DNA of 55,776 nucleotides from Hypanus sabinus (GCF_030144855.1 NC_082729.1:35286225-35342000); one strand, 5' to 3'; shown: positions 1-55,776, numbered from the stretch's first letter. The notes: generated from the sequence alone by a model not told the origin. Made by a program: numbers and translations.

Positions 1-199
1 CTGTAGAGGTGCAGTGCACTCCTGTATATACTGTATGCCACTTGCTGCAAGCAGGGAGCTTTTTCCTTTCTTTCTATAAGAACCACACAAGAGATAAGAT
101 CTTAGTTCATTCTTTATTTGCCTTTGAAACAGAAATACCTGTCAGTCTTAAACTTTTAACAGTTTTAATAAAAGGTTGGTGGACATATTTTGAAGAAAA

Positions 200-670
200 T
201 TCGTGTTTATGTTCCTTCAGACTGTATAGATATGGAGAACATGCACCATACACTGTAAAAAGTACTTGATCCTGTCTGTCGTAAAACAAGAAGGGCCAGC
301 ATTTTCAGGGGGCGGATTGGTTAAGATAGTTTTTTTGGATATCAATCAATTTGCATGCCACATTCCCATCAACTGAAAACGAATTAAGAAAATTACTGTA
401 CGATGCCACAGTGGTGTTCAGGGATAGCATTGGGAAACGCAAACATGTCAAGGGTAAAATAGTGTTGAATAAAAACGCCACACCCAAGTTTTACAAATCC
501 CATCTGGTCCCTCATACCATCCATGACAAAGTAGCCAGTGAGCTAGATCATATGGAGGCTGAAGACCGTCGACCAAGGTTGAGTGGAGCCTGTGAGCAAC
601 ACCAGCGGTCCCAAGGGTCAAAGCATTTGAGCCTGCCAGGATCTCTGGTAATTTGAAAACCAGATTACCA
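200..670 (+). mobile_element. Degenerate Ty3/Gypsy pol fragment (protease-RT linker/RT N-terminus)
   Basis: ORF 351-656 reads KHVKGKIVLNKNATPKFYKSHLVPHTIHDKVASELDHMEAE, like the gypsy 'P.F.KARPVP..I...V..EL..ME' segment before RT; then frameshifted remnants of the 'PVVPV.K..GSVRICGDFK' motif. Confidence 0.7.
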
Positions 671-679
671 TAATACATG

Positions 680-960
680 GGAGCAGAATTAGGACATTTG
701 GCCCGTCAAGTCTGCTCCACTATTCAATCATGCTGATCCTTTTTTCCCCTCCTCAGCCCCACTCCCCGGCCCCGTCACCTCTCATGCCGTGTCCAATCAA
801 TGCGCAGACTTAAATGCACCCAACGACCTGGCCTCCACAACTGCCTGTGGTAATAAGTTCCAAAATTTCACGACCTTCTGACAGAATTTTTTTCCGCATC
901 TCTAAATGGATGCCCTTCTACCCTGAGGTTGTGCTCTCTTGTCCTAGACTCCCCCACCAT
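680..960 (-). mobile_element. CR1-type LINE 3' fragment
   Basis: Reverse complement resembles the 3' ends of the longer CR1 copies in this window (ggagcagaattagg...tttggccc...). Confidence 0.6.
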
Positions 961-979
961 GCGAAACATCCTAACAACG

Positions 980-1330
980 CACACTAAGTGCTGGAAGAAC
1001 TCAGCATGACAGGCAGCATCTCTGGAAAAAAGAACGGTAAAAGTTTCGAGCCGAGACCCTTCGGCAGGACTGGAGGAATAAAAAGAAGAGAAGCAGATTG
1101 AAAAGGTGAGGGAGAGGGAAGAGAAACACAAGGTGAGAGCTGAAATCGGGAGGGGCAGAGAAGACTGGTGAATGAAATACAGGGCTGGAGAAGGGGGGCG
1201 TCTCATAGAAGAGGACAGAAGGCAAAGCAAGAAAGAAAAGCGGGGAGCACCAGAGGGAGGTGATGGGCTGGTGAGAGAGGGAGAATGGGATGCAGAATGG
1301 TGGAGGGGGCGCGACGTAGCTTGCAGCGGC
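980..1330 (-). mobile_element. Penelope-like element (PLE) terminal fragment
   Basis: tgctggaagaactcagcatgacaggcagcatct...tttcgagccgagacccttcggcaggactgg matches the PLE end seen in many other copies here, followed by the purine-rich tract. Confidence 0.65.
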
Positions 1331-1379
1331 CACTCCAGAGCCGATCATCTGTTATTTGTGAAGCGGGGTGCCGCGCGCA

Positions 1380-2160
1380 ATCATAATCGATCGAAAACGG
1401 ACGTGGGAGCACGGAGAAACATCGGGAAATCTCCAGGAAGACCTTCTTCGTTGCTGCTGCTGCTGTGAGGTCCGGGACTCTGCTGGGAAGAACAGGCCCC
1501 CAGTCCTCGGGGTCGCGTTGCCGATGGGCGTTGGCGGGGCCCTCTTAATGCGCTCGGCGGAGGATGGCGCTCGGAGACGCTGTGCCGCAGGGGATGGTCG
1601 GAGGCGCGGAGGTTCGACGGACTCGGAGTTTGCTGCGATCGGGGCGCTTTCACTGTGTGCTGCGTCTGCGAGGCTGGGTCCGGCGGCGCCGTGAAGTCCA
1701 TAGCGGGGGTATTCTCTTCTGCCGCCGGCGTGGGATGACGAGTCTGTCGGGACCCTGAGGACTTCTGGAAACTGTATGGTGGTTTCCTTCGAACTTATAG
1801 TCTTTTAACACCTTTGGACTATTTTTACTGTGCCCATGGTCTGTTTTTTATCAATTATGCTATTGTTTCCACTGTTGTAACTATGTGGTTTTGTACAGGT
1901 CTTGTAGTTTTTTTGTCTTGTTTTGTCTAGTAGGATTGCAGCTCCTTTCTGGGGAACGCGCTAAGATGGTAGCGCGATATTAATACGCAGCAGCCTCTCC
2001 GGACTCTGGACTGGGGATTGCCAAACGTTATGTGGATTCTCTGGGGTAGTCTGTTTTGTCATGTGCTTTTGTGATAACATTCTGGAGGAAAGTTGTCTCA
2101 TTTTTTTAACTGCATTGCATTTGTGGTTTCAAAATGACAATAAACTGAATCTGAATCTGA
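1380..2160 (+). mobile_element. Unclassified non-autonomous retroelement-like repeat with (AATCTG)n tail
   Basis: GC-rich 5' part, T-rich 3' part, ends aataaa + ctgaatctgaatctga microsatellite tail; family not identified. Confidence 0.5.
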
Positions 2161-2164
2161 TTAC

Positions 2165-2495
2165 CATAAGGGGGCAGAGGGTGGTTGTGGGCATGACATC
2201 AGGTCGGAGGTTACCCAACTGAAATATTAGGTATTCCTCCAACCTGAGTGTGCCCTCATCGCGACAGTACAGGAGGCCGTGGACTGACATATCAGAATAG
2301 AAATGGAAAGTGGAATTAAAATGGGTGGCCACTCGGAGATCCCACTTCGTCCGGCGGACGGAGCGTAGGCGAGGCGCCGCTTCACCAGTGAGTCTGTTGG
2401 GGTCATATACTGTGTCCAGTGCTCCCGGTATGGCCTCCTGCATATCAGTGAGACCTGACGTAGATTGGGAGACCGCTTCGCCAAGCAGCTACTAA
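2165..2495. mobile_element. PLE GIY-YIG endonuclease fragment with internal inversion
   Basis: Minus 2165-2370 encodes WDLRVATHFNSTFHFYSDMSVHGLLYCRDEGTLRLEEYLIFQLGNLRPD; plus 2376-2493 encodes the immediately upstream part (SESVGVIYCVQCSRYGLLHISET.RRLGDRF). Confidence 0.7.
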
Positions 2496-3179
2496 ATTCC
2501 CCTTTTCCATATTCTGAAATTAGTGTGATTATTGGACTGTATTTTGTATTGGTTTCCTTTAGTGTTTCGGTGTTTCTTTCTTGTGGCCGATTGGCGGGGT
2601 GGGGAGGGGCCTGACCTGCTAATTTTTGTCGGTAAGAGGCAGTGTTGGGGGAATTTGGTGCCACAGTCCCTGTTCTTTTCTGCGAGTGATGGTTCAAAAC
2701 GTTATGTGTAGGGGAACTTTGGTTGTTATTGTGGCTGTTTTTTACTGCGGACGGAGGGGGATTTTGGCGACTGTGAGTTTTGTTTCTTTTCTTTTTCGTG
2801 CCGGTTGGGCTGGGGGAGTTGATGCATTTTCTTTCATCAACAACCATGGTCTTTCTGAATTTAATGGCTGTCTGGAGTAGACAAATATCAAAGTCGTATC
2901 ATAGATGCGCACTCTTACAATAAAAATGAACATTTGAACTCACCAGATTTATTAACGTTCCATAAATGCGACCTCGCTATTTTTACATAATATTTATTGA
3001 CTTTGTCATTTATAGAATTTTTATGACATTCGCAAAGTAGCGCTACCAGACAACACATGTCACGCCAGCTATATAATGCAGTGATAATTAGACAAATAAG
3101 GCTTATACTGAGTCAATACCCACCATTGAAATTCCCTATGTCAACAAGTCACGTTGCAATTTCAAGCAGGGGGCGACCT

Positions 3180-3882
3180 CTGCTATTCACCCTGGGATTG
3201 ATCACCGAGGAAAAGGGCGGGGCCACATACACCTGAAGCCCCACCCACCCCGCACCCCTTTATAAAGCACTTGGCTTGTTCCTGCAGTCTGACCCTCCTC
3301 TCCTCGGTGACAGGTCTCAACATCACCCCTCCGCCCAATGGTATCGCCCGGCCCCGCGCCGTTCCACCCCCACCGCTCCCGCTCAGTGGTCGCGCCCGCG
3401 CTTCCTACCCAAACATGGCGGCGGGAGGCGGTTGCCAACGGCGACAACCGGCTGCACTTGTATCCTTTGGTGGATGGACTTCGACCGCATGCGTCGGGAC
3501 GACGGAAGAACTGAAGGAATTTAGGACTAGGGCGGGTTAAAGGCCGAGCCACCCCGACAGGAAATCAGGTGCTGGTGGGAGATGCAGTGTTTTTGTACGG
3601 CGCGCATGCGCTTCGCTTGGAGCCTGCTGGGGAATGTAGTCTTATTGGCTTTTCTCTGTTGCTGACTCTTTTGAGCACCAGATGAAGATTTCATTTCTGC
3701 ACACACGTTGCCGCGGAGGCTCCTGAACAATGTGGTCTAAACTGGGATATTGCTTACAGGGTATGCGCTCCGTTGCGAAAGATCTTGGGGAATGTGTATT
3801 TTAAGGACTTTCAGGAGCAGATGCGCTGTCGATCATGAGCGCCTTGTGTCTGTGCTGCAGCCTGCTGGGAGTTGTAGTTTCT
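3180..3882. promoter_or_regulatory. CpG-island promoter with ZNF143/SBS, NRF1, YY1-like, GC, CCAAT and TATA motifs
   Basis: High CpG density; TATAAA 3261-3266; aaacATGGCGGC 3411-3422 (YY1/Kozak-like); GCGCATGCGC 3602-3611 (NRF1); gcctgctggggaatgtagtc 3622-3641 and gcctgctgggagttgtagttt 3860-3880 (reverse of the ACTACAnyTCCCAG SBS motif); ATTGG 3644-3648. Confidence 0.75.
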
Positions 3883-5910
3883 GTTTTTTAGATTCTTTTT
3901 ATTGCTACATAATCTTATACAACTATAGAATAATAAAAAATTTCAAAAAAATTAATATGTATGCAATTAATAGAGCTGAAGAAAAAAATCATAATATATA
4001 AAAATGAAAATAAGATTGATATATAGAAAAAGAAGGAAAAAACCCCATCTAACTGAGAAAAAAAACCCACTAACTACAAAAAAAACCGTTCGGAATCAAC
4101 CCCCGGAAGCAATACGTTTAATCATCATCTAGATATGTAGAAAAAATTCATCAACTGCCAATTCACATTTTTTAAAAAGATAATAAAAAATTGGAATGAA
4201 ACCATATAGAATAATTCAAATTAAATAGTAATATTTGGCAAAAGAACCCCATCTTCTCTCAAAATCAAATCGAAGTTCAAAAGTTCTATTTCTAATTTTT
4301 TCCAAGCTGAGACATAACATTACTTGAGAAAACCGTTCAATTAATGTCGGGGAAGAGTTATCTTTCCATTATAATAAAATAGCCCTTCTTGCCAACAATG
4401 TAACAAATGCAATTACATGTTGATCTGAATATGAAATACCCTGAATATGATGTGTAACTATTCCAAATTGAACAGTTAGTCTATTAGGTTGTAAATTAAT
4501 TTTCAAAGCTTTAGAGATTGTAGAAAATAAAGATTTCCAAAACAGTTTTAATGAACAACATGACCAGAACTTGTGTGACAAATTAGCTACTTCAGTTTTA
4601 CATCTATCACAATAATTATCTACACTAGGAAATATTTTAGATAATCTCTCCTTTGTTAAATAATAACAATGGACAATTTTAAATTGATAGCCAGTGATTG
4701 GCACATATAGAAGAATTTACATTTTTCAAAATTCAAACTGAATCTTCATTCACAAAGGTCATATTAAGTTCTCTCTCCCAATCTTGTTTAATCTTTAGTG
4801 ATAGGTCCTCTTTTTGTAACAAGAGTAAATTATAAATTCTGCTAATGGAACCTTTCACTAAGCGATTCAATTTCAAAATGGTATCCAACAAATCCGATAC
4901 TTGTAAGTATGGAAACTTAGGTAAATATTGTAAAAAAAGGTCTAACCTGAAAATATTGCAAAAAAATCTGTATGAGCGAGAGAGTATTTATTAACTAACT
5001 CTTCAAAAGACATCAATCGACCATTATAAAATAAATCTGTAAAAAAACGAATCCCTTTATTTTTCCGTAGGAGAAAAATGGGGTTGGTTATTGAAGGTTT
5101 AAATGAAAAGTTTCGATATAAAAAACTAGACAACTTAAATTGTTTAAAATTTTAAAAATTACAAAACTGAATCCAAATCCGTAAAGATTGTTTAATAACC
5201 GGGTAAAAATTTAAATTTGGAATTTTAGAGAGCTGTAAAGGTAATGGAGCTCCTAATATTGAAGTGAAATGAAATTGTTTAACAGCTTTTAATTCCAAAT
5301 CAAACCAAAGTGGTTTTTGGCTGTTATCGAGCCAGTATAACCAAAAGCATAATTGTCTAACATTTACAGCCCAATAATACAGTCTTAAATTAGGAAGTGT
5401 AAGTCCACCATTTTTTTGGGGTTTTTGGAAATGGTACTTATTAATTCTTGGTCTTTTATTGTTCCAAATAAAGGAAGAAATAAGAGAGTCAGTTTGATCA
5501 AAAAAATTTTAGTTAAAAAGATAGGTATATTTTGGAAAATATATAAAAATCTAGGTAAAATCATCATTTTCACAGCATGGATACGACCTATTAAAGAGTA
5601 AGTGGATTCCATCTAGAATATAGTTGTTTCATGGAGTCTACTAGAGGAACTATATTAGCTTTATAAAGATCTTTTTTTTTAGTAATTATAATACCTAAAT
5701 ATCTAAATGTATTAACAATTCTAAAAGGAATATCATTATATGTACTAACAGGAGCATTTAATGGAAACAATTCACTTTTATTCAAATTAAGTTTATATCC
5801 TGAAAATTTTCCAAAATCTTTAAGTATTTCCAAAAGATTAGGAACTGATTCCTCAAGATTCAAAATAAAAATCTAAAAATCATCTGCATAAAGAGAAATC
5901 TTGTAATTTT
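3883..5910 (-). mobile_element. 5'-truncated L1-clade LINE (ORF2 RT C-terminal half), degenerate
   Basis: Minus strand gives NYKISLYADD at the 5' end, FGKFSGYKLNLNKSELFPL, KMMILPRFLYIFQNIP and CDRCKTEVANLSHKFWSC; flanked by 12-bp TSD gttgtagtttct (3871-3882 and 5911-5922). Confidence 0.9.
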
Positions 5911-6239
5911 GTTGTAGTTTCTCAATGTTGCAAGTGTTTCAATCATTTTTTGTAAGTTAAACCAGAAATGCCCAGTAATCCTTCAAAATTCCATTTCATT
6001 TCTGTGCAGATCTAAGAAGGCCAGTATATGTTCCCCATCGCTAATTGTCCTTCAAAAAAGATCGGGGTCATGCCACACCCTTTAATCGACAGTCTGATGA
6101 AACGGGCTGCAGGGTTCAGAGCCAGTGACGGTGAGCGATGTGATTTAGCTGGGCCGTGATCAACTGGCAGAGCAGACTCGATGGGCCGAATGACCTGATT
6201 CTCCTGTGCTTTACAGGCTTATAGATTTGGGAGAGCAGG

Positions 6240-6660
6240 AGAGGCACCAGGGTTAGGAGGAGATGTAGTCGAAGTTGCCCGGGCGAGGAAACGATGTGAA
6301 CTCTGCAGACACACGCTATCCGCCAGTGGTGAAGAGAGATGTCTGGGGGCACGGATGGGATGCCAAACGAGGACTGGATGGTGTTGGCCTTCTGTACAGT
6401 TGTCGGACCTTGGCAGGTGGGGATTGTCCTGTCACACTCCTGAGCTGTAGATCACGGAGAAGGGAATGTAGTGATGTGGAATGCAGAGTCTAACTCCAGC
6501 CAGGGAAGTTAACATCACACTCCTGACCGGTGGGAAGGCCCGGGAGGTGAGTCACCCACATCAGGACTCCACCCCCTCCACAACCATCCTGCTTCTGCGC
6601 TGGCAAGGAGCTTCCAGTCAGCTTCCAGCACACGGCGTGAGCGGCGTGGGGTGGGGGCAC
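6240..6660 (-). mobile_element. L2-like LINE fragment
   Basis: Degenerate LINE ORF2-like peptide pieces (HIVSSPGQLRLHLLLTLV); assignment by resemblance only. Confidence 0.4.
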
Positions 6661-7516
6661 AGGAACACGGCCCCGTTGCCCTCGCCATTTTTTTTGTAAT
6701 TTATTTTTTATTGAAGTTCATCATCAAACAAACATTTCCATAAGAGGTATTTCAGGTACTGTACATATATATCATATAATCATATATGTCACAAATCTCC
6801 ACATAATATTTATCTTAGAGGAAACAAAGAACAAGCGACAGGAGAAAACTATGTTCAAGTGGGGAGTGATCTTTTTTTACAACATATTCATTGATTTGTG
6901 AGGATAAAATCGGGCCTATGAGGCATTATGTAGTTAAATCATTTTCCCAGTATGAATTAAATTGTTCCAACTTATGATTAACAGATGCTGTTATCTTCTC
7001 CATGTTGTAAACATCCATTGTAATTTCCATCCATGTATTTAAGGTTGGGCTCTCCTGTGATAACCATTTCCTAGTAAGAGTCTTTTTTACCAGTCACCAA
7101 CAGTATATTCATTAAATATTTATCTCTTTACAACCATTCTTGAGGTATATATCCAAAATATATGGTCTTACTCTCTAAAGGTATTTCACATCTAAAGATG
7201 TCTTGTAGGGCATTGTGTATCCCACTCCAATAGTCTTTGATAACGGTGCATTCCCAGAAAATATGATAATGATTTGCATTTTGATTTCCACAATTTCTCC
7301 AGCAAACAGGGATATTACTATCATAATGGGATTTCTGAGAGGGTGTAATAAAATATCTTAATAAGTTTTTCCATCCGAACTCCCTCCATTTCTGTGAACT
7401 GGTACACTTCTATTGATACCTCCATATTGTTGTCCATTCTTCCTCAGATATAATTATCCCTCCTTCCTTCTCCCATTTTGTTTTAATGTATGAAGTCGAA
7501 TATATTTTAAGATTTG

Positions 7517-7768
7517 ACAAACCCTTATACATGCTTGAAATTATTCTACCACCGTTATTTGAATTATACACTTTTCTAAATAGCTCTATCAAGCATGTAC
7601 TTGCCTTGGTTACATTTTTAACTGTCCTATTAACATATTGTCACAAACCCTTATACATACTTGAAATTATTCTACCACCGTTATTTGAATTATATACTTT
7701 TCTAAATAGCTCTATCAAGCATGTACTTGCCTTGGTTACATTTTTAACCATCCTATTAACATATTGTC
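7517..7768. repeat. 126-bp direct tandem duplication (2 copies) inside the L1 ORF2
   Basis: 7517-7642 and 7643-7768 differ at about 4 positions; 126 bp keeps the frame (ORF 7486-7788 shows the repeated peptide). Confidence 0.95.
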
Positions 7769-8878
7769 ACATCTGTAAATACCAATAAAAATATTGTTTT
7801 TCTAATGTGTTTCTCTTTAAGCATCTGAAAACTGAACAGTGTTCCTTCTTTTATTCTTTTGCAAAGAACTGTTGTTCCTTTAGCTGTCCAGTCCTTAAAT
7901 CTAGCATCCAATTTATTTGGCGTGAAATCCGAGTCATGAATGCCATTTAAGAATTGCAATGTCTCCCTCTAGTTTATATTCTTTCATAATAGTTTTCCAT
8001 ATTTTAAGAGTCCATTTCACCTATGGGTTATCAATAGTATTTATGTACCTTTGTAGGTTGTTATCAGCCAAAATTGCCTGTATAGGGATGGGAAGTACCC
8101 GCTCCTCAATGTTTTACCATTGAGCGTCATATGATAGGATACACCAACATATCACAGCTCTCAACCGTGCTGCAAAATAATGATCTCTAGGAGAAGGTAG
8201 GCCCCATCCCCCCTTTTCCTTGGCTAATTGCAAAGTTTTGAGACGAACTCTAGGCCTTTTACCTTGCCAAATATATCTTGATGATATTTTGTTCCATTCA
8301 TTGAATTGATTTTGATTAATCTCTATTGGTAGGGTTTGAAAGAGATATAACAGCCTGGGCAGTATATTCATTTTAATAGATTCAATTCTTGAACTGAAAC
8401 TAAAAAAAGGAATTATGTTCCATCTTGTTATATCTTCCTTAATTATATATATATATATATGAGGCTGATAATTCCATTCTGATAATTTTGCCAAATCTTT
8501 TGGCATAATTATGCCCAAATATTTGAAAGTCTCTGTTTGCCATGCCCAGGGATATCTACTTTCAATTTCTCTTTGTGGGCTATAGTTATATGAATGTAAT
8601 TGGGTTTTATCTATGCTGATCTTGTATCCTGATAATTGACCATATTGACCAAAGGATTGTATCAATTCAGGTAAAGAGTATATTGGGTGCACTAGATAGA
8701 TCAGAATGTCATCTGCGTAATAAGCCAATATTTTATGCTCTGCCCCTTTAATAGTAATTCCCCTGATACCTTTGTTTTGTCTGATGTATTGAGCTAATGG
8801 TTCCAGATGTAATGCTCAGAGTAGTGGTGACCATGCACAATCCTGTCTCGTGCCCCTTTCTACGGTAAGACTATTTGA

Positions 8879-10031
8879 CAAGGTTCCACATGGAAGGTTA
8901 GTTAGAAAGGTTCTATCATTAGGTATTAATATTCAAGTAGTAAAATGGATTCAACAGTGGCTGGATGGGAGATGCCAGAGAGTAGTGGTGGATAATTGTT
9001 TGTCAGGTTGGAGGCCAGTGACTAGTGGTGTGTCTCAGGGATCTGTACTGGGTCCAATGTTTATCATATACATTGATGATCTGGATGATGGGGTGATAAA
9101 TTGGATTAGTAAGTATGCAGATGATACTAAGATAGGTGGCGTTGTGGATAATGAAGTAGGTTTTCAAAGCTTGCGGAGAGATTTAGACCAGTTAGAAGAG
9201 TTGGCTGAAAGATGGCAGATGGAGTTTAATGCTGATAAGTGTGGGGTGCTACATTTTGGTCGGAATAATCCGAATAGGATATACATGGTAAATGGTAGGG
9301 CATTGAAGAATGCAGTAGAACAGAGTGATCTAGGAAAAATGGTGCATAGCTCCCTGAAGGTGGAATCTCATGTGGATAGGGTGGGGAAGAAAACTTTTGG
9401 TATGCTGACCTTTATAAATCAGAGCATTGAGTAACGGAGTTGAGATGTAATGTTAAAATTTTACAAGGCATTGGTGAGGCCAAATTTGGAGTATTGTGTA
9501 CAGTTCTGGTCACCAACTTATAGGAAAGATATCAACAAAATAGAAAGAGTACAGAGGAGATTTACTAGAATGTTACCTAGGTTTCAGAACCTAAGTTACA
9601 GGGAAAGGTTGAACAAGTTAGGTCTTTATTCTTTGGAGCGTAGAAGGTTGAGGGAGGACTTGATAGAGGTATTTAAAATTATGAGGGAGTTAGATAGAGT
9701 TGACGTGGATAGGCTTTTTCCATTGAGAGTAGGGGAAATTCAAACAAGAGGACATGAGTTGAGAGTTGGGGGCAAAAGTTTAGGGGTAACATGAGGGGGA
9801 ACTTCTTTACTCAGAGAGTGGTAGCGGTGTGGAATGAGCTTCCTTTAGAAGTGGTCAAGGCAGGTTCAATATTGTCATTTTTTTTTAAATTGGATAGGTA
9901 TATGGACAGGAAAGGAATGGAGGGTTATGGGCTGAATGTAGGTCGGTGGGACTAGGTGCGAGTAAGCATTCAGCACGGACTACAAGGGCCGAGATGGCCT
10001 GTTTCCGTGCTGTAATTGTTATATGGTTATA
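8879..10031 (+). mobile_element. 5'-truncated CR1 LINE nested in L1
   Basis: FDKVPHGRL...SGVSQGSVLGP...YADDTK...EYCVQFWSP CR1 RT; (ttatatgg)n tail; L1 reading resumes across the insertion with 'tga' microhomology. Confidence 0.92.
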
Positions 10032-12352
10032 TGATAAATATCCATTAATTTTAATCCTAGCAGTAGGATTGTCATATCGTGCCTATATTGTTTTAATAAT
10101 TGTGTCATGGAAACCAAATCTATGTAAAACTCTGTAAAGAAAATTCTAATTAACTGAATCAAATGCTTTTCAGCGTCCACGCTTATCACTATTGCTTCAA
10201 TTTTATTTTTTTGTACATCATCCGTAATGTGAAGTGTCCTTCGTGTATTGTCTTGTGTTTGACGTTGCTGTATAAAATCTGTCTGATAATTACGTATCAG
10301 TATGGGTAGAAACTCTTCTAATCATTTGACCATGATGGAGGTAAATAATCAATAATCTACATTAAGAATGGATATTGGTCTAAATGACCCACATTCCATT
10401 TTATCCTTGCCTTCTTTCAGTATAGCTGAGATTATCGCTTCCTTCCAGCTGGGTGGTATTTGTGCCTTTTTAGAGCCCAGTTCAGTGTGGGGAGTAAAAC
10501 AGGAATTAACTCATTTTTGAATGCTTTGTACCACTCTACCGTATACCCATCTGATCCTGGTGACTTGCTTAATTTAAGCCTACTAATTGAAGCTTTTACT
10601 TCAGCTTCAGTTATGTCACCAGTCATCATTCTATTTTGTTCTTTGTTTAAAGTGGGTAACTCTAGAGAATTCAGGAAGGTGTCAATTTGGGTTATGCTTC
10701 CCCCTGGAACTTTGGAATATAGAGTTTTGTAAAAATACTTAAAAAGCTTCTTGAATTTCACTTAGCTTTTTTTATCATTTTTGTTCTTGGATTCCTAATT
10801 CTATGCATTGTATTTTCTGCTATTTTTTTTTCAGTTTCCACGCCAATATTTTCATAAACTTAGATCTACGTCCATAATGTCTCTGTTTCAGAAACATTAA
10901 ATTTTTCCTGATTTCTTGAGTAGCCAAACTATTTATTTCATTCCTCATTTTTTAAATTCCCTCTAATGTATCCTGTAACAAATTTAATTTGTGTTTTTTT
11001 TCTAGTTCCTTCAGCCTATTTTGTAATTCCTCTAATATTTTATTCCTTATTTTTTTCTTATATGAAGATATTGCTATAATTTTCCCACTTATAACAGCCT
11101 TCAGAGTATCCCATAGAATGGGAAGTGAAACCTGTCCAATATCATTGTATTCTAAGTAAAGACCAATTTATTTTTTAATTTGTTCCTTCAAGTAGGGATC
11201 ATTGAGTAGACTTGAATTTAGTTTCCAAATAGGTTGGAAGCTCAAAATCAACAGATAAATATATAAGTGCATGAACAGTTACATCTATTGGCCCAATTCT
11301 ACAGGTGTTTATTTTGTCTTTGTCTTTTCCAAATGTATATACAGAATGGGGGGCAGAATAATGAGTGTAATCCCTTCTGCCAGGGTAAAGGTTCCTCCAT
11401 ATATCAATTAGAACAACATCCTCAAAGAGTGTATTAACTTACTTATGTAAGGATTTTGTTTCATAGCTGTTTCTATTAGAAGAGTCTAACTTTGGTTGTA
11501 ATTGTAAATTTAAGTCTTCCCCACATATCAGGAGATCTTCTGTTTCTGTTACCATAATATTAGTAATTTTCTGAAAGAAACCAATATCACTTCCTGTGGG
11601 TGCGTATATATTCAATAAAGTAACTGTATTTCTGTCTATATTCCCCCTTTCCAGAATATATCTGTCCTTATCTCCCATTTTGAATACTTTTTTCAAAATT
11701 TAGCTTGTTTATACTACATGGGCTTGTTCTTTTTTCATTTTGGATAGAATTCTACTACGTTTGATTGGATTTAATAGCCCATTGACATTAAAAGAAATGA
11801 ATTTTACTTTGTCCTTAGCCATGTGTATTTGTCTGTCAATATATCATTGAAATTTGCAGAATAAAGCTTAATCGATCTACTCCCTGAACAATTAAGAACC
11901 AAGAAACACAAATAATAATTTTTTTTTTAAAGGCAACAAAGGTGTGATTCCAAGGCTGAGGTCTCTAGTAGATGACCCTGCATTGAGCTAGAGAAAATGT
12001 CTAGCTGTGGGGGAATAGCCCCTCTTACCTGTGAGTTCAGGGCCCCCATTGAAGTATTCATAAAAGTAAGTGAACAAATCTATATCCATTACACAGAAAA
12101 GATTTCCCTGTGTATTCCTCCCATAGATATATATATATATTCTCTTTTAGGTGGGGTAAAAGGAGTGAATGAATGAATAAAAAAGAAAAATTGAGTAATA
12201 TAAAATCCACATTATAATAAGTATTTCTCGAGATGGGTATATCACCATCTATTTTTGCTTCTGTTTAACTTTCAAGTTAAGAATTATAAAGATAAATCTG
12301 TTAACTGTATGTGGTGTACTGTCTGTTGTTTCATGGCACTCGTTTGTAACAG

Positions 12353-12582
12353 GGTAACGAATTACACAGCATCCACACAAAACGGGGTTTCGGGGTGGGC
12401 TCACGACTCCGTCTCACATGTTTGGCGGGGCTGGAGATGGTCTTCCCTTGACTTGCATAGCCGAGGAAATCAGAGTGTTTCATACACAGATACTCCTGTA
12501 CCTAGTGTTGCTTTGTGTACGTACAATCACTCTGTAAATCAGCTAATCTTGAGTATATACGGCCACACTCAAACTGTCCCTT
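12353..12582 (+). pseudogene. Possible degenerate MHC alpha1-like exon
   Basis: Acceptor tttgtaacAG, donor-like GTACGT at 12583. With one frameshift it reads GNELHSIHT...LAGLEMVF(L)DLHS..., resembling class II alpha1 'DGDEMFYVDL'. A second frameshift is needed for a phase-1 start. Confidence 0.3.
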
Positions 12583-12603
12583 GTACGTTCTGTTTTATAG
12601 AAT

Positions 12604-13340
12604 TGTCACGGGGAACATGGAGACTGGACCCAAATGCAGGACGCAGGCACTGAAGTACTAGGGGCAGGACAGGAACAACTAAAGGTTAGAACAAGATGGG
12701 GAGACCATGGCATGCAACGGTGGTCCTGAGGTTCAGAGAGTTCATGGCGAAGGCAGGATCTATGGGACAAGGAATGCTGGGAGGATAGCCCCCTGGGCGG
12801 GCCACATTACTTCTGGGCAGGGCCCAGCCTCCCAGGCAGGAACACAGGGGCCTGGGCAGGTTGCGGGGCACCTGGGCAGGTGCAGGGCACAACCCATCAG
12901 AAGCGAGGGTAGGAAAGGGTCAGGGTCCTCAGGGCGGGCCGCCTCCCAGGCAGGAACACGGGGCCTGGGCAAGACGCAGAGCACCTGGGCAGGTTGCGGG
13001 GCCCAACCCGTCGGAAGACGGGTAGGGAAGGGTCAGAGTCCCCCACCGGGTGACGGCAGTCCAGCCTGCTTACCCGACAGAGGCAAGGGATCGGAAGGGA
13101 GCTCGGTCCAGGGTGACTACAAGAACGGACTTACAGAACTAGATGATTAACAGTGGGTACTCCAAGCCGGGGTCAAAACAGGATAGCTAGCTGAATGGCG
13201 CAAACAAGGCAAACCGGACAGTACAGCGGGTACAAGGCAAACAGAGGACCAGGACAAAACAGGTTCAGAGCAGGACAACTCAGTCCAGAGCCTCTTATAT
13301 ACACCTGCCAGCCGATAGGTCTCAGGCACCTCCTTAAGCC
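12604..13340 (-). mobile_element. LTR-retrotransposon LTR/leader-like fragment with internal imperfect repeats
   Basis: Begins tgtcacg; contains repeated gcctcccaggcaggaacac..gggcctgggc units; resembles gypsy LTR/leader sequence; the far boundary is uncertain. Confidence 0.5.
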
Positions 13341-13863
13341 AAGATGATCCTATTTGGGCTGAAGGGTGAAAGGAGGGAGGGCTACAAGACCCGGAGTCCG
13401 GAGTCTGCGGACTGGATCAAGACCCAGAAAGCGGGCTCCAGACCGGACCATAACAAGAATTGCTTTTATATTTATTGTTCTTTTTATTGTGTTCTTCTGT
13501 GCTGTTTTCAACTGGAAGTAACAATCATTTTCTTTTCATTTACACTCGTGTACTGAAGAATGGCAATAAATAATCTTCAATTTCAGATTGAATTAATCTG
13601 AGCGAGTAGCCTAACAAAGGTACAGTGCATCCACACAGATCGTTTCAGTACAACTGTGCATTGAGGTAGTACAGGGATAAAACAATAATAGAATGCAGAA
13701 CAAAGGGTGACAGTTTCAGAGAGTAAGTAGGTAGGCAATAAGATGTAAGGCCATGGAGAGGCACACAGTGTGATCCAAAGCCCATCATGTCATACTAGGG
13801 GACTATTCAATAGTCTTCAAACAGCAGGACAGAAACCTGCATTTGGTCCATGTCCCTCTGAAC

Positions 13864-14521
13864 CAGGGGTTCTCAACATTGTTTTATGCCATGGACATCT
13901 ACCATTAAATTGTACAAGGCACTGGTAAGGCCAAATTTGGAATATTGTGTATAGTTCTGGTCACCGAATTATAGGAAAGATATAAATAAATTAGAGAGAG
14001 TGCAGAGACGATTTACTAGGATGTTACCTGGGTTTCAGCACTTAAGTTACAGAGAAAGGTTGAACAAGTTAGGTCTTTATTCATTGGAGCGTAGAAGGTT
14101 GAGGGCGGATTTGATCGAGGTATTTAAAATTTTGAGAGGGATAGATAGAGTTGACGTAAATAAGCTGTTTCCGTTGAGAGTAGGGGAGATTCAAACGAGC
14201 GGACATGATTTGAGAGTTAGGGGGCAAAAGCTTAAGGGAAACACGAGGGGGTATTTCTTTACTCGGAGAGTGATAGCTGTGTGGAATGAGCTTCCTGTAG
14301 AAGTAGTAGAGGCCAGTTCAGTTGTGTCATTTAAGGTAGAATTGGATAGGTATATGGACAGGAAAGGAGTGGAGGGTTATGGGCTGAGTGTGGGTAGGTG
14401 GGACTAGGTGAGATTAAGAGCTCGGCACGGACTAGGAGGGCCGAGATGGCCTGTTTCTGTGCTGTGACTGTTATATGGTTATTAACAGAGGCATCCGAGA
14501 ACCCCAGGAAGGGAACCACTG
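13864..14521. mobile_element. hAT-type MITE split by a CR1 insertion
   Basis: TIR caggggttctc ... gggaaccactg; 8-bp TSD ctctgaac (13856-13863) / ctctaaac (14522-14529). Confidence 0.8.
13908..14480 (+). mobile_element. CR1 3' fragment nested in MITE
   Basis: MQRRFTRMLPGFQHLSYRERLNKLGLYSLERRRLR; same family as 8879-10031; 'atta' at both junctions. Confidence 0.9.
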
Positions 14522-15964
14522 CTCTAAACATTTCCTATCCACGTGGGAATGTTACCATGGCTTTGAAAGCAAGGTGAGGCCTGCAGCACAATCGTCAATC
14601 GGCGATCATTGTTCACATAAAGTGTTGCTCTGGATTTCCAGCAATCGCAGAAGCTCTTGTGTTTATGATTCGATGTGTGTTTTGATGTACACGTGACTAG
14701 TGAGGCTAATATTTAGGTCATGTAATATTTAACGGCCCAAAGGCCTTCTAAATGTCATAACAATACCTGCCTCACACCTTCCTCTGCCAGCTTATCCCTC
14801 ATAACTACCTTACTTCAGGAGTAAAAAGTTTCCCCTCAGGTACTTTATAAGTCTTTCTTTCTCACTTTCTCACTTCTGCCCGACCTGAAGAAAAAGATTG
14901 TAGTCACCTTCTCTATGTCACTCATGACTTCACAGAACATTACAGCGCAGACAGAGCCTTTGGCGCAAGATATTTTCTATCATCCATGTGACTGACGTAA
15001 GAGTTTCTTAAAAGCCCCTAAGGTATCTGTCTCTACTACCACCCCGGTAGTGCATTCCATACACCCACCACTCTGTAAAAAAACTTAACTTGGAGACCAC
15101 TCCTCCCATACTTCCCATCAATCACCTTGAAATTATACCCTCTCCTATTAGGCATTTCGGCCCTGGGAAAGAGTCTCTGGCTATCTACTTAATCTACGCC
15201 TCATCATTTTACACCTCTATCAAGTCAACTTTCAACTTATTTGCTCCTAAGAGAGAAACCCTAGCTTGCTCAAACTGTCCTCATAAGATATGCCCTCTAG
15301 AACAGATAACATCCTGATAAATCTCCTCTGCATCCTCTCTAAAGTATCGATGTCCTTCCTATAATGAGGCAAACATAGCTGAACACAATATTCCGAGTGT
15401 CGTCTTTTTAACCTCAAAAGTTTATAAGGTCACCTTTCAAACTCCTACAATCGAGAGGGTATAGACATGGCATATCCAGCTTCTTATAGCCTCTTGTCTT
15501 GGTAACATCCTGTTTGCACCTTATTCGTTTAATAAAATTCTTCCTACAGGAGAGTGACCAGAACTGTACATTGATTCAAGATTCGAGTGCATTTATTGTC
15601 GAAGAATGTAAGAATTATACAACATTGAGATTTGCCTGCTCACGGGTAGCCTCAAAGCAAGAAACCTGAAAGACCCAATTAAAGAAAAAAATAATAAAAA
15701 TAAAAGACCAACAATCAACGCACAAGAGAAAGAAAAAAGAAGTCATGCATTCCGAACCAAACATGATTCTCAGATCTGAACCCTGGAGCAGCCCAAAGCC
15801 TGGCTTATCAGTTCATCATGTTACCGGGCATGGAGCACAGAAGCTGGGCAGTCTTTATAGCCTCTGCACTACGGAGATGTCCCAAAGGTGACGTTACCAA
15901 TATGTTATAACATGATATTCCATCTGCTATTCTGAGCATCCTTATTAACACTGACTCACTGCAT

Positions 15965-16240
15965 CAGAATAGAAGTGAGTCCCTTTAGAACAGAAATGAG
16001 GAGGAATTTCTTTAGCCAGAGGGTGGTGAATCTGGAATTTGTTGCCACAAATGGCTGTGGAGGTCAAGTCATTTGGTATATTTAAAGTGGAGGTTGTTAG
16101 ATTCTTGATTAATGATGACATCAAAGGTTGTGGGAAGAAGACACGAGAATGGAGTTGAGAGGGATAATGAATCAGCCATGACGGACTGGCAGAGCAGACA
16201 CGATGGGCTGAATGGCCTAATCCTGCTCCTGTGTCTTATG
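15965..16240 (+). mobile_element. CR1 3' end
   Basis: agaaatgaggaggaatttctttagccagagggtggtgaatctg...gatgggctgaatggcctaatcctgctcct, a typical CR1 3' end. Confidence 0.75.
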
Positions 16241-16260
16241 TTTTCTCTCCACTGTGGCAG

Positions 16261-16535
16261 AACGTTCCATCAACATAACCCCAACACACCTGAACGTGGG
16301 AGTAAAGCCCTTAGTCCTGATGTACAGAGTGGGTGGATTTTACCCAAAAGAACGCCAACACGACGTGGCTGCCGAATGGCAAAGCCATCAAGCAGGAGGT
16401 GTTCAGGAGCAGCATTTTGCCAAATTAAGACATTCCAACTCGGACTTTATGTCAGTATTGACCCCAGCAGAGGGGATACCTGCAGTTCTCAGTTGGAGCA
16501 GAGGAATGTCGTGGAGAGACTGAGCGCAGTTTGGG
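16261..16535 (+). pseudogene. Pseudogenised MHC Ig-C1 exon, paralogue of 31631-31912
   Basis: AG at 16259-60 and G|GTAAGG donor at 16536. Across three frames it reads ERSINITP..KPLVLMYRVGGFYPKE / ANTTWLPNGKAIKQEVFRSSILPN* / FQLGLYVSIDPSRGDTCSSQLEQRNVVERLSAVWG. It has two frameshifts, TAA at 16426-28, and both Ig Cys lost (TAC 16323, TCT 16487). Confidence 0.9.
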
Positions 16536-17257
16536 GTAAGGTCCAGAGTCTGCACTCGTGGAACTACAAGTGATTGGCATCCTGCACTTCAAACTCTTTT
16601 CAACACTGTGGCGATGATCTTCAGACACGGGACGGTTGGGAAATGCACTTGTGATTATCTGCATTGTCAGGTGTCAGGTCTCAGGCAGAAAACAGTGGAC
16701 AAACCAAAGCCCTAACGGATCCATGTCACGTGCTTTCCGTGGTGCCTCGATAAAAATTGGTGAGGGTACAATGGGAGCAGACAAATTTCTTTAGTCTCCT
16801 AAAAATTATAAGCTCTCGAACCCACCACCATTGCTGGTAAATAGGAGTGCTTGCACCGCCACCTCCCAGAAGTCTAGGGCCAGCTCTTTCATTCTGCCGA
16901 CAGTCCGGGAGAGTTTGTTAGCGCGACTCCATGCCACTGGCTCTCTCTCTCTTTCCTCTACTTCCTCCCCTTGGTAACTGAGATCCAGCTCGTCTCAGTG
17001 GTCTCATCTGCAGACTTGTAGGTGGGGTTCAAGCAGAATCCGGCCAGGAGGTAGTGAGTGCACAGGGAGCGGGGGTGGGGGGGCTGACAATGCGCCTTGT
17101 GGAATTCCAGTGAAGCCACCTACCTCATCTCTGGTCTCTTGCACCACCTATTGTTCATTGGCAGCACCTCTTAAAATTATTACCCATATTATCCGTGTCC
17201 CTCTATAGCCCTTTATGATGCTAGGTACCTTATTGTTCACTTCTTTCTTTTTAAATC

Positions 17258-17302
<45 letters not shown>
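17258..17302. repeat. (TAT)n microsatellite at the 3' end of a minus-strand L1
   Basis: About 15 perfect TAT units directly abutting the L1 3' end. Confidence 0.95.
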
Positions 17303-19119
17303 CCAAAATAACAGGAGTACATCTAAGTAGGTAACACTTACAATGTCTCGAAGGGGGAAAAAAACAATGTTTTAAGGATTGAAAAATATGGTGACAAAAA
17401 AAAGAAAAGAAAAAATCCTACTAAAGAAAAGAAAAAGAGAGGGGAAAAAAAAACCATGAGGTGGTCAGCAAAAAAAAATTATACCAAAATTTACAATTAG
17501 ATTGTGGAGGAAATCTATCAATTAACTCAAATGGTAGTAACGAGCAAATGAATCCTATCTTTTCTTAAAATCAAACATAGATTCGAAGGTTCGACTTCTA
17601 ATTTTCTCCAAACTAAGACATAACATCACTTGAGAGAACCATTGTGACAGAGTGGGAGCCGACGTATCCTTTCACTTCAACAGAATGGCCCTCCTAGCTA
17701 TCAATGTAATGAATGCAATAACCATATAACAATCACAGCACGGAAACAGGCCATCTCGGCCCTCCTGGTCCGTGCCGAACTCTTAATCTCACCTAGTCCC
17801 ACCTACCCGCACTCAGCCCATAACCCTCCACTCCTTTCCTGTCCATATACCTATCCAATTTTACCTTAAATGACACAACTGAACTGGCCTCTACTACTTC
17901 TACAGGAAGCTCATTCCACACAGCTATCATTCTCTGAGTAAAGAAATACCCCCTCGTGTTTCCGTTAAACTTTTGCCCCCTAACTCTCAAATCATGTCCT
18001 CTCGTTTGAATAACATGTTGGTCAGACAAAGAAATACCACGGGTATTTTGAGCAATTATTCCAAAGAGCACAGTTAATTTATTAGGTTGTAAATTAATTT
18101 TAAGTGCTTTAGAAATTGTAGAAAAAACTGACTTCCAAAACGGTTCCAGTATAGAACAAGACCAAAACGTGTGTCAGTGTAGCTGTCTCAGTTTTACATC
18201 TATCACAATAACCATCAACATTAGGAAAGATTTTAGACAATCTCTCCTTCATCAAATAGTAACGATGTACAATTTTAAATTGAATCAGTGAATGACTAGC
18301 ACAAATCAAAGAAGAGTTAACCAGCTTCAAGATCCGCATCCAGTCCTCCGTCGTAAAAGTCAAGTTAAGTTCTTTTTTCCCAATCTTATTTAATCTTAAA
18401 GAAAGGGCGCTTATCCCATTGTAATAATAAATTATAAATTCTTCCAATGGAACCTTTCATCAAAGGGTTCATACTTGTAATAGTATCTAACAGGTCGGCA
18501 ACTAATATGTAAGGAAAATTACTTAAATATTTTTGTAAGAAATGTCTAACTGGAAGATATTGTAAAAAGTGTGAGTATGAAAGAGAGTATTTATCAACTA
18601 ATTGTTCAAAAGACATCAATCTATCTTCTTTAAATAGATCCAAAAAAGAATGAATACCTTTATTTTCCCAAAATAAAAAAATTGGATCAGTCAAAGAAGA
18701 CTTAAAAAATAATTTTAATAAATTAAACTCCAAAGTTTAAATTTTTTAAGATTAAAAACATTACAGAACTGGAGCCAAATTTGTAAAGAATACTTAATCA
18801 CAGGGTATAAATTTAAATTAGCAACTTTAGCTAATTGTATAGGTAGAGCAGCTCCCAATAACGAGGTTAAATAAAACTGTTTCACAGCTTTCAATTCCAA
18901 ATCTACCCAAATTGGCCGCTCATTCTTATCAACCCAGTGCAACCAAAAGGACATATATCGCACATTAACAGCCCAGTAATAAATTATTCAATTAGGCAAA
19001 GCAAGACCTCTGTCCTTTTTTTGTAAGTGACATTTACTAACTCTTGGTCTTTTATCATTCCAAATAAAAGATGAGATAAAATCAATTGATCAAAAACCTT
19101 CTTAGTCAAAAAAAAGGGT
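17303..19119 (-). mobile_element. L1-clade LINE 3' part (related to 3883-5910)
   Basis: LVNSSLICASHSLIQFKIVHRYY..CDRCKTE, LWENKGIHSF, ERPIWVDLELK; clear nucleotide similarity to the 3883-5910 element. Confidence 0.88.
17723..18008 (-). mobile_element. CR1 3' end nested in L1
   Basis: IQTRGHDLRVRGQKF..FFTQRMIAVWNELP; aataac duplicated at 17717-17722 and 18009-18014. Confidence 0.88.
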
Positions 19120-19129
19120 CTTTATAAAG

Positions 19130-20987
19130 CTACACACTCAAAATGCTGGTGGAACACAGCAGACCAGGCAGCATCTATAGGGAGAAGCACTGTCGACGTT
19201 TTGGGCTGAGACCCTTCATCAGGATGAACTGAAAGGAAAGATTTGAAAGTAGGAGGGGGAGGGGAAATGCGAAATGTTAGAAGATTGGAGGGGGTGGGGT
19301 GAAGCTGAGAGCTGTGAAGACGTGATTGGCAAAAGGGATACAGAGCTTGAGAAGGGAAAGGATCATGGGACGGGAGGCCGAGGGAGAAAGAAAGGGGGAG
19401 GGAGCACCAGAGGGAGATGGAGAACAGGCAGAGTGATGGGCAGAGAGAGAGAAAAAAACTAAATATATCAGGGATGGGGTAAGAAGCGGAGGGGCATTAA
19501 TGGAAGTTAGAGAAGTCAATGTTCATGCCTTCAGGTTGGAGGCTACCCAGCCAGTATATAAGGTGTTGTTCCTCCAACCTGAGTGCGGCTTCATCTTGAC
19601 AGTAGAGGAAGCCATGGATAGTGTGTTCAGTCCAGATCTCCTCACTATAGGAAGGAAGCCACCCTTCTGAATCCACATGTACAAACAAGCTGGATGAACT
19701 CAGCAGGTCGGACAGCATCCGGTGAAATGAGCAGTCCCTCTAAACCATGCAGATTAGTGGCTGCGCAGTTACTGAAATGCTCCCGTACACATAGCCTTCG
19801 TAGCTGTGCAGTTGGAATTTTCTTTAGTGCCGACTGCGAACGTGGATTCAGTTTTACGATTTAAACCAAATGTAAATCCAGGAACAGACTAGAACACATC
19901 TCTCCCATTTCCCGCACATCAGCCCTCACCCCATCCATCCGCCACCCCACTAGGATAGGGTTACCCTTGTCCTCACCTACCACCCCACCAGCCTCCGGGT
20001 CCAACGTATAATTCTCCGTAACCTCCAACGGGATCCCACTACCATGCACATCTTTCCCTCCCCCTCCACTTTCTGCTTTCCACAGGGATCACTCCCTATG
20101 GGACTCCCTTGTCCATTCATCCCCCCCATTCCTTCCCACCGATCTCCCTCCTGGCACTTATCCTTGTAAACGGAACAAGTGTTACACCTGCCCTTACACT
20201 TCCTCCCTCACCACCATTCAGGGCCCCAGACAGTCCTTCCAGATGAGGCGACACTTCACCTGTGAGTCGGCTGGTGTGGTATACTGCGTCCAGTGCTCCC
20301 GGTGTGGCCTTTTATATGTTGGTGAGACCCGACGTAGACTGGGAGACCATTTCGCTGAACACCTACACTGTCAGCCAGAGAAAGCAGGATCTCCCAGCGG
20401 CCACACATTTTAATTCCACGTCCCGTTCCCATTCTGATACGTCTGTCCATGGCCTCCCCTACTGTCAAGATGAAGCCACACTCAGGTTGGAGGAACAACT
20501 CCTTATATACCAGCTGGGTAGCCTCCAACCTGATGGTGTGAACATTGACTTCTCCAACTTCCATTAATGCCCCTCCTCCCCTTCTTACCCCATCCCTGGT
20601 ATATTTAGTTTTTTTTCTCTCTCTGCCCATCACTCTGCCTGTTCTCCATCTCCCTCTGGTACTACCCTCCCCCTTTCTTTCTCCCTAGGCCTCCCATCCC
20701 ATGATCCTTTCCCTTCTCTAGCTCTGTCTCCCTTTTGCCAATCACCTGTCTGGCTCTCAGCTTCACCCCACCCTCTCTGGTCTTCTCCTATCCTTTCGCA
20801 TTTATCCCTCCCCCTCCTACTTTCAAATCTCTTACTATCTCTCCTTTCAGTTAGTCCTGACGAAGGGTCTTGGTCCGAAACGTCGACAGCGCTTCTCCTT
20901 ATAGATGCTGCCTGGCCTGCAGTGTCCCACCAGCAATTTGTGTGTGTTGTTTGAATTTCCAGCACCTGCAGATTTCCTCGTGTTTGC
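19130..20987. mobile_element. Composite Penelope-like insertion: inverted PLE end (-) plus longer PLE (+) with RT C-terminal/GIY-YIG region
   Basis: Minus 19130-19625 and plus ~19895-20987 both encode HGL.YCQDEA.LRLEEQ.LIY.LGSLQP.G.NIDFSNF; flanked by 10-bp direct repeat ctttataaag (19120-19129, 20988-20997). Confidence 0.85.
20851..20890 (+). ncRNA. Minimal type I hammerhead ribozyme motif in PLE end
   Basis: ttagtc-CTGACGA-a-gggtcttggtcc-GAAAC-GTC-gacagc: conserved core boxes, stem II, palindromic ACGT stem III, GUC cleavage triplet, gtc/gac stem I. Confidence 0.7.
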
Positions 20988-21145
20988 CTTTATAAAGAAA
21001 ATTCTGTTCCCTTGGTAGATTCTATCAAGTATTTATTTAGCAGATGGAACCCACTTATGTTTTCACTTGCTCACTGCATCCATATAGTCAAAATGATGAT
21101 TTTACCAAAATTATACTTATTTCAGAATATCCCCTTTTTTTACCT
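20988..21145 (+). mobile_element. Inverted 5' segment of the 17303-19119 L1
   Basis: LYKENSVPLVDSIKYLFSRWNPL..KMMILPKLYLFQNIPFF ends where the minus-strand part begins (PFFLTKKVF). Confidence 0.8.
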
Positions 21146-21189
21146 GTTTGTTCACTTATTCAACTATTACCTGAGTTTCCATAATACAC

Positions 21190-21925
21190 AGAAGTAGAAT
21201 TAGGCCATTCAGCCTATCAAATCCGCACCACCATTTCATCAAAGTTAATTTATTTTTCCAATCAACCTCATTCTCCTGCATTCTCCCCATACCTTTGACG
21301 TCCTTACTAATCAAGAACCTATCAACCTCTCTTTAAATACACCCAATGAGTTGGCCTTCATGGCTGTCTGTGGCAATGAATTCCACTCTCTGGATAAAGA
21401 ACTGTCTCCTCATTTCTGTTCTGTTTTGGTCCTAGATCTATTGGTAGCATCCTCTCTACATCCACTGTATTGTAGGTTTCAATGAGATCTCCACTCATTC
21501 TTCTAAGCTCCAGCAAGCACAGGCTCAGAGCCATTAGTTAACCCTTTCATTCCTAAGACCATTCTTGTGAACCTCCTCTGGAGCCTCTCCAATACCACCA
21601 CATCCTTTCTGATAAGAGCCCCAGAACTGCTCACGATACTCCAGATCTGGCCAATGACTTATAAACCCTCAGCATTATAACCTTGCTTTTATCATCCAGC
21701 CCTCTTGAAATGAATGTCAATATTATGACTCAACCTGCAAGTTAACCTTCAGGAAAGGACTACAAAGTCCTTCTGCGCCTCTTTTTACTGAATTTTCTCC
21801 CCTTTTAGAAAATAGCCAACACCTTTATTCCTTCTACCAAAGTGCAAGAGCAAACACTTCTCCACATTGTATTCCATCTGCCACTTCTTTGCCCATTCTC
21901 CTAATCTGTCCAAGGCATCGCCCCA
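21190..21925 (-). mobile_element. CR1 RT/3' fragment, degenerate
   Basis: DRLGEWAKKWQMEYNVEKC..LHFGRRNKG on minus, then the CR1 3' end. Confidence 0.8.
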
Positions 21926-22327
21926 CCTAAACTGCACGGGTGCACGGCGGTGCTCTAACTGAAATGCTCCCACACACATGGCCTCTGTTGCCTCAAGCTG
22001 GAAGGAAAACAGACAGGAAAAGGTTTATGAAGCATGAAAGATTTTCTTTTTTGTAGTCTATTACATTATACACTTCAGTTAATAAATAAAATCAAAAGTA
22101 TGTGATCTTTAAATTTTCATTCTAAATATTCAATAGCAGACATACTAAAGAAGAAAAAATAACATTCAAAGTACCACACAGTTCTCAGGCCATGCTCAGA
22201 ACAATTGTTGGTCTATGCAGCTTTAAAAAAAATAAAGGGAGCATTGGTCCAAGGCCCTTTGCAGCTCCAGAAGTTGTAACAGTATGTTTCAATATCACAT
22301 TTTCTTTAATAATAAATACTTTCTTTG

Positions 22328-22700
22328 GTACACCTGTAAACCTGCTCATTATTGCAAATATCTAATCAGCCATTTATGAGGCAGTAACTCAATGCATAGA
22401 AGCATGCAGACATGGTCAAGAGATTCAGTTGTTGTGCAGACCAAACATCAGAATGGGGAAGAAATGTGATCCGGATGACTTTGAATATTGTTGGTACCTT
22501 AATGAGAGAGGTCAGAGGAGAACAGCCAGACTGGTCCATGTTGGCAGTAACTTACATTGCCATGTGTTACAACGGTAGTGTGCAGAAGAGCATCTCTGAA
22601 CGCACAACACATCGGATCTTGACATGGACAGGCTACGGCAGCAAGGTGACCATGAACATCAACTCAGTTGCTTCTTTATTAGGTACCAACCGTATGCTTT
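22328..22700 (+). mobile_element. Tc1/mariner-derived non-autonomous element
   Basis: atggggaagaaatgtgatc... and remnants of the Tc1 transposase N-terminus (SISERTTHRILTWTGY); TIR-like tttattaggtac at the end. Confidence 0.75.
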
Positions 22701-23483
22701 AAGTAATCACAGTGTACCCCCCACCCCCCGCCCATTCTGACTGAAACAAGTTGCAGAGTTTGTTCATAGTTTATAGATATTGCTTACAGTTGGTGTTCTA
22801 TACAAATGTTAAGTACGCCCACAGATAAAGAATCTCAGGGTTGGATGTGGTGACATCTGTGTACTCTGATAGTAAGTTTTACTTTGAACTCCGAACTCTG
22901 AAATACCCAATCCAAACCATATGATGCGCTGAGGCAGAAAGGCTCTCCAAAATGAAGTTCACTAGACGTTCCTCCTAGTTTATTTAAATCTGTTGCATTT
23001 CACCCTTCCTGTTATTCATAAGATTCACGCATGAGTCATCTCCTAATCTTTTCTCAGTTTAGTGTTTTACCCAGAACTTCAGACCAGAGCCACACTGAAT
23101 CATTTAGCCTAGCCGGAGGAAAATCCAGCATTCTCCACTTTTGAGTCACGCACACACAAAATGCCAGAAGAACCCAGCAGCTACAGGAATAAGAATTGAT
23201 GTTTTGGGCCAAGACCCTTCGTCGGGCTCCCATTTTCCCAGTATTGTAAACTTTTGGGGATTAATCGTCCAAATGGACGTTAAGTATGTGATGCTACTTT
23301 TCTACACTGAAGTTTTGGACTCATGGGTTCTCAGAGAGGAATCCGGAACATTGCTGATACATTGGATTTACTATGTGTGTCCTCAAGGAAATGAATCTCG
23401 GAGTTCTATATGTTGACATACATGTACTTTAATGATACATTTACTTTGAATCTTGAACCAGGGACATATGATAGAAAAGAAAC

Positions 23484-23733
23484 CAGATCTTATTGAGTTA
23501 ACTGCTGCTCTCTGCTCAAAAAATGCTTATGTGGATAATAAAATGTAATTGGTTGTAAGGATATTTAAATGACAGCTGTTCCGGGTTGAACACAGGAACA
23601 CAGCTCGGGAAATCCCCCAGTTCGGTTTCAATGCCCTTTAGTGTGCTGCTAAATATAAATCTGTGTCTTGGGCACAGAGCCAACACTGGAGTTCCAATGT
23701 AAAACTTCCCCAAAGCTGAGTTAAGTTCTTCAT
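23484..23733 (-). other. Candidate alpha1-like exon (possible W-category alpha-chain relic), head-to-head with the MHC gene
   Basis: Strong acceptor tattctttggtctcAG; the phase-1 frame DEELNSALGKFYIGTPV...FIFSSTLKGIETELGDF..FNPEQ is open for 72 codons. One extra T in a T6 run breaks a 249-nt phase 1-1 exon; the donor (GTTTCT) is weak. Confidence 0.28.
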
Positions 23734-23934
23734 CTGAGACCAAAGAATACACAGAATTTAAAATACGCAGCTTTATGGAGGATGGAACTGGAAATTAATT
23801 TATTATATAGTGTGGTTTTCCATCCTTCTTCCACTTTGAAATTGGTAAATTGGTTGATTATTGTTAAGTGTAGGTTTATTGTTTATCTATTTAGTGATAA
23901 ATATTTAAGAGAGACCCTTCTTCTCCTTTGAGCT

Positions 23935-24165
23935 GCACCATCCAGAAACCCCATTTTAATGCTAGCCTAATCAGGGGACAATTTACAAAGACCAATTAAC
24001 CAGTACATCTGAGGGCTGTGGGAGGAAACCAGAACACTCAGAGGAAACCCACATGGTCATGGGGAGAATATACAAACTCCTTAAAGACAGTGGCGAGAAA
24101 GGAACTCAGGTCGCCTGTACCATAAAGCGTTGTGCTAACTACTATGATACTGTGCCGCTCTAACA
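23935..24165 (-). mobile_element. V-SINE/HE1-like SINE
   Basis: Reverse complement contains the V-domain 'gtttgtatattctccccatgaccatgtgggtttcctctgagtgttctggtttcctcccaca'. Confidence 0.7.
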
Positions 24166-24214
24166 CTGACTTATGACTGACATATATTCAGCCACCGCTT
24201 TATTCGGTATATAA

Positions 24215-24685
24215 TAAGGTGCCCACTGAGTGTTTCTCTATGCATGTGGTCTTCTACTTCTGTAGCCCACCCACTTCAAGGTCTACATGCTGTGCATTCA
24301 AGATGCTGTTTTGCACACCACTGTCTTAACGTGTGGTTATTTGACTCCCTGTTGTCTTCCTGTCAGTTTGAACCAGTTTGTCCGTTCTCCTCTGACCTCT
24401 CTCATTAACAAATTGTTTTCACCCACAGAACAGTGGCTCCACTTTCTTTCCTCGTACAATTTTTTGTGAACTCTGGAGACTTGAGTGTGGAAAACCCTGG
24501 AGACCAGCAGTTTCTGAGATACTCAAACCACCCCATCTGGCACCAACAGTCAAAGTCAGATCACAGTTCTTGCCCCATTCTGATGTTTGGTCTGAACAAA
24601 AACATATGCATTGAGTTGCTGTCAACTGATGGGCTGATTAGATATTTGCATTAAAGTACCTAATAAAGTGACCCCTGAGTGTATG
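24215..24685 (-). mobile_element. Tc1-derived element
   Basis: Minus peptide MIVGARWGGLSISETA-like; TIR taataaagtgacccctgagtgta. Confidence 0.78.
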
Positions 24686-24774
24686 TCAAGCATTCACTGG
24701 AAATTTGTGCAGTATGTTGTGTGGCTTGTCTATGTTTCTCCCACACTGAAATTGTCATGTGACCCCAAGCACAG

Positions 24775-25140
24775 AATCAGGTTTATTATCACTGACATGT
24801 GTCGTGAAATTGATTGTTTTGCAATAGCAGAACATTGCAATGCATAAAAAATGCTGTAGATTACGATGAGAAATATATTAAAAATAAATAAGTAGAGAGA
24901 AAAGAGAGCAAAATAGTATTCATGAGGTTATGGACCATTTGGAAAAGTGGTGGAAGGGGAGAAGAAGCTGTTCCTAAAACAATGAGTGTGTGCCTTCAGG
25001 TCCATGTACCTCCTCTCCGATGGTAGCAATGAGAAGAGGGTATGTCTTGGGTGATGGGGGTCCTTAATGACGGGTGCTGCCCTTTACAGGCATTGCCTTT
25101 TGAAGATGGCCTCAAACGTCTTGAAAGTGGTGGGAAAAAT
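24775..25140 (-). mobile_element. L2-derived 3' fragment
   Basis: agaatcaggtttattatcactgac tail and gaagaagctgttcc...ccttcagg..tacctcct L2 3' coding remnant; similar copies at 30430-30680, 35960-36080, 39550-39870. Confidence 0.6.
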
Positions 25141-27039
25141 TGGTTCTGCCTGCCACACCGGCAAATCATCTATCACATCAGCAAATCAGCAGTCATTGAC
25201 AGATTCGGGTCAGGGTCCAGTCGCGTGTGGAGCAAGGCGACTGCAGACCCGTCACTCTTACAGCCTTCCCCGGCCTTCACTGTCACTGTGATGTGTCGTT
25301 ATTTTCCACCAGGCAGACAACTTTGTCTGGAACTTCCCCGTTAACCTTACCACCATGGGTGACCCTACCAGGGCCTCAGCTCCAGGCGGCATCGCTCTCA
25401 AAATCTCAGGGACTAACAAGCCAACCTGCCATGATAAGGTGACGACCCTTGGAGAGGGTCAAAAGGGATATGCTAGAGTTCTTCAGCTTCCTGAGGAAAC
25501 AGAGACATTGGTGAGTGCTCTTGGCCTTGGCGTTTAGGTGGTTGGACCAGGATAGAACATTAGTGATGTTCACACCTAGAAACATGAAGCTCTTAACCCT
25601 CTGAGCCTCAGTAGCAATAATGTAGACAGGAACACGTGCCCCACCCTCTTTCCTGATGTTACTCACAAAGCCTTTTGTTCTGCTGACAGGCAGGGGAGAG
25701 GCTGTTGTTGTGATTCCATGCTACTGGGCCCTCTTGCCTCTTCCTCTCCTCCCCCTAATTGCTTTTCGAGGTTTGGCCCACTGCAGTGGTGTCTTCTTCA
25801 AACCTGTAACCTGTAGTTAGCACAGACTCTGGCCACGCAGTTGTGAGAGTACAAGAAGCAGAGCCACAGCCTGGTGAGATTCCAGAGAAAGGCAGCCTCC
25901 TCTTCTCTGATTTCCTTCACCACCCCGTCCATTGTCAGCAGCTCTTAAGAATGATTGCCTGTAATATCTGCACCTCTCTGCTCCTCTAAGTAGCTTAGTT
26001 ACCTCTTTCTTCAAACATCCATTGACCTTTGCAACTATTGCCATTGACAATAATCTCAATAATCACAACGTCAGATTTCAAAGGTGCGTTTAATGTCAGA
26101 GGAGGGTGTACAATACACAGCCTGAAACTTCCTTCCTTCAAAAGCAGAGAAGTACCCCAAAGAATGAATGACAGTTAAATGTTAGAACCCCAAAGCCGAC
26201 CCCGCCCCAGCTCACCCCTCCCATGCGTAAGCAGCAGCAGGGCAACAAGGCCCCTCTACCCCACCAGTAAAAAGGCATCAGCACCCCCCACGAAGAACTC
26301 AAGCGTGCAGCAAAGCACCAATAAAGACACAGACTCAGGGGAGGTATAGTAAACAACTCGCTGATCTGTGGCGTAAAAGATCGGTTGCTTTGCTTTTTCC
26401 AAGCTCGGTGCCCAAAGAACTCGGGTCTTTCATCTCCCGCAACACACCAGGCACCGGCACCAACCTCGAGTCCACCTGCCTCTGGGGCCACGGCAACCTG
26501 GCTTCCAGGCTGCGTCTGTGGTATATTCGAAAGAGACACCGAGAGCAAGTTCCATTCCCACAAAGAACCAAAGTCAGCCTGTCACTCCAGGTCAGGATTC
26601 TTAAAAGAACCCTGAAAGGGGGAAAAAAGAGATATTAAAGATTGAAATAGAGCTGTTTCCAAAGATGCAAGCATTAGGTGCCATCAGCCTCCCGAGCGTT
26701 TGATGACACATTTAATTAACATGGAATGTCTTCAAAGATGCTACATAAATGTAACGCACACACAAAATGCCAGAGGAACCCATCAGGTCAGGCAAGGTCT
26801 GGAGAGGGAAATGGACAATCAATACTTCATCAAGACTGGAAAGGAAGGTGGAGGGTGGGGGAGAAGCCAGAATAAGAAGGTGGGAGGAGGGAAAGGTGTA
26901 ATTGCTTGCAGGTGATAGGTGAGACGGGGAGAGGGGGAAGGTGGGTGGGGGTTGAGGTTTTGAGATAAGAAGCTGGAAGGTGATTGGTGGAAGAGGTTAA
27001 GGCTGAAGAAGAAGGAATCTGACAGGAATGGAAAATGGA

Positions 27040-27590
27040 CCAACCTCACACCTTCCCCCTCATCTGGCATACCCCCATGACTACCAACCACCTCACCTGC
27101 TATCCCCTCTTACCTGGTAGCCCCCTCCACCCACCCCCACACACACACAAACACCGTCCCTCTCACCTGGTATCCTTCCTGCCCCTACCACCCACCTTAT
27201 TGCTCACCTGGTATCCCATATGCACTCACCTTCTCCTTCACCTGCTTTCCCCCATTCCACCTCCCCCTCACCTGGTACTACACCCTTACCTGGTACTACA
27301 CCCTCCCCAGCTCCCTTCTCACCTGGTATCCCACCCACACAGCTACCTCCCCCTCACCTGGAGTCCCACCTCCCCTCACCTGGCACCTCACACACCCACC
27401 TCCCCTCACCTGGCACCTCACACACCCACCTCCCCTCACCTGGCACCTCTCACACCCACCTCCCCTCACCTGGCACCTCACACACCCACCTCCCCTCACC
27501 TGGTATCCCACCCACCCACTTCCCCCTCACCTGTTATTACCCGCCCCCCATCCATGCTCCTCTCACCTGGTATCCCAGTCACCTCTCATC
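27040..27590. repeat. C-rich minisatellite; core is four ~perfect 30-bp units (tcccctcacctggcacctcacacacccacc) at 27371-27490
   Basis: Periodicity is visible directly; the ORF track shows the matching 10-aa repeat HTPTSPHLAP; degenerate ctcacctgg units flank the core. Confidence 0.95.
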
Positions 27591-27599
27591 TATAGTTGT

Positions 27600-27960
27600 T
27601 GAGTCTTGTTCAGAATAAAGTGCCAGAAGCGAATAGAAGGCGTTCCCCCGCCCCGCCTCGCCAGTGGCAGCGGCCGCCCACACAGCGAGGGAAACTTCTC
27701 CAGCGATCGCCTCCGCTACGGGACCTGCCGGCTGGCGACCAGTTACGCGCGGAGAGGCTGTGTGACGGGCTGTTCCTCGGTCCTCGGCGGAAGGGATGGG
27801 AGCAATGATGCCGTCTCCGCGAACCGTGAGCCAGCTGCTCCTCCCGCTGGCCCAGGAACCGCCAGCCGGTGCGAGGCGACGCCGCTCTCCCTGTTTGCTC
27901 GCCGCCTTCCTCCTCCTGCTCCTCAACGGCTCCACTGCCCTGGGTGAGGAGCGCGGCGCA
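27600..27960 (+). promoter_or_regulatory. TATA-less CpG-island promoter/first exon of the MHC-family gene
   Basis: CpG-rich; Sp1-type ccccgccccgcc near 27646; lies directly upstream of and across the leader exon. Confidence 0.75.
27796..27943 (+). CDS. MHC-family gene (probable W-category beta chain) exon 1: signal peptide
   Basis: gggATGG Kozak context; MGAMMPSP...ARRRRSPCLLAAFLLLLLNGSTAL (basic n-region, hydrophobic core); phase-1 donor G|GTGAGG at 27944. Confidence 0.85.
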
Positions 27961-28810
27961 AGGGGAGGCGCCGGGGAGGGGGCACTAGGGAGGTAGAAGA
28001 TGGGTGGAAACTGAGGAAGGGTGGGCAAGAGAGGGAAGGGGGCAACTAGGGAGGGGAGGGGAAGGGCACCAAGGGAGTGTAGGGAGAGGAACTGAGGGCG
28101 GGTTAAGAGGGGAGGAGAATGGGCACCAATGGAGGGTGGGAAGTGGGCATCGAGAAAGGTTGGGGAGGAGAGGGAAGTGACATTGAGGCAGGGTGGGGAG
28201 TGAATACTAAAGGAGGGTGGAGAGCTGAGGGGAAGGTACCAATGGAAGGTGGAGAGGAGGGGGTGGCAATGGAGGGTAGTGGAGAGGGCACCAGGGGAGG
28301 GGAGGGGGTTCCAAAGGAACGTGGGGAGTGGAGAAGGCACCAAATGGGCATGGGAAGGGAAGGACACACTCAGGCAGAGAGCAGGTAGGGAGGGAGTGGA
28401 GGTGGATTGAGTATCATTGAGGGGGTGGTGGAAGGGGAGGGGGCATTGGGGATGAGTGTGTGGGGGAGGAAATTGGGTGCCAAAGGTGTGTAAGGAGGGA
28501 GAGGGGTGCTATGGGTGGGACAGAAGGCTGAGGAGTGGAGATGTGTGGATGCAGCGAGTGGGTAGGAGAGAGGACACTGAGATTGGGAGGGGAGGGGCCA
28601 CCAAGGATGTTTGGGGAGGGAAGGAAGAGGTCACTGAGAGCGGGTAGGGAGAGAGGCTGGTGTGGACAGTGAGGAGAGATGTCTGTGGAGAGGCATTTCA
28701 ATGGCGAGGAGGGGTTTGGGCGAAGAGGTGGGTGGGGATGTAGGCATCGAACTGAGGAAGAGGTGGGTGCAGAGAGTGAGGTTGTTGAGTTTTACAGTGG
28801 GAGGGATAGG
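27960..28810 (+). repeat. G/purine-rich low-complexity tract in intron 1
   Basis: Dense GGG/GGGG runs (ggagggga, ggggagg) over ~850 bp; G-quadruplex-prone by composition. Confidence 0.85.
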
Positions 28811-28969
28811 TGGCTCTGGAGGAATGGCACCGTTTTGCCAACAGAATGGCGTGTATCCACAGAAGGGACAGACAGATCTGTTGTTTCAGTTCGATTAATC
28901 TTAAAGTTTTAAAATGAGCCATTTCACTCTCACAAATCGCTAATGGACCGATTATTATTTGCTTGCCAG

Positions 28970-29227
28970 GAATGCGCATCATTCAAGTGACTTTCTCTGG
29001 TAAAGGTCCGGAGTTCTCAATGCCTGCCCTGAAGTTTGCTTACAACGGCAAAGACACTGTTCACTTTAATTATACCACAGAAAAGTTTGTGGCCATCGAT
29101 CCACTTGTAAAGTCTTACGTGAAAGAGCTGAACTCCGATGCAAAGCTTATCAAAAACGTTAACAACTTTGTTAATGACATGCCTTTTGCCATGGAGATAA
29201 TTCACCAGAATCTTCAAGCTCTGACTG
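28970..29227 (+). CDS. Exon 2: membrane-distal domain (beta1; class I alpha2-like), 86 codons
   Basis: tttgcttgccAG| ... G|GTAAGT, phase 1-1, 258 nt: GMRIIQVTFSGKGPEFSMPALKFAYNGKDTVHFNYTTEKFVAIDPLVKSYVKELNSDAKLIKNVNNFVNDMPFAMEIIHQNLQALT. AYNGKD corresponds to class I A117-Y-D-G120-K-D122; Q6 corresponds to Q96. Confidence 0.9.
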
Positions 29228-29254
29228 GTAAGTTTATTTTCACACCAAAAAAAA

Positions 29255-29720
29255 ACCTGCAGATGACGGAGATCCAGGCAACACACACAAAGTGCTGGAG
29301 TTGCTCAGCAGGCCGAGCAGCATCTATGGAAAAGAGTAGAGTCGACGTTTTGGGACTGGAGAAACAAAGATGAGGAGTCAGAGTTAGAAGGAGGAGAGGG
29401 GTGAAGTAAGGAGCCGGGAAGTTGATTGGGAAAAGGGGTACAGGGCTGGAGAAGGAAGAATCTGATGGGAGAGGACAGAAGGGCATGGAAGAAAGAAAGG
29501 GGTAAAGCACCAGTCAGAGGTGATGTGTAGGTAAGGTGAGAGAGGGAAAAGGGAATGGGGAATGATAAAGTGGGGGGGACATTACTGGAAATTCAAGATA
29601 TCGATGTTTTACCCGGGCGGAATATGTTATTCCTCCAATGTGAGTGCGGCCTCATCCTGACAGAAGAGGAGGCCATGGTATGGGAATGGGAAGTGGGATT
29701 AAAGTTTTGTTTTCAAAGCG
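29255..29720 (-). mobile_element. PLE terminal fragment in intron 2
   Basis: acacacaaagtgctggagttgctcagcaggccgagcagcatctatgg..gtcgacgttttggg and a GIY-YIG C-terminal remnant. Confidence 0.75.
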
Positions 29721-29971
29721 ATGTTCAAGCAGGCTGTGTGGCTTAGGCTGATAGAGAGGGCAAAACAAGGGAACACACACACCAGTCCTCAAAGAGGGAT
29801 CAGAAGTGGAGGGAGTGAGCAATTTCAACTGTTAGGCGTCAATATCTCTGAGGATCTATCCTGGGCCCTACATATCGAGGCAGTTACAAAAAAGGCACGA
29901 CAACGGCTTTATGTCATTAGGAGTTTGAGGAGATTTGGTGTGTCAAAGATGCATGCAAATTTCTACAGATA

Positions 29972-30415
29972 TAACCATACAACAATTATAGCACGGAAAC
30001 AGGCCATCTCGGCCCTTCTAGTCCGTGCCGAACGTTTACTCTTACCTAGTCCCACCGACCTGCACTCAGCCCATAACCCTCCATTCCTTTCCTGTCCATA
30101 TACCTATCCAATTTTTTTTTAAATGACAATATCAAACCTGCCTCTACCACTTCTACTGGAAACTCGTTCCATGTAGCTACCACTCTCTGAGTAAAGAAGT
30201 TCCCCCTTGTGTTACCCTTAAACTTTTGCTCAACTCTCAACTCATGTCTTCTTGTTTGAATCTCCCCTACTCTCAATGGAAAAAGGCTATCCACGTCAAC
30301 TCTATCTATCCCCCTCATAATTTTAAATACCTCTATCAAGTCCCCCCTCAACTTTCTACGCTCCATAGAATAAAGACCTAACTTGTTCAACCTTTCTCTG
30401 TAACTTAGGTGCTGA
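29972..30415 (-). mobile_element. CR1 3' fragment
   Basis: FQHLSYRERLNKLGLYSMERRKLRGDLIEVFKIMRG; (catataac) tail. Confidence 0.88.
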
Positions 30416-30711
30416 AATTGTGTAGGTATAACTGGCTGCACAGGGGGAGGGGTGTAGATACTTCAAAGGGTTGAAAGAAGCTGCAGAAGGTTCTGAACTC
30501 AGTCAGTTGCATCCTGGGCACTAGCCTCCTTAGCATTCAGGAATCTTCAGGGAGTGATGCCTCAAAAAGGCAGCGTCCATCATTAAGGACCCCCACCACT
30601 CAGGACATGCCCTCTTCTCATTGCTGCCATCAGGGAGGAGGTACAGGAGCCTGAAGGCACACACTCAATGATTCAAGAAAAGCCTCCCTGGGAATCACTG
30701 CTGTAGCCTCA

Positions 30712-31152
30712 TTCACTTTGACATGTTGTACGTTCAGAGATGTTCTTCTGCACGCCTCTGTTGTAACATGTGGTGATTTGAATTACTGTCCCCTTCCCGT
30801 CAGCTTGAACCAGTCTGGCCATCCTCCCCTGACTTCACTCATGAACGAGGCGTTTTTGCCCACAAAGCTGCCGCTCACTGGATGTCTTTTTCTCTGTGAA
30901 CTCGAGAGACTGTTGTGTTTGAAAGTCCCAAGAGATCAGCAGTTTCTGAGATACTCAAACCACCCCATCTGGTCCAAGGTCAAAGTCAATTAGATTGCAT
31001 TTCTTCCCCATTCTGATGTTTGGTCTGAACAACAACTGAACCTCTTGACAATGTCTGCATGCTTTTATGCATTGAGTTGCTGCCACATGATTGGCTGATT
31101 AGAGGTTTATACTAACGAGCAGGTGTACCTAATAAAGTGGACACTGAGTGTA
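30712..31152 (-). mobile_element. Tc1-derived element
   Basis: Same family as 24215-24685; TIR cctaataaagtggacactgagtgta. Confidence 0.8.
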
Positions 31153-31630
31153 TGTCATTGATATTAAACCTGATTTGGATCTGCACTAACCTGTAGCTAA
31201 TTAACCTTACCATGCAAATTTTCATTTCTAAGTATTTCCACCTTATGGAAACCTTGGGTTACCAACAGTTCTTGAAACTTTCATGTGACCTGGGAGTAAC
31301 TGAAAGAACCATGCCCCTGGTCGGAGGCAGATGACCAGCGACCGTTTCTAAACACAAAAGATTCTGCAGATGGTGGCAATGCAAAGAAATGCACAGGCAC
31401 GCACATGCACACAAGAATTCAGCAGGCCAGGCAGCATCTAGGGAGGTGAATAAATATAGGAGCAGGATTAGGCCATTCGACCCATCGTGTCTGTTCCACA
31501 ATTCTGTCATGATGGAATCTCAATGTTGTAAAATGTATTCATGCTTTAATAATAAACATACTTTGAACTTTTAAATTCTATTGCTCTTTACTTTTTCTGA
31601 TCAGCTTCAATGTGTTTCTGTCCACTGCAG

Positions 31631-31912
31631 CGAAGCCGACTATCACAATAACCTCAAGACCCCTGAAGAACAGAAAGAATTCCTTGGTCCTGAGTTGCCA
31701 AGTGTGTGGATTTTATCCCAGGGATATCCACACAACATGGCTGCGAAATGGTATGGCGATCGACCAGGAAGTGCAAATGACAAAAATTTTACCCAACCAG
31801 GATGGGACGTTCCAAGTCCAGCTACAGGTCGAAATTGACCCTGGGAAGGGTGACACTTATACTTGTGAAATCAAGCATTTGAGCATCCCTGACAAGCTGC
31901 ATGTAGTTTGGG
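31631..31912 (+). CDS. Exon 3: Ig-C1 domain (beta2; class I alpha3-like), 94 codons
   Basis: tgtccactgcAG| ... G|GTAAGG, phase 1-1, 282 nt: AKPTITITSRPLKNRKNSLVLSCQVCGFYPRDIHTTWLRNGMAIDQEVQMTKILPNQDGTFQVQLQVEIDPGKGDTYTCEIKHLSIPDKLHVVW; canonical C..GFYP..W, LPN.DGTFQ, Y.C...H. Confidence 0.97.
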
Positions 31913-31990
31913 GTAAGGCTTAGAGTCTGAATAATTTGAGGTTCAGTGTACTGGTGACAATCTGGTTCACACTCTGTCCAACACCGTATT

Positions 31991-32365
31991 ATACACTCAG
32001 TGGCCACTTTATTAGACACCTCCTCTACATAATAAAGTGCCCACTGAGTCATGTTTATGGACTTTTTCTGCTTTAGCCCATCCACTTTGAGGTTCTAAAC
32101 ATTCAGTGATGCTCTTCTGCACACTACCATTGTAACAGCGGTTCTTTGAGTTACTATTGTGTTCCTGTTAGCTTGAACCAGTCTGGCCGTTCTCCTCTGA
32201 AATCTCACTAACAAGGCAGTTTTGCCCACATCTGCCACTCAGTAGATGATTTTTGTTTGTTTGTTTTTCACACTATTCACTTTAAACTCCAGAGACTTGT
32301 ACCTGAAAATCCCAGAGCTCAATAATTTCTGAGATACTCAAACCACCCCGTCAGGCATCAACAAT
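31991..32365 (-). mobile_element. Tc1-derived element
   Basis: TIR tacactcagtggccactttattag at 31991; same family body. Confidence 0.78.
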
Positions 32366-33276
32366 CGTTCAAAGGTTCATTTACTATCAAATTATGTATT
32401 CAGTGTACAACTCTGAGATTCATCTTCTCCAGATAGCCACGAGACAAAGAAAACCACGGAAGCCGTTCAAAGATAAACATCAAACCCCGCCCCCACTGCA
32501 CAAAGAAAATCAAAACTTAACAAGACCATCAACCCCCACCAAACCCCCGCTCCCTTACGTAAAAAAACTAACAAAAACCTCAAGCCCCAAACCCCCTCCC
32601 CTCGAGCAGAAAACTAATAAAACATGCCATGCAACAACAAGCGAAAGAACAGGCAAAAACACAGAATATAAAAAAACGTAAGACTGAAAAAATCCATAGT
32701 CCAACACACTGCATAGTCTACTCAAACACAGAGGCCTACCCTCCAACAACAGTAAGTGAAAGGCACCACACAGACTTCTCTGACAGCAGGGAAGTCTGTC
32801 CCTACAATCAAATGGCGAGTAGTCACCTCGGATTCAATCTTCCCTGACACTTTAATCTGCGAAATGGAGTCGATCATTGGCCCATGCCTCATCTTTAAGC
32901 TGCTTCTCCTTGAGGCTGTTTGATTTAGGGAACCCTCCACGAGTTCTCCCAAGTACTTTGCTTTTGTACTACCTTGTATGTATGGAATGATGGTTTGGAT
33001 ATCATGCTCACAAATACTTTTTACTCTACTTCAGTGTATCATAATAAGCCAATTAACACACTTCTGACCCCAGTGGATATGAGCCCAGCCTGTCTGACCC
33101 TTTGTCATAAGACAACTGGCACATTCCAGCAGTCTAACTGGCATGTAGCATAATACTTTAACTGCCAGTGACCTGGGTTCAAACCCAGCACATTCTTCTT
33201 CGAAAGGGGGCCATTCTCTGTTGTTGTACTGGACCAAGACCACAGAGGTCTAGTGAAGACAATAAAGTATGAACAA

Positions 33277-33484
33277 CTGTGGCCTGTCTGCTCACAGCTG
33301 TAATATCTTCTGGCCAACAGGTAGCCAAACTGCTCTCTGCTAAAATATCTTCTGACCAACTGTGGTCTATTTGCTCTCTGCTGTAATATCTTCAAACTAA
33401 TTATGGCCAAACTGCTCTCTGCTCTTGTATCTTCTGACCAACAACCATGGCCAAACTGCTCTCTGCTGTAATATGTTCTGACCC
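33277..33484. repeat. Degenerate ~41-bp minisatellite (about 5 units) just upstream of the TM exon
   Basis: Repeated ggccaaactgctctctgctgtaatatcttctgaccaac units. Confidence 0.85.
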
Positions 33485-33505
33485 CACTTTTACTGATTTT
33501 CCTAG

Positions 33506-33607
33506 ATCCCAGGAATACCTATCCAGTCTACGGATATGTAATTGGAATAATCGCTGGAATAATTGGCATTCTGATTGCAGTGGCTGGAGGAATAATCAGG
33601 TGGAAAG
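33506..33607 (+). CDS. Exon 4: connecting peptide / transmembrane / start of tail
   Basis: ctgattttcctAG| ... G|GTAGGA, phase 1-1, 102 nt: DPRNTYPVYGYVIGIIAGIIGILIAVAGGIIRWK; hydrophobic Gly-rich helix with RWK stop-transfer. Confidence 0.9.
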
Positions 33608-34494
33608 GTAGGAATATTTTTGTACGTACTCATCAGACTGGGGATCACTTTTTCTTCCAACCCTTCATTTAAAAAAAGCCACAGATACCCAGTTGGCCAA
33701 ATACCCAATCTGGTCATCTGAGACCCAGTGATTCAGCATGGGTTATCACACCAAAATCTACACCAAGTGTGGTAGAACATAAGGGCAGGCCAGAGAACAA
33801 GGAGTAATTCAAGACGGAAACAGACCCCTGGTTCACACTGACCATCAAATATCCATTTTTATTTATCCAACTTTGTTCTTCCAACATTCCCATTAGCTCC
33901 AATTAAACTCCCCCCCCCCCACAACACCTACACATGAGAGACATTCCCATCAGGAGAGTGGAACCTTGGGAGAAAGGGACACCATAGGGAGGCGCTGGGC
34001 AGTAAGGAGGTGAAGGGGTAATGGGTAGCCAGAATGGGGAATGGATAAAGATAGGATGGGAAGGGGAAAGGAATTACCAGAAATCAGAGAGATCGATGCA
34101 ACTCACTGTCATCTCCCAGCATGTATTCCTTTCCCTCCTCCTGCCTTATTCTTACTTCTGCCCCCTTCCACTCCAGTCCTGAGGAAGGTTCTTGACCTGA
34201 AGCTTTGACTGTTTATTCCCCTCCATCATTGCTGCCTCACCTGCTGAGCTCCTCCAGCATTCTGTGTGAGTGGCTCTGGATTTCCAGCATCTGCAGAACC
34301 CCTTGTGTTTATCAAATGTTCAATGATGCAGATTCATGGTGAGAGAGGAAAGGTTCATGGAGATTTGTGAGGAGAACTGTTCTGCACAGACAGCGGTCGG
34401 CACCTGGGGCACCAGGGGAGGTGCTGGAACCAGGTATGATAGCAATGTTTAAGACCATTTTGGCAGACAGGTGAACAGGCAAGAAGTGGAGCCT

Positions 34495-35032
34495 CAGTGA
34501 CCACTTTATTATGTTTCTCATACACCAGTAATAAAGTGGCCACTGTGTGTATGTTCATGGTCTTCTGCTGCAGCCCATCAATTTCAAAGTTCGACATGTT
34601 GTTTATTCAGATTTGCTCTTCTGAACACCACTGTTGTAACGAGTGGTTATTTGAGTTACTGTCACCTTCCTGTCAGCTTGAACCAGTCTGGCTGTTCTCC
34701 TCTCACCTCTCCCATTAACAAATTGTTTTCACCCTCAGAACTGCCACTCCACTTTTGTTCCTCTCACCATTCTCTATGAACTCTGGAGACTTGTATGTAA
34801 AAATCCCAGGAGATCAGCCCCAACTGAGATACTCAAACCACCCCATCTGGCACCAACAATCATTTCACAGTCAAAGCCATGTAGATCACATTTCTTCCCC
34901 TTTCTGATGCTCGGTCTAAACAACAAATGCACCTCTTGACTATGCCATGCATTGAGTTTCTGCCACATGATTGGCTGATTAGGTGTTTCTATTAATGAGG
35001 AGGTGTACCTAATCAAGTGGACATTGAGTGTA
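34495..35032 (-). mobile_element. Tc1-derived element
   Basis: KKCDLHGFDCEMIVGARWGGLSISVGADLLGF on minus; TIR-like taatcaagtggacattgagtgta. Confidence 0.82.
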
Positions 35033-35659
35033 GGTCAGTAATATTAAGCTTGCTTCTGATCTGCACTAACCTGTAGCTAATTAACCTCACAGTGTAACTT
35101 CTGATATTTCAGCCATCAGTCGGGTTACCAACTGTTCTTGGAACCCTCATGTGAATTGGGAGTGTCTGAAAGAACCGTTCCCCTGGTCAGTGGCCTCTCC
35201 TGAGCAGTGTAACCACCAAAGTCAGAGTAAATTTGTAATTTTTATTACAAGTTGTAAAATTAAAATCTGTTAAAGTTTAGTAAGGGCATCAAAGATCATG
35301 GGGAGAAGGCAGGAGAATGGGGTTGAGATTGACAATAAATCAGCTGCAATGGAATGGCCAGAGCAGACTCGATAGGCCAAATGGCCTAATTCTGCTTCCA
35401 TGCCTTGTGATTTAAATATATCATCAAAGTACATATATGCCACCAAATATCGCCTTGAGATTCATCTTCTTGCGGGTATTTACAGGAAAATAATTACAAT
35501 CAAATTTATGAAAACTACACATAAACATTGATCGACAACCAATGTGCAAAAGACAAATTGTGCAAATAAAAACATAAATAATACTGAGAATGAGCTGCAC
35601 AGTCCTTGAAGGTGAGTCTGTAGGTGTGAAATCAGTTCAATTACGTCCCTAAATAAAAC

Positions 35660-35925
35660 AATGGTGTGGACTGCTGCCCCACGCTCTACAGTAAAGACGA
35701 CCTGGGTTCAATTCCCATCATTGCCTGTAAGGAATTTGTACGTTCTCCTCATGAGTGTCTGGGTTTTGTCCGGGTGCTCTGGTTTCCTTCCACAGTCCAA
35801 AGGATGTACAGTTTGGAGGTTAATGGGTCATTGTTAATCCCATGATAAGGCTAGGATTAAATCGAAGGATTGCTGGGCAATGCGGCTCAAAGGGCCAGCA
35901 GGGCTTAGTCCATGCTGTATCTCAA
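35660..35925 (+). mobile_element. V-SINE/HE1-like SINE
   Basis: Box-B-like ctgggttcaattccc followed by the V-domain ctgtaaggaatttgtacgttctcc..gggtgctctggtttccttccaca; a second partial copy lies at 38330-38432. Confidence 0.75.
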
Positions 35926-36539
35926 AAAAAAATTTATCAACAATTGATTCAGCAGCCTGACGGTTGGGCGGTAATGACTGTTCCTGATGGTCATGTGGGC
36001 CTTGAGACTCCTGTACCTCCTGCCCAGTAGTAGTAATTAGAAGAGAGCATGGCCTGGATGGTTGAGGTCCATGATGATGGATGCTGCTTTCCTAGGTCTT
36101 CATCAACTGATCTAGGTTAGGAAACTCACTACACAACTCTTGATTAATCAAAGCTCGCACTTTATTGTCTCTGCACAAACTTAAAATATGAATTCTGTTG
36201 TTCCCTCTATACCAATACCCACTCAGACCACTTTTCCAATTTATAATACCTATATAGAGGATTTCCCATTGGCCTGACATCAGATCCTTTCCGCTCCCAG
36301 CCCCTGGAATGGTGATTCCTCATTGTGATGGTTAGTCTCCAGAGTTCTCACCATTTTGCATTTGAAGCTCTTAAGTCTTATAGTTTTCCTTGTCAGTTCA
36401 AATAATGCACTCCTGTCTTGGCTCGAGGTCTTCTGACTGGCCTATAACGGATGTAGTACAAGGGCTACACAACACCATGCCTTAGGCAACTTCATTTGTT
36501 TTCTTCAACTCTGGTTCAAACCAGTTCACCCAGAAACTG

Positions 36540-37020
36540 GGTAAAGATTAGAAACATAGAAAACCTACAACACAATACAGGCCCTTTGGCCTGCAAAGTT
36601 ATGCAAACATGTCCTTACCTTAGAAATGACCTAGGGTTACCCGTAGCCCTCTATTTTTCTGAGCTCCATATACCTGTCCAGGAGTCTCTTAAAAGACACT
36701 ATCGTATCTGCCTCCACCACCGTCACCGGCAGCCCATTCCACACAATCACCACTCGCTATGGAAAAAAAACTTACCCCTAACATCTCCTCCGTACCTATC
36801 TTCCAAGCAACTTAAAACTGTGCCCTCTCGTGCAAGCCACTCCAGACCTGGGAAAAAGCCTCTGACTATCCGCACAATCAATGCCTCTCATCATCTTCTA
36901 CACCTCTATCAGGCCACCTCTCATTCTCCGTCGCTCCTAGGAAAAAAGGCCGAATTCACTCAACCTATTCTCAAAAGGCATGCTCCCAATCCAGGCAACA
37001 TCCTTGTAAATCTCGTCTCA
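36540..37020 (-). mobile_element. CR1 3' fragment
   Basis: aacatagaaaacctacaacacaatacaggcccttt.. tail and the reverse-complemented RT C-terminus. Confidence 0.75.
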
Positions 37021-39959
37021 GATTACTTCTGCAAGAATGCCATCGTACACAATACATAATCTACCTATTATCTGAGTTCAATAGCGGAAACTCCTTGTGT
37101 CCGCATTCAATTGCTCTGATTAAGATATCCCACAGAAAGAATCAGTTCATCAAACTGTTCACAAAATGGAGGTTACAGAGGAGCTTCACAAAATAGCAAC
37201 CTCTATTCCTTCAAGCACATGGCAAGAACTTCCACTATCCTTGACGCATTCAAGTTCAATGTTTTATTCCATAATTTAATTCCTTCACGGCCAACAGCAG
37301 CACTCCTTATAAATGTTCTCAGTGGTGGGGAAGGCTTTACCTGTGATGGACTGAGCTGTGCCAACCACTTCCTGTGGACTTCTCCATTTTTATAGAGGAT
37401 TCTCAAAGTTTTTGATGACTTCTAAAACTTCTAAAACTTCTAAAAAATTAGAAATGCTGCAGTCCTTTCTTTTTGACAACACAATCTGCTGGTTCCAGCA
37501 CAGATTCTCTGATAAGGTAATGCCAAGGAATTGAGAAGTTACTGACCCTCTCCACCACTGATCCCCCAATGAGGACAGGCTCATGGACCTCTGATTTCCT
37601 CCTCCTGGATCAATAATCAGTTCTTTGATTTTGCTGAATTTGAATGAGAGGTTGCTGGTATAGCAGCATTCAACCAGATTTTTAATCTCGCTCCTATCTG
37701 CTGATTCATCAACGCCTTTGATTTAACCCCAAGTGTTGCATTTAATTCATTTCTTGAGAATCCGTGTGTCAATAGTAAGACCGACAGTTACCATTTATGA
37801 TGAACTTCCTTCTTTAACTATCTTGCTGGACCATGTCTCGGTGCTTTCAAAGTGTCCCATTCCAGCAGACTTTAGATTGCAGTCTTTCCCCATACTGCCT
37901 TTGCATGCCCCGAACTGCAGTGTGTCCCTCAACAGCATTCCCTTGCAGACACCTCAGTGACTTCACCATGCTTATCAGAGTTCAAAGTGAATTTATCATC
38001 AAAGTACATATATGTCGCCATAACCAACCCTGAGATTCAATTTTCTTCTCAATAAACCCATAATAGCATTGATTATTTCTCTCCAGCTCATCATGGCTCT
38101 CAATGTGGGATAAAGTGGATTCAAGACTTCATATTTTCAAATGCAAGAACCTCTGTTAAATGCCCAGGTAATACCTTCTTCAACTGAAGATGCATATTGC
38201 CATTAACTAGTGTGGAGTCTCCACAGGGCCTTCCTTGAAGAAAACACTTGCCCCTTTCATTTCAGTCACCTGCGGGCAGCACACTGTTGATCACATGTTA
38301 ATCACCCGAGCACACACAACCTTAAGAATGGGTAGCACGGTAGCATTACCAGCAACCTGGGTTCAATTCCCACTGCTGCCTGTAAGGAATTTTGTACAGT
38401 CTCCTCCTGACCGTATGGGTTTCCTCCCACATTCCAAATGCCATAAGACATTGGGGCAGAAAACAGCCCATCGAGTCTGCTCTGCCATTCCATCATGGCT
38501 GGTTTATTATCCCTCTCTCCATTCTCCTGCCTTCTCCCCAAAATATTTGAAGCCCTTGCTAATCAAGAACCTTTCAACCTCCACTTTAAATATGGCTTGT
38601 CCTCCACAGCTGTCTGTGGCAATGAATTACACAGATTCACCACCTTCTGGCTGAAGAAATTCCTAGAAGGTTAATTGCTGTTGTGGGTGTGATTGGTTGG
38701 CGTAGGCTCTTCAGACCTGAAGGGCTTCTTACTGTGCTGTTTCTCTAAACACAAATCAACAGTGATAGCTGTAGAGTGTGAGAGCATCACAGCACAGAAA
38801 CTGGCCCTTTGGCTCATCAATTTCATACCAAAAAGCATTTAAATTGCCTACTCCCATTGACCCTCAACCGGAACATAGCACTCCACACCAGCCCCATCAA
38901 AGTACTCACCCAAACTTCTCTTAAATGTTGAAATCAAACCTGCAATCACCACCTCCACTGGAAGCTTAATCCACACTTGTGCCATCCCGAGTGAAGATGT
39001 TGACTTGATACCTTACTGACCATCGGGGTATATCGCCCGTAAGTATACGAGATTCTGTAGATGCTGGAAATCTTGAGCCAAGTGCTGGAGGAACTGGGCA
39101 AGTCCCAGGGTGGGAATGGGGGCATAATTTTCAGGTGATTAAAAGTAAGTATAGTAGAGGGTATCAGAGGTTTGTGATTTTACACAGATGGTGATGGCTG
39201 CGTGGAATGTGCTGCCAGAACTGGTGGTAGAGGCAGATACATTAGGAGCATTTAAGAAACTCTTAGATTGGAACATGGGTGATATAAAATAGAGGTCTAT
39301 GTAAGAGACCTTTTATTGGTCTCTTTTATTAGACTGCTTTTTTACTACTATTTTTGCACTACTTCTTTAATAATCTAATATATATTATTACTGTAGTTCA
39401 TATTTTTTCTGTTATTATGTATCGCACTTTACTGTTGCAGCAAAGACAAATTTCACAAAATATGCCGATGATATTAAACCTAGGTCTGATTTTGGTAGAA
39501 ACAGGGTCTTTTGGCCCAACTCATCCAGGCCAACTAAATTTATCAGAATCAAGATTAATATCATCGGCATACGTTGTCAGATTTGTCTTTGCGGCAGCAG
39601 TACATTGCGGTACATAGTAATAAAAAACTGTAAATTATAGAAAGTAAGTAATTAAATTAAATAAGTGGTGTAAAAAGAGGGGAAAAAAAGTAGTGATGTA
39701 GTTTTTCAGGGTTCAATGTCCATTCAGAAATTGGATGGCAGAGGGGAAGAAGCTATTCCTGAATCATTGAGTGTGTGCTTCAGGCTCCTGTACCTCCTCC
39801 CTGATGATAGCAATGAGATGAGGGCATGTTCTGGGTGATGGGGGTCTTTAATGATGGTCGCTGGGGAGGCTAGTGCCCACGATAGATCTGACTGAGTTCA
39901 CAGCTTCCTGGAGCTTTTTCCAATCCTGTGCAGTAGCCCATACCAGACAATGATGTAGT

Positions 39960-40930
39960 TTGTTCTTATTACCTACTCTAAGATCGGTCTAACCCTTCCC
40001 TCCTGCACAGCCCTACATTTTCCTTTCATCTGTATGCCTCAGAGTCTTTTCAATATCCCTAATGGTTCTGCTTCTACCACCAAAACTGGCAGGGGATTCT
40101 TCACACTCACCATTTTCTGTGTTTTACAATGAAAACTTACACCTGAGATACCCCTTACACTTTCCTCCAAACACCTAAATTATGCCCCTTCAGATTAGTC
40201 ATTACTGCCCTGGGAAAAAGTCTCTGACTATCATTGCCTCTCATACACCTTTTTCAAATTGCCTCTCATCCTCCTTCACTCTGACACACTCAACCTATTC
40301 TCATAAGACACACTCCACAATCTCGGCAGCATCCTGGTAAATCTCCTCTGCACTCTCTCTGAAGCTTCCTTCCTATAGGAGGAGATCTGGACTGAACACA
40401 CTATCCATGGCCTCCTCTACTGTCAAGATGAAGCCGCACTCAGGTTGGAGGAACAACACCTTATATACTGGCTGGGTAGCCTGCAACCTGAAGGCATGAA
40501 CATTGTCTTCTCTAACTTCCATTAATGCCCCCCTCCCCTTCTTACCCCATCCAGGATATATTTAGTTTCCCCCCCCCCCACCTTCTTTCTCTCTCTCTCT
40601 CTCTGCCCATCAGTCTGCCTGTTCTCCATCTCCCTCTGGTGCTCCCCTCCCCCTTTCTTTCTCCCTAGGCCTCCTGTCCCATGATCCTTTCCCTTCTCCA
40701 GCTCTGTATCACTTCCGCCAATCACCTTTCCAGCTCTCAGCTTCACCCCACCCGCTCCGGTCTTCTCCTATCATTTCGCATTTCCCCCCTCCCCCCTCCT
40801 ACTTTCAAATCTCTTACTATCTTTCCTTTCAATTAGTCCTGACGAAGGGTCTTGGCCCAAAATGTTGGCTGTGCTTCTCCCTATAGATGCTGCCTGGCCT
40901 GCTGTGTTCCACCAGCATTTTGTGTGTGTT
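39960..40930. mobile_element. CR1 fragment (-) fused to a PLE end (+)
   Basis: CR1 reverse to ~40412, then tatccatggcctcctctactgtcaagatgaagccgcactcagg (GIY-YIG C-terminus) through the PLE terminus at ~40930. Confidence 0.75.
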
Positions 40931-41379
40931 ACACTATTCCAAATGTGGTTCAACCCGGGTTTTATAGAGCTGCAACAATACATATCAGCTCTTGAACTCA
41001 ATCCCTCGACTAATGAAAGCCAACATACCATATGCCTTCTTAACCACCATTTCAACTTGCATGGCAAATTGGAAGTTACCGGGGACATGGATCCAAAGGT
41101 CCCTCCGTCCTCCACAATACTAAGAATACTGCCATTAACCCTGTACTCTGCCTTCAAACTCAACCCTCCAATGTGAATCACTTCAGTTTCTGGGTCCAGC
41201 TCTGTATTCTACCAATGTCCTGTTGTAACTTACAACAACCTACTACACTGGGCACAACCATGTCATCGAGAGTAACAATTAATCCTGTTTGATATGGGGG
41301 AAAGTTACATTAAGTCAGCATATTGGAGTCAGTGCAAATTCTTTGCTGTGCAATCTCCTCAACAGTGTCAGTAATACCG

Positions 41380-41660
41380 TGTATCCGGACAGCACACACA
41401 AAATGCTGGAGGAATTCATCAGGACAGGCAGCATCTATGGAAAAGAGTCAACATTTTGGGCTGAAACCCTTCCACAGGACACCCCAGAACTCTGCTCCTC
41501 GTCTTTTCTTCTCCAGTCCTGCCGAAGGGTCTTGGCGCAAAACATCACCTGTTTACTCTTTTCCATAGACATGGCCTGGCCTGCTGAGTTCCTCCAGCAT
41601 TTTGTGTGTGTTGCTTTGGATTTCCAGCACCTGCAGATCTTCTCTTGTTTGCCTTGTGTC
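41380..41660. mobile_element. Two short PLE ends in inverted arrangement
   Basis: acacacaaaatgctggaggaattc.. (minus) and its reverse complement ..ctccagcattttgtgtgtgttgc (plus), separated by ~40 bp. Confidence 0.7.
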
Positions 41661-42209
41661 TGGATGATTGATTCGATATCTGCCATATATGACGATGAGT
41701 TGAAACCAGCGCAGGAGAGTTTTAAATTGGAAAACCGCTGCACTGGGGCAGATCCACTCTCTCAAACTTGAAAGTTCGGGACCAGTGGTATGAGTAGTTG
41801 TCATAATTGAGGTCTTCCTTCGTTACAGTAGACGACCATGCCCTTTCCTCTCCATGCAGTGTGGCCGTTGAATCTCACTGTTGACCTCATCCACTCATGG
41901 GCATTTTCCTGTCTCACTGTGGGATAAGGCCACCAGCTACCCTTACCTGGTTTAACCGGTCCATCGAAGCAATGTACTGGGGTGTGGCTGCTGTCACACC
42001 TATACAGCTTCTTGGAGCCACAGGTGAGAGCTGAGTTGTCAGTCGCGGACCAATGTGAGTGAGCTGCCCCAGAATGGACACGATAAGTTTCTTCACCAGC
42101 AGTGCTACCCCTTCCTGGACATCTCATACACCCCACTTTGTATCTGGTAAACATCAGAAAAGCTAACTAAGGCACACTATGCACACATGAACCTGGGTCA
42201 GGAGGACAT

Positions 42210-42780
42210 AACCATTAGACATTGGAGCAGAATTAGGCCATTCAGCCCATCATATCTACTTTGCCATTCCAGCATGGCAGATTTATCATCCCTTTCAACT
42301 CCATTCTCCTGCCTTCTCCCCATAATCTTTGACACCCTTACTAATCAAGAACTTATCAAGCTCAACTTCAAATATACCCTATAACTTCTCCTCCACAGCT
42401 ACCTGTAGCAATGAATTCCGCAGATTCACAACCCCCTGGCTAAAGAAATTCCTCCTCATCTCTGTTCTAAAAGGACATCTTTCTAATCTGAGTCTGAGCC
42501 CTCTGGTCCTAGACTCCCCACTATAGGAAACATCTTCTCCACATCCACTCTACCCAGGCCTTTCAATATTTAGTAGGTTTTGATGACATTTCCTCGCCCT
42601 TGTTCTGAACTGTAGTGAGTATAGACCCAGAGCATTCAAATGCTCGTCATACATTAACCCTTTCATTTCTGGGATCATTCTCGTGAACCTCCTTTGGAAC
42701 CTCTCCACTGTCAGTACATCCATTCTTAGCTTAGGTCCAAAACTGCTCACGATGCTCCAAGTGCGGACTGCCTAATCCCT
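42210..42780 (-). mobile_element. CR1 3' fragment
   Basis: VERFQRRFTRMIPEMKGLMYDEHLNALGLYSL. Confidence 0.8.
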
Positions 42781-42891
42781 TGTAAAGCAGTAGCATTAAA
42801 TCCTGAAATGTTACATACTGTTGTTGACTGGTGCTGCCTTAATTATTACACGGTCCATATCTTCATCATCCCTCTTCTCTTTTTTTCTCAG

Positions 42892-42968
42892 ACATCTGCT
42901 TACACTGTGAAGATCGCCTTCTGCATGTTGAACTTGACCAGTTGCCGAAGTCTGCCTCTGAAGCTTGA
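42892..42968 (+). CDS. Probable terminal cytoplasmic exon of the MHC-family gene
   Basis: Very strong polypyrimidine acceptor (tcttcatcatccctcttctctttttttctcAG) in non-repeat sequence; phase-1 frame DICLHCEDRLLHVELDQLPKSASEA* gives a 288-aa product; candidate AATAAA at 44084-44089. Confidence 0.55.
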
Positions 42969-43159
42969 AACTGAACTGTCGAATTCACAAACTGCTGGTG
43001 CTTGGATACCTGGTGACTGCTGTCTCCATTCTCGTCCGCCCGGCATGCATTGGAAATCACCTGCTCTTTACCTTGTGTTTAACCCATTTCAATTTGATTT
43101 CCTATTCCCATTCCTGCGCGGCAGAGTCAACATACGTCCCTACTAAAGGTGTGAGGTGC

Positions 43160-43385
43160 TCCTTCCCTCTGCTAGCCTGAAGGTGCATAAATCCTGATTT
43201 TGCAACCATTGACAATTGACAACAGCCTGGCAGACCATCTCTGGAGAGTATTGATAATGGTTGGAATCACTCGTTTTGTAAAACAACTCACCAGAAGAAA
43301 GCAATGGCAAACCACTTCTGTAGAATTTGCCAAGAACCTATGACCATGATCATCCACATCCTACAACATGGCACATGATGATCAT
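43160..43385 (+). mobile_element. RTE/BovB-like 3' end or derived SINE
   Basis: agaagaaagcaatggcaaaccacttctgtagaatttgccaag resembles the RTE/BovB 3' motif GGAAATGGCAACCCACTCCAGTATTCTTGCC; (catgat) tail. Confidence 0.5.
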
Positions 43386-43389
43386 AATT

Positions 43390-43925
43390 CCCACTCCCAC
43401 AACTTCCTCTACTCCCACGATGAGGTCAAACTCAGGTTGGAGGAGCAACACCTCATATTCTCTATGGGTAGCCTCCAATCTGATACCATAAATTTAGATC
43501 TTCTACTTTCAGGAAATTGTTTCCTCAACCTTTTCCTCATATATTCCACAATCTGGCTCCCCTCTTACCTCTTCCCTTATCACCTGCTCATTACTTACCT
43601 CTGGTGCTCCTTCTCTTTCCCTTCCCTCTGCGGTCAACTATTCTCTCCTATCAGATTCCTCCTTCTTTAGCTGTTTACTTTTCCACCTATCATCTCCCTG
43701 CTTCTCACTTCACCCCACCCCCCCACCCAACCACCTTTCTCTGACCTCACCTATGGCCTGTCAGCTTCTTCCTCTCCCCTCCCTTTCCTTCCCCTTCCTT
43801 TCCAGTCCTGATGAAGGCTCTCGGCCTGAAACATCAAGGGTTTATTTCCCTCCACAGATGCTGCCTAACCTGCAGAATTCCTCCATCATTTTGTGTGTGT
43901 TCTGGATTTCCAGCATCTCTTGTGC
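43390..43925 (+). mobile_element. PLE terminal fragment
   Basis: HDEVKLRLEEQHLIFSMGSLQSD; pyrimidine tract; tccagtcctgatgaaggctctcggcctgaaac end motif. Confidence 0.8.
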
Positions 43926-44149
43926 TTATGTTTAACTGCAGTGCTGGAGACCAGTGTTGTCAATGCCTGCAAAGAAGTTATCAAGAGGTGCTGAATCCTA
44001 CATCCTGAGGTAAAATTAACCTCTGAGCAAAATCTTTCTGTTGCCGCACATGCTTGTAAGAATGAAGAATGTTTGTAGATCCAAATAAAATCTGAACAAT
44101 ACACTTTGTCATCCAGCAGCAAGATTATTCAAGTTCAGAAAACTAAAAT

Positions 44150-44430
44150 ACACTCATTGGCCACTTTATTGGATGTCACTTGTATACTTGAGGTCTTCTA
44201 CTGCTATAGACAATCCTCTTCAAGGTTCTACATGCTGTACATTCAGAGATGCTCTTCTGCTCCCCACCGCTGTCATGCATGGCTATTTGAATTACTGTCA
44301 CCTTCCTGTCCGCTTGAAACAGTATGGTCATTCTCTTCTGAACTCTCACACTGACAAGGCATTTTCGCATAAAGAACTGACACTCACTGAATATTTTTTT
44401 CTTTTTCTTACCATTCTCTGTAAACTGTTG
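44150..44430 (-). mobile_element. Tc1-derived element fragment
   Basis: QKRMTILFQADRKVTVIQI..QKSISECTACRTLKRIVYSSRRP; TIR cactcattggccactttatt. Confidence 0.8.
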
Positions 44431-44784
44431 TGCGTGAAAATCCAACAGAGATCAAATTCCAAAGTAAATTTATCATCTAAGCACATATACGCCATATGTC
44501 AACCCTGGGATTTTTTCTTTTGCGGGCATAAAATAACCATACATGAATTAATGAATGACCACACCGACGTGGGGGAACAACCAATGTGCAAAAGACGACA
44601 AACTCTCCAAATACAAAAAGGAAGAAATGATAATAAATAAACAATAAATATCAAGAACAAGAGATGAAGAATTCTTGAAAATGAGTCCATTGGTTGTGAC
44701 AGCATTTACAATGATGGGGCAAGTGAAGTTATCCTGAGGATCCTGTACCACCTTCATGATGGCAGCAGCAAGAAGAAAGCATAG

Positions 44785-47700
44785 AACCATAGAACACTAC
44801 AGCGCGGTACAGGCCCTTCAGCCCTCCATGTTGTGCTGACTCATATAATCCTTTAAAAAGAAGTACTAAACCCACACTACCCCATAACCATTTTTCTTTC
44901 ATCCATGTGCCTGTCCAACAGGTTCTTAAATACCCCTAATGTTTTAGCCTCCACCACCATCACTGGCAAGTCATTCCAGGCACTCACAACCCTCTGTGTA
45001 AAAATCTTACCCCTGATGTCTCCCCTAAACTTCCCTCCCTTAATTTTGTACATATGCCCTCTGGTGTTTGCTATTGGTGCCCTGGGAAACAGGTACTGAC
45101 TATCCACCCTATCTATACCTCTCATGATCTTGTAGACCTCTATCAAGTCCCCTCTCATTCTTCTACGCTCCGAAGAGAAAAGTCCTAGCTCTGCTAACCT
45201 TGCTTCATATGACTTGTTCTCCAAACCAGGCAACGAACTGGTAAATCTCCTCTGCACCCTCTCCATAGCTTCCACATCCTTCCTATAATGAGGTGACCAG
45301 AACTGAACACAATACTCTAAGTGCGGTCTCACCGGAGATTTGTAGAGTTGCAACATGACCTCTCTACTCTTGAACTCAGTCCCCCTGTTAATGAAGCCTA
45401 GCATCCCATAGGCCTGCTTAACCACCCTATGAACCTGTGCAGCGATCTTGAGGGATGTATGGATTTGAGCCCCAAGGTCTCTTTGTTCATCCACACTTTT
45501 AAGTAACTGTCCATTAATCCTGTACTCAGTTTTCTGGTTTGTCCTTCCAAAATGCATCACCTCACACTTCACCAGATTGAACTCCACCTGTCATTTTTCT
45601 GCCCAACTCTGCAGCCTGTCTATATCCTCTTGTAACCTTCAACAACCTACAGCTCCATCCACAACTCCTCTAATCTTCATGTCATCCGCAACCTTACTCA
45701 CCCATCCTTCCGCCTCTATATCCAGGTCATTTATAAAAATCACAACTAGCAGGGGTCCCAGGACAGATCCCTGTGGCACTCCACTAGTCACCGACCTCCA
45801 GGCAGAATACTTTCCTTCCACAACTACCCTCTGCTTTCTTCCTTTAAGCCAATTTTTTATCCAAACAGGCAAGTTTCCACATCCCATGCCTCATGACTTT
45901 CTGGATGAGTCTCTCTTGAGGGACCTTGTCAAATGCTTTGCTAAAGTCCATGTAGACCTCATCCACTGCCCTACCCTCATCAATTTCATTTGTTACCTCT
46001 TCAAAAAACTCAATCAGGCTCGTGAGGCACGATCTTCCCTTCACAAAGCCATGTTGACTATCCATGAGTAGACTGCACTTCTCCAAATGCTCGTAGATCC
46101 TATCCTTTAGAATCCTTTCCAGTAGTTTGCAGACCACCGACGTAAGACTCACCGGTCTATAGTTCCCAGGTTTCTCCCTATTACCTTTTTTAAACAAGGG
46201 AACTACATTTGCCATTCTCCAGTCCTCCAGCACTTCCCCTGCAGCTAAAGAGGATTCAAAGATCATGGTTAATGCTCCTGCCATCTCTTCTCTCAATTCC
46301 CACAACAACGTGGGGTATATCATATCCAGTCCTGGGGATTTGTCAATCTTAATGTTTTTAAGAAGATCCAGCACTTCTTCCCTAATCTCCACATTATCCA
46401 GCACACAGGCCTGCTCTACTCCGACCTCATCTTGATCAAGATCCTTTTCACTTGTGAATACCGAAGCAAAGTATTCATTTAGGAGCTTCCCAACCTCCTC
46501 CGCCTCCAGGCACATGTTGCCCTCTTTATCCTTTAGCGGTCCCACCTTCGTTCTCGTCATCCTCCTATTCTTCACATACACATAGAACGCCTTGGGGTTC
46601 TCCTTAATCCTACACGCCAAGGCCTTCTCATGCCCCCTTTAAGCTCTCCTAAGTCCTTTCTTTAGCTCCTTCCTGGCTACCCTATATTTCTCATAAATCC
46701 CTCCTACTTCCTACTTCTTATATCTAACATATGCTTCCTTTTTCCTCTTGACGAGTTGACTCATGTGTTTCATCAGCCACAGTTCCCTTTTCCTACCATT
46801 TTTTCCTTGCCTCAGTGGGACAAACCTATCCTGAACCCAGCTCAAGTGGTCCCTAAACTTCTCCCACATTACTTCTGTGCTTTCCCCTTTGAACATCTGT
46901 TTTCAATTTACTCTCACTAGTTCCTGCCTCATCCCTTCAAAGTTAGTCCTTCCCCAGTTAAGCCCTTTACCATTTCATCTGATTTTATCCCTTTCCATAG
47001 CTATGCTGAAGCTAAGGGAGTTGTGGTCACTCTCACCAAAATGCTCCCCCACCAAGAGGTCTGTCACCTGACCAGGCTCATTACCCAGAACTAAATCCAG
47101 TATAGCCTCTCCTCTCATTGGCTGGTCCACATACTGTGTCAGGAATCCTTCTTGAACACACCTGACAAATTCAACCCCATCTATCCCCCTTGCACTCAGG
47201 AGGTGCCAGTCATAGGAACATAGAAAATAGGTGCAGGAGTAGGCTATTCGGCCCTTCAAGCCTGCACCGCTATTCAGTATGATCATGGCTGATCATCCAA
47301 CTCAGAACCCTGTACCTGCTTTCTCTCTATACCCCCGATCCCCTTAGCCACAAGGGCCATATCTAACTTCCTCTTAAATATAGCCAATGAACCAGCCTCA
47401 ACTGTTTCCTGTGGCAGAAAATTCCACAGATTCACCACTCTCTGTATGAAGAAGTTTCTCCTCATCTCAGTCCTAAAAGGCTTCCCCTTTATCCTTAAAC
47501 TGTGACCCCTCGTTCTGGACTTCCCCAACATCGGAAACAATCTTCCTGCATCTAGCCTGTCCAATCCCTTTAGAATTTTATACGTTTCAATAAGATCCCC
47601 CCTCAATCTTCTAAATTCCGGTGAGTATAAGCCTAGTCGATCCAGTCTTTCTTCATATGAAAGTCCTGCCATCCCAGGAATCAATCTGGTGAACCTTCTT

Positions 47701-50700
47701 TGTACTCCCTCTATGGCAAGAATGTCTTTCCTCAGATTAGGGGACCAAAACTACACACAATATTCTAGGTGCAGTCTCACCAAGGCCATGTACAACTGCA
47801 GTAGAACCTCCCTGCTCCTGTACTCAAATCCTTTTGCTATGAATGCCAACATACCATTTGCCTTTTTCACCTCCTGCGGTACCTGCATGCCCACCTTCAA
47901 TGACTGGTGTACAATGACACCCAGGTCTCATTGCACCTCCCTTTTTCCTAATCGGCCACCATTCAGATAATGATCTGTTTTCCTGTTCTTGCAACCAAAG
48001 TGGATAACTTCACATTTATCCACATTAAATTGCATCTGCCATGAACTTGCCCACTCACCTAACCTATCCAAGTCACCCTGCATCCTCTTAGCATCCTCCT
48101 CACAGCTAACACCGCCACCCAGCTTCGTGTCATCCGCAAACTTGGAGATGCTGCATTTAATTCCTTCGTCTAGATCATTAATATATATTGTAAATAAATT
48201 AGGGTCCCAGCACGGAGCCCTGCCATTCTGAAAAGGTCCCGTTTACTCCCACTCTTTGTTTCCTGTCTGCCAACCAATTCTCTATCCACATCAATACCAT
48301 ACCCCCAATACCGTGTGCTTTAAGTTTGCACACTAATCTCCTGTGTGGGACCTTGTCAAAAGCCTTTTGAAAATCCAAATATAACACATCCACTGGTTCT
48401 CCCCAATCCACTCTACTAGTTACATCCTCAAAAAATTCTATAAGATTCGTCAGACATGATTTTCCTTTCACAAATCCATGCTGACTTTGTCCAATGATTT
48501 CACCACTTTCCAAATGTACTGTTATCACATCTTTGATAACTAACTCTAGCATTTTCCCCACCACCGATGTCAGGCTAACCGGTCTATAATTCCCCGGTTT
48601 CTCTCTCCTTCCTTTTTTAAAAAGTGGGGTTACATTAGCCACCCTCCAATCCTCAGGAACTAATCCAGAATCTAAAGAGTTTTGAAAAATTATCACTAAT
48701 GCATCCACTGTTTCTTGGGCTACTTCCTTAAGCACTCTGGGATGCAGACCATCTGGCCCTGGGGATTTATCTGCCTTTAATCCCTTCAATTTACCTAACA
48801 CCACTTCCCTACTAACATGTATTTCCTTCAATTCCTCCATCTCACGAGACCCTCGGTCCCCTACTACTTCCGGAAGATTATTTATGTCCTCCTTAGTGAA
48901 GACAGAACCAAAGTAGTTATTCAATTGGTCTGCCATGTCCTTGTTCCCCATGATCAATTCACCTGGTTCTGACTGTAAGGGACCTATATTTGTCTTAATC
49001 AATCTTTTCACATATCTATAAAAGCTTTTACAGTCAGTTTTTATGTTCCCTGCCAGCTTTTTCTCATAATCTTTTTTCCCTTTCCTAATTAAGCCCTTTG
49101 TCCTCCTCTGCTGATCTCTGAATTTCTCCTAGTCCTCAGGTGTGCTGCTTTTTCTGGCTAATTTGTATGTTTCTTCTTTGGACTTAATACTATCCCTAAT
49201 TTCCCTTGCCAGCCACGGGTGCACAACCTTCCCTGGTTTATTCTTGTGTCAAACTGGGATGAAAAATTGTTGTAGTTCATCCATGCAATCTTTAAATGCT
49301 TGCCATTGCATATCCACCGTCAACCCTTTAAGTATCATTTGCCAGTCTATCTTAACTAATTCACGTCTCATACCTTCAAAGTTACCCTTCTTTAAGTTCA
49401 GAACCTTTATTTCTGAATTAACTATGTCATTCTCCATCTTAATGAAGAATTCCACCATATAATGGTCACTCTTACCCAAGGGTCAATATGAGGGAAGTTG
49501 AGATCGCCCATAACTACTACCCTGTATTTCCTGCTCCATTCTAAAATCTGCCTGCTTATCTGCTCCTCAGTGTCCTGAGGGCTATTGGGGGGGCCTATAG
49601 ACTACTCCCAGCACAGTGATTGATCCCTTCCTATTTCTGACTTCCACCCAGACTGACTCCGTGGACACTCCTTCTGCAGCATCCTCCCTTTCTATAGCCG
49701 TGATACTATCCCTGACCAGCAATGCCACTCCCCCCCCTTTTTTACCTCCCATCCTATTCCTTTTAAAACACCTGAACCCCAGGACCTGCATCATCCAATC
49801 CTGCCCTTCCTCCAACCAAATTTCAGTAACGCCCACAACATCGTATTTCCACGTACTAATCCATGCTCTAAGTTCATCCTCCTTGTTCCTGATACTCCTA
49901 GCATTGAAATAGGCACATTTTAACCCCTTTAACTGGCTACAATTATGTTCTGTCCCCCGCCTGTCCTTCCTCATCAACTCAGAACTCTTAGCATCATGCC
50001 CTTGTCCTTCTACCTTAATCCCTGCACTCACATTCTGATCCCCACCCCCCTGCCAAACTAGTTTAAACCCTCCCCAACAGCTCTATCAAACCTGCCCGGC
50101 TGGATATTGGTCCCCCTGGGATTCAAGTGTAACCCGTCCTTTTTGTACAGGTCACACCCATCCCAAAAGAGGTCCCAATGATCCAGAAATCTGAATCCCT
50201 GCCCTCTGCTCCAATCCCTCAGCCACGCATTTATCCTCCACCTCATTCTATTCCTATTCTCACTGTCGCGTGGCACAGGCAGTAATCTCAAGATTATTAC
50301 CTTTGAGGTCCTGCTTTTCAACTTCCTTTCTAACTCCCTGTAGTCTTCTTTCAGGACCTCCTCCCTTTTCCTAGGTCATTGGTACTAATATGTACCACGA
50401 CCTCTGGCTGTTCTCCCTCCCACCACAGGGTATCTTGGACGCGATCAGAAACATCCCGGACCCTGGCACCTGGGAGGCAAACTACCATCCGAGTTTCTTT
50501 CCTGTGTCCACAGAATCGCCTGTCTGACCACCTAACTATAGAGTCCCCTATCACTACTGCCTTCCTCTTCCTTCCCCTACCCTTCTGAGCCACAGGGCCA
50601 GACTCTGTGCCAGAGGCGCAGCCACTGTTGCTTCCCCCAGGTAGGTTGTCCACTCCAACAGTACTCAAACAGGAGTACTTATTGTCAAGGGGTACAGTCA

Positions 50701-51180
50701 CAGGGGTACTCTCTAGTACCTGACTCTTCCCCTTCCCCCTCCTGACTGTGACCCATTTCTCTGTCCCCTGTGGCCCCGGAGTGACCATCTGTCTGTAACA
50801 CGTCTCTCTCACCTCCTCACTCTCCCTGACCAGATGAGGGTCATCGAGCTGCAGCTCCAGTTCCCTAACACGGTCCCTTAGGAGTTGCATCTCGATGCAC
50901 CAGGTGCCGATGTGGCCGTCCGGGACGCCGGGAGACTCCAGGACCTCCCACATCTGACACCGACCACAGAAAACTGTCCTCATACACATACTACCTCCTT
51001 TTGCAATGAACAACTGCCTCACCTCGTCCCGTTACCGCCGAAGCCCTCTCACTCCGCTGCCCGCTGGAAACGGCTGTCTTCTTTTTAAACTGTTCGCGCT
51101 CAACAGGCAGATGTCACGTGGCTGCGCAGTCCGGCCTCTCTCTTCCCCCGAGAACTCAAAATGTCTTCCCGCTGGAAATC
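44785..51180 (-). mobile_element. Near-full-length CR1 LINE (ORF1 zinc-finger/leucine-zipper + SGNH esterase; ORF2 APE + RT), degenerate, split by another CR1
   Basis: ORF1 C..C..W..LLRDRVRELELQL..AVVIGDSIVR..CLPGARV (50058-51022); EN CAYFNARSIRNK..VVGVTEIWL..GVVYRPP; [47 protein letters not shown]; VMGDLNFPHID|WHLL is continuous across the insertion. Confidence 0.93.
47213..49481 (-). mobile_element. 5'-truncated CR1 (second family) nested in the CR1 endonuclease region
   Basis: RT ORF 48199-49011 and 3' end cataggaacatagaaaatagg; gtca duplicated at 47209-47212 and 49482-49485. Confidence 0.9.
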
Positions 51181-51495
51181 CTTAGGTGCTTCCCGCAGCC
51201 TTCTTGTTCCAAATCAAAAGCCTGAGCACGAATCACCTGAGCATGTCCTAGTTGGTGGGAGACTCTAATCTTAGCTGCTGCTTTCCTGCAACAGCATTGC
51301 ATGCAGATGTGCTCAGTGGTGGGGAAGGCTTTTCTCAGCAGTTTCTGAGATACTCGTGCCATCCCATCTGGCACCAGCATTCATTCCACCATCAAAGTCA
51401 TTCAGATCACATTTTCTTCCCCATTCTGATGTTTGGTCTCAACAACTGAACCCCTTGAACATGCCTGCATATTCTTATGCATTGAGTTGCTGTGA

Positions 51496-54389
51496 ACATA
51501 AGAACATAAGAGATAGGAGCAGGAGTAGGCCAATCGGCCCCTCAAGCCTGCTCCGCCATTCAACAAGATCATGGCTGATCCAATCTTAATTCTAGTTATC
51601 ACCGAATCCCACAAGGCAACAGTGCCAACCAACAGGGCACCATGCCGCCCATTTTATTTTATTATTCATCCCGCCCAAACCCATGTGATCACCCGGGGGG
51701 AAAAAAAACCGATTTGCCAATTGAGGAGAAAAAATCTGGAAAATTCCTCTCTGACCCATCCAGGCTATCGAAAACTGGCCCAGGAGATCACATGGCTGAT
51801 CTAAACCTAGCCTCATGTCCACTTACCTGCTCGCTCACCGTATCCCCTAAAGCCATTTTTATCCAGGAAAATGTCTATCTCCCTTTTGAATTTATTGAGT
51901 GTAGTAGCTTCCACAGCTCTCTGGGGCAGTAAATTCCACAGCCCCACTACCCTCTGAGTAAAGAAATTTCTCCTCATCTCAGTCCTGGAATGGCATCCCC
52001 TTATTTTAAGATTATGACCCCCTAGTCCTAGCTTCACCCATCATTGGGAATATTCTCCCCAATCCACCCGATTCACAATCTTATATGTTTCAATAAGATC
52101 GCCTCTCATTCTTCGGAACTCCAATGAGTAGAGTCCCAATCTACTCAACCTCTCATCATACATCAACCCACCCATCCCCGGAATTAACCTAGTGAACCTT
52201 CTCTGCACTGCCTCGAGAGCCAGTATGTCCTTTCTTAAATATGGACACCAGAACTGCACGCAGTACTCCAGGTGTGGTCTCACCAATACCCGGTACAACT
52301 GCAGTAAGACCTCCCTGTTCCTATACTCCATCCCCCTAGCAATAAAAGCCAGCATTCCATTGGCCTTCTTGACCACCTGCTGCACTTGCATACTAACTTT
52401 TTGTGTTTCCTGCACCAGGACCCCCAGATCCCTTTGCACAGAAGCACTTTCCAGTTTCTCTCCATTTAGATAATAACTTGCTCTATTATTTTTCCTGCCA
52501 AAGTGCAAGACCTCACACTTGTCAGTATTATATTTCATCTGCCAAATGTCTGCCCAGTCACTCAGCCTATCTATGTCCCCCTGCAGGGTTTCAATGTCCT
52601 CCACACTCATTACACTCCCTCCCATCTTTGTGTCATCAGCAAACTTCGATACGTTGCACTTAGTCCCTTTCTCCAAATCATTAATATAGATTGTAAAGAG
52701 TTGGGGTCCCAACATCGACCCCTGCGGAACACCACTAGTCACCAACTGCCAGTCTGAGAATAAACCATTTATCCCAACTCTCTGTTTTCTGTTAGAAAGC
52801 CAATCCTCCACCCACGCCAGAATATTACCCCCAATCCCATGATTTTTAATTTAAGTAATAATCTTTGGTGTGGCACCTTGTCAGATGCCTTTTGGAAGTT
52901 CAAATACACCACATCCACTGGTTCCCCTTTATCTACCCTATATGTTATGTCCTCAAAGAACTCCAACAAATTTGTCAAACATGACTTCCCTTTTGTAAAG
53001 CCATGCTGACTTTGTCCTATTAAGCTATGTTTATCCAAATGCTCTGTTACTGTTTCCTTAGTTATCGATTACAACATTTTGCCAACCACAGATGTTAGGC
53101 TAACTGGCCTATAATCCAGCCTTCTGTCTATTGCCCTTTTTAAATAAAGGAGTTACATTAGCATTTTTCCAATCTGCCGGGACCATTGCCGAGTCCAGTG
53201 AGTTTTGAAAAATTATCACTAATGTATCTACAATCTCGACCGCCACTTCCCTTAAGACCCTAGGATGCAAGCCATCCGGTCCAGGGGATTTATCCACCTT
53301 CAGTCCCATTAATTTATCAAGTACCATTTCCTTGGTGATTTGAATCGTAGTTAGCTTCTCTCCCCCTAGAGCCCCCTGTTTATCCAGTGTTGGGATATTT
53401 TGAGTGTCCTCTACTGTAAAAACTGATACAAAATATTTGTTCAGCGTTTCCGCCATCTCCATGTCCCCTACCATTAATTTCCCGGTCTCACCTTCTAGGG
53501 GACCAACATTTACTTTAGCCACCCTTTTTCTTTTTATGTAACTATAAAAACTCCTACTATCTGCTTTTATGTTTTTCGCCAATTTACTTTCATAATCTAT
53601 CTTCCCCTTCTTAATCAATCTTTTTGTTATTTGCTGCTGATCTTTAAAAGCTTCTCGATCTTCAATCTTCCTACTAGATTTGGCTACCTTATATAACTTT
53701 CTTTTTAGTCGTATACTTTGCTTTATTTCTTTACAGCCACGGATAACTATTTTTTCTTTTACACCCTTTTTTCTTCAGTGGAATATATTTTTCTTGATAG
53801 TTGTAAAATAACTCCTTAAATATACACCACTGATCAAGTACCGACCTACCCTTTAATCTATTTTCCCAATCCATCTTAAGCAAGATGAACCGAGTGTGAT
53901 TTCTACTGCTCTGGGTAGTTATGTCACTGCTTTCTGCAACATTCCAACAGTCTCCTTTATTTAAGCTCAGTACGCTTGTTTGAGATCCAACCCTCTCATC
54001 CTCTAATTGAATATGGAATTCAACCATGTTATGGTCACTCATTCCAAGGGGATCCTTTACAAGGACATTTTTTATTAGTCCTGTCTCATTACACAGGACC
54101 AGATCTAAGACTGCTTGCCCCCTTGTAGGCTCAGTAACGTATTGTTCAAGGAACCCATCCCGAATACACTCAATAAACTCTTCTTCAAGGCTGCCGTGTC
54201 CGACTTGATTAGTCCAGTCAATATGAGAGTTAAAATCCTCCATAATTATAGCTGTTCCCTTATTACAAGCCCCAACTATTTCCTGATTTATGCTCTGACC
54301 AACTGAATTACAGCTGTTTGGAGGCCTATAGACTACTCCCATCACTGCTTTTTTCCCTTTACTATTTCTTATTTCTACCCAAATTTTAA
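51496..54389 (-). mobile_element. 5'-truncated CR1 (third family), EN C-terminus to 3' end
   Basis: ORFs 52041-52811, 53109-53618 and 53731-54408 are CR1 RT/EN; (aacataag) tail; tgtga duplicated at 51491-51495 and 54390-54394. Confidence 0.92.
51581..51790. mobile_element. 210-bp insertion in the CR1 3' UTR with 11-bp TSD
   Basis: catggctgatc at 51570-51580 and 51791-51801 flanks unrelated sequence containing A-runs. Confidence 0.75.
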
Positions 54390-55619
54390 TGTGACAGGAT
54401 TGGCTCATTGGATATTTGTATGAACGAGCAGGGGTACCTTATAAAGTGGCCACTGACTGTGTATGGAGTGTGAGAGGTTGCAGCCCCTGTTTGAGTGCTT
54501 GAACGAGCTGCTCCTCAAGTTCTGACTGCACATCAATCCCATGCTCATCAACCACAGTAACACAGCATGGGAGGGTGTCACTCAGGGATCTCTTGGTAGG
54601 CTCGTTCTTGGGCCTTGTCAAGATGGCCACGCACAGACCCAGGCAGCAGGCAGTCAAGGTCTCTGCTTGAGCCAACTGTCTGCCCTCTTCCAGTATTACA
54701 TTCGAGCTGGAGCATCCATGGAAAGGTAATATGCATGCAATCTCTATGGCACAACGAGGGATTTCTATGAACGGTGCACCACCACCTTCCCAACACCACC
54801 ACCAGCCCCCCACCAAGGGAATTGTGTGATTTGCAGACGACAGTAATCATATTTCATTTTGAAGTTGTTTAGACACTGTTGTAAATCCCTGACCATTGTG
54901 TGCCTTTTGTACGTTCTAAAAAAACACAGCATATACATTTGGCAAGAGTCAAGCGCTGAGACCTGAGAAGGAGTCACATCTGGCTGAAGCCCAAGGGAAA
55001 GTGTAATTTAACTCATCTTAAAGCTCTGAGGAAAGGGGGAACTATTACTTGCTGCCCTGAGAACAGAAAATGGTGTTTTACAGAGAGGCATGAGCTGCAA
55101 AAGAGAGGGCCAGCAGATTTTGTGAAAATCTTTTATTCTCCACAAACAATGCAGATTTATTTTTAGATTTACAGCGAATCCACTGAGATAATGATTAAGT
55201 TTAAGTTACAACAACAGTAATGGTCATACGTAAAGAAATACACCACATTTACTTTACAAAGAGAAGTGAAAATAGAGAAACCGGTGGTAAGGAAGTGGTT
55301 TACGGTGGCTTTGCGGCACAGCAGAGCAGAAGGGCTAAAATAGAGAGTGTGGAAGAAAATTATAAATAAAGTGTTAAAATATCTGAGTTGTTAACATCCT
55401 GCACCTTCATTTAATTAGCAATATCGCTAGTGCTGGCCTTAGTGCATAACACAGCTGTGTAAAGAAGACAGTGAAGGTCATAAATTGCAGGGAGGACCCT
55501 TGCAATCTCTCAGGCTAAGAAGTGTCCTGTTTATTCCCTCACAAACATAAAAATCAAATTATATCTTTCTACTTTAACAACTTACTGGATCTTAGGATTT
55601 AGTTAACCATCTATAGATC

Positions 55620-55745
55620 ATAAATAAAGATTCAGCATTCGGCCTGGGCTCTCAGCACACTTGCAATAATCCACAAAACGCTGGAGAAACTCAGCAGGCC
55701 AGGCAGCATCTATGGAAAAAAATTACAGTCGAAGTTTTGGGCCAC
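55620..55745 (-). mobile_element. PLE terminal fragment
   Basis: cacaaaacgctggagaaactcagcaggccaggcagcatctatgg..cagtcgaagttttgggcc. Confidence 0.7.
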
Positions 55746-55776
55746 CCTGCGGCACAATTGCACTTCTTTTAACTTT

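Follow-up and report, generated by a model that had tools for sequence, protein, structure and literature searches.

Gene structure and predicted product

The stretch of DNA from the Atlantic stingray, Hypanus sabinus, analysed here (the window, 55.8 kb in full) carries an MHC beta chain-type gene with an intact reading frame, preceded by a decayed Ig exon and a minisatellite. All features lie on the forward strand and are given in window coordinates:

16257..16567 (+): decayed Ig exon of WB type that carries frameshifts and an in-frame stop and has lost the first Ig cysteine, 11 kb upstream of the gene
27365..27533 (+): minisatellite with 5.6 copies of a C-rich 30-bp unit, immediately before the promoter
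27796..27943 (+): exon 1 from the start codon onwards, encoding a leader of 49 aa; phase 1, donor GT at 27944
27944..28969 (+): intron 1, which is a purine/G-rich tract and contains no coding exon
28970..29227 (+): exon 2, membrane-distal beta1 domain, 86 aa
31631..31912 (+): exon 3, Ig C1-set beta2 domain
33506..33607 (+): exon 4, connecting peptide followed by the transmembrane helix
38087..38167 (+): alternative cytoplasmic cassette exon, 81 nt (27 aa), known from the RefSeq isoforms
42892..42968 (+): last coding exon, cytoplasmic tail, with the TGA stop at 42966-42968

The four phase-1 GT-AG exons which an initial annotation of this DNA had joined into one ORF are real: exons 1–4 have AG acceptors, GT donors and phase 1 at each junction given. 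Their number was too low, however, as the gene consists of five constitutive coding exons and one alternative exon. It is the fifth coding exon, holding the tail and the stop codon, that explains why the initial annotation had ended the gene at 42968. Spliced without the cassette, the ORF is intact, uses canonical splice sites throughout and yields a protein of 288 aa which is identical to the RefSeq protein XP_059805592.1 from H. sabinus at 288/288 positions. The gene is thus already annotated in RefSeq, under the automatic name "class II ... B-L beta chain-like"; the cassette exon is included in isoform X1 and skipped in X2. The predicted product is a type I membrane glycoprotein. Its leader, which ends in a hydrophobic core, is followed by a single half-groove domain (beta1), a single Ig-C1 domain (beta2) and a connecting peptide with a transmembrane helix of the glycine-zipper type; the tail is short and can include the optional 27-aa cassette. 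Exon 2 encodes a single N-glycosylation sequon (NYT) and no cysteine.

Diagnostic residues and domain matches

The beta1 domain contains Q6 (in G-M-R-I-I-Q) and the motif A-Y-N-G-K-D, comprising A32, G35 and D37. The beta2 domain reads L-P-N-Q-D-G-T-F-Q, where P57 is present and G61 replaces the W of class II beta chains. These residues, which had been singled out earlier as class I-type, are all confirmed, and the motifs do align to class I: in HMMER alignments they correspond to 'yaydgqd' and 'ilpsgdgtyq' in MR1 and to 'fayegrd' and 'rpagdgtfq' in H-2Db, whereas the A-x-x-G-x-D column is I-Y-N-R-Q-Q in chicken class II beta. In an alignment which also includes class II alpha and WA sequences, beta2 position 61 is W in teleost class II beta and G in class I as well as in the stingray. 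Across 13 family members, Q55, A73, G76, P190 and D193 (full-length numbering) are invariant and G194 nearly so, while position 78 is mostly D or E.

The transmembrane segment of the stingray chain, YGYVIGIIAGIIGILIAVAGGIIRWK, and the corresponding row of banded houndshark WB_DS1, HGYVAGIVIGVAGIIIALAGGIGRRR, have the pattern G-x3-G-x2-G-x6-GG in common. The stingray helix displays the single GxxxG motif and the C-terminal glycine of beta-chain-type transmembrane segments, a motif described earlier (PMC13399432).

Comparisons with known domain families show affinities to both MHC classes. In Pfam, exon 2 matches MHC_II_beta over the curated cut-off (1.3e-5) and MHC_I less well (0.013), while exon 3 is a C1-set domain (1.3e-17). 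For beta1 and beta2 together the scores are similar, with 77 bits for chicken class II beta and 71–73 bits for unfused class I and MR1 chains. An AF2 model of low overall confidence (mean pLDDT 57) shows MHC beta-chain topology, in which the exon 2 domain forms four strands and a long helix; its top 50 Foldseek matches in the PDB, with E about 1e-14, consist entirely of class II beta chains. Together with the RefSeq name and protein-atlas neighbours drawn from class II beta and DM beta clusters, these matches would fit a divergent nonclassical class II beta gene, either DM/DO-like or of a ray-specific class II lineage, which has a conventional class II alpha partner and acquired its class I-like residues by convergence. 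Such an origin is nevertheless very unlikely. The tryptophan that is invariant at beta2 position 61 of class II beta is replaced by glycine, the A-x-x-G-x-D residues depart from the class II beta column, the alpha-type neighbours in related loci are WA-type (alpha2 W61 and L37) and not class II alpha, and the nearest relatives are published WB_DS1-like sequences. Moreover, resemblances to class II are expected of a W-category beta chain, because W chains have class II architecture.

Search for an alpha1 exon and RNA evidence

A class I-type heavy chain gene with an overlooked alpha1 exon would account for two further observations: the Ig domain is matched best by class I alpha3 among unfused solved chains, and exon 2 aligns to class I alpha2 with the AYDGKD-type motifs included. 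However, searches with class I and class II alpha queries detected no alpha1-type exon across the whole window; these queries matched just exon 3, exon 2 (weakly) and the decayed Ig exon at about 16.3 kb. The RNA data agree for intron 1. Exon sequences of the stingray gene occur in RNA runs, where the evidence takes the form of word shares in the sequencing runs: 0.64 of the sampled words of 28900-29300 are present, which equals the exon 2 fraction, as opposed to 0.09–0.16 of the words of 27700-28969, as would be expected of exon 1 and the 5'UTR. The latter share leaves no room for an additional exon of ~260 nt in intron 1. Furthermore, the order leader, beta1, beta2 recurs in both RefSeq isoforms and in the gene models listed for nine further elasmobranch species. 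The earlier reading of introns 1 and 2 as free of an alpha1-type exon therefore holds, and the probability of a class I heavy chain gene is close to nil.

Membership in the WB_DS1-like lineage

Very probably, the H. sabinus locus encodes a W-category MHC beta chain that belongs to the WB_DS1-like lineage. An exhaustive phmmer search with the beta1 domain (1.84 billion representatives) yielded relatives from elasmobranchs only, namely a cluster of batoid sequences and two WB_DS1-like proteins of sharks, the latter being the nearest non-batoid relatives of the exon 2 domain. The fourth match (P0004), a repeat protein from a bacterium, was spurious and set aside. In one of the shark proteins (P0002), the beta1 and TM/CY strings are exactly those of the 'great white shark WB DS1L' rows in Datasets S1 and S3 of Okamura et al. 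(2021; PMC8713811), and two Amblyraja members of the stingray family (P0016 and P0018) equal the beta2 row 'little skate WB DS1 like 01' of the same study over its printed N-terminal 44 residues. For beta1, beta2 and CP/TM/CY, BLAST similarity declines from batoid sequences to shark WB_DS1L, then to WB_DS3L (43% in beta2) and finally to class II beta (34%) and class I (33%), which are about equal. Word-index protein searches recovered no more than the members of this family, a small number of class I and class II alpha proteins, and a single class II beta fragment from a teleost.

The full-length family tree tracks the species tree, and its shark/batoid split has a support of 99/97. Maximum-likelihood trees of the Ig domain (30 and 19 rows) recover a WB_DS1-like clade in 1–4% of bootstraps. 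The class I, class II and WB_DS3 branches are long and join inside the short-branched WB_DS1-like family; the outgroups here were class I, class II alpha, WA, one class II beta (a teleost beta2) and one WB_DS3L beta2, with no WB_Nds5L. An AU test neither rejects nor demonstrates the WB_DS1-like Ig clade (p = 0.46). We treat the Ig-domain trees as uninformative on this grouping, and trees of this domain were likewise uninformative in Okamura et al. (2021; PMC8713811).

The initial annotation had proposed a batoid WB-type gene, possibly of an uncharacterised subgroup. The first part is supported by the diagnostic residues, by the transmembrane glycine pattern and by homology that leads directly to W sequences in print. 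The second is unsupported because beta1, beta2 and CP/TM/CY all rank WB_DS1-like sequences first and because the family tree follows the species tree; the chain falls in the WB_DS1-like lineage described from sharks and skate. The gene was correctly identified but is not of a new kind.

The stingray chain resembles WB_DS1 and WB_DS1-like chains of banded houndshark, great white shark and little skate (PMC8713811) in its exon and domain layout. In beta1, both have Q6, A32 and G35, together with an acidic position 37 and an FNY[TS] sequon, and both lack a disulfide; in beta2, both have P57 and G61. They also share the transmembrane glycine pattern followed by I-x-R-W-K/R. Compared with shark WB_DS1-like sequences, beta2 is 42–64% identical; for beta1 the maximum is about 42%, and the full-length Heptranchias beta1 gives 39%. 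Differences are found at position 37, which is D (class I-like) in the stingray but E in shark WB_DS1, and in the long leader and optional cytoplasmic cassette exon, which set the stingray gene apart from published WB_DS1. The WB_DS3-like and WB_Nds5L chains are of the same category and architecture, and beta2 of basking shark WB_DS3L is 43% identical; however, in Datasets S1 and S3 their beta1 rows and CP/TM strings are clearly unlike the stingray chain, the WB_Nds5L comparison being made by eye with partial printed rows. In WB_DS3, beta1 contains an insertion with Cys; WB_Nds5L is distinguished by FFPRDI and by a different transmembrane segment, and WB_DS3L has K instead of G at 61.

Class II beta chains (chicken BLB2, HLA-DRB1) correspond to the stingray chain in their leader-beta1-beta2-TM architecture, phase-1 exons and predicted fold. 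In contrast to the stingray chain, they possess a Cys15-Cys79-type beta1 disulfide and beta2 W61, and they have I, R and Q at the columns where the stingray has A, G and D; class II beta1 W61 aligns to a stingray L, and the stingray transmembrane glycine pattern is unlike the class II beta rows in Dataset S3. With the alpha2-alpha3 part of class I (HLA-A2, H-2Db, MR1), the stingray chain has Q-...-A-Y-D/N-G-K/Q-D and P-x-x-D-G-T-F/Y-Q in common, residues which are beta2-microglobulin contacts in class I. It differs from a class I heavy chain in lacking an alpha1 domain or exon and the alpha2 disulfide and in its class II beta/W-type transmembrane segment, and overall identity is about 25%.

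The Hemitrygon orthologue is 87% identical to the stingray chain. The lineage is duplicated in myliobatiform rays into a type 1 and a type 2, and at least five gene products of the WB_DS1-like lineage were found in Mobula hypostoma.

Putative WA partner and proposed heterodimer

No WA gene or exon was detected within the 55.8-kb window, i.e., over 27.8 kb upstream and 12.8 kb downstream of the gene, in searches with pieces of skate WA_DS10L and WA_DS5L and with basking shark WA_DS10L, or by tblastx. In basking shark, Mobula and Hemitrygon, by contrast, the WB genes that are orthologous or paralogous to the stingray gene have a bona fide WA_DS10-like gene (alpha2 W61 and L37) beside them. At the collinear loci of Mobula and Hemitrygon, WA_DS10L lies tail-to-tail with the WB gene, about 1.2–1.4 kb past a block that aligns to window 54.4–55.67 kb, and the matching stingray position falls just past the window end. 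Because the window itself holds no WA gene, we infer pairing in Hypanus from these loci of other rays.

The missing neighbour also bears on whether the gene could be an intact-looking but functionless remnant, for instance a partnerless WB gene in a cluster that is decaying and filled with transposons. In favour of this, the groove residues are not conserved, the gene is flanked by LINE fragments, and 11 kb upstream of it there is a decayed WB Ig exon. Against this, the ORF is fully intact with canonical splice sites, exon sequences are found in RNA runs, the Hemitrygon orthologue is highly similar, structural residues are invariant across the family, and WA_DS10-like genes are intact beside the collinear loci in other rays. 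A remnant is accordingly very improbable.

As a W-category gene, the stingray locus would encode one half of a heterodimer. By analogy with the published W chains (Okamura et al., 2021; PMC8713811), the product may pair with a W-category alpha chain, most likely a WA_DS10-like one, to form a class II-shaped molecule whose interdomain contacts would be of class I type. In this arrangement, alpha2 W61 of the WA chain would pack beneath the platform against beta1 Q6, A32, G35 and D37, beta2 P57 would bond to Y8 of WA alpha2, and at the contact between beta1 and beta2, G61 of beta2 would stand where class II has W (PMC8713811). A WA/WB heterodimer at the cell surface has been shown for tiger salamander chains only (Okamura et al., 2021; PMC8713811). 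Due to the lack of a beta1 disulfide and of the class II W61-type peptide-backbone contact, the predicted stingray molecule is probably nonclassical.

Head-to-head WA/WB pairs have been reported for sharks, teleosts and coelacanth, and in basking shark WA_DS10L is head-to-head with WB_DS1L. It is possible, though we hold this tentatively, that in myliobatiform rays the WB_DS1-like/WA_DS10-like pair was rearranged from a head-to-head, shared-promoter arrangement to a tail-to-tail one and that the whole unit of decayed Ig exon, WB and WA was then segmentally duplicated into the type-1 and type-2 copies. A decayed Ig exon is also found upstream of type-2 WB genes in Mobula and Hemitrygon. If this scenario were true, any co-regulation of WA and WB would no longer depend on a promoter serving both genes, and WA partners may be shared or exchanged among several WB chains.

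Significance and surrounding elements

W-category molecules have been proposed to be intermediate between MHC class II and class I, and batoid WB was represented in Okamura et al. (2021; PMC8713811) by fragments only, namely a partial beta1 and a beta2 exon from little skate. The stingray gene adds a complete WB_DS1-like gene model with two isoforms, expressed as judged from exon sequences in RNA runs. It also provides evidence that, among the batoid and shark chains compared, the interface residues of class I type are conserved. The window and the related ray loci hint at a WA/WB organisation that differs between rays and sharks. The general picture of W-category molecules is unchanged. In public annotation, such genes are labelled "class II beta chain-like", which affects class II gene counts in elasmobranch genomes.

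When 27600-27795 was inspected visually for a promoter module of the S-X-Y or ISRE type, just GC boxes and partial GAAA motifs were seen. The minisatellite at 27365..27533 is partly complementary to the G-rich intron 1.

Gene Structure and Transcript Support

The stingray gene belongs to the WB_DS1-like lineage; its product is a chain of class II beta type in which the class I-type interface residues are conserved. The gene is intact, and its exon sequences occur in RNA runs. The four exons proposed in the initial annotation are real, with AG/GT borders and phase 1 at every junction; the proposed four-exon ORF, however, does not end there, as the reading frame runs on into a fifth coding exon which supplies the tail and TGA stop and thereby accounts for the end coordinate of 42968.

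Coding exons of the stingray WB gene
27796-27943, + strand, exon 1, coding part from ATG, phase-1 junction, GT donor
28970-29227, + strand, exon 2, membrane-distal domain (beta1), AG/GT bounded, phase 1
31631-31912, + strand, exon 3, C1-set Ig domain (beta2), AG/GT bounded, phase 1
33506-33607, + strand, exon 4, CP/TM, AG/GT bounded, phase 1
38087-38167, + strand, alternative 81-nt phase-1 cassette exon inside intron 4 (RefSeq isoform X1)
42892-42968, + strand, exon 5, 25-residue tail and TGA stop

Exons 4 and 5 are separated by an intron of 9.3 kb. The spliced product of 288 aa is identical at every residue to NCBI XP_059805592.1 (Hypanus sabinus, Atlantic stingray), and the gene is already in RefSeq under an automatic class II beta-like name. 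Isoform X1 (XP_059805591.1, 315 aa) differs solely by 27 cytoplasmic residues (AHHGSQCG...) from the cassette exon. A comparable segment, also optional, follows an R-W-K/R-G motif in shark and skate relatives. Immediately 5' of the exon 4 acceptor lies a 41-bp tandem repeat of five copies (33270-33483).

A hidden alpha1-type exon would have been the main observation against a WB-type gene, and none was found in the window by tblastn with class I alpha1-alpha2-alpha3 and class II alpha proteins, in the RNA word shares or in the layouts of homologues. Beyond exon 3, the only matches of the tblastn queries were a weak one to exon 2, in alignment with class I alpha2, and one to a decayed Ig exon at ~16.3 kb. 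RNA support was measured at word level, as the share of sampled 31-mers present in four runs from one sample: the share is 0.64 for 28900-29300, of which exon 2 makes up 64%, and 0.09-0.16 for 27700-28969, which comprises 5' flank, exon 1 and intron 1. The latter is the expectation for exon 1 and 5'UTR alone, and an extra 260-nt exon would roughly double it. The leader-beta1-beta2 layout is common to both RefSeq isoforms and the listed gene models of nine other elasmobranch species.

Domain Features and Proposed Function

Class II architecture combined with class I interdomain motifs had been proposed initially, and Pfam, solved-structure alignments and the modeled fold agree on this point. 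Exon 2 passes the curated cut-off of MHC_II_beta (1.3e-5) and has a weaker match to the alpha2 part of MHC_I (0.013); exon 3 is assigned to the C1-set Ig domain. Among solved structures, the matches to exon 2 alone are all chicken class II beta chains (E ~1e-3), and exon 3 scores highest with class I alpha3; for both domains together, unfused chains of class I or MR1 (71-73 bits) come about level with chicken class II beta (77 bits). An AlphaFold2 model of modest quality (13 family members as input; mean pLDDT 57, domains 66-85) exhibits four strands and a long broken helix, followed by a seven-strand Ig domain and a TM helix, and its best 50 Foldseek matches in the PDB are all class II beta chains (E ~1e-14).

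The motif A-Y-N-G-K-D aligns with A-Y-D/E-G-x-D of class I, whereas chicken class II beta has I-Y-N-R-Q-Q at this position. Likewise, L-P-N-Q-D-G-T-F-Q aligns with (I/R)-P-x-G-D-G-T-F/Y-Q of class I, and the reported G in place of the class II beta2 W is borne out, with W in one teleost class II beta sequence at the column where class I has G.

Exon 2 holds no cysteine, so that beta1 lacks a disulfide, and the class II W61-type peptide contact is absent, its position aligning to L. Due to these features, and because W subgroups are noted to lack full sets of peptide-binding residues (Okamura et al., 2021, PMC8713811), the chain is probably nonclassical. As inferred from the same study, it would pair with a WA chain via TM glycine motifs and class I-like interdomain contacts, and the product would be a class II-shaped heterodimer (Okamura et al., 2021, PMC8713811).

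Assignment to the WB_DS1-Like Subgroup

With the 85-aa distal domain as query, phmmer was run exhaustively over 1.84 billion cluster representatives (E ≤ 0.001) and gave four matches: one Mobula protein (71% identity), two shark proteins (39-40%) and a spurious bacterial repeat protein. One of the shark proteins, P0002, contains exact strings of "great white shark WB DS1L" in the available part of Datasets S1 and S3, namely GAHMLQAQFSIEKSHHAAVSLRFAYDGTEVIQFNYTTN in beta1 and APKMKSWPTYGYVTGIVFMIFGI-IALAGGISRWRGLHACGS in the CP/TM (Okamura et al., 2021, PMC8713811). Two Amblyraja radiata proteins of the family (P0016, P0018) are identical to 44 residues of the beta2 row of "little skate WB DS1 like 01," as far as that row is available. 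Relatives found by word index, all bearing automatic class II beta-like names, share 87% (Hemitrygon), 54% (Pristis), ~50% (skates) and 37-48% (sharks) identity with the stingray protein; Mobula has several paralogues, with full-length type-1 products at 71-77%. The stingray CP/TM (…YGYVIGIIAGIIGILIAVAGGIIRWK) has the spacing G-x3-G-x2-G-x6-GG, which is also that of houndshark WB_DS1, in contrast to the WB_DS3, WB_Nds5L, class II beta and DM beta rows in the available part of the datasets.

In BLAST, batoid sequences come first and shark WB_DS1-like sequences next for beta1, beta2 and CP/TM/CY alike; for beta2, WB_DS3L of basking shark (43%) follows, then class II beta (34%) and class I (33%). 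The full-length maximum-likelihood tree tracks the species tree (sharks, skates, sawfish, myliobatiforms; shark/batoid split 99/97) and places the stingray protein as sister to Hemitrygon type 1 (100/100). Together, the printed-string identities, BLAST ranks and family tree assign the gene to the WB_DS1-like lineage on sequence grounds. The proposal of a batoid WB-type gene is thus upheld, the family including members string-identical to published WB_DS1-like sequences, and the suggestion of an uncharacterised subgroup is set aside, as WB_DS1-like sequences rank top in every part of the chain and the tree follows the species.

Trees of the Ig domain alone did not resolve. They set the family against a small range of outgroups, namely class I and class II alpha sequences, a single fragment of a teleost class II beta, and the WB_DS3L and WA_DS10L exons of basking shark; long outgroup branches enter the short-branched WB_DS1-like set at varying points, and a tree in which this set is kept as a unit is 0.44 log-likelihood units worse (AU p = 0.46). 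The Ig domain group was not resolved in the founding study either (Okamura et al., 2021, PMC8713811).

Apparent Duplication in Rays and a Likely WA Partner

Sequence comparison points to a duplication within myliobatiforms which gave rise to type 1 and type 2 WB_DS1-like genes. On a single chromosome, Mobula hypostoma encodes at least five WB_DS1-like products (type 1a-c, short form, type 2), some of them in opposite orientation (L003 27525-27599, - strand), and its type 2 beta1 is shortened by deletions of 6 and 3 aa. The type-2 loci of Mobula hypostoma (L002) and Hemitrygon akajei (L004) are collinear with ~13.5-55.67 kb of the window at ~70-85% nucleotide identity, including a decayed exon.

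16257-16567, + strand, decayed WB-type Ig exon that is frameshifted, contains a stop and has another residue in place of the first Ig Cys (…VLMYRV.GFYP…)

Its counterparts lie at L002 5973-6347 and L004 ~5846-6418. The exon is therefore older than the type-1/type-2 segmental duplication and does not represent a pseudogene of recent stingray origin.

W-category genes were published as head-to-head WA/WB pairs, with great white shark WB_DS1L paired with WA_DS10L (Okamura et al., 2021, PMC8713811). The basking shark locus (L001) conforms to this arrangement: WA_DS10L lies directly upstream of WB_DS1L with 276 bp between the called genes, and WB_DS3L follows downstream, tail-to-tail.

WA_DS10L and WA_DS10-like features
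L001 ~6219-6326, - strand, basking shark WA_DS10L alpha1 exon
L001 ~3860-4142, - strand, alpha2 exon (G-E-D-W-R-F-Q, I-T-L-Q-K-N-G)
L001 209-331, - strand, TM exon
L002 30066-33850, - strand, Mobula WA_DS10-like gene, tail-to-tail, 3' of WB
L004 29886-31826, - strand, Hemitrygon WA_DS10-like gene, tail-to-tail, 3' of WB

No WA exon was found anywhere in the 55,776-nt window, where the decayed Ig exon and LINE fragments are all that lies 5' of the WB gene. Both ray WA_DS10-like genes (alpha2 G-K-D-W-R-F-Q, V-T-L-Q-K-N) lie 1.2-1.4 kb beyond the last block aligned to the window, and the window ends ~1.1 kb short of the matching position. Their location just past the collinear stretch makes a WA partner near the stingray gene likely, and rays appear to carry WA and WB in a different orientation from sharks.

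A 2021 paper had already described the W category, the WB_DS1-like subgroup and, from little skate fragments, its occurrence in batoids (Okamura et al., PMC8713811); no paper on stingray W genes was found in the literature searched. The additions made here are modest and tentative, namely a tail-to-tail arrangement specific to rays and the duplication into type 1 and type 2.

Repeats and Flanking Sequence

Apart from the WB gene, no host gene was found within the window. LINE fragments with RVT_1 and endonuclease-reverse transcriptase domains fill flanks and introns (8117-9431, 44880-49011, 52044-54408). One repeat adjoins the promoter.

27365-27533, + strand, C-rich 30-bp minisatellite, 5.6 copies (CCCACCTCCCCTCACCTGGCACCTCACACA), just upstream of the promoter

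It shows partial complementarity to the G-rich tract of intron 1 (27944-28700), so that imperfect inverted low-complexity arrays bracket exon 1, with arms of 18-30 nt that are 77-89% complementary.
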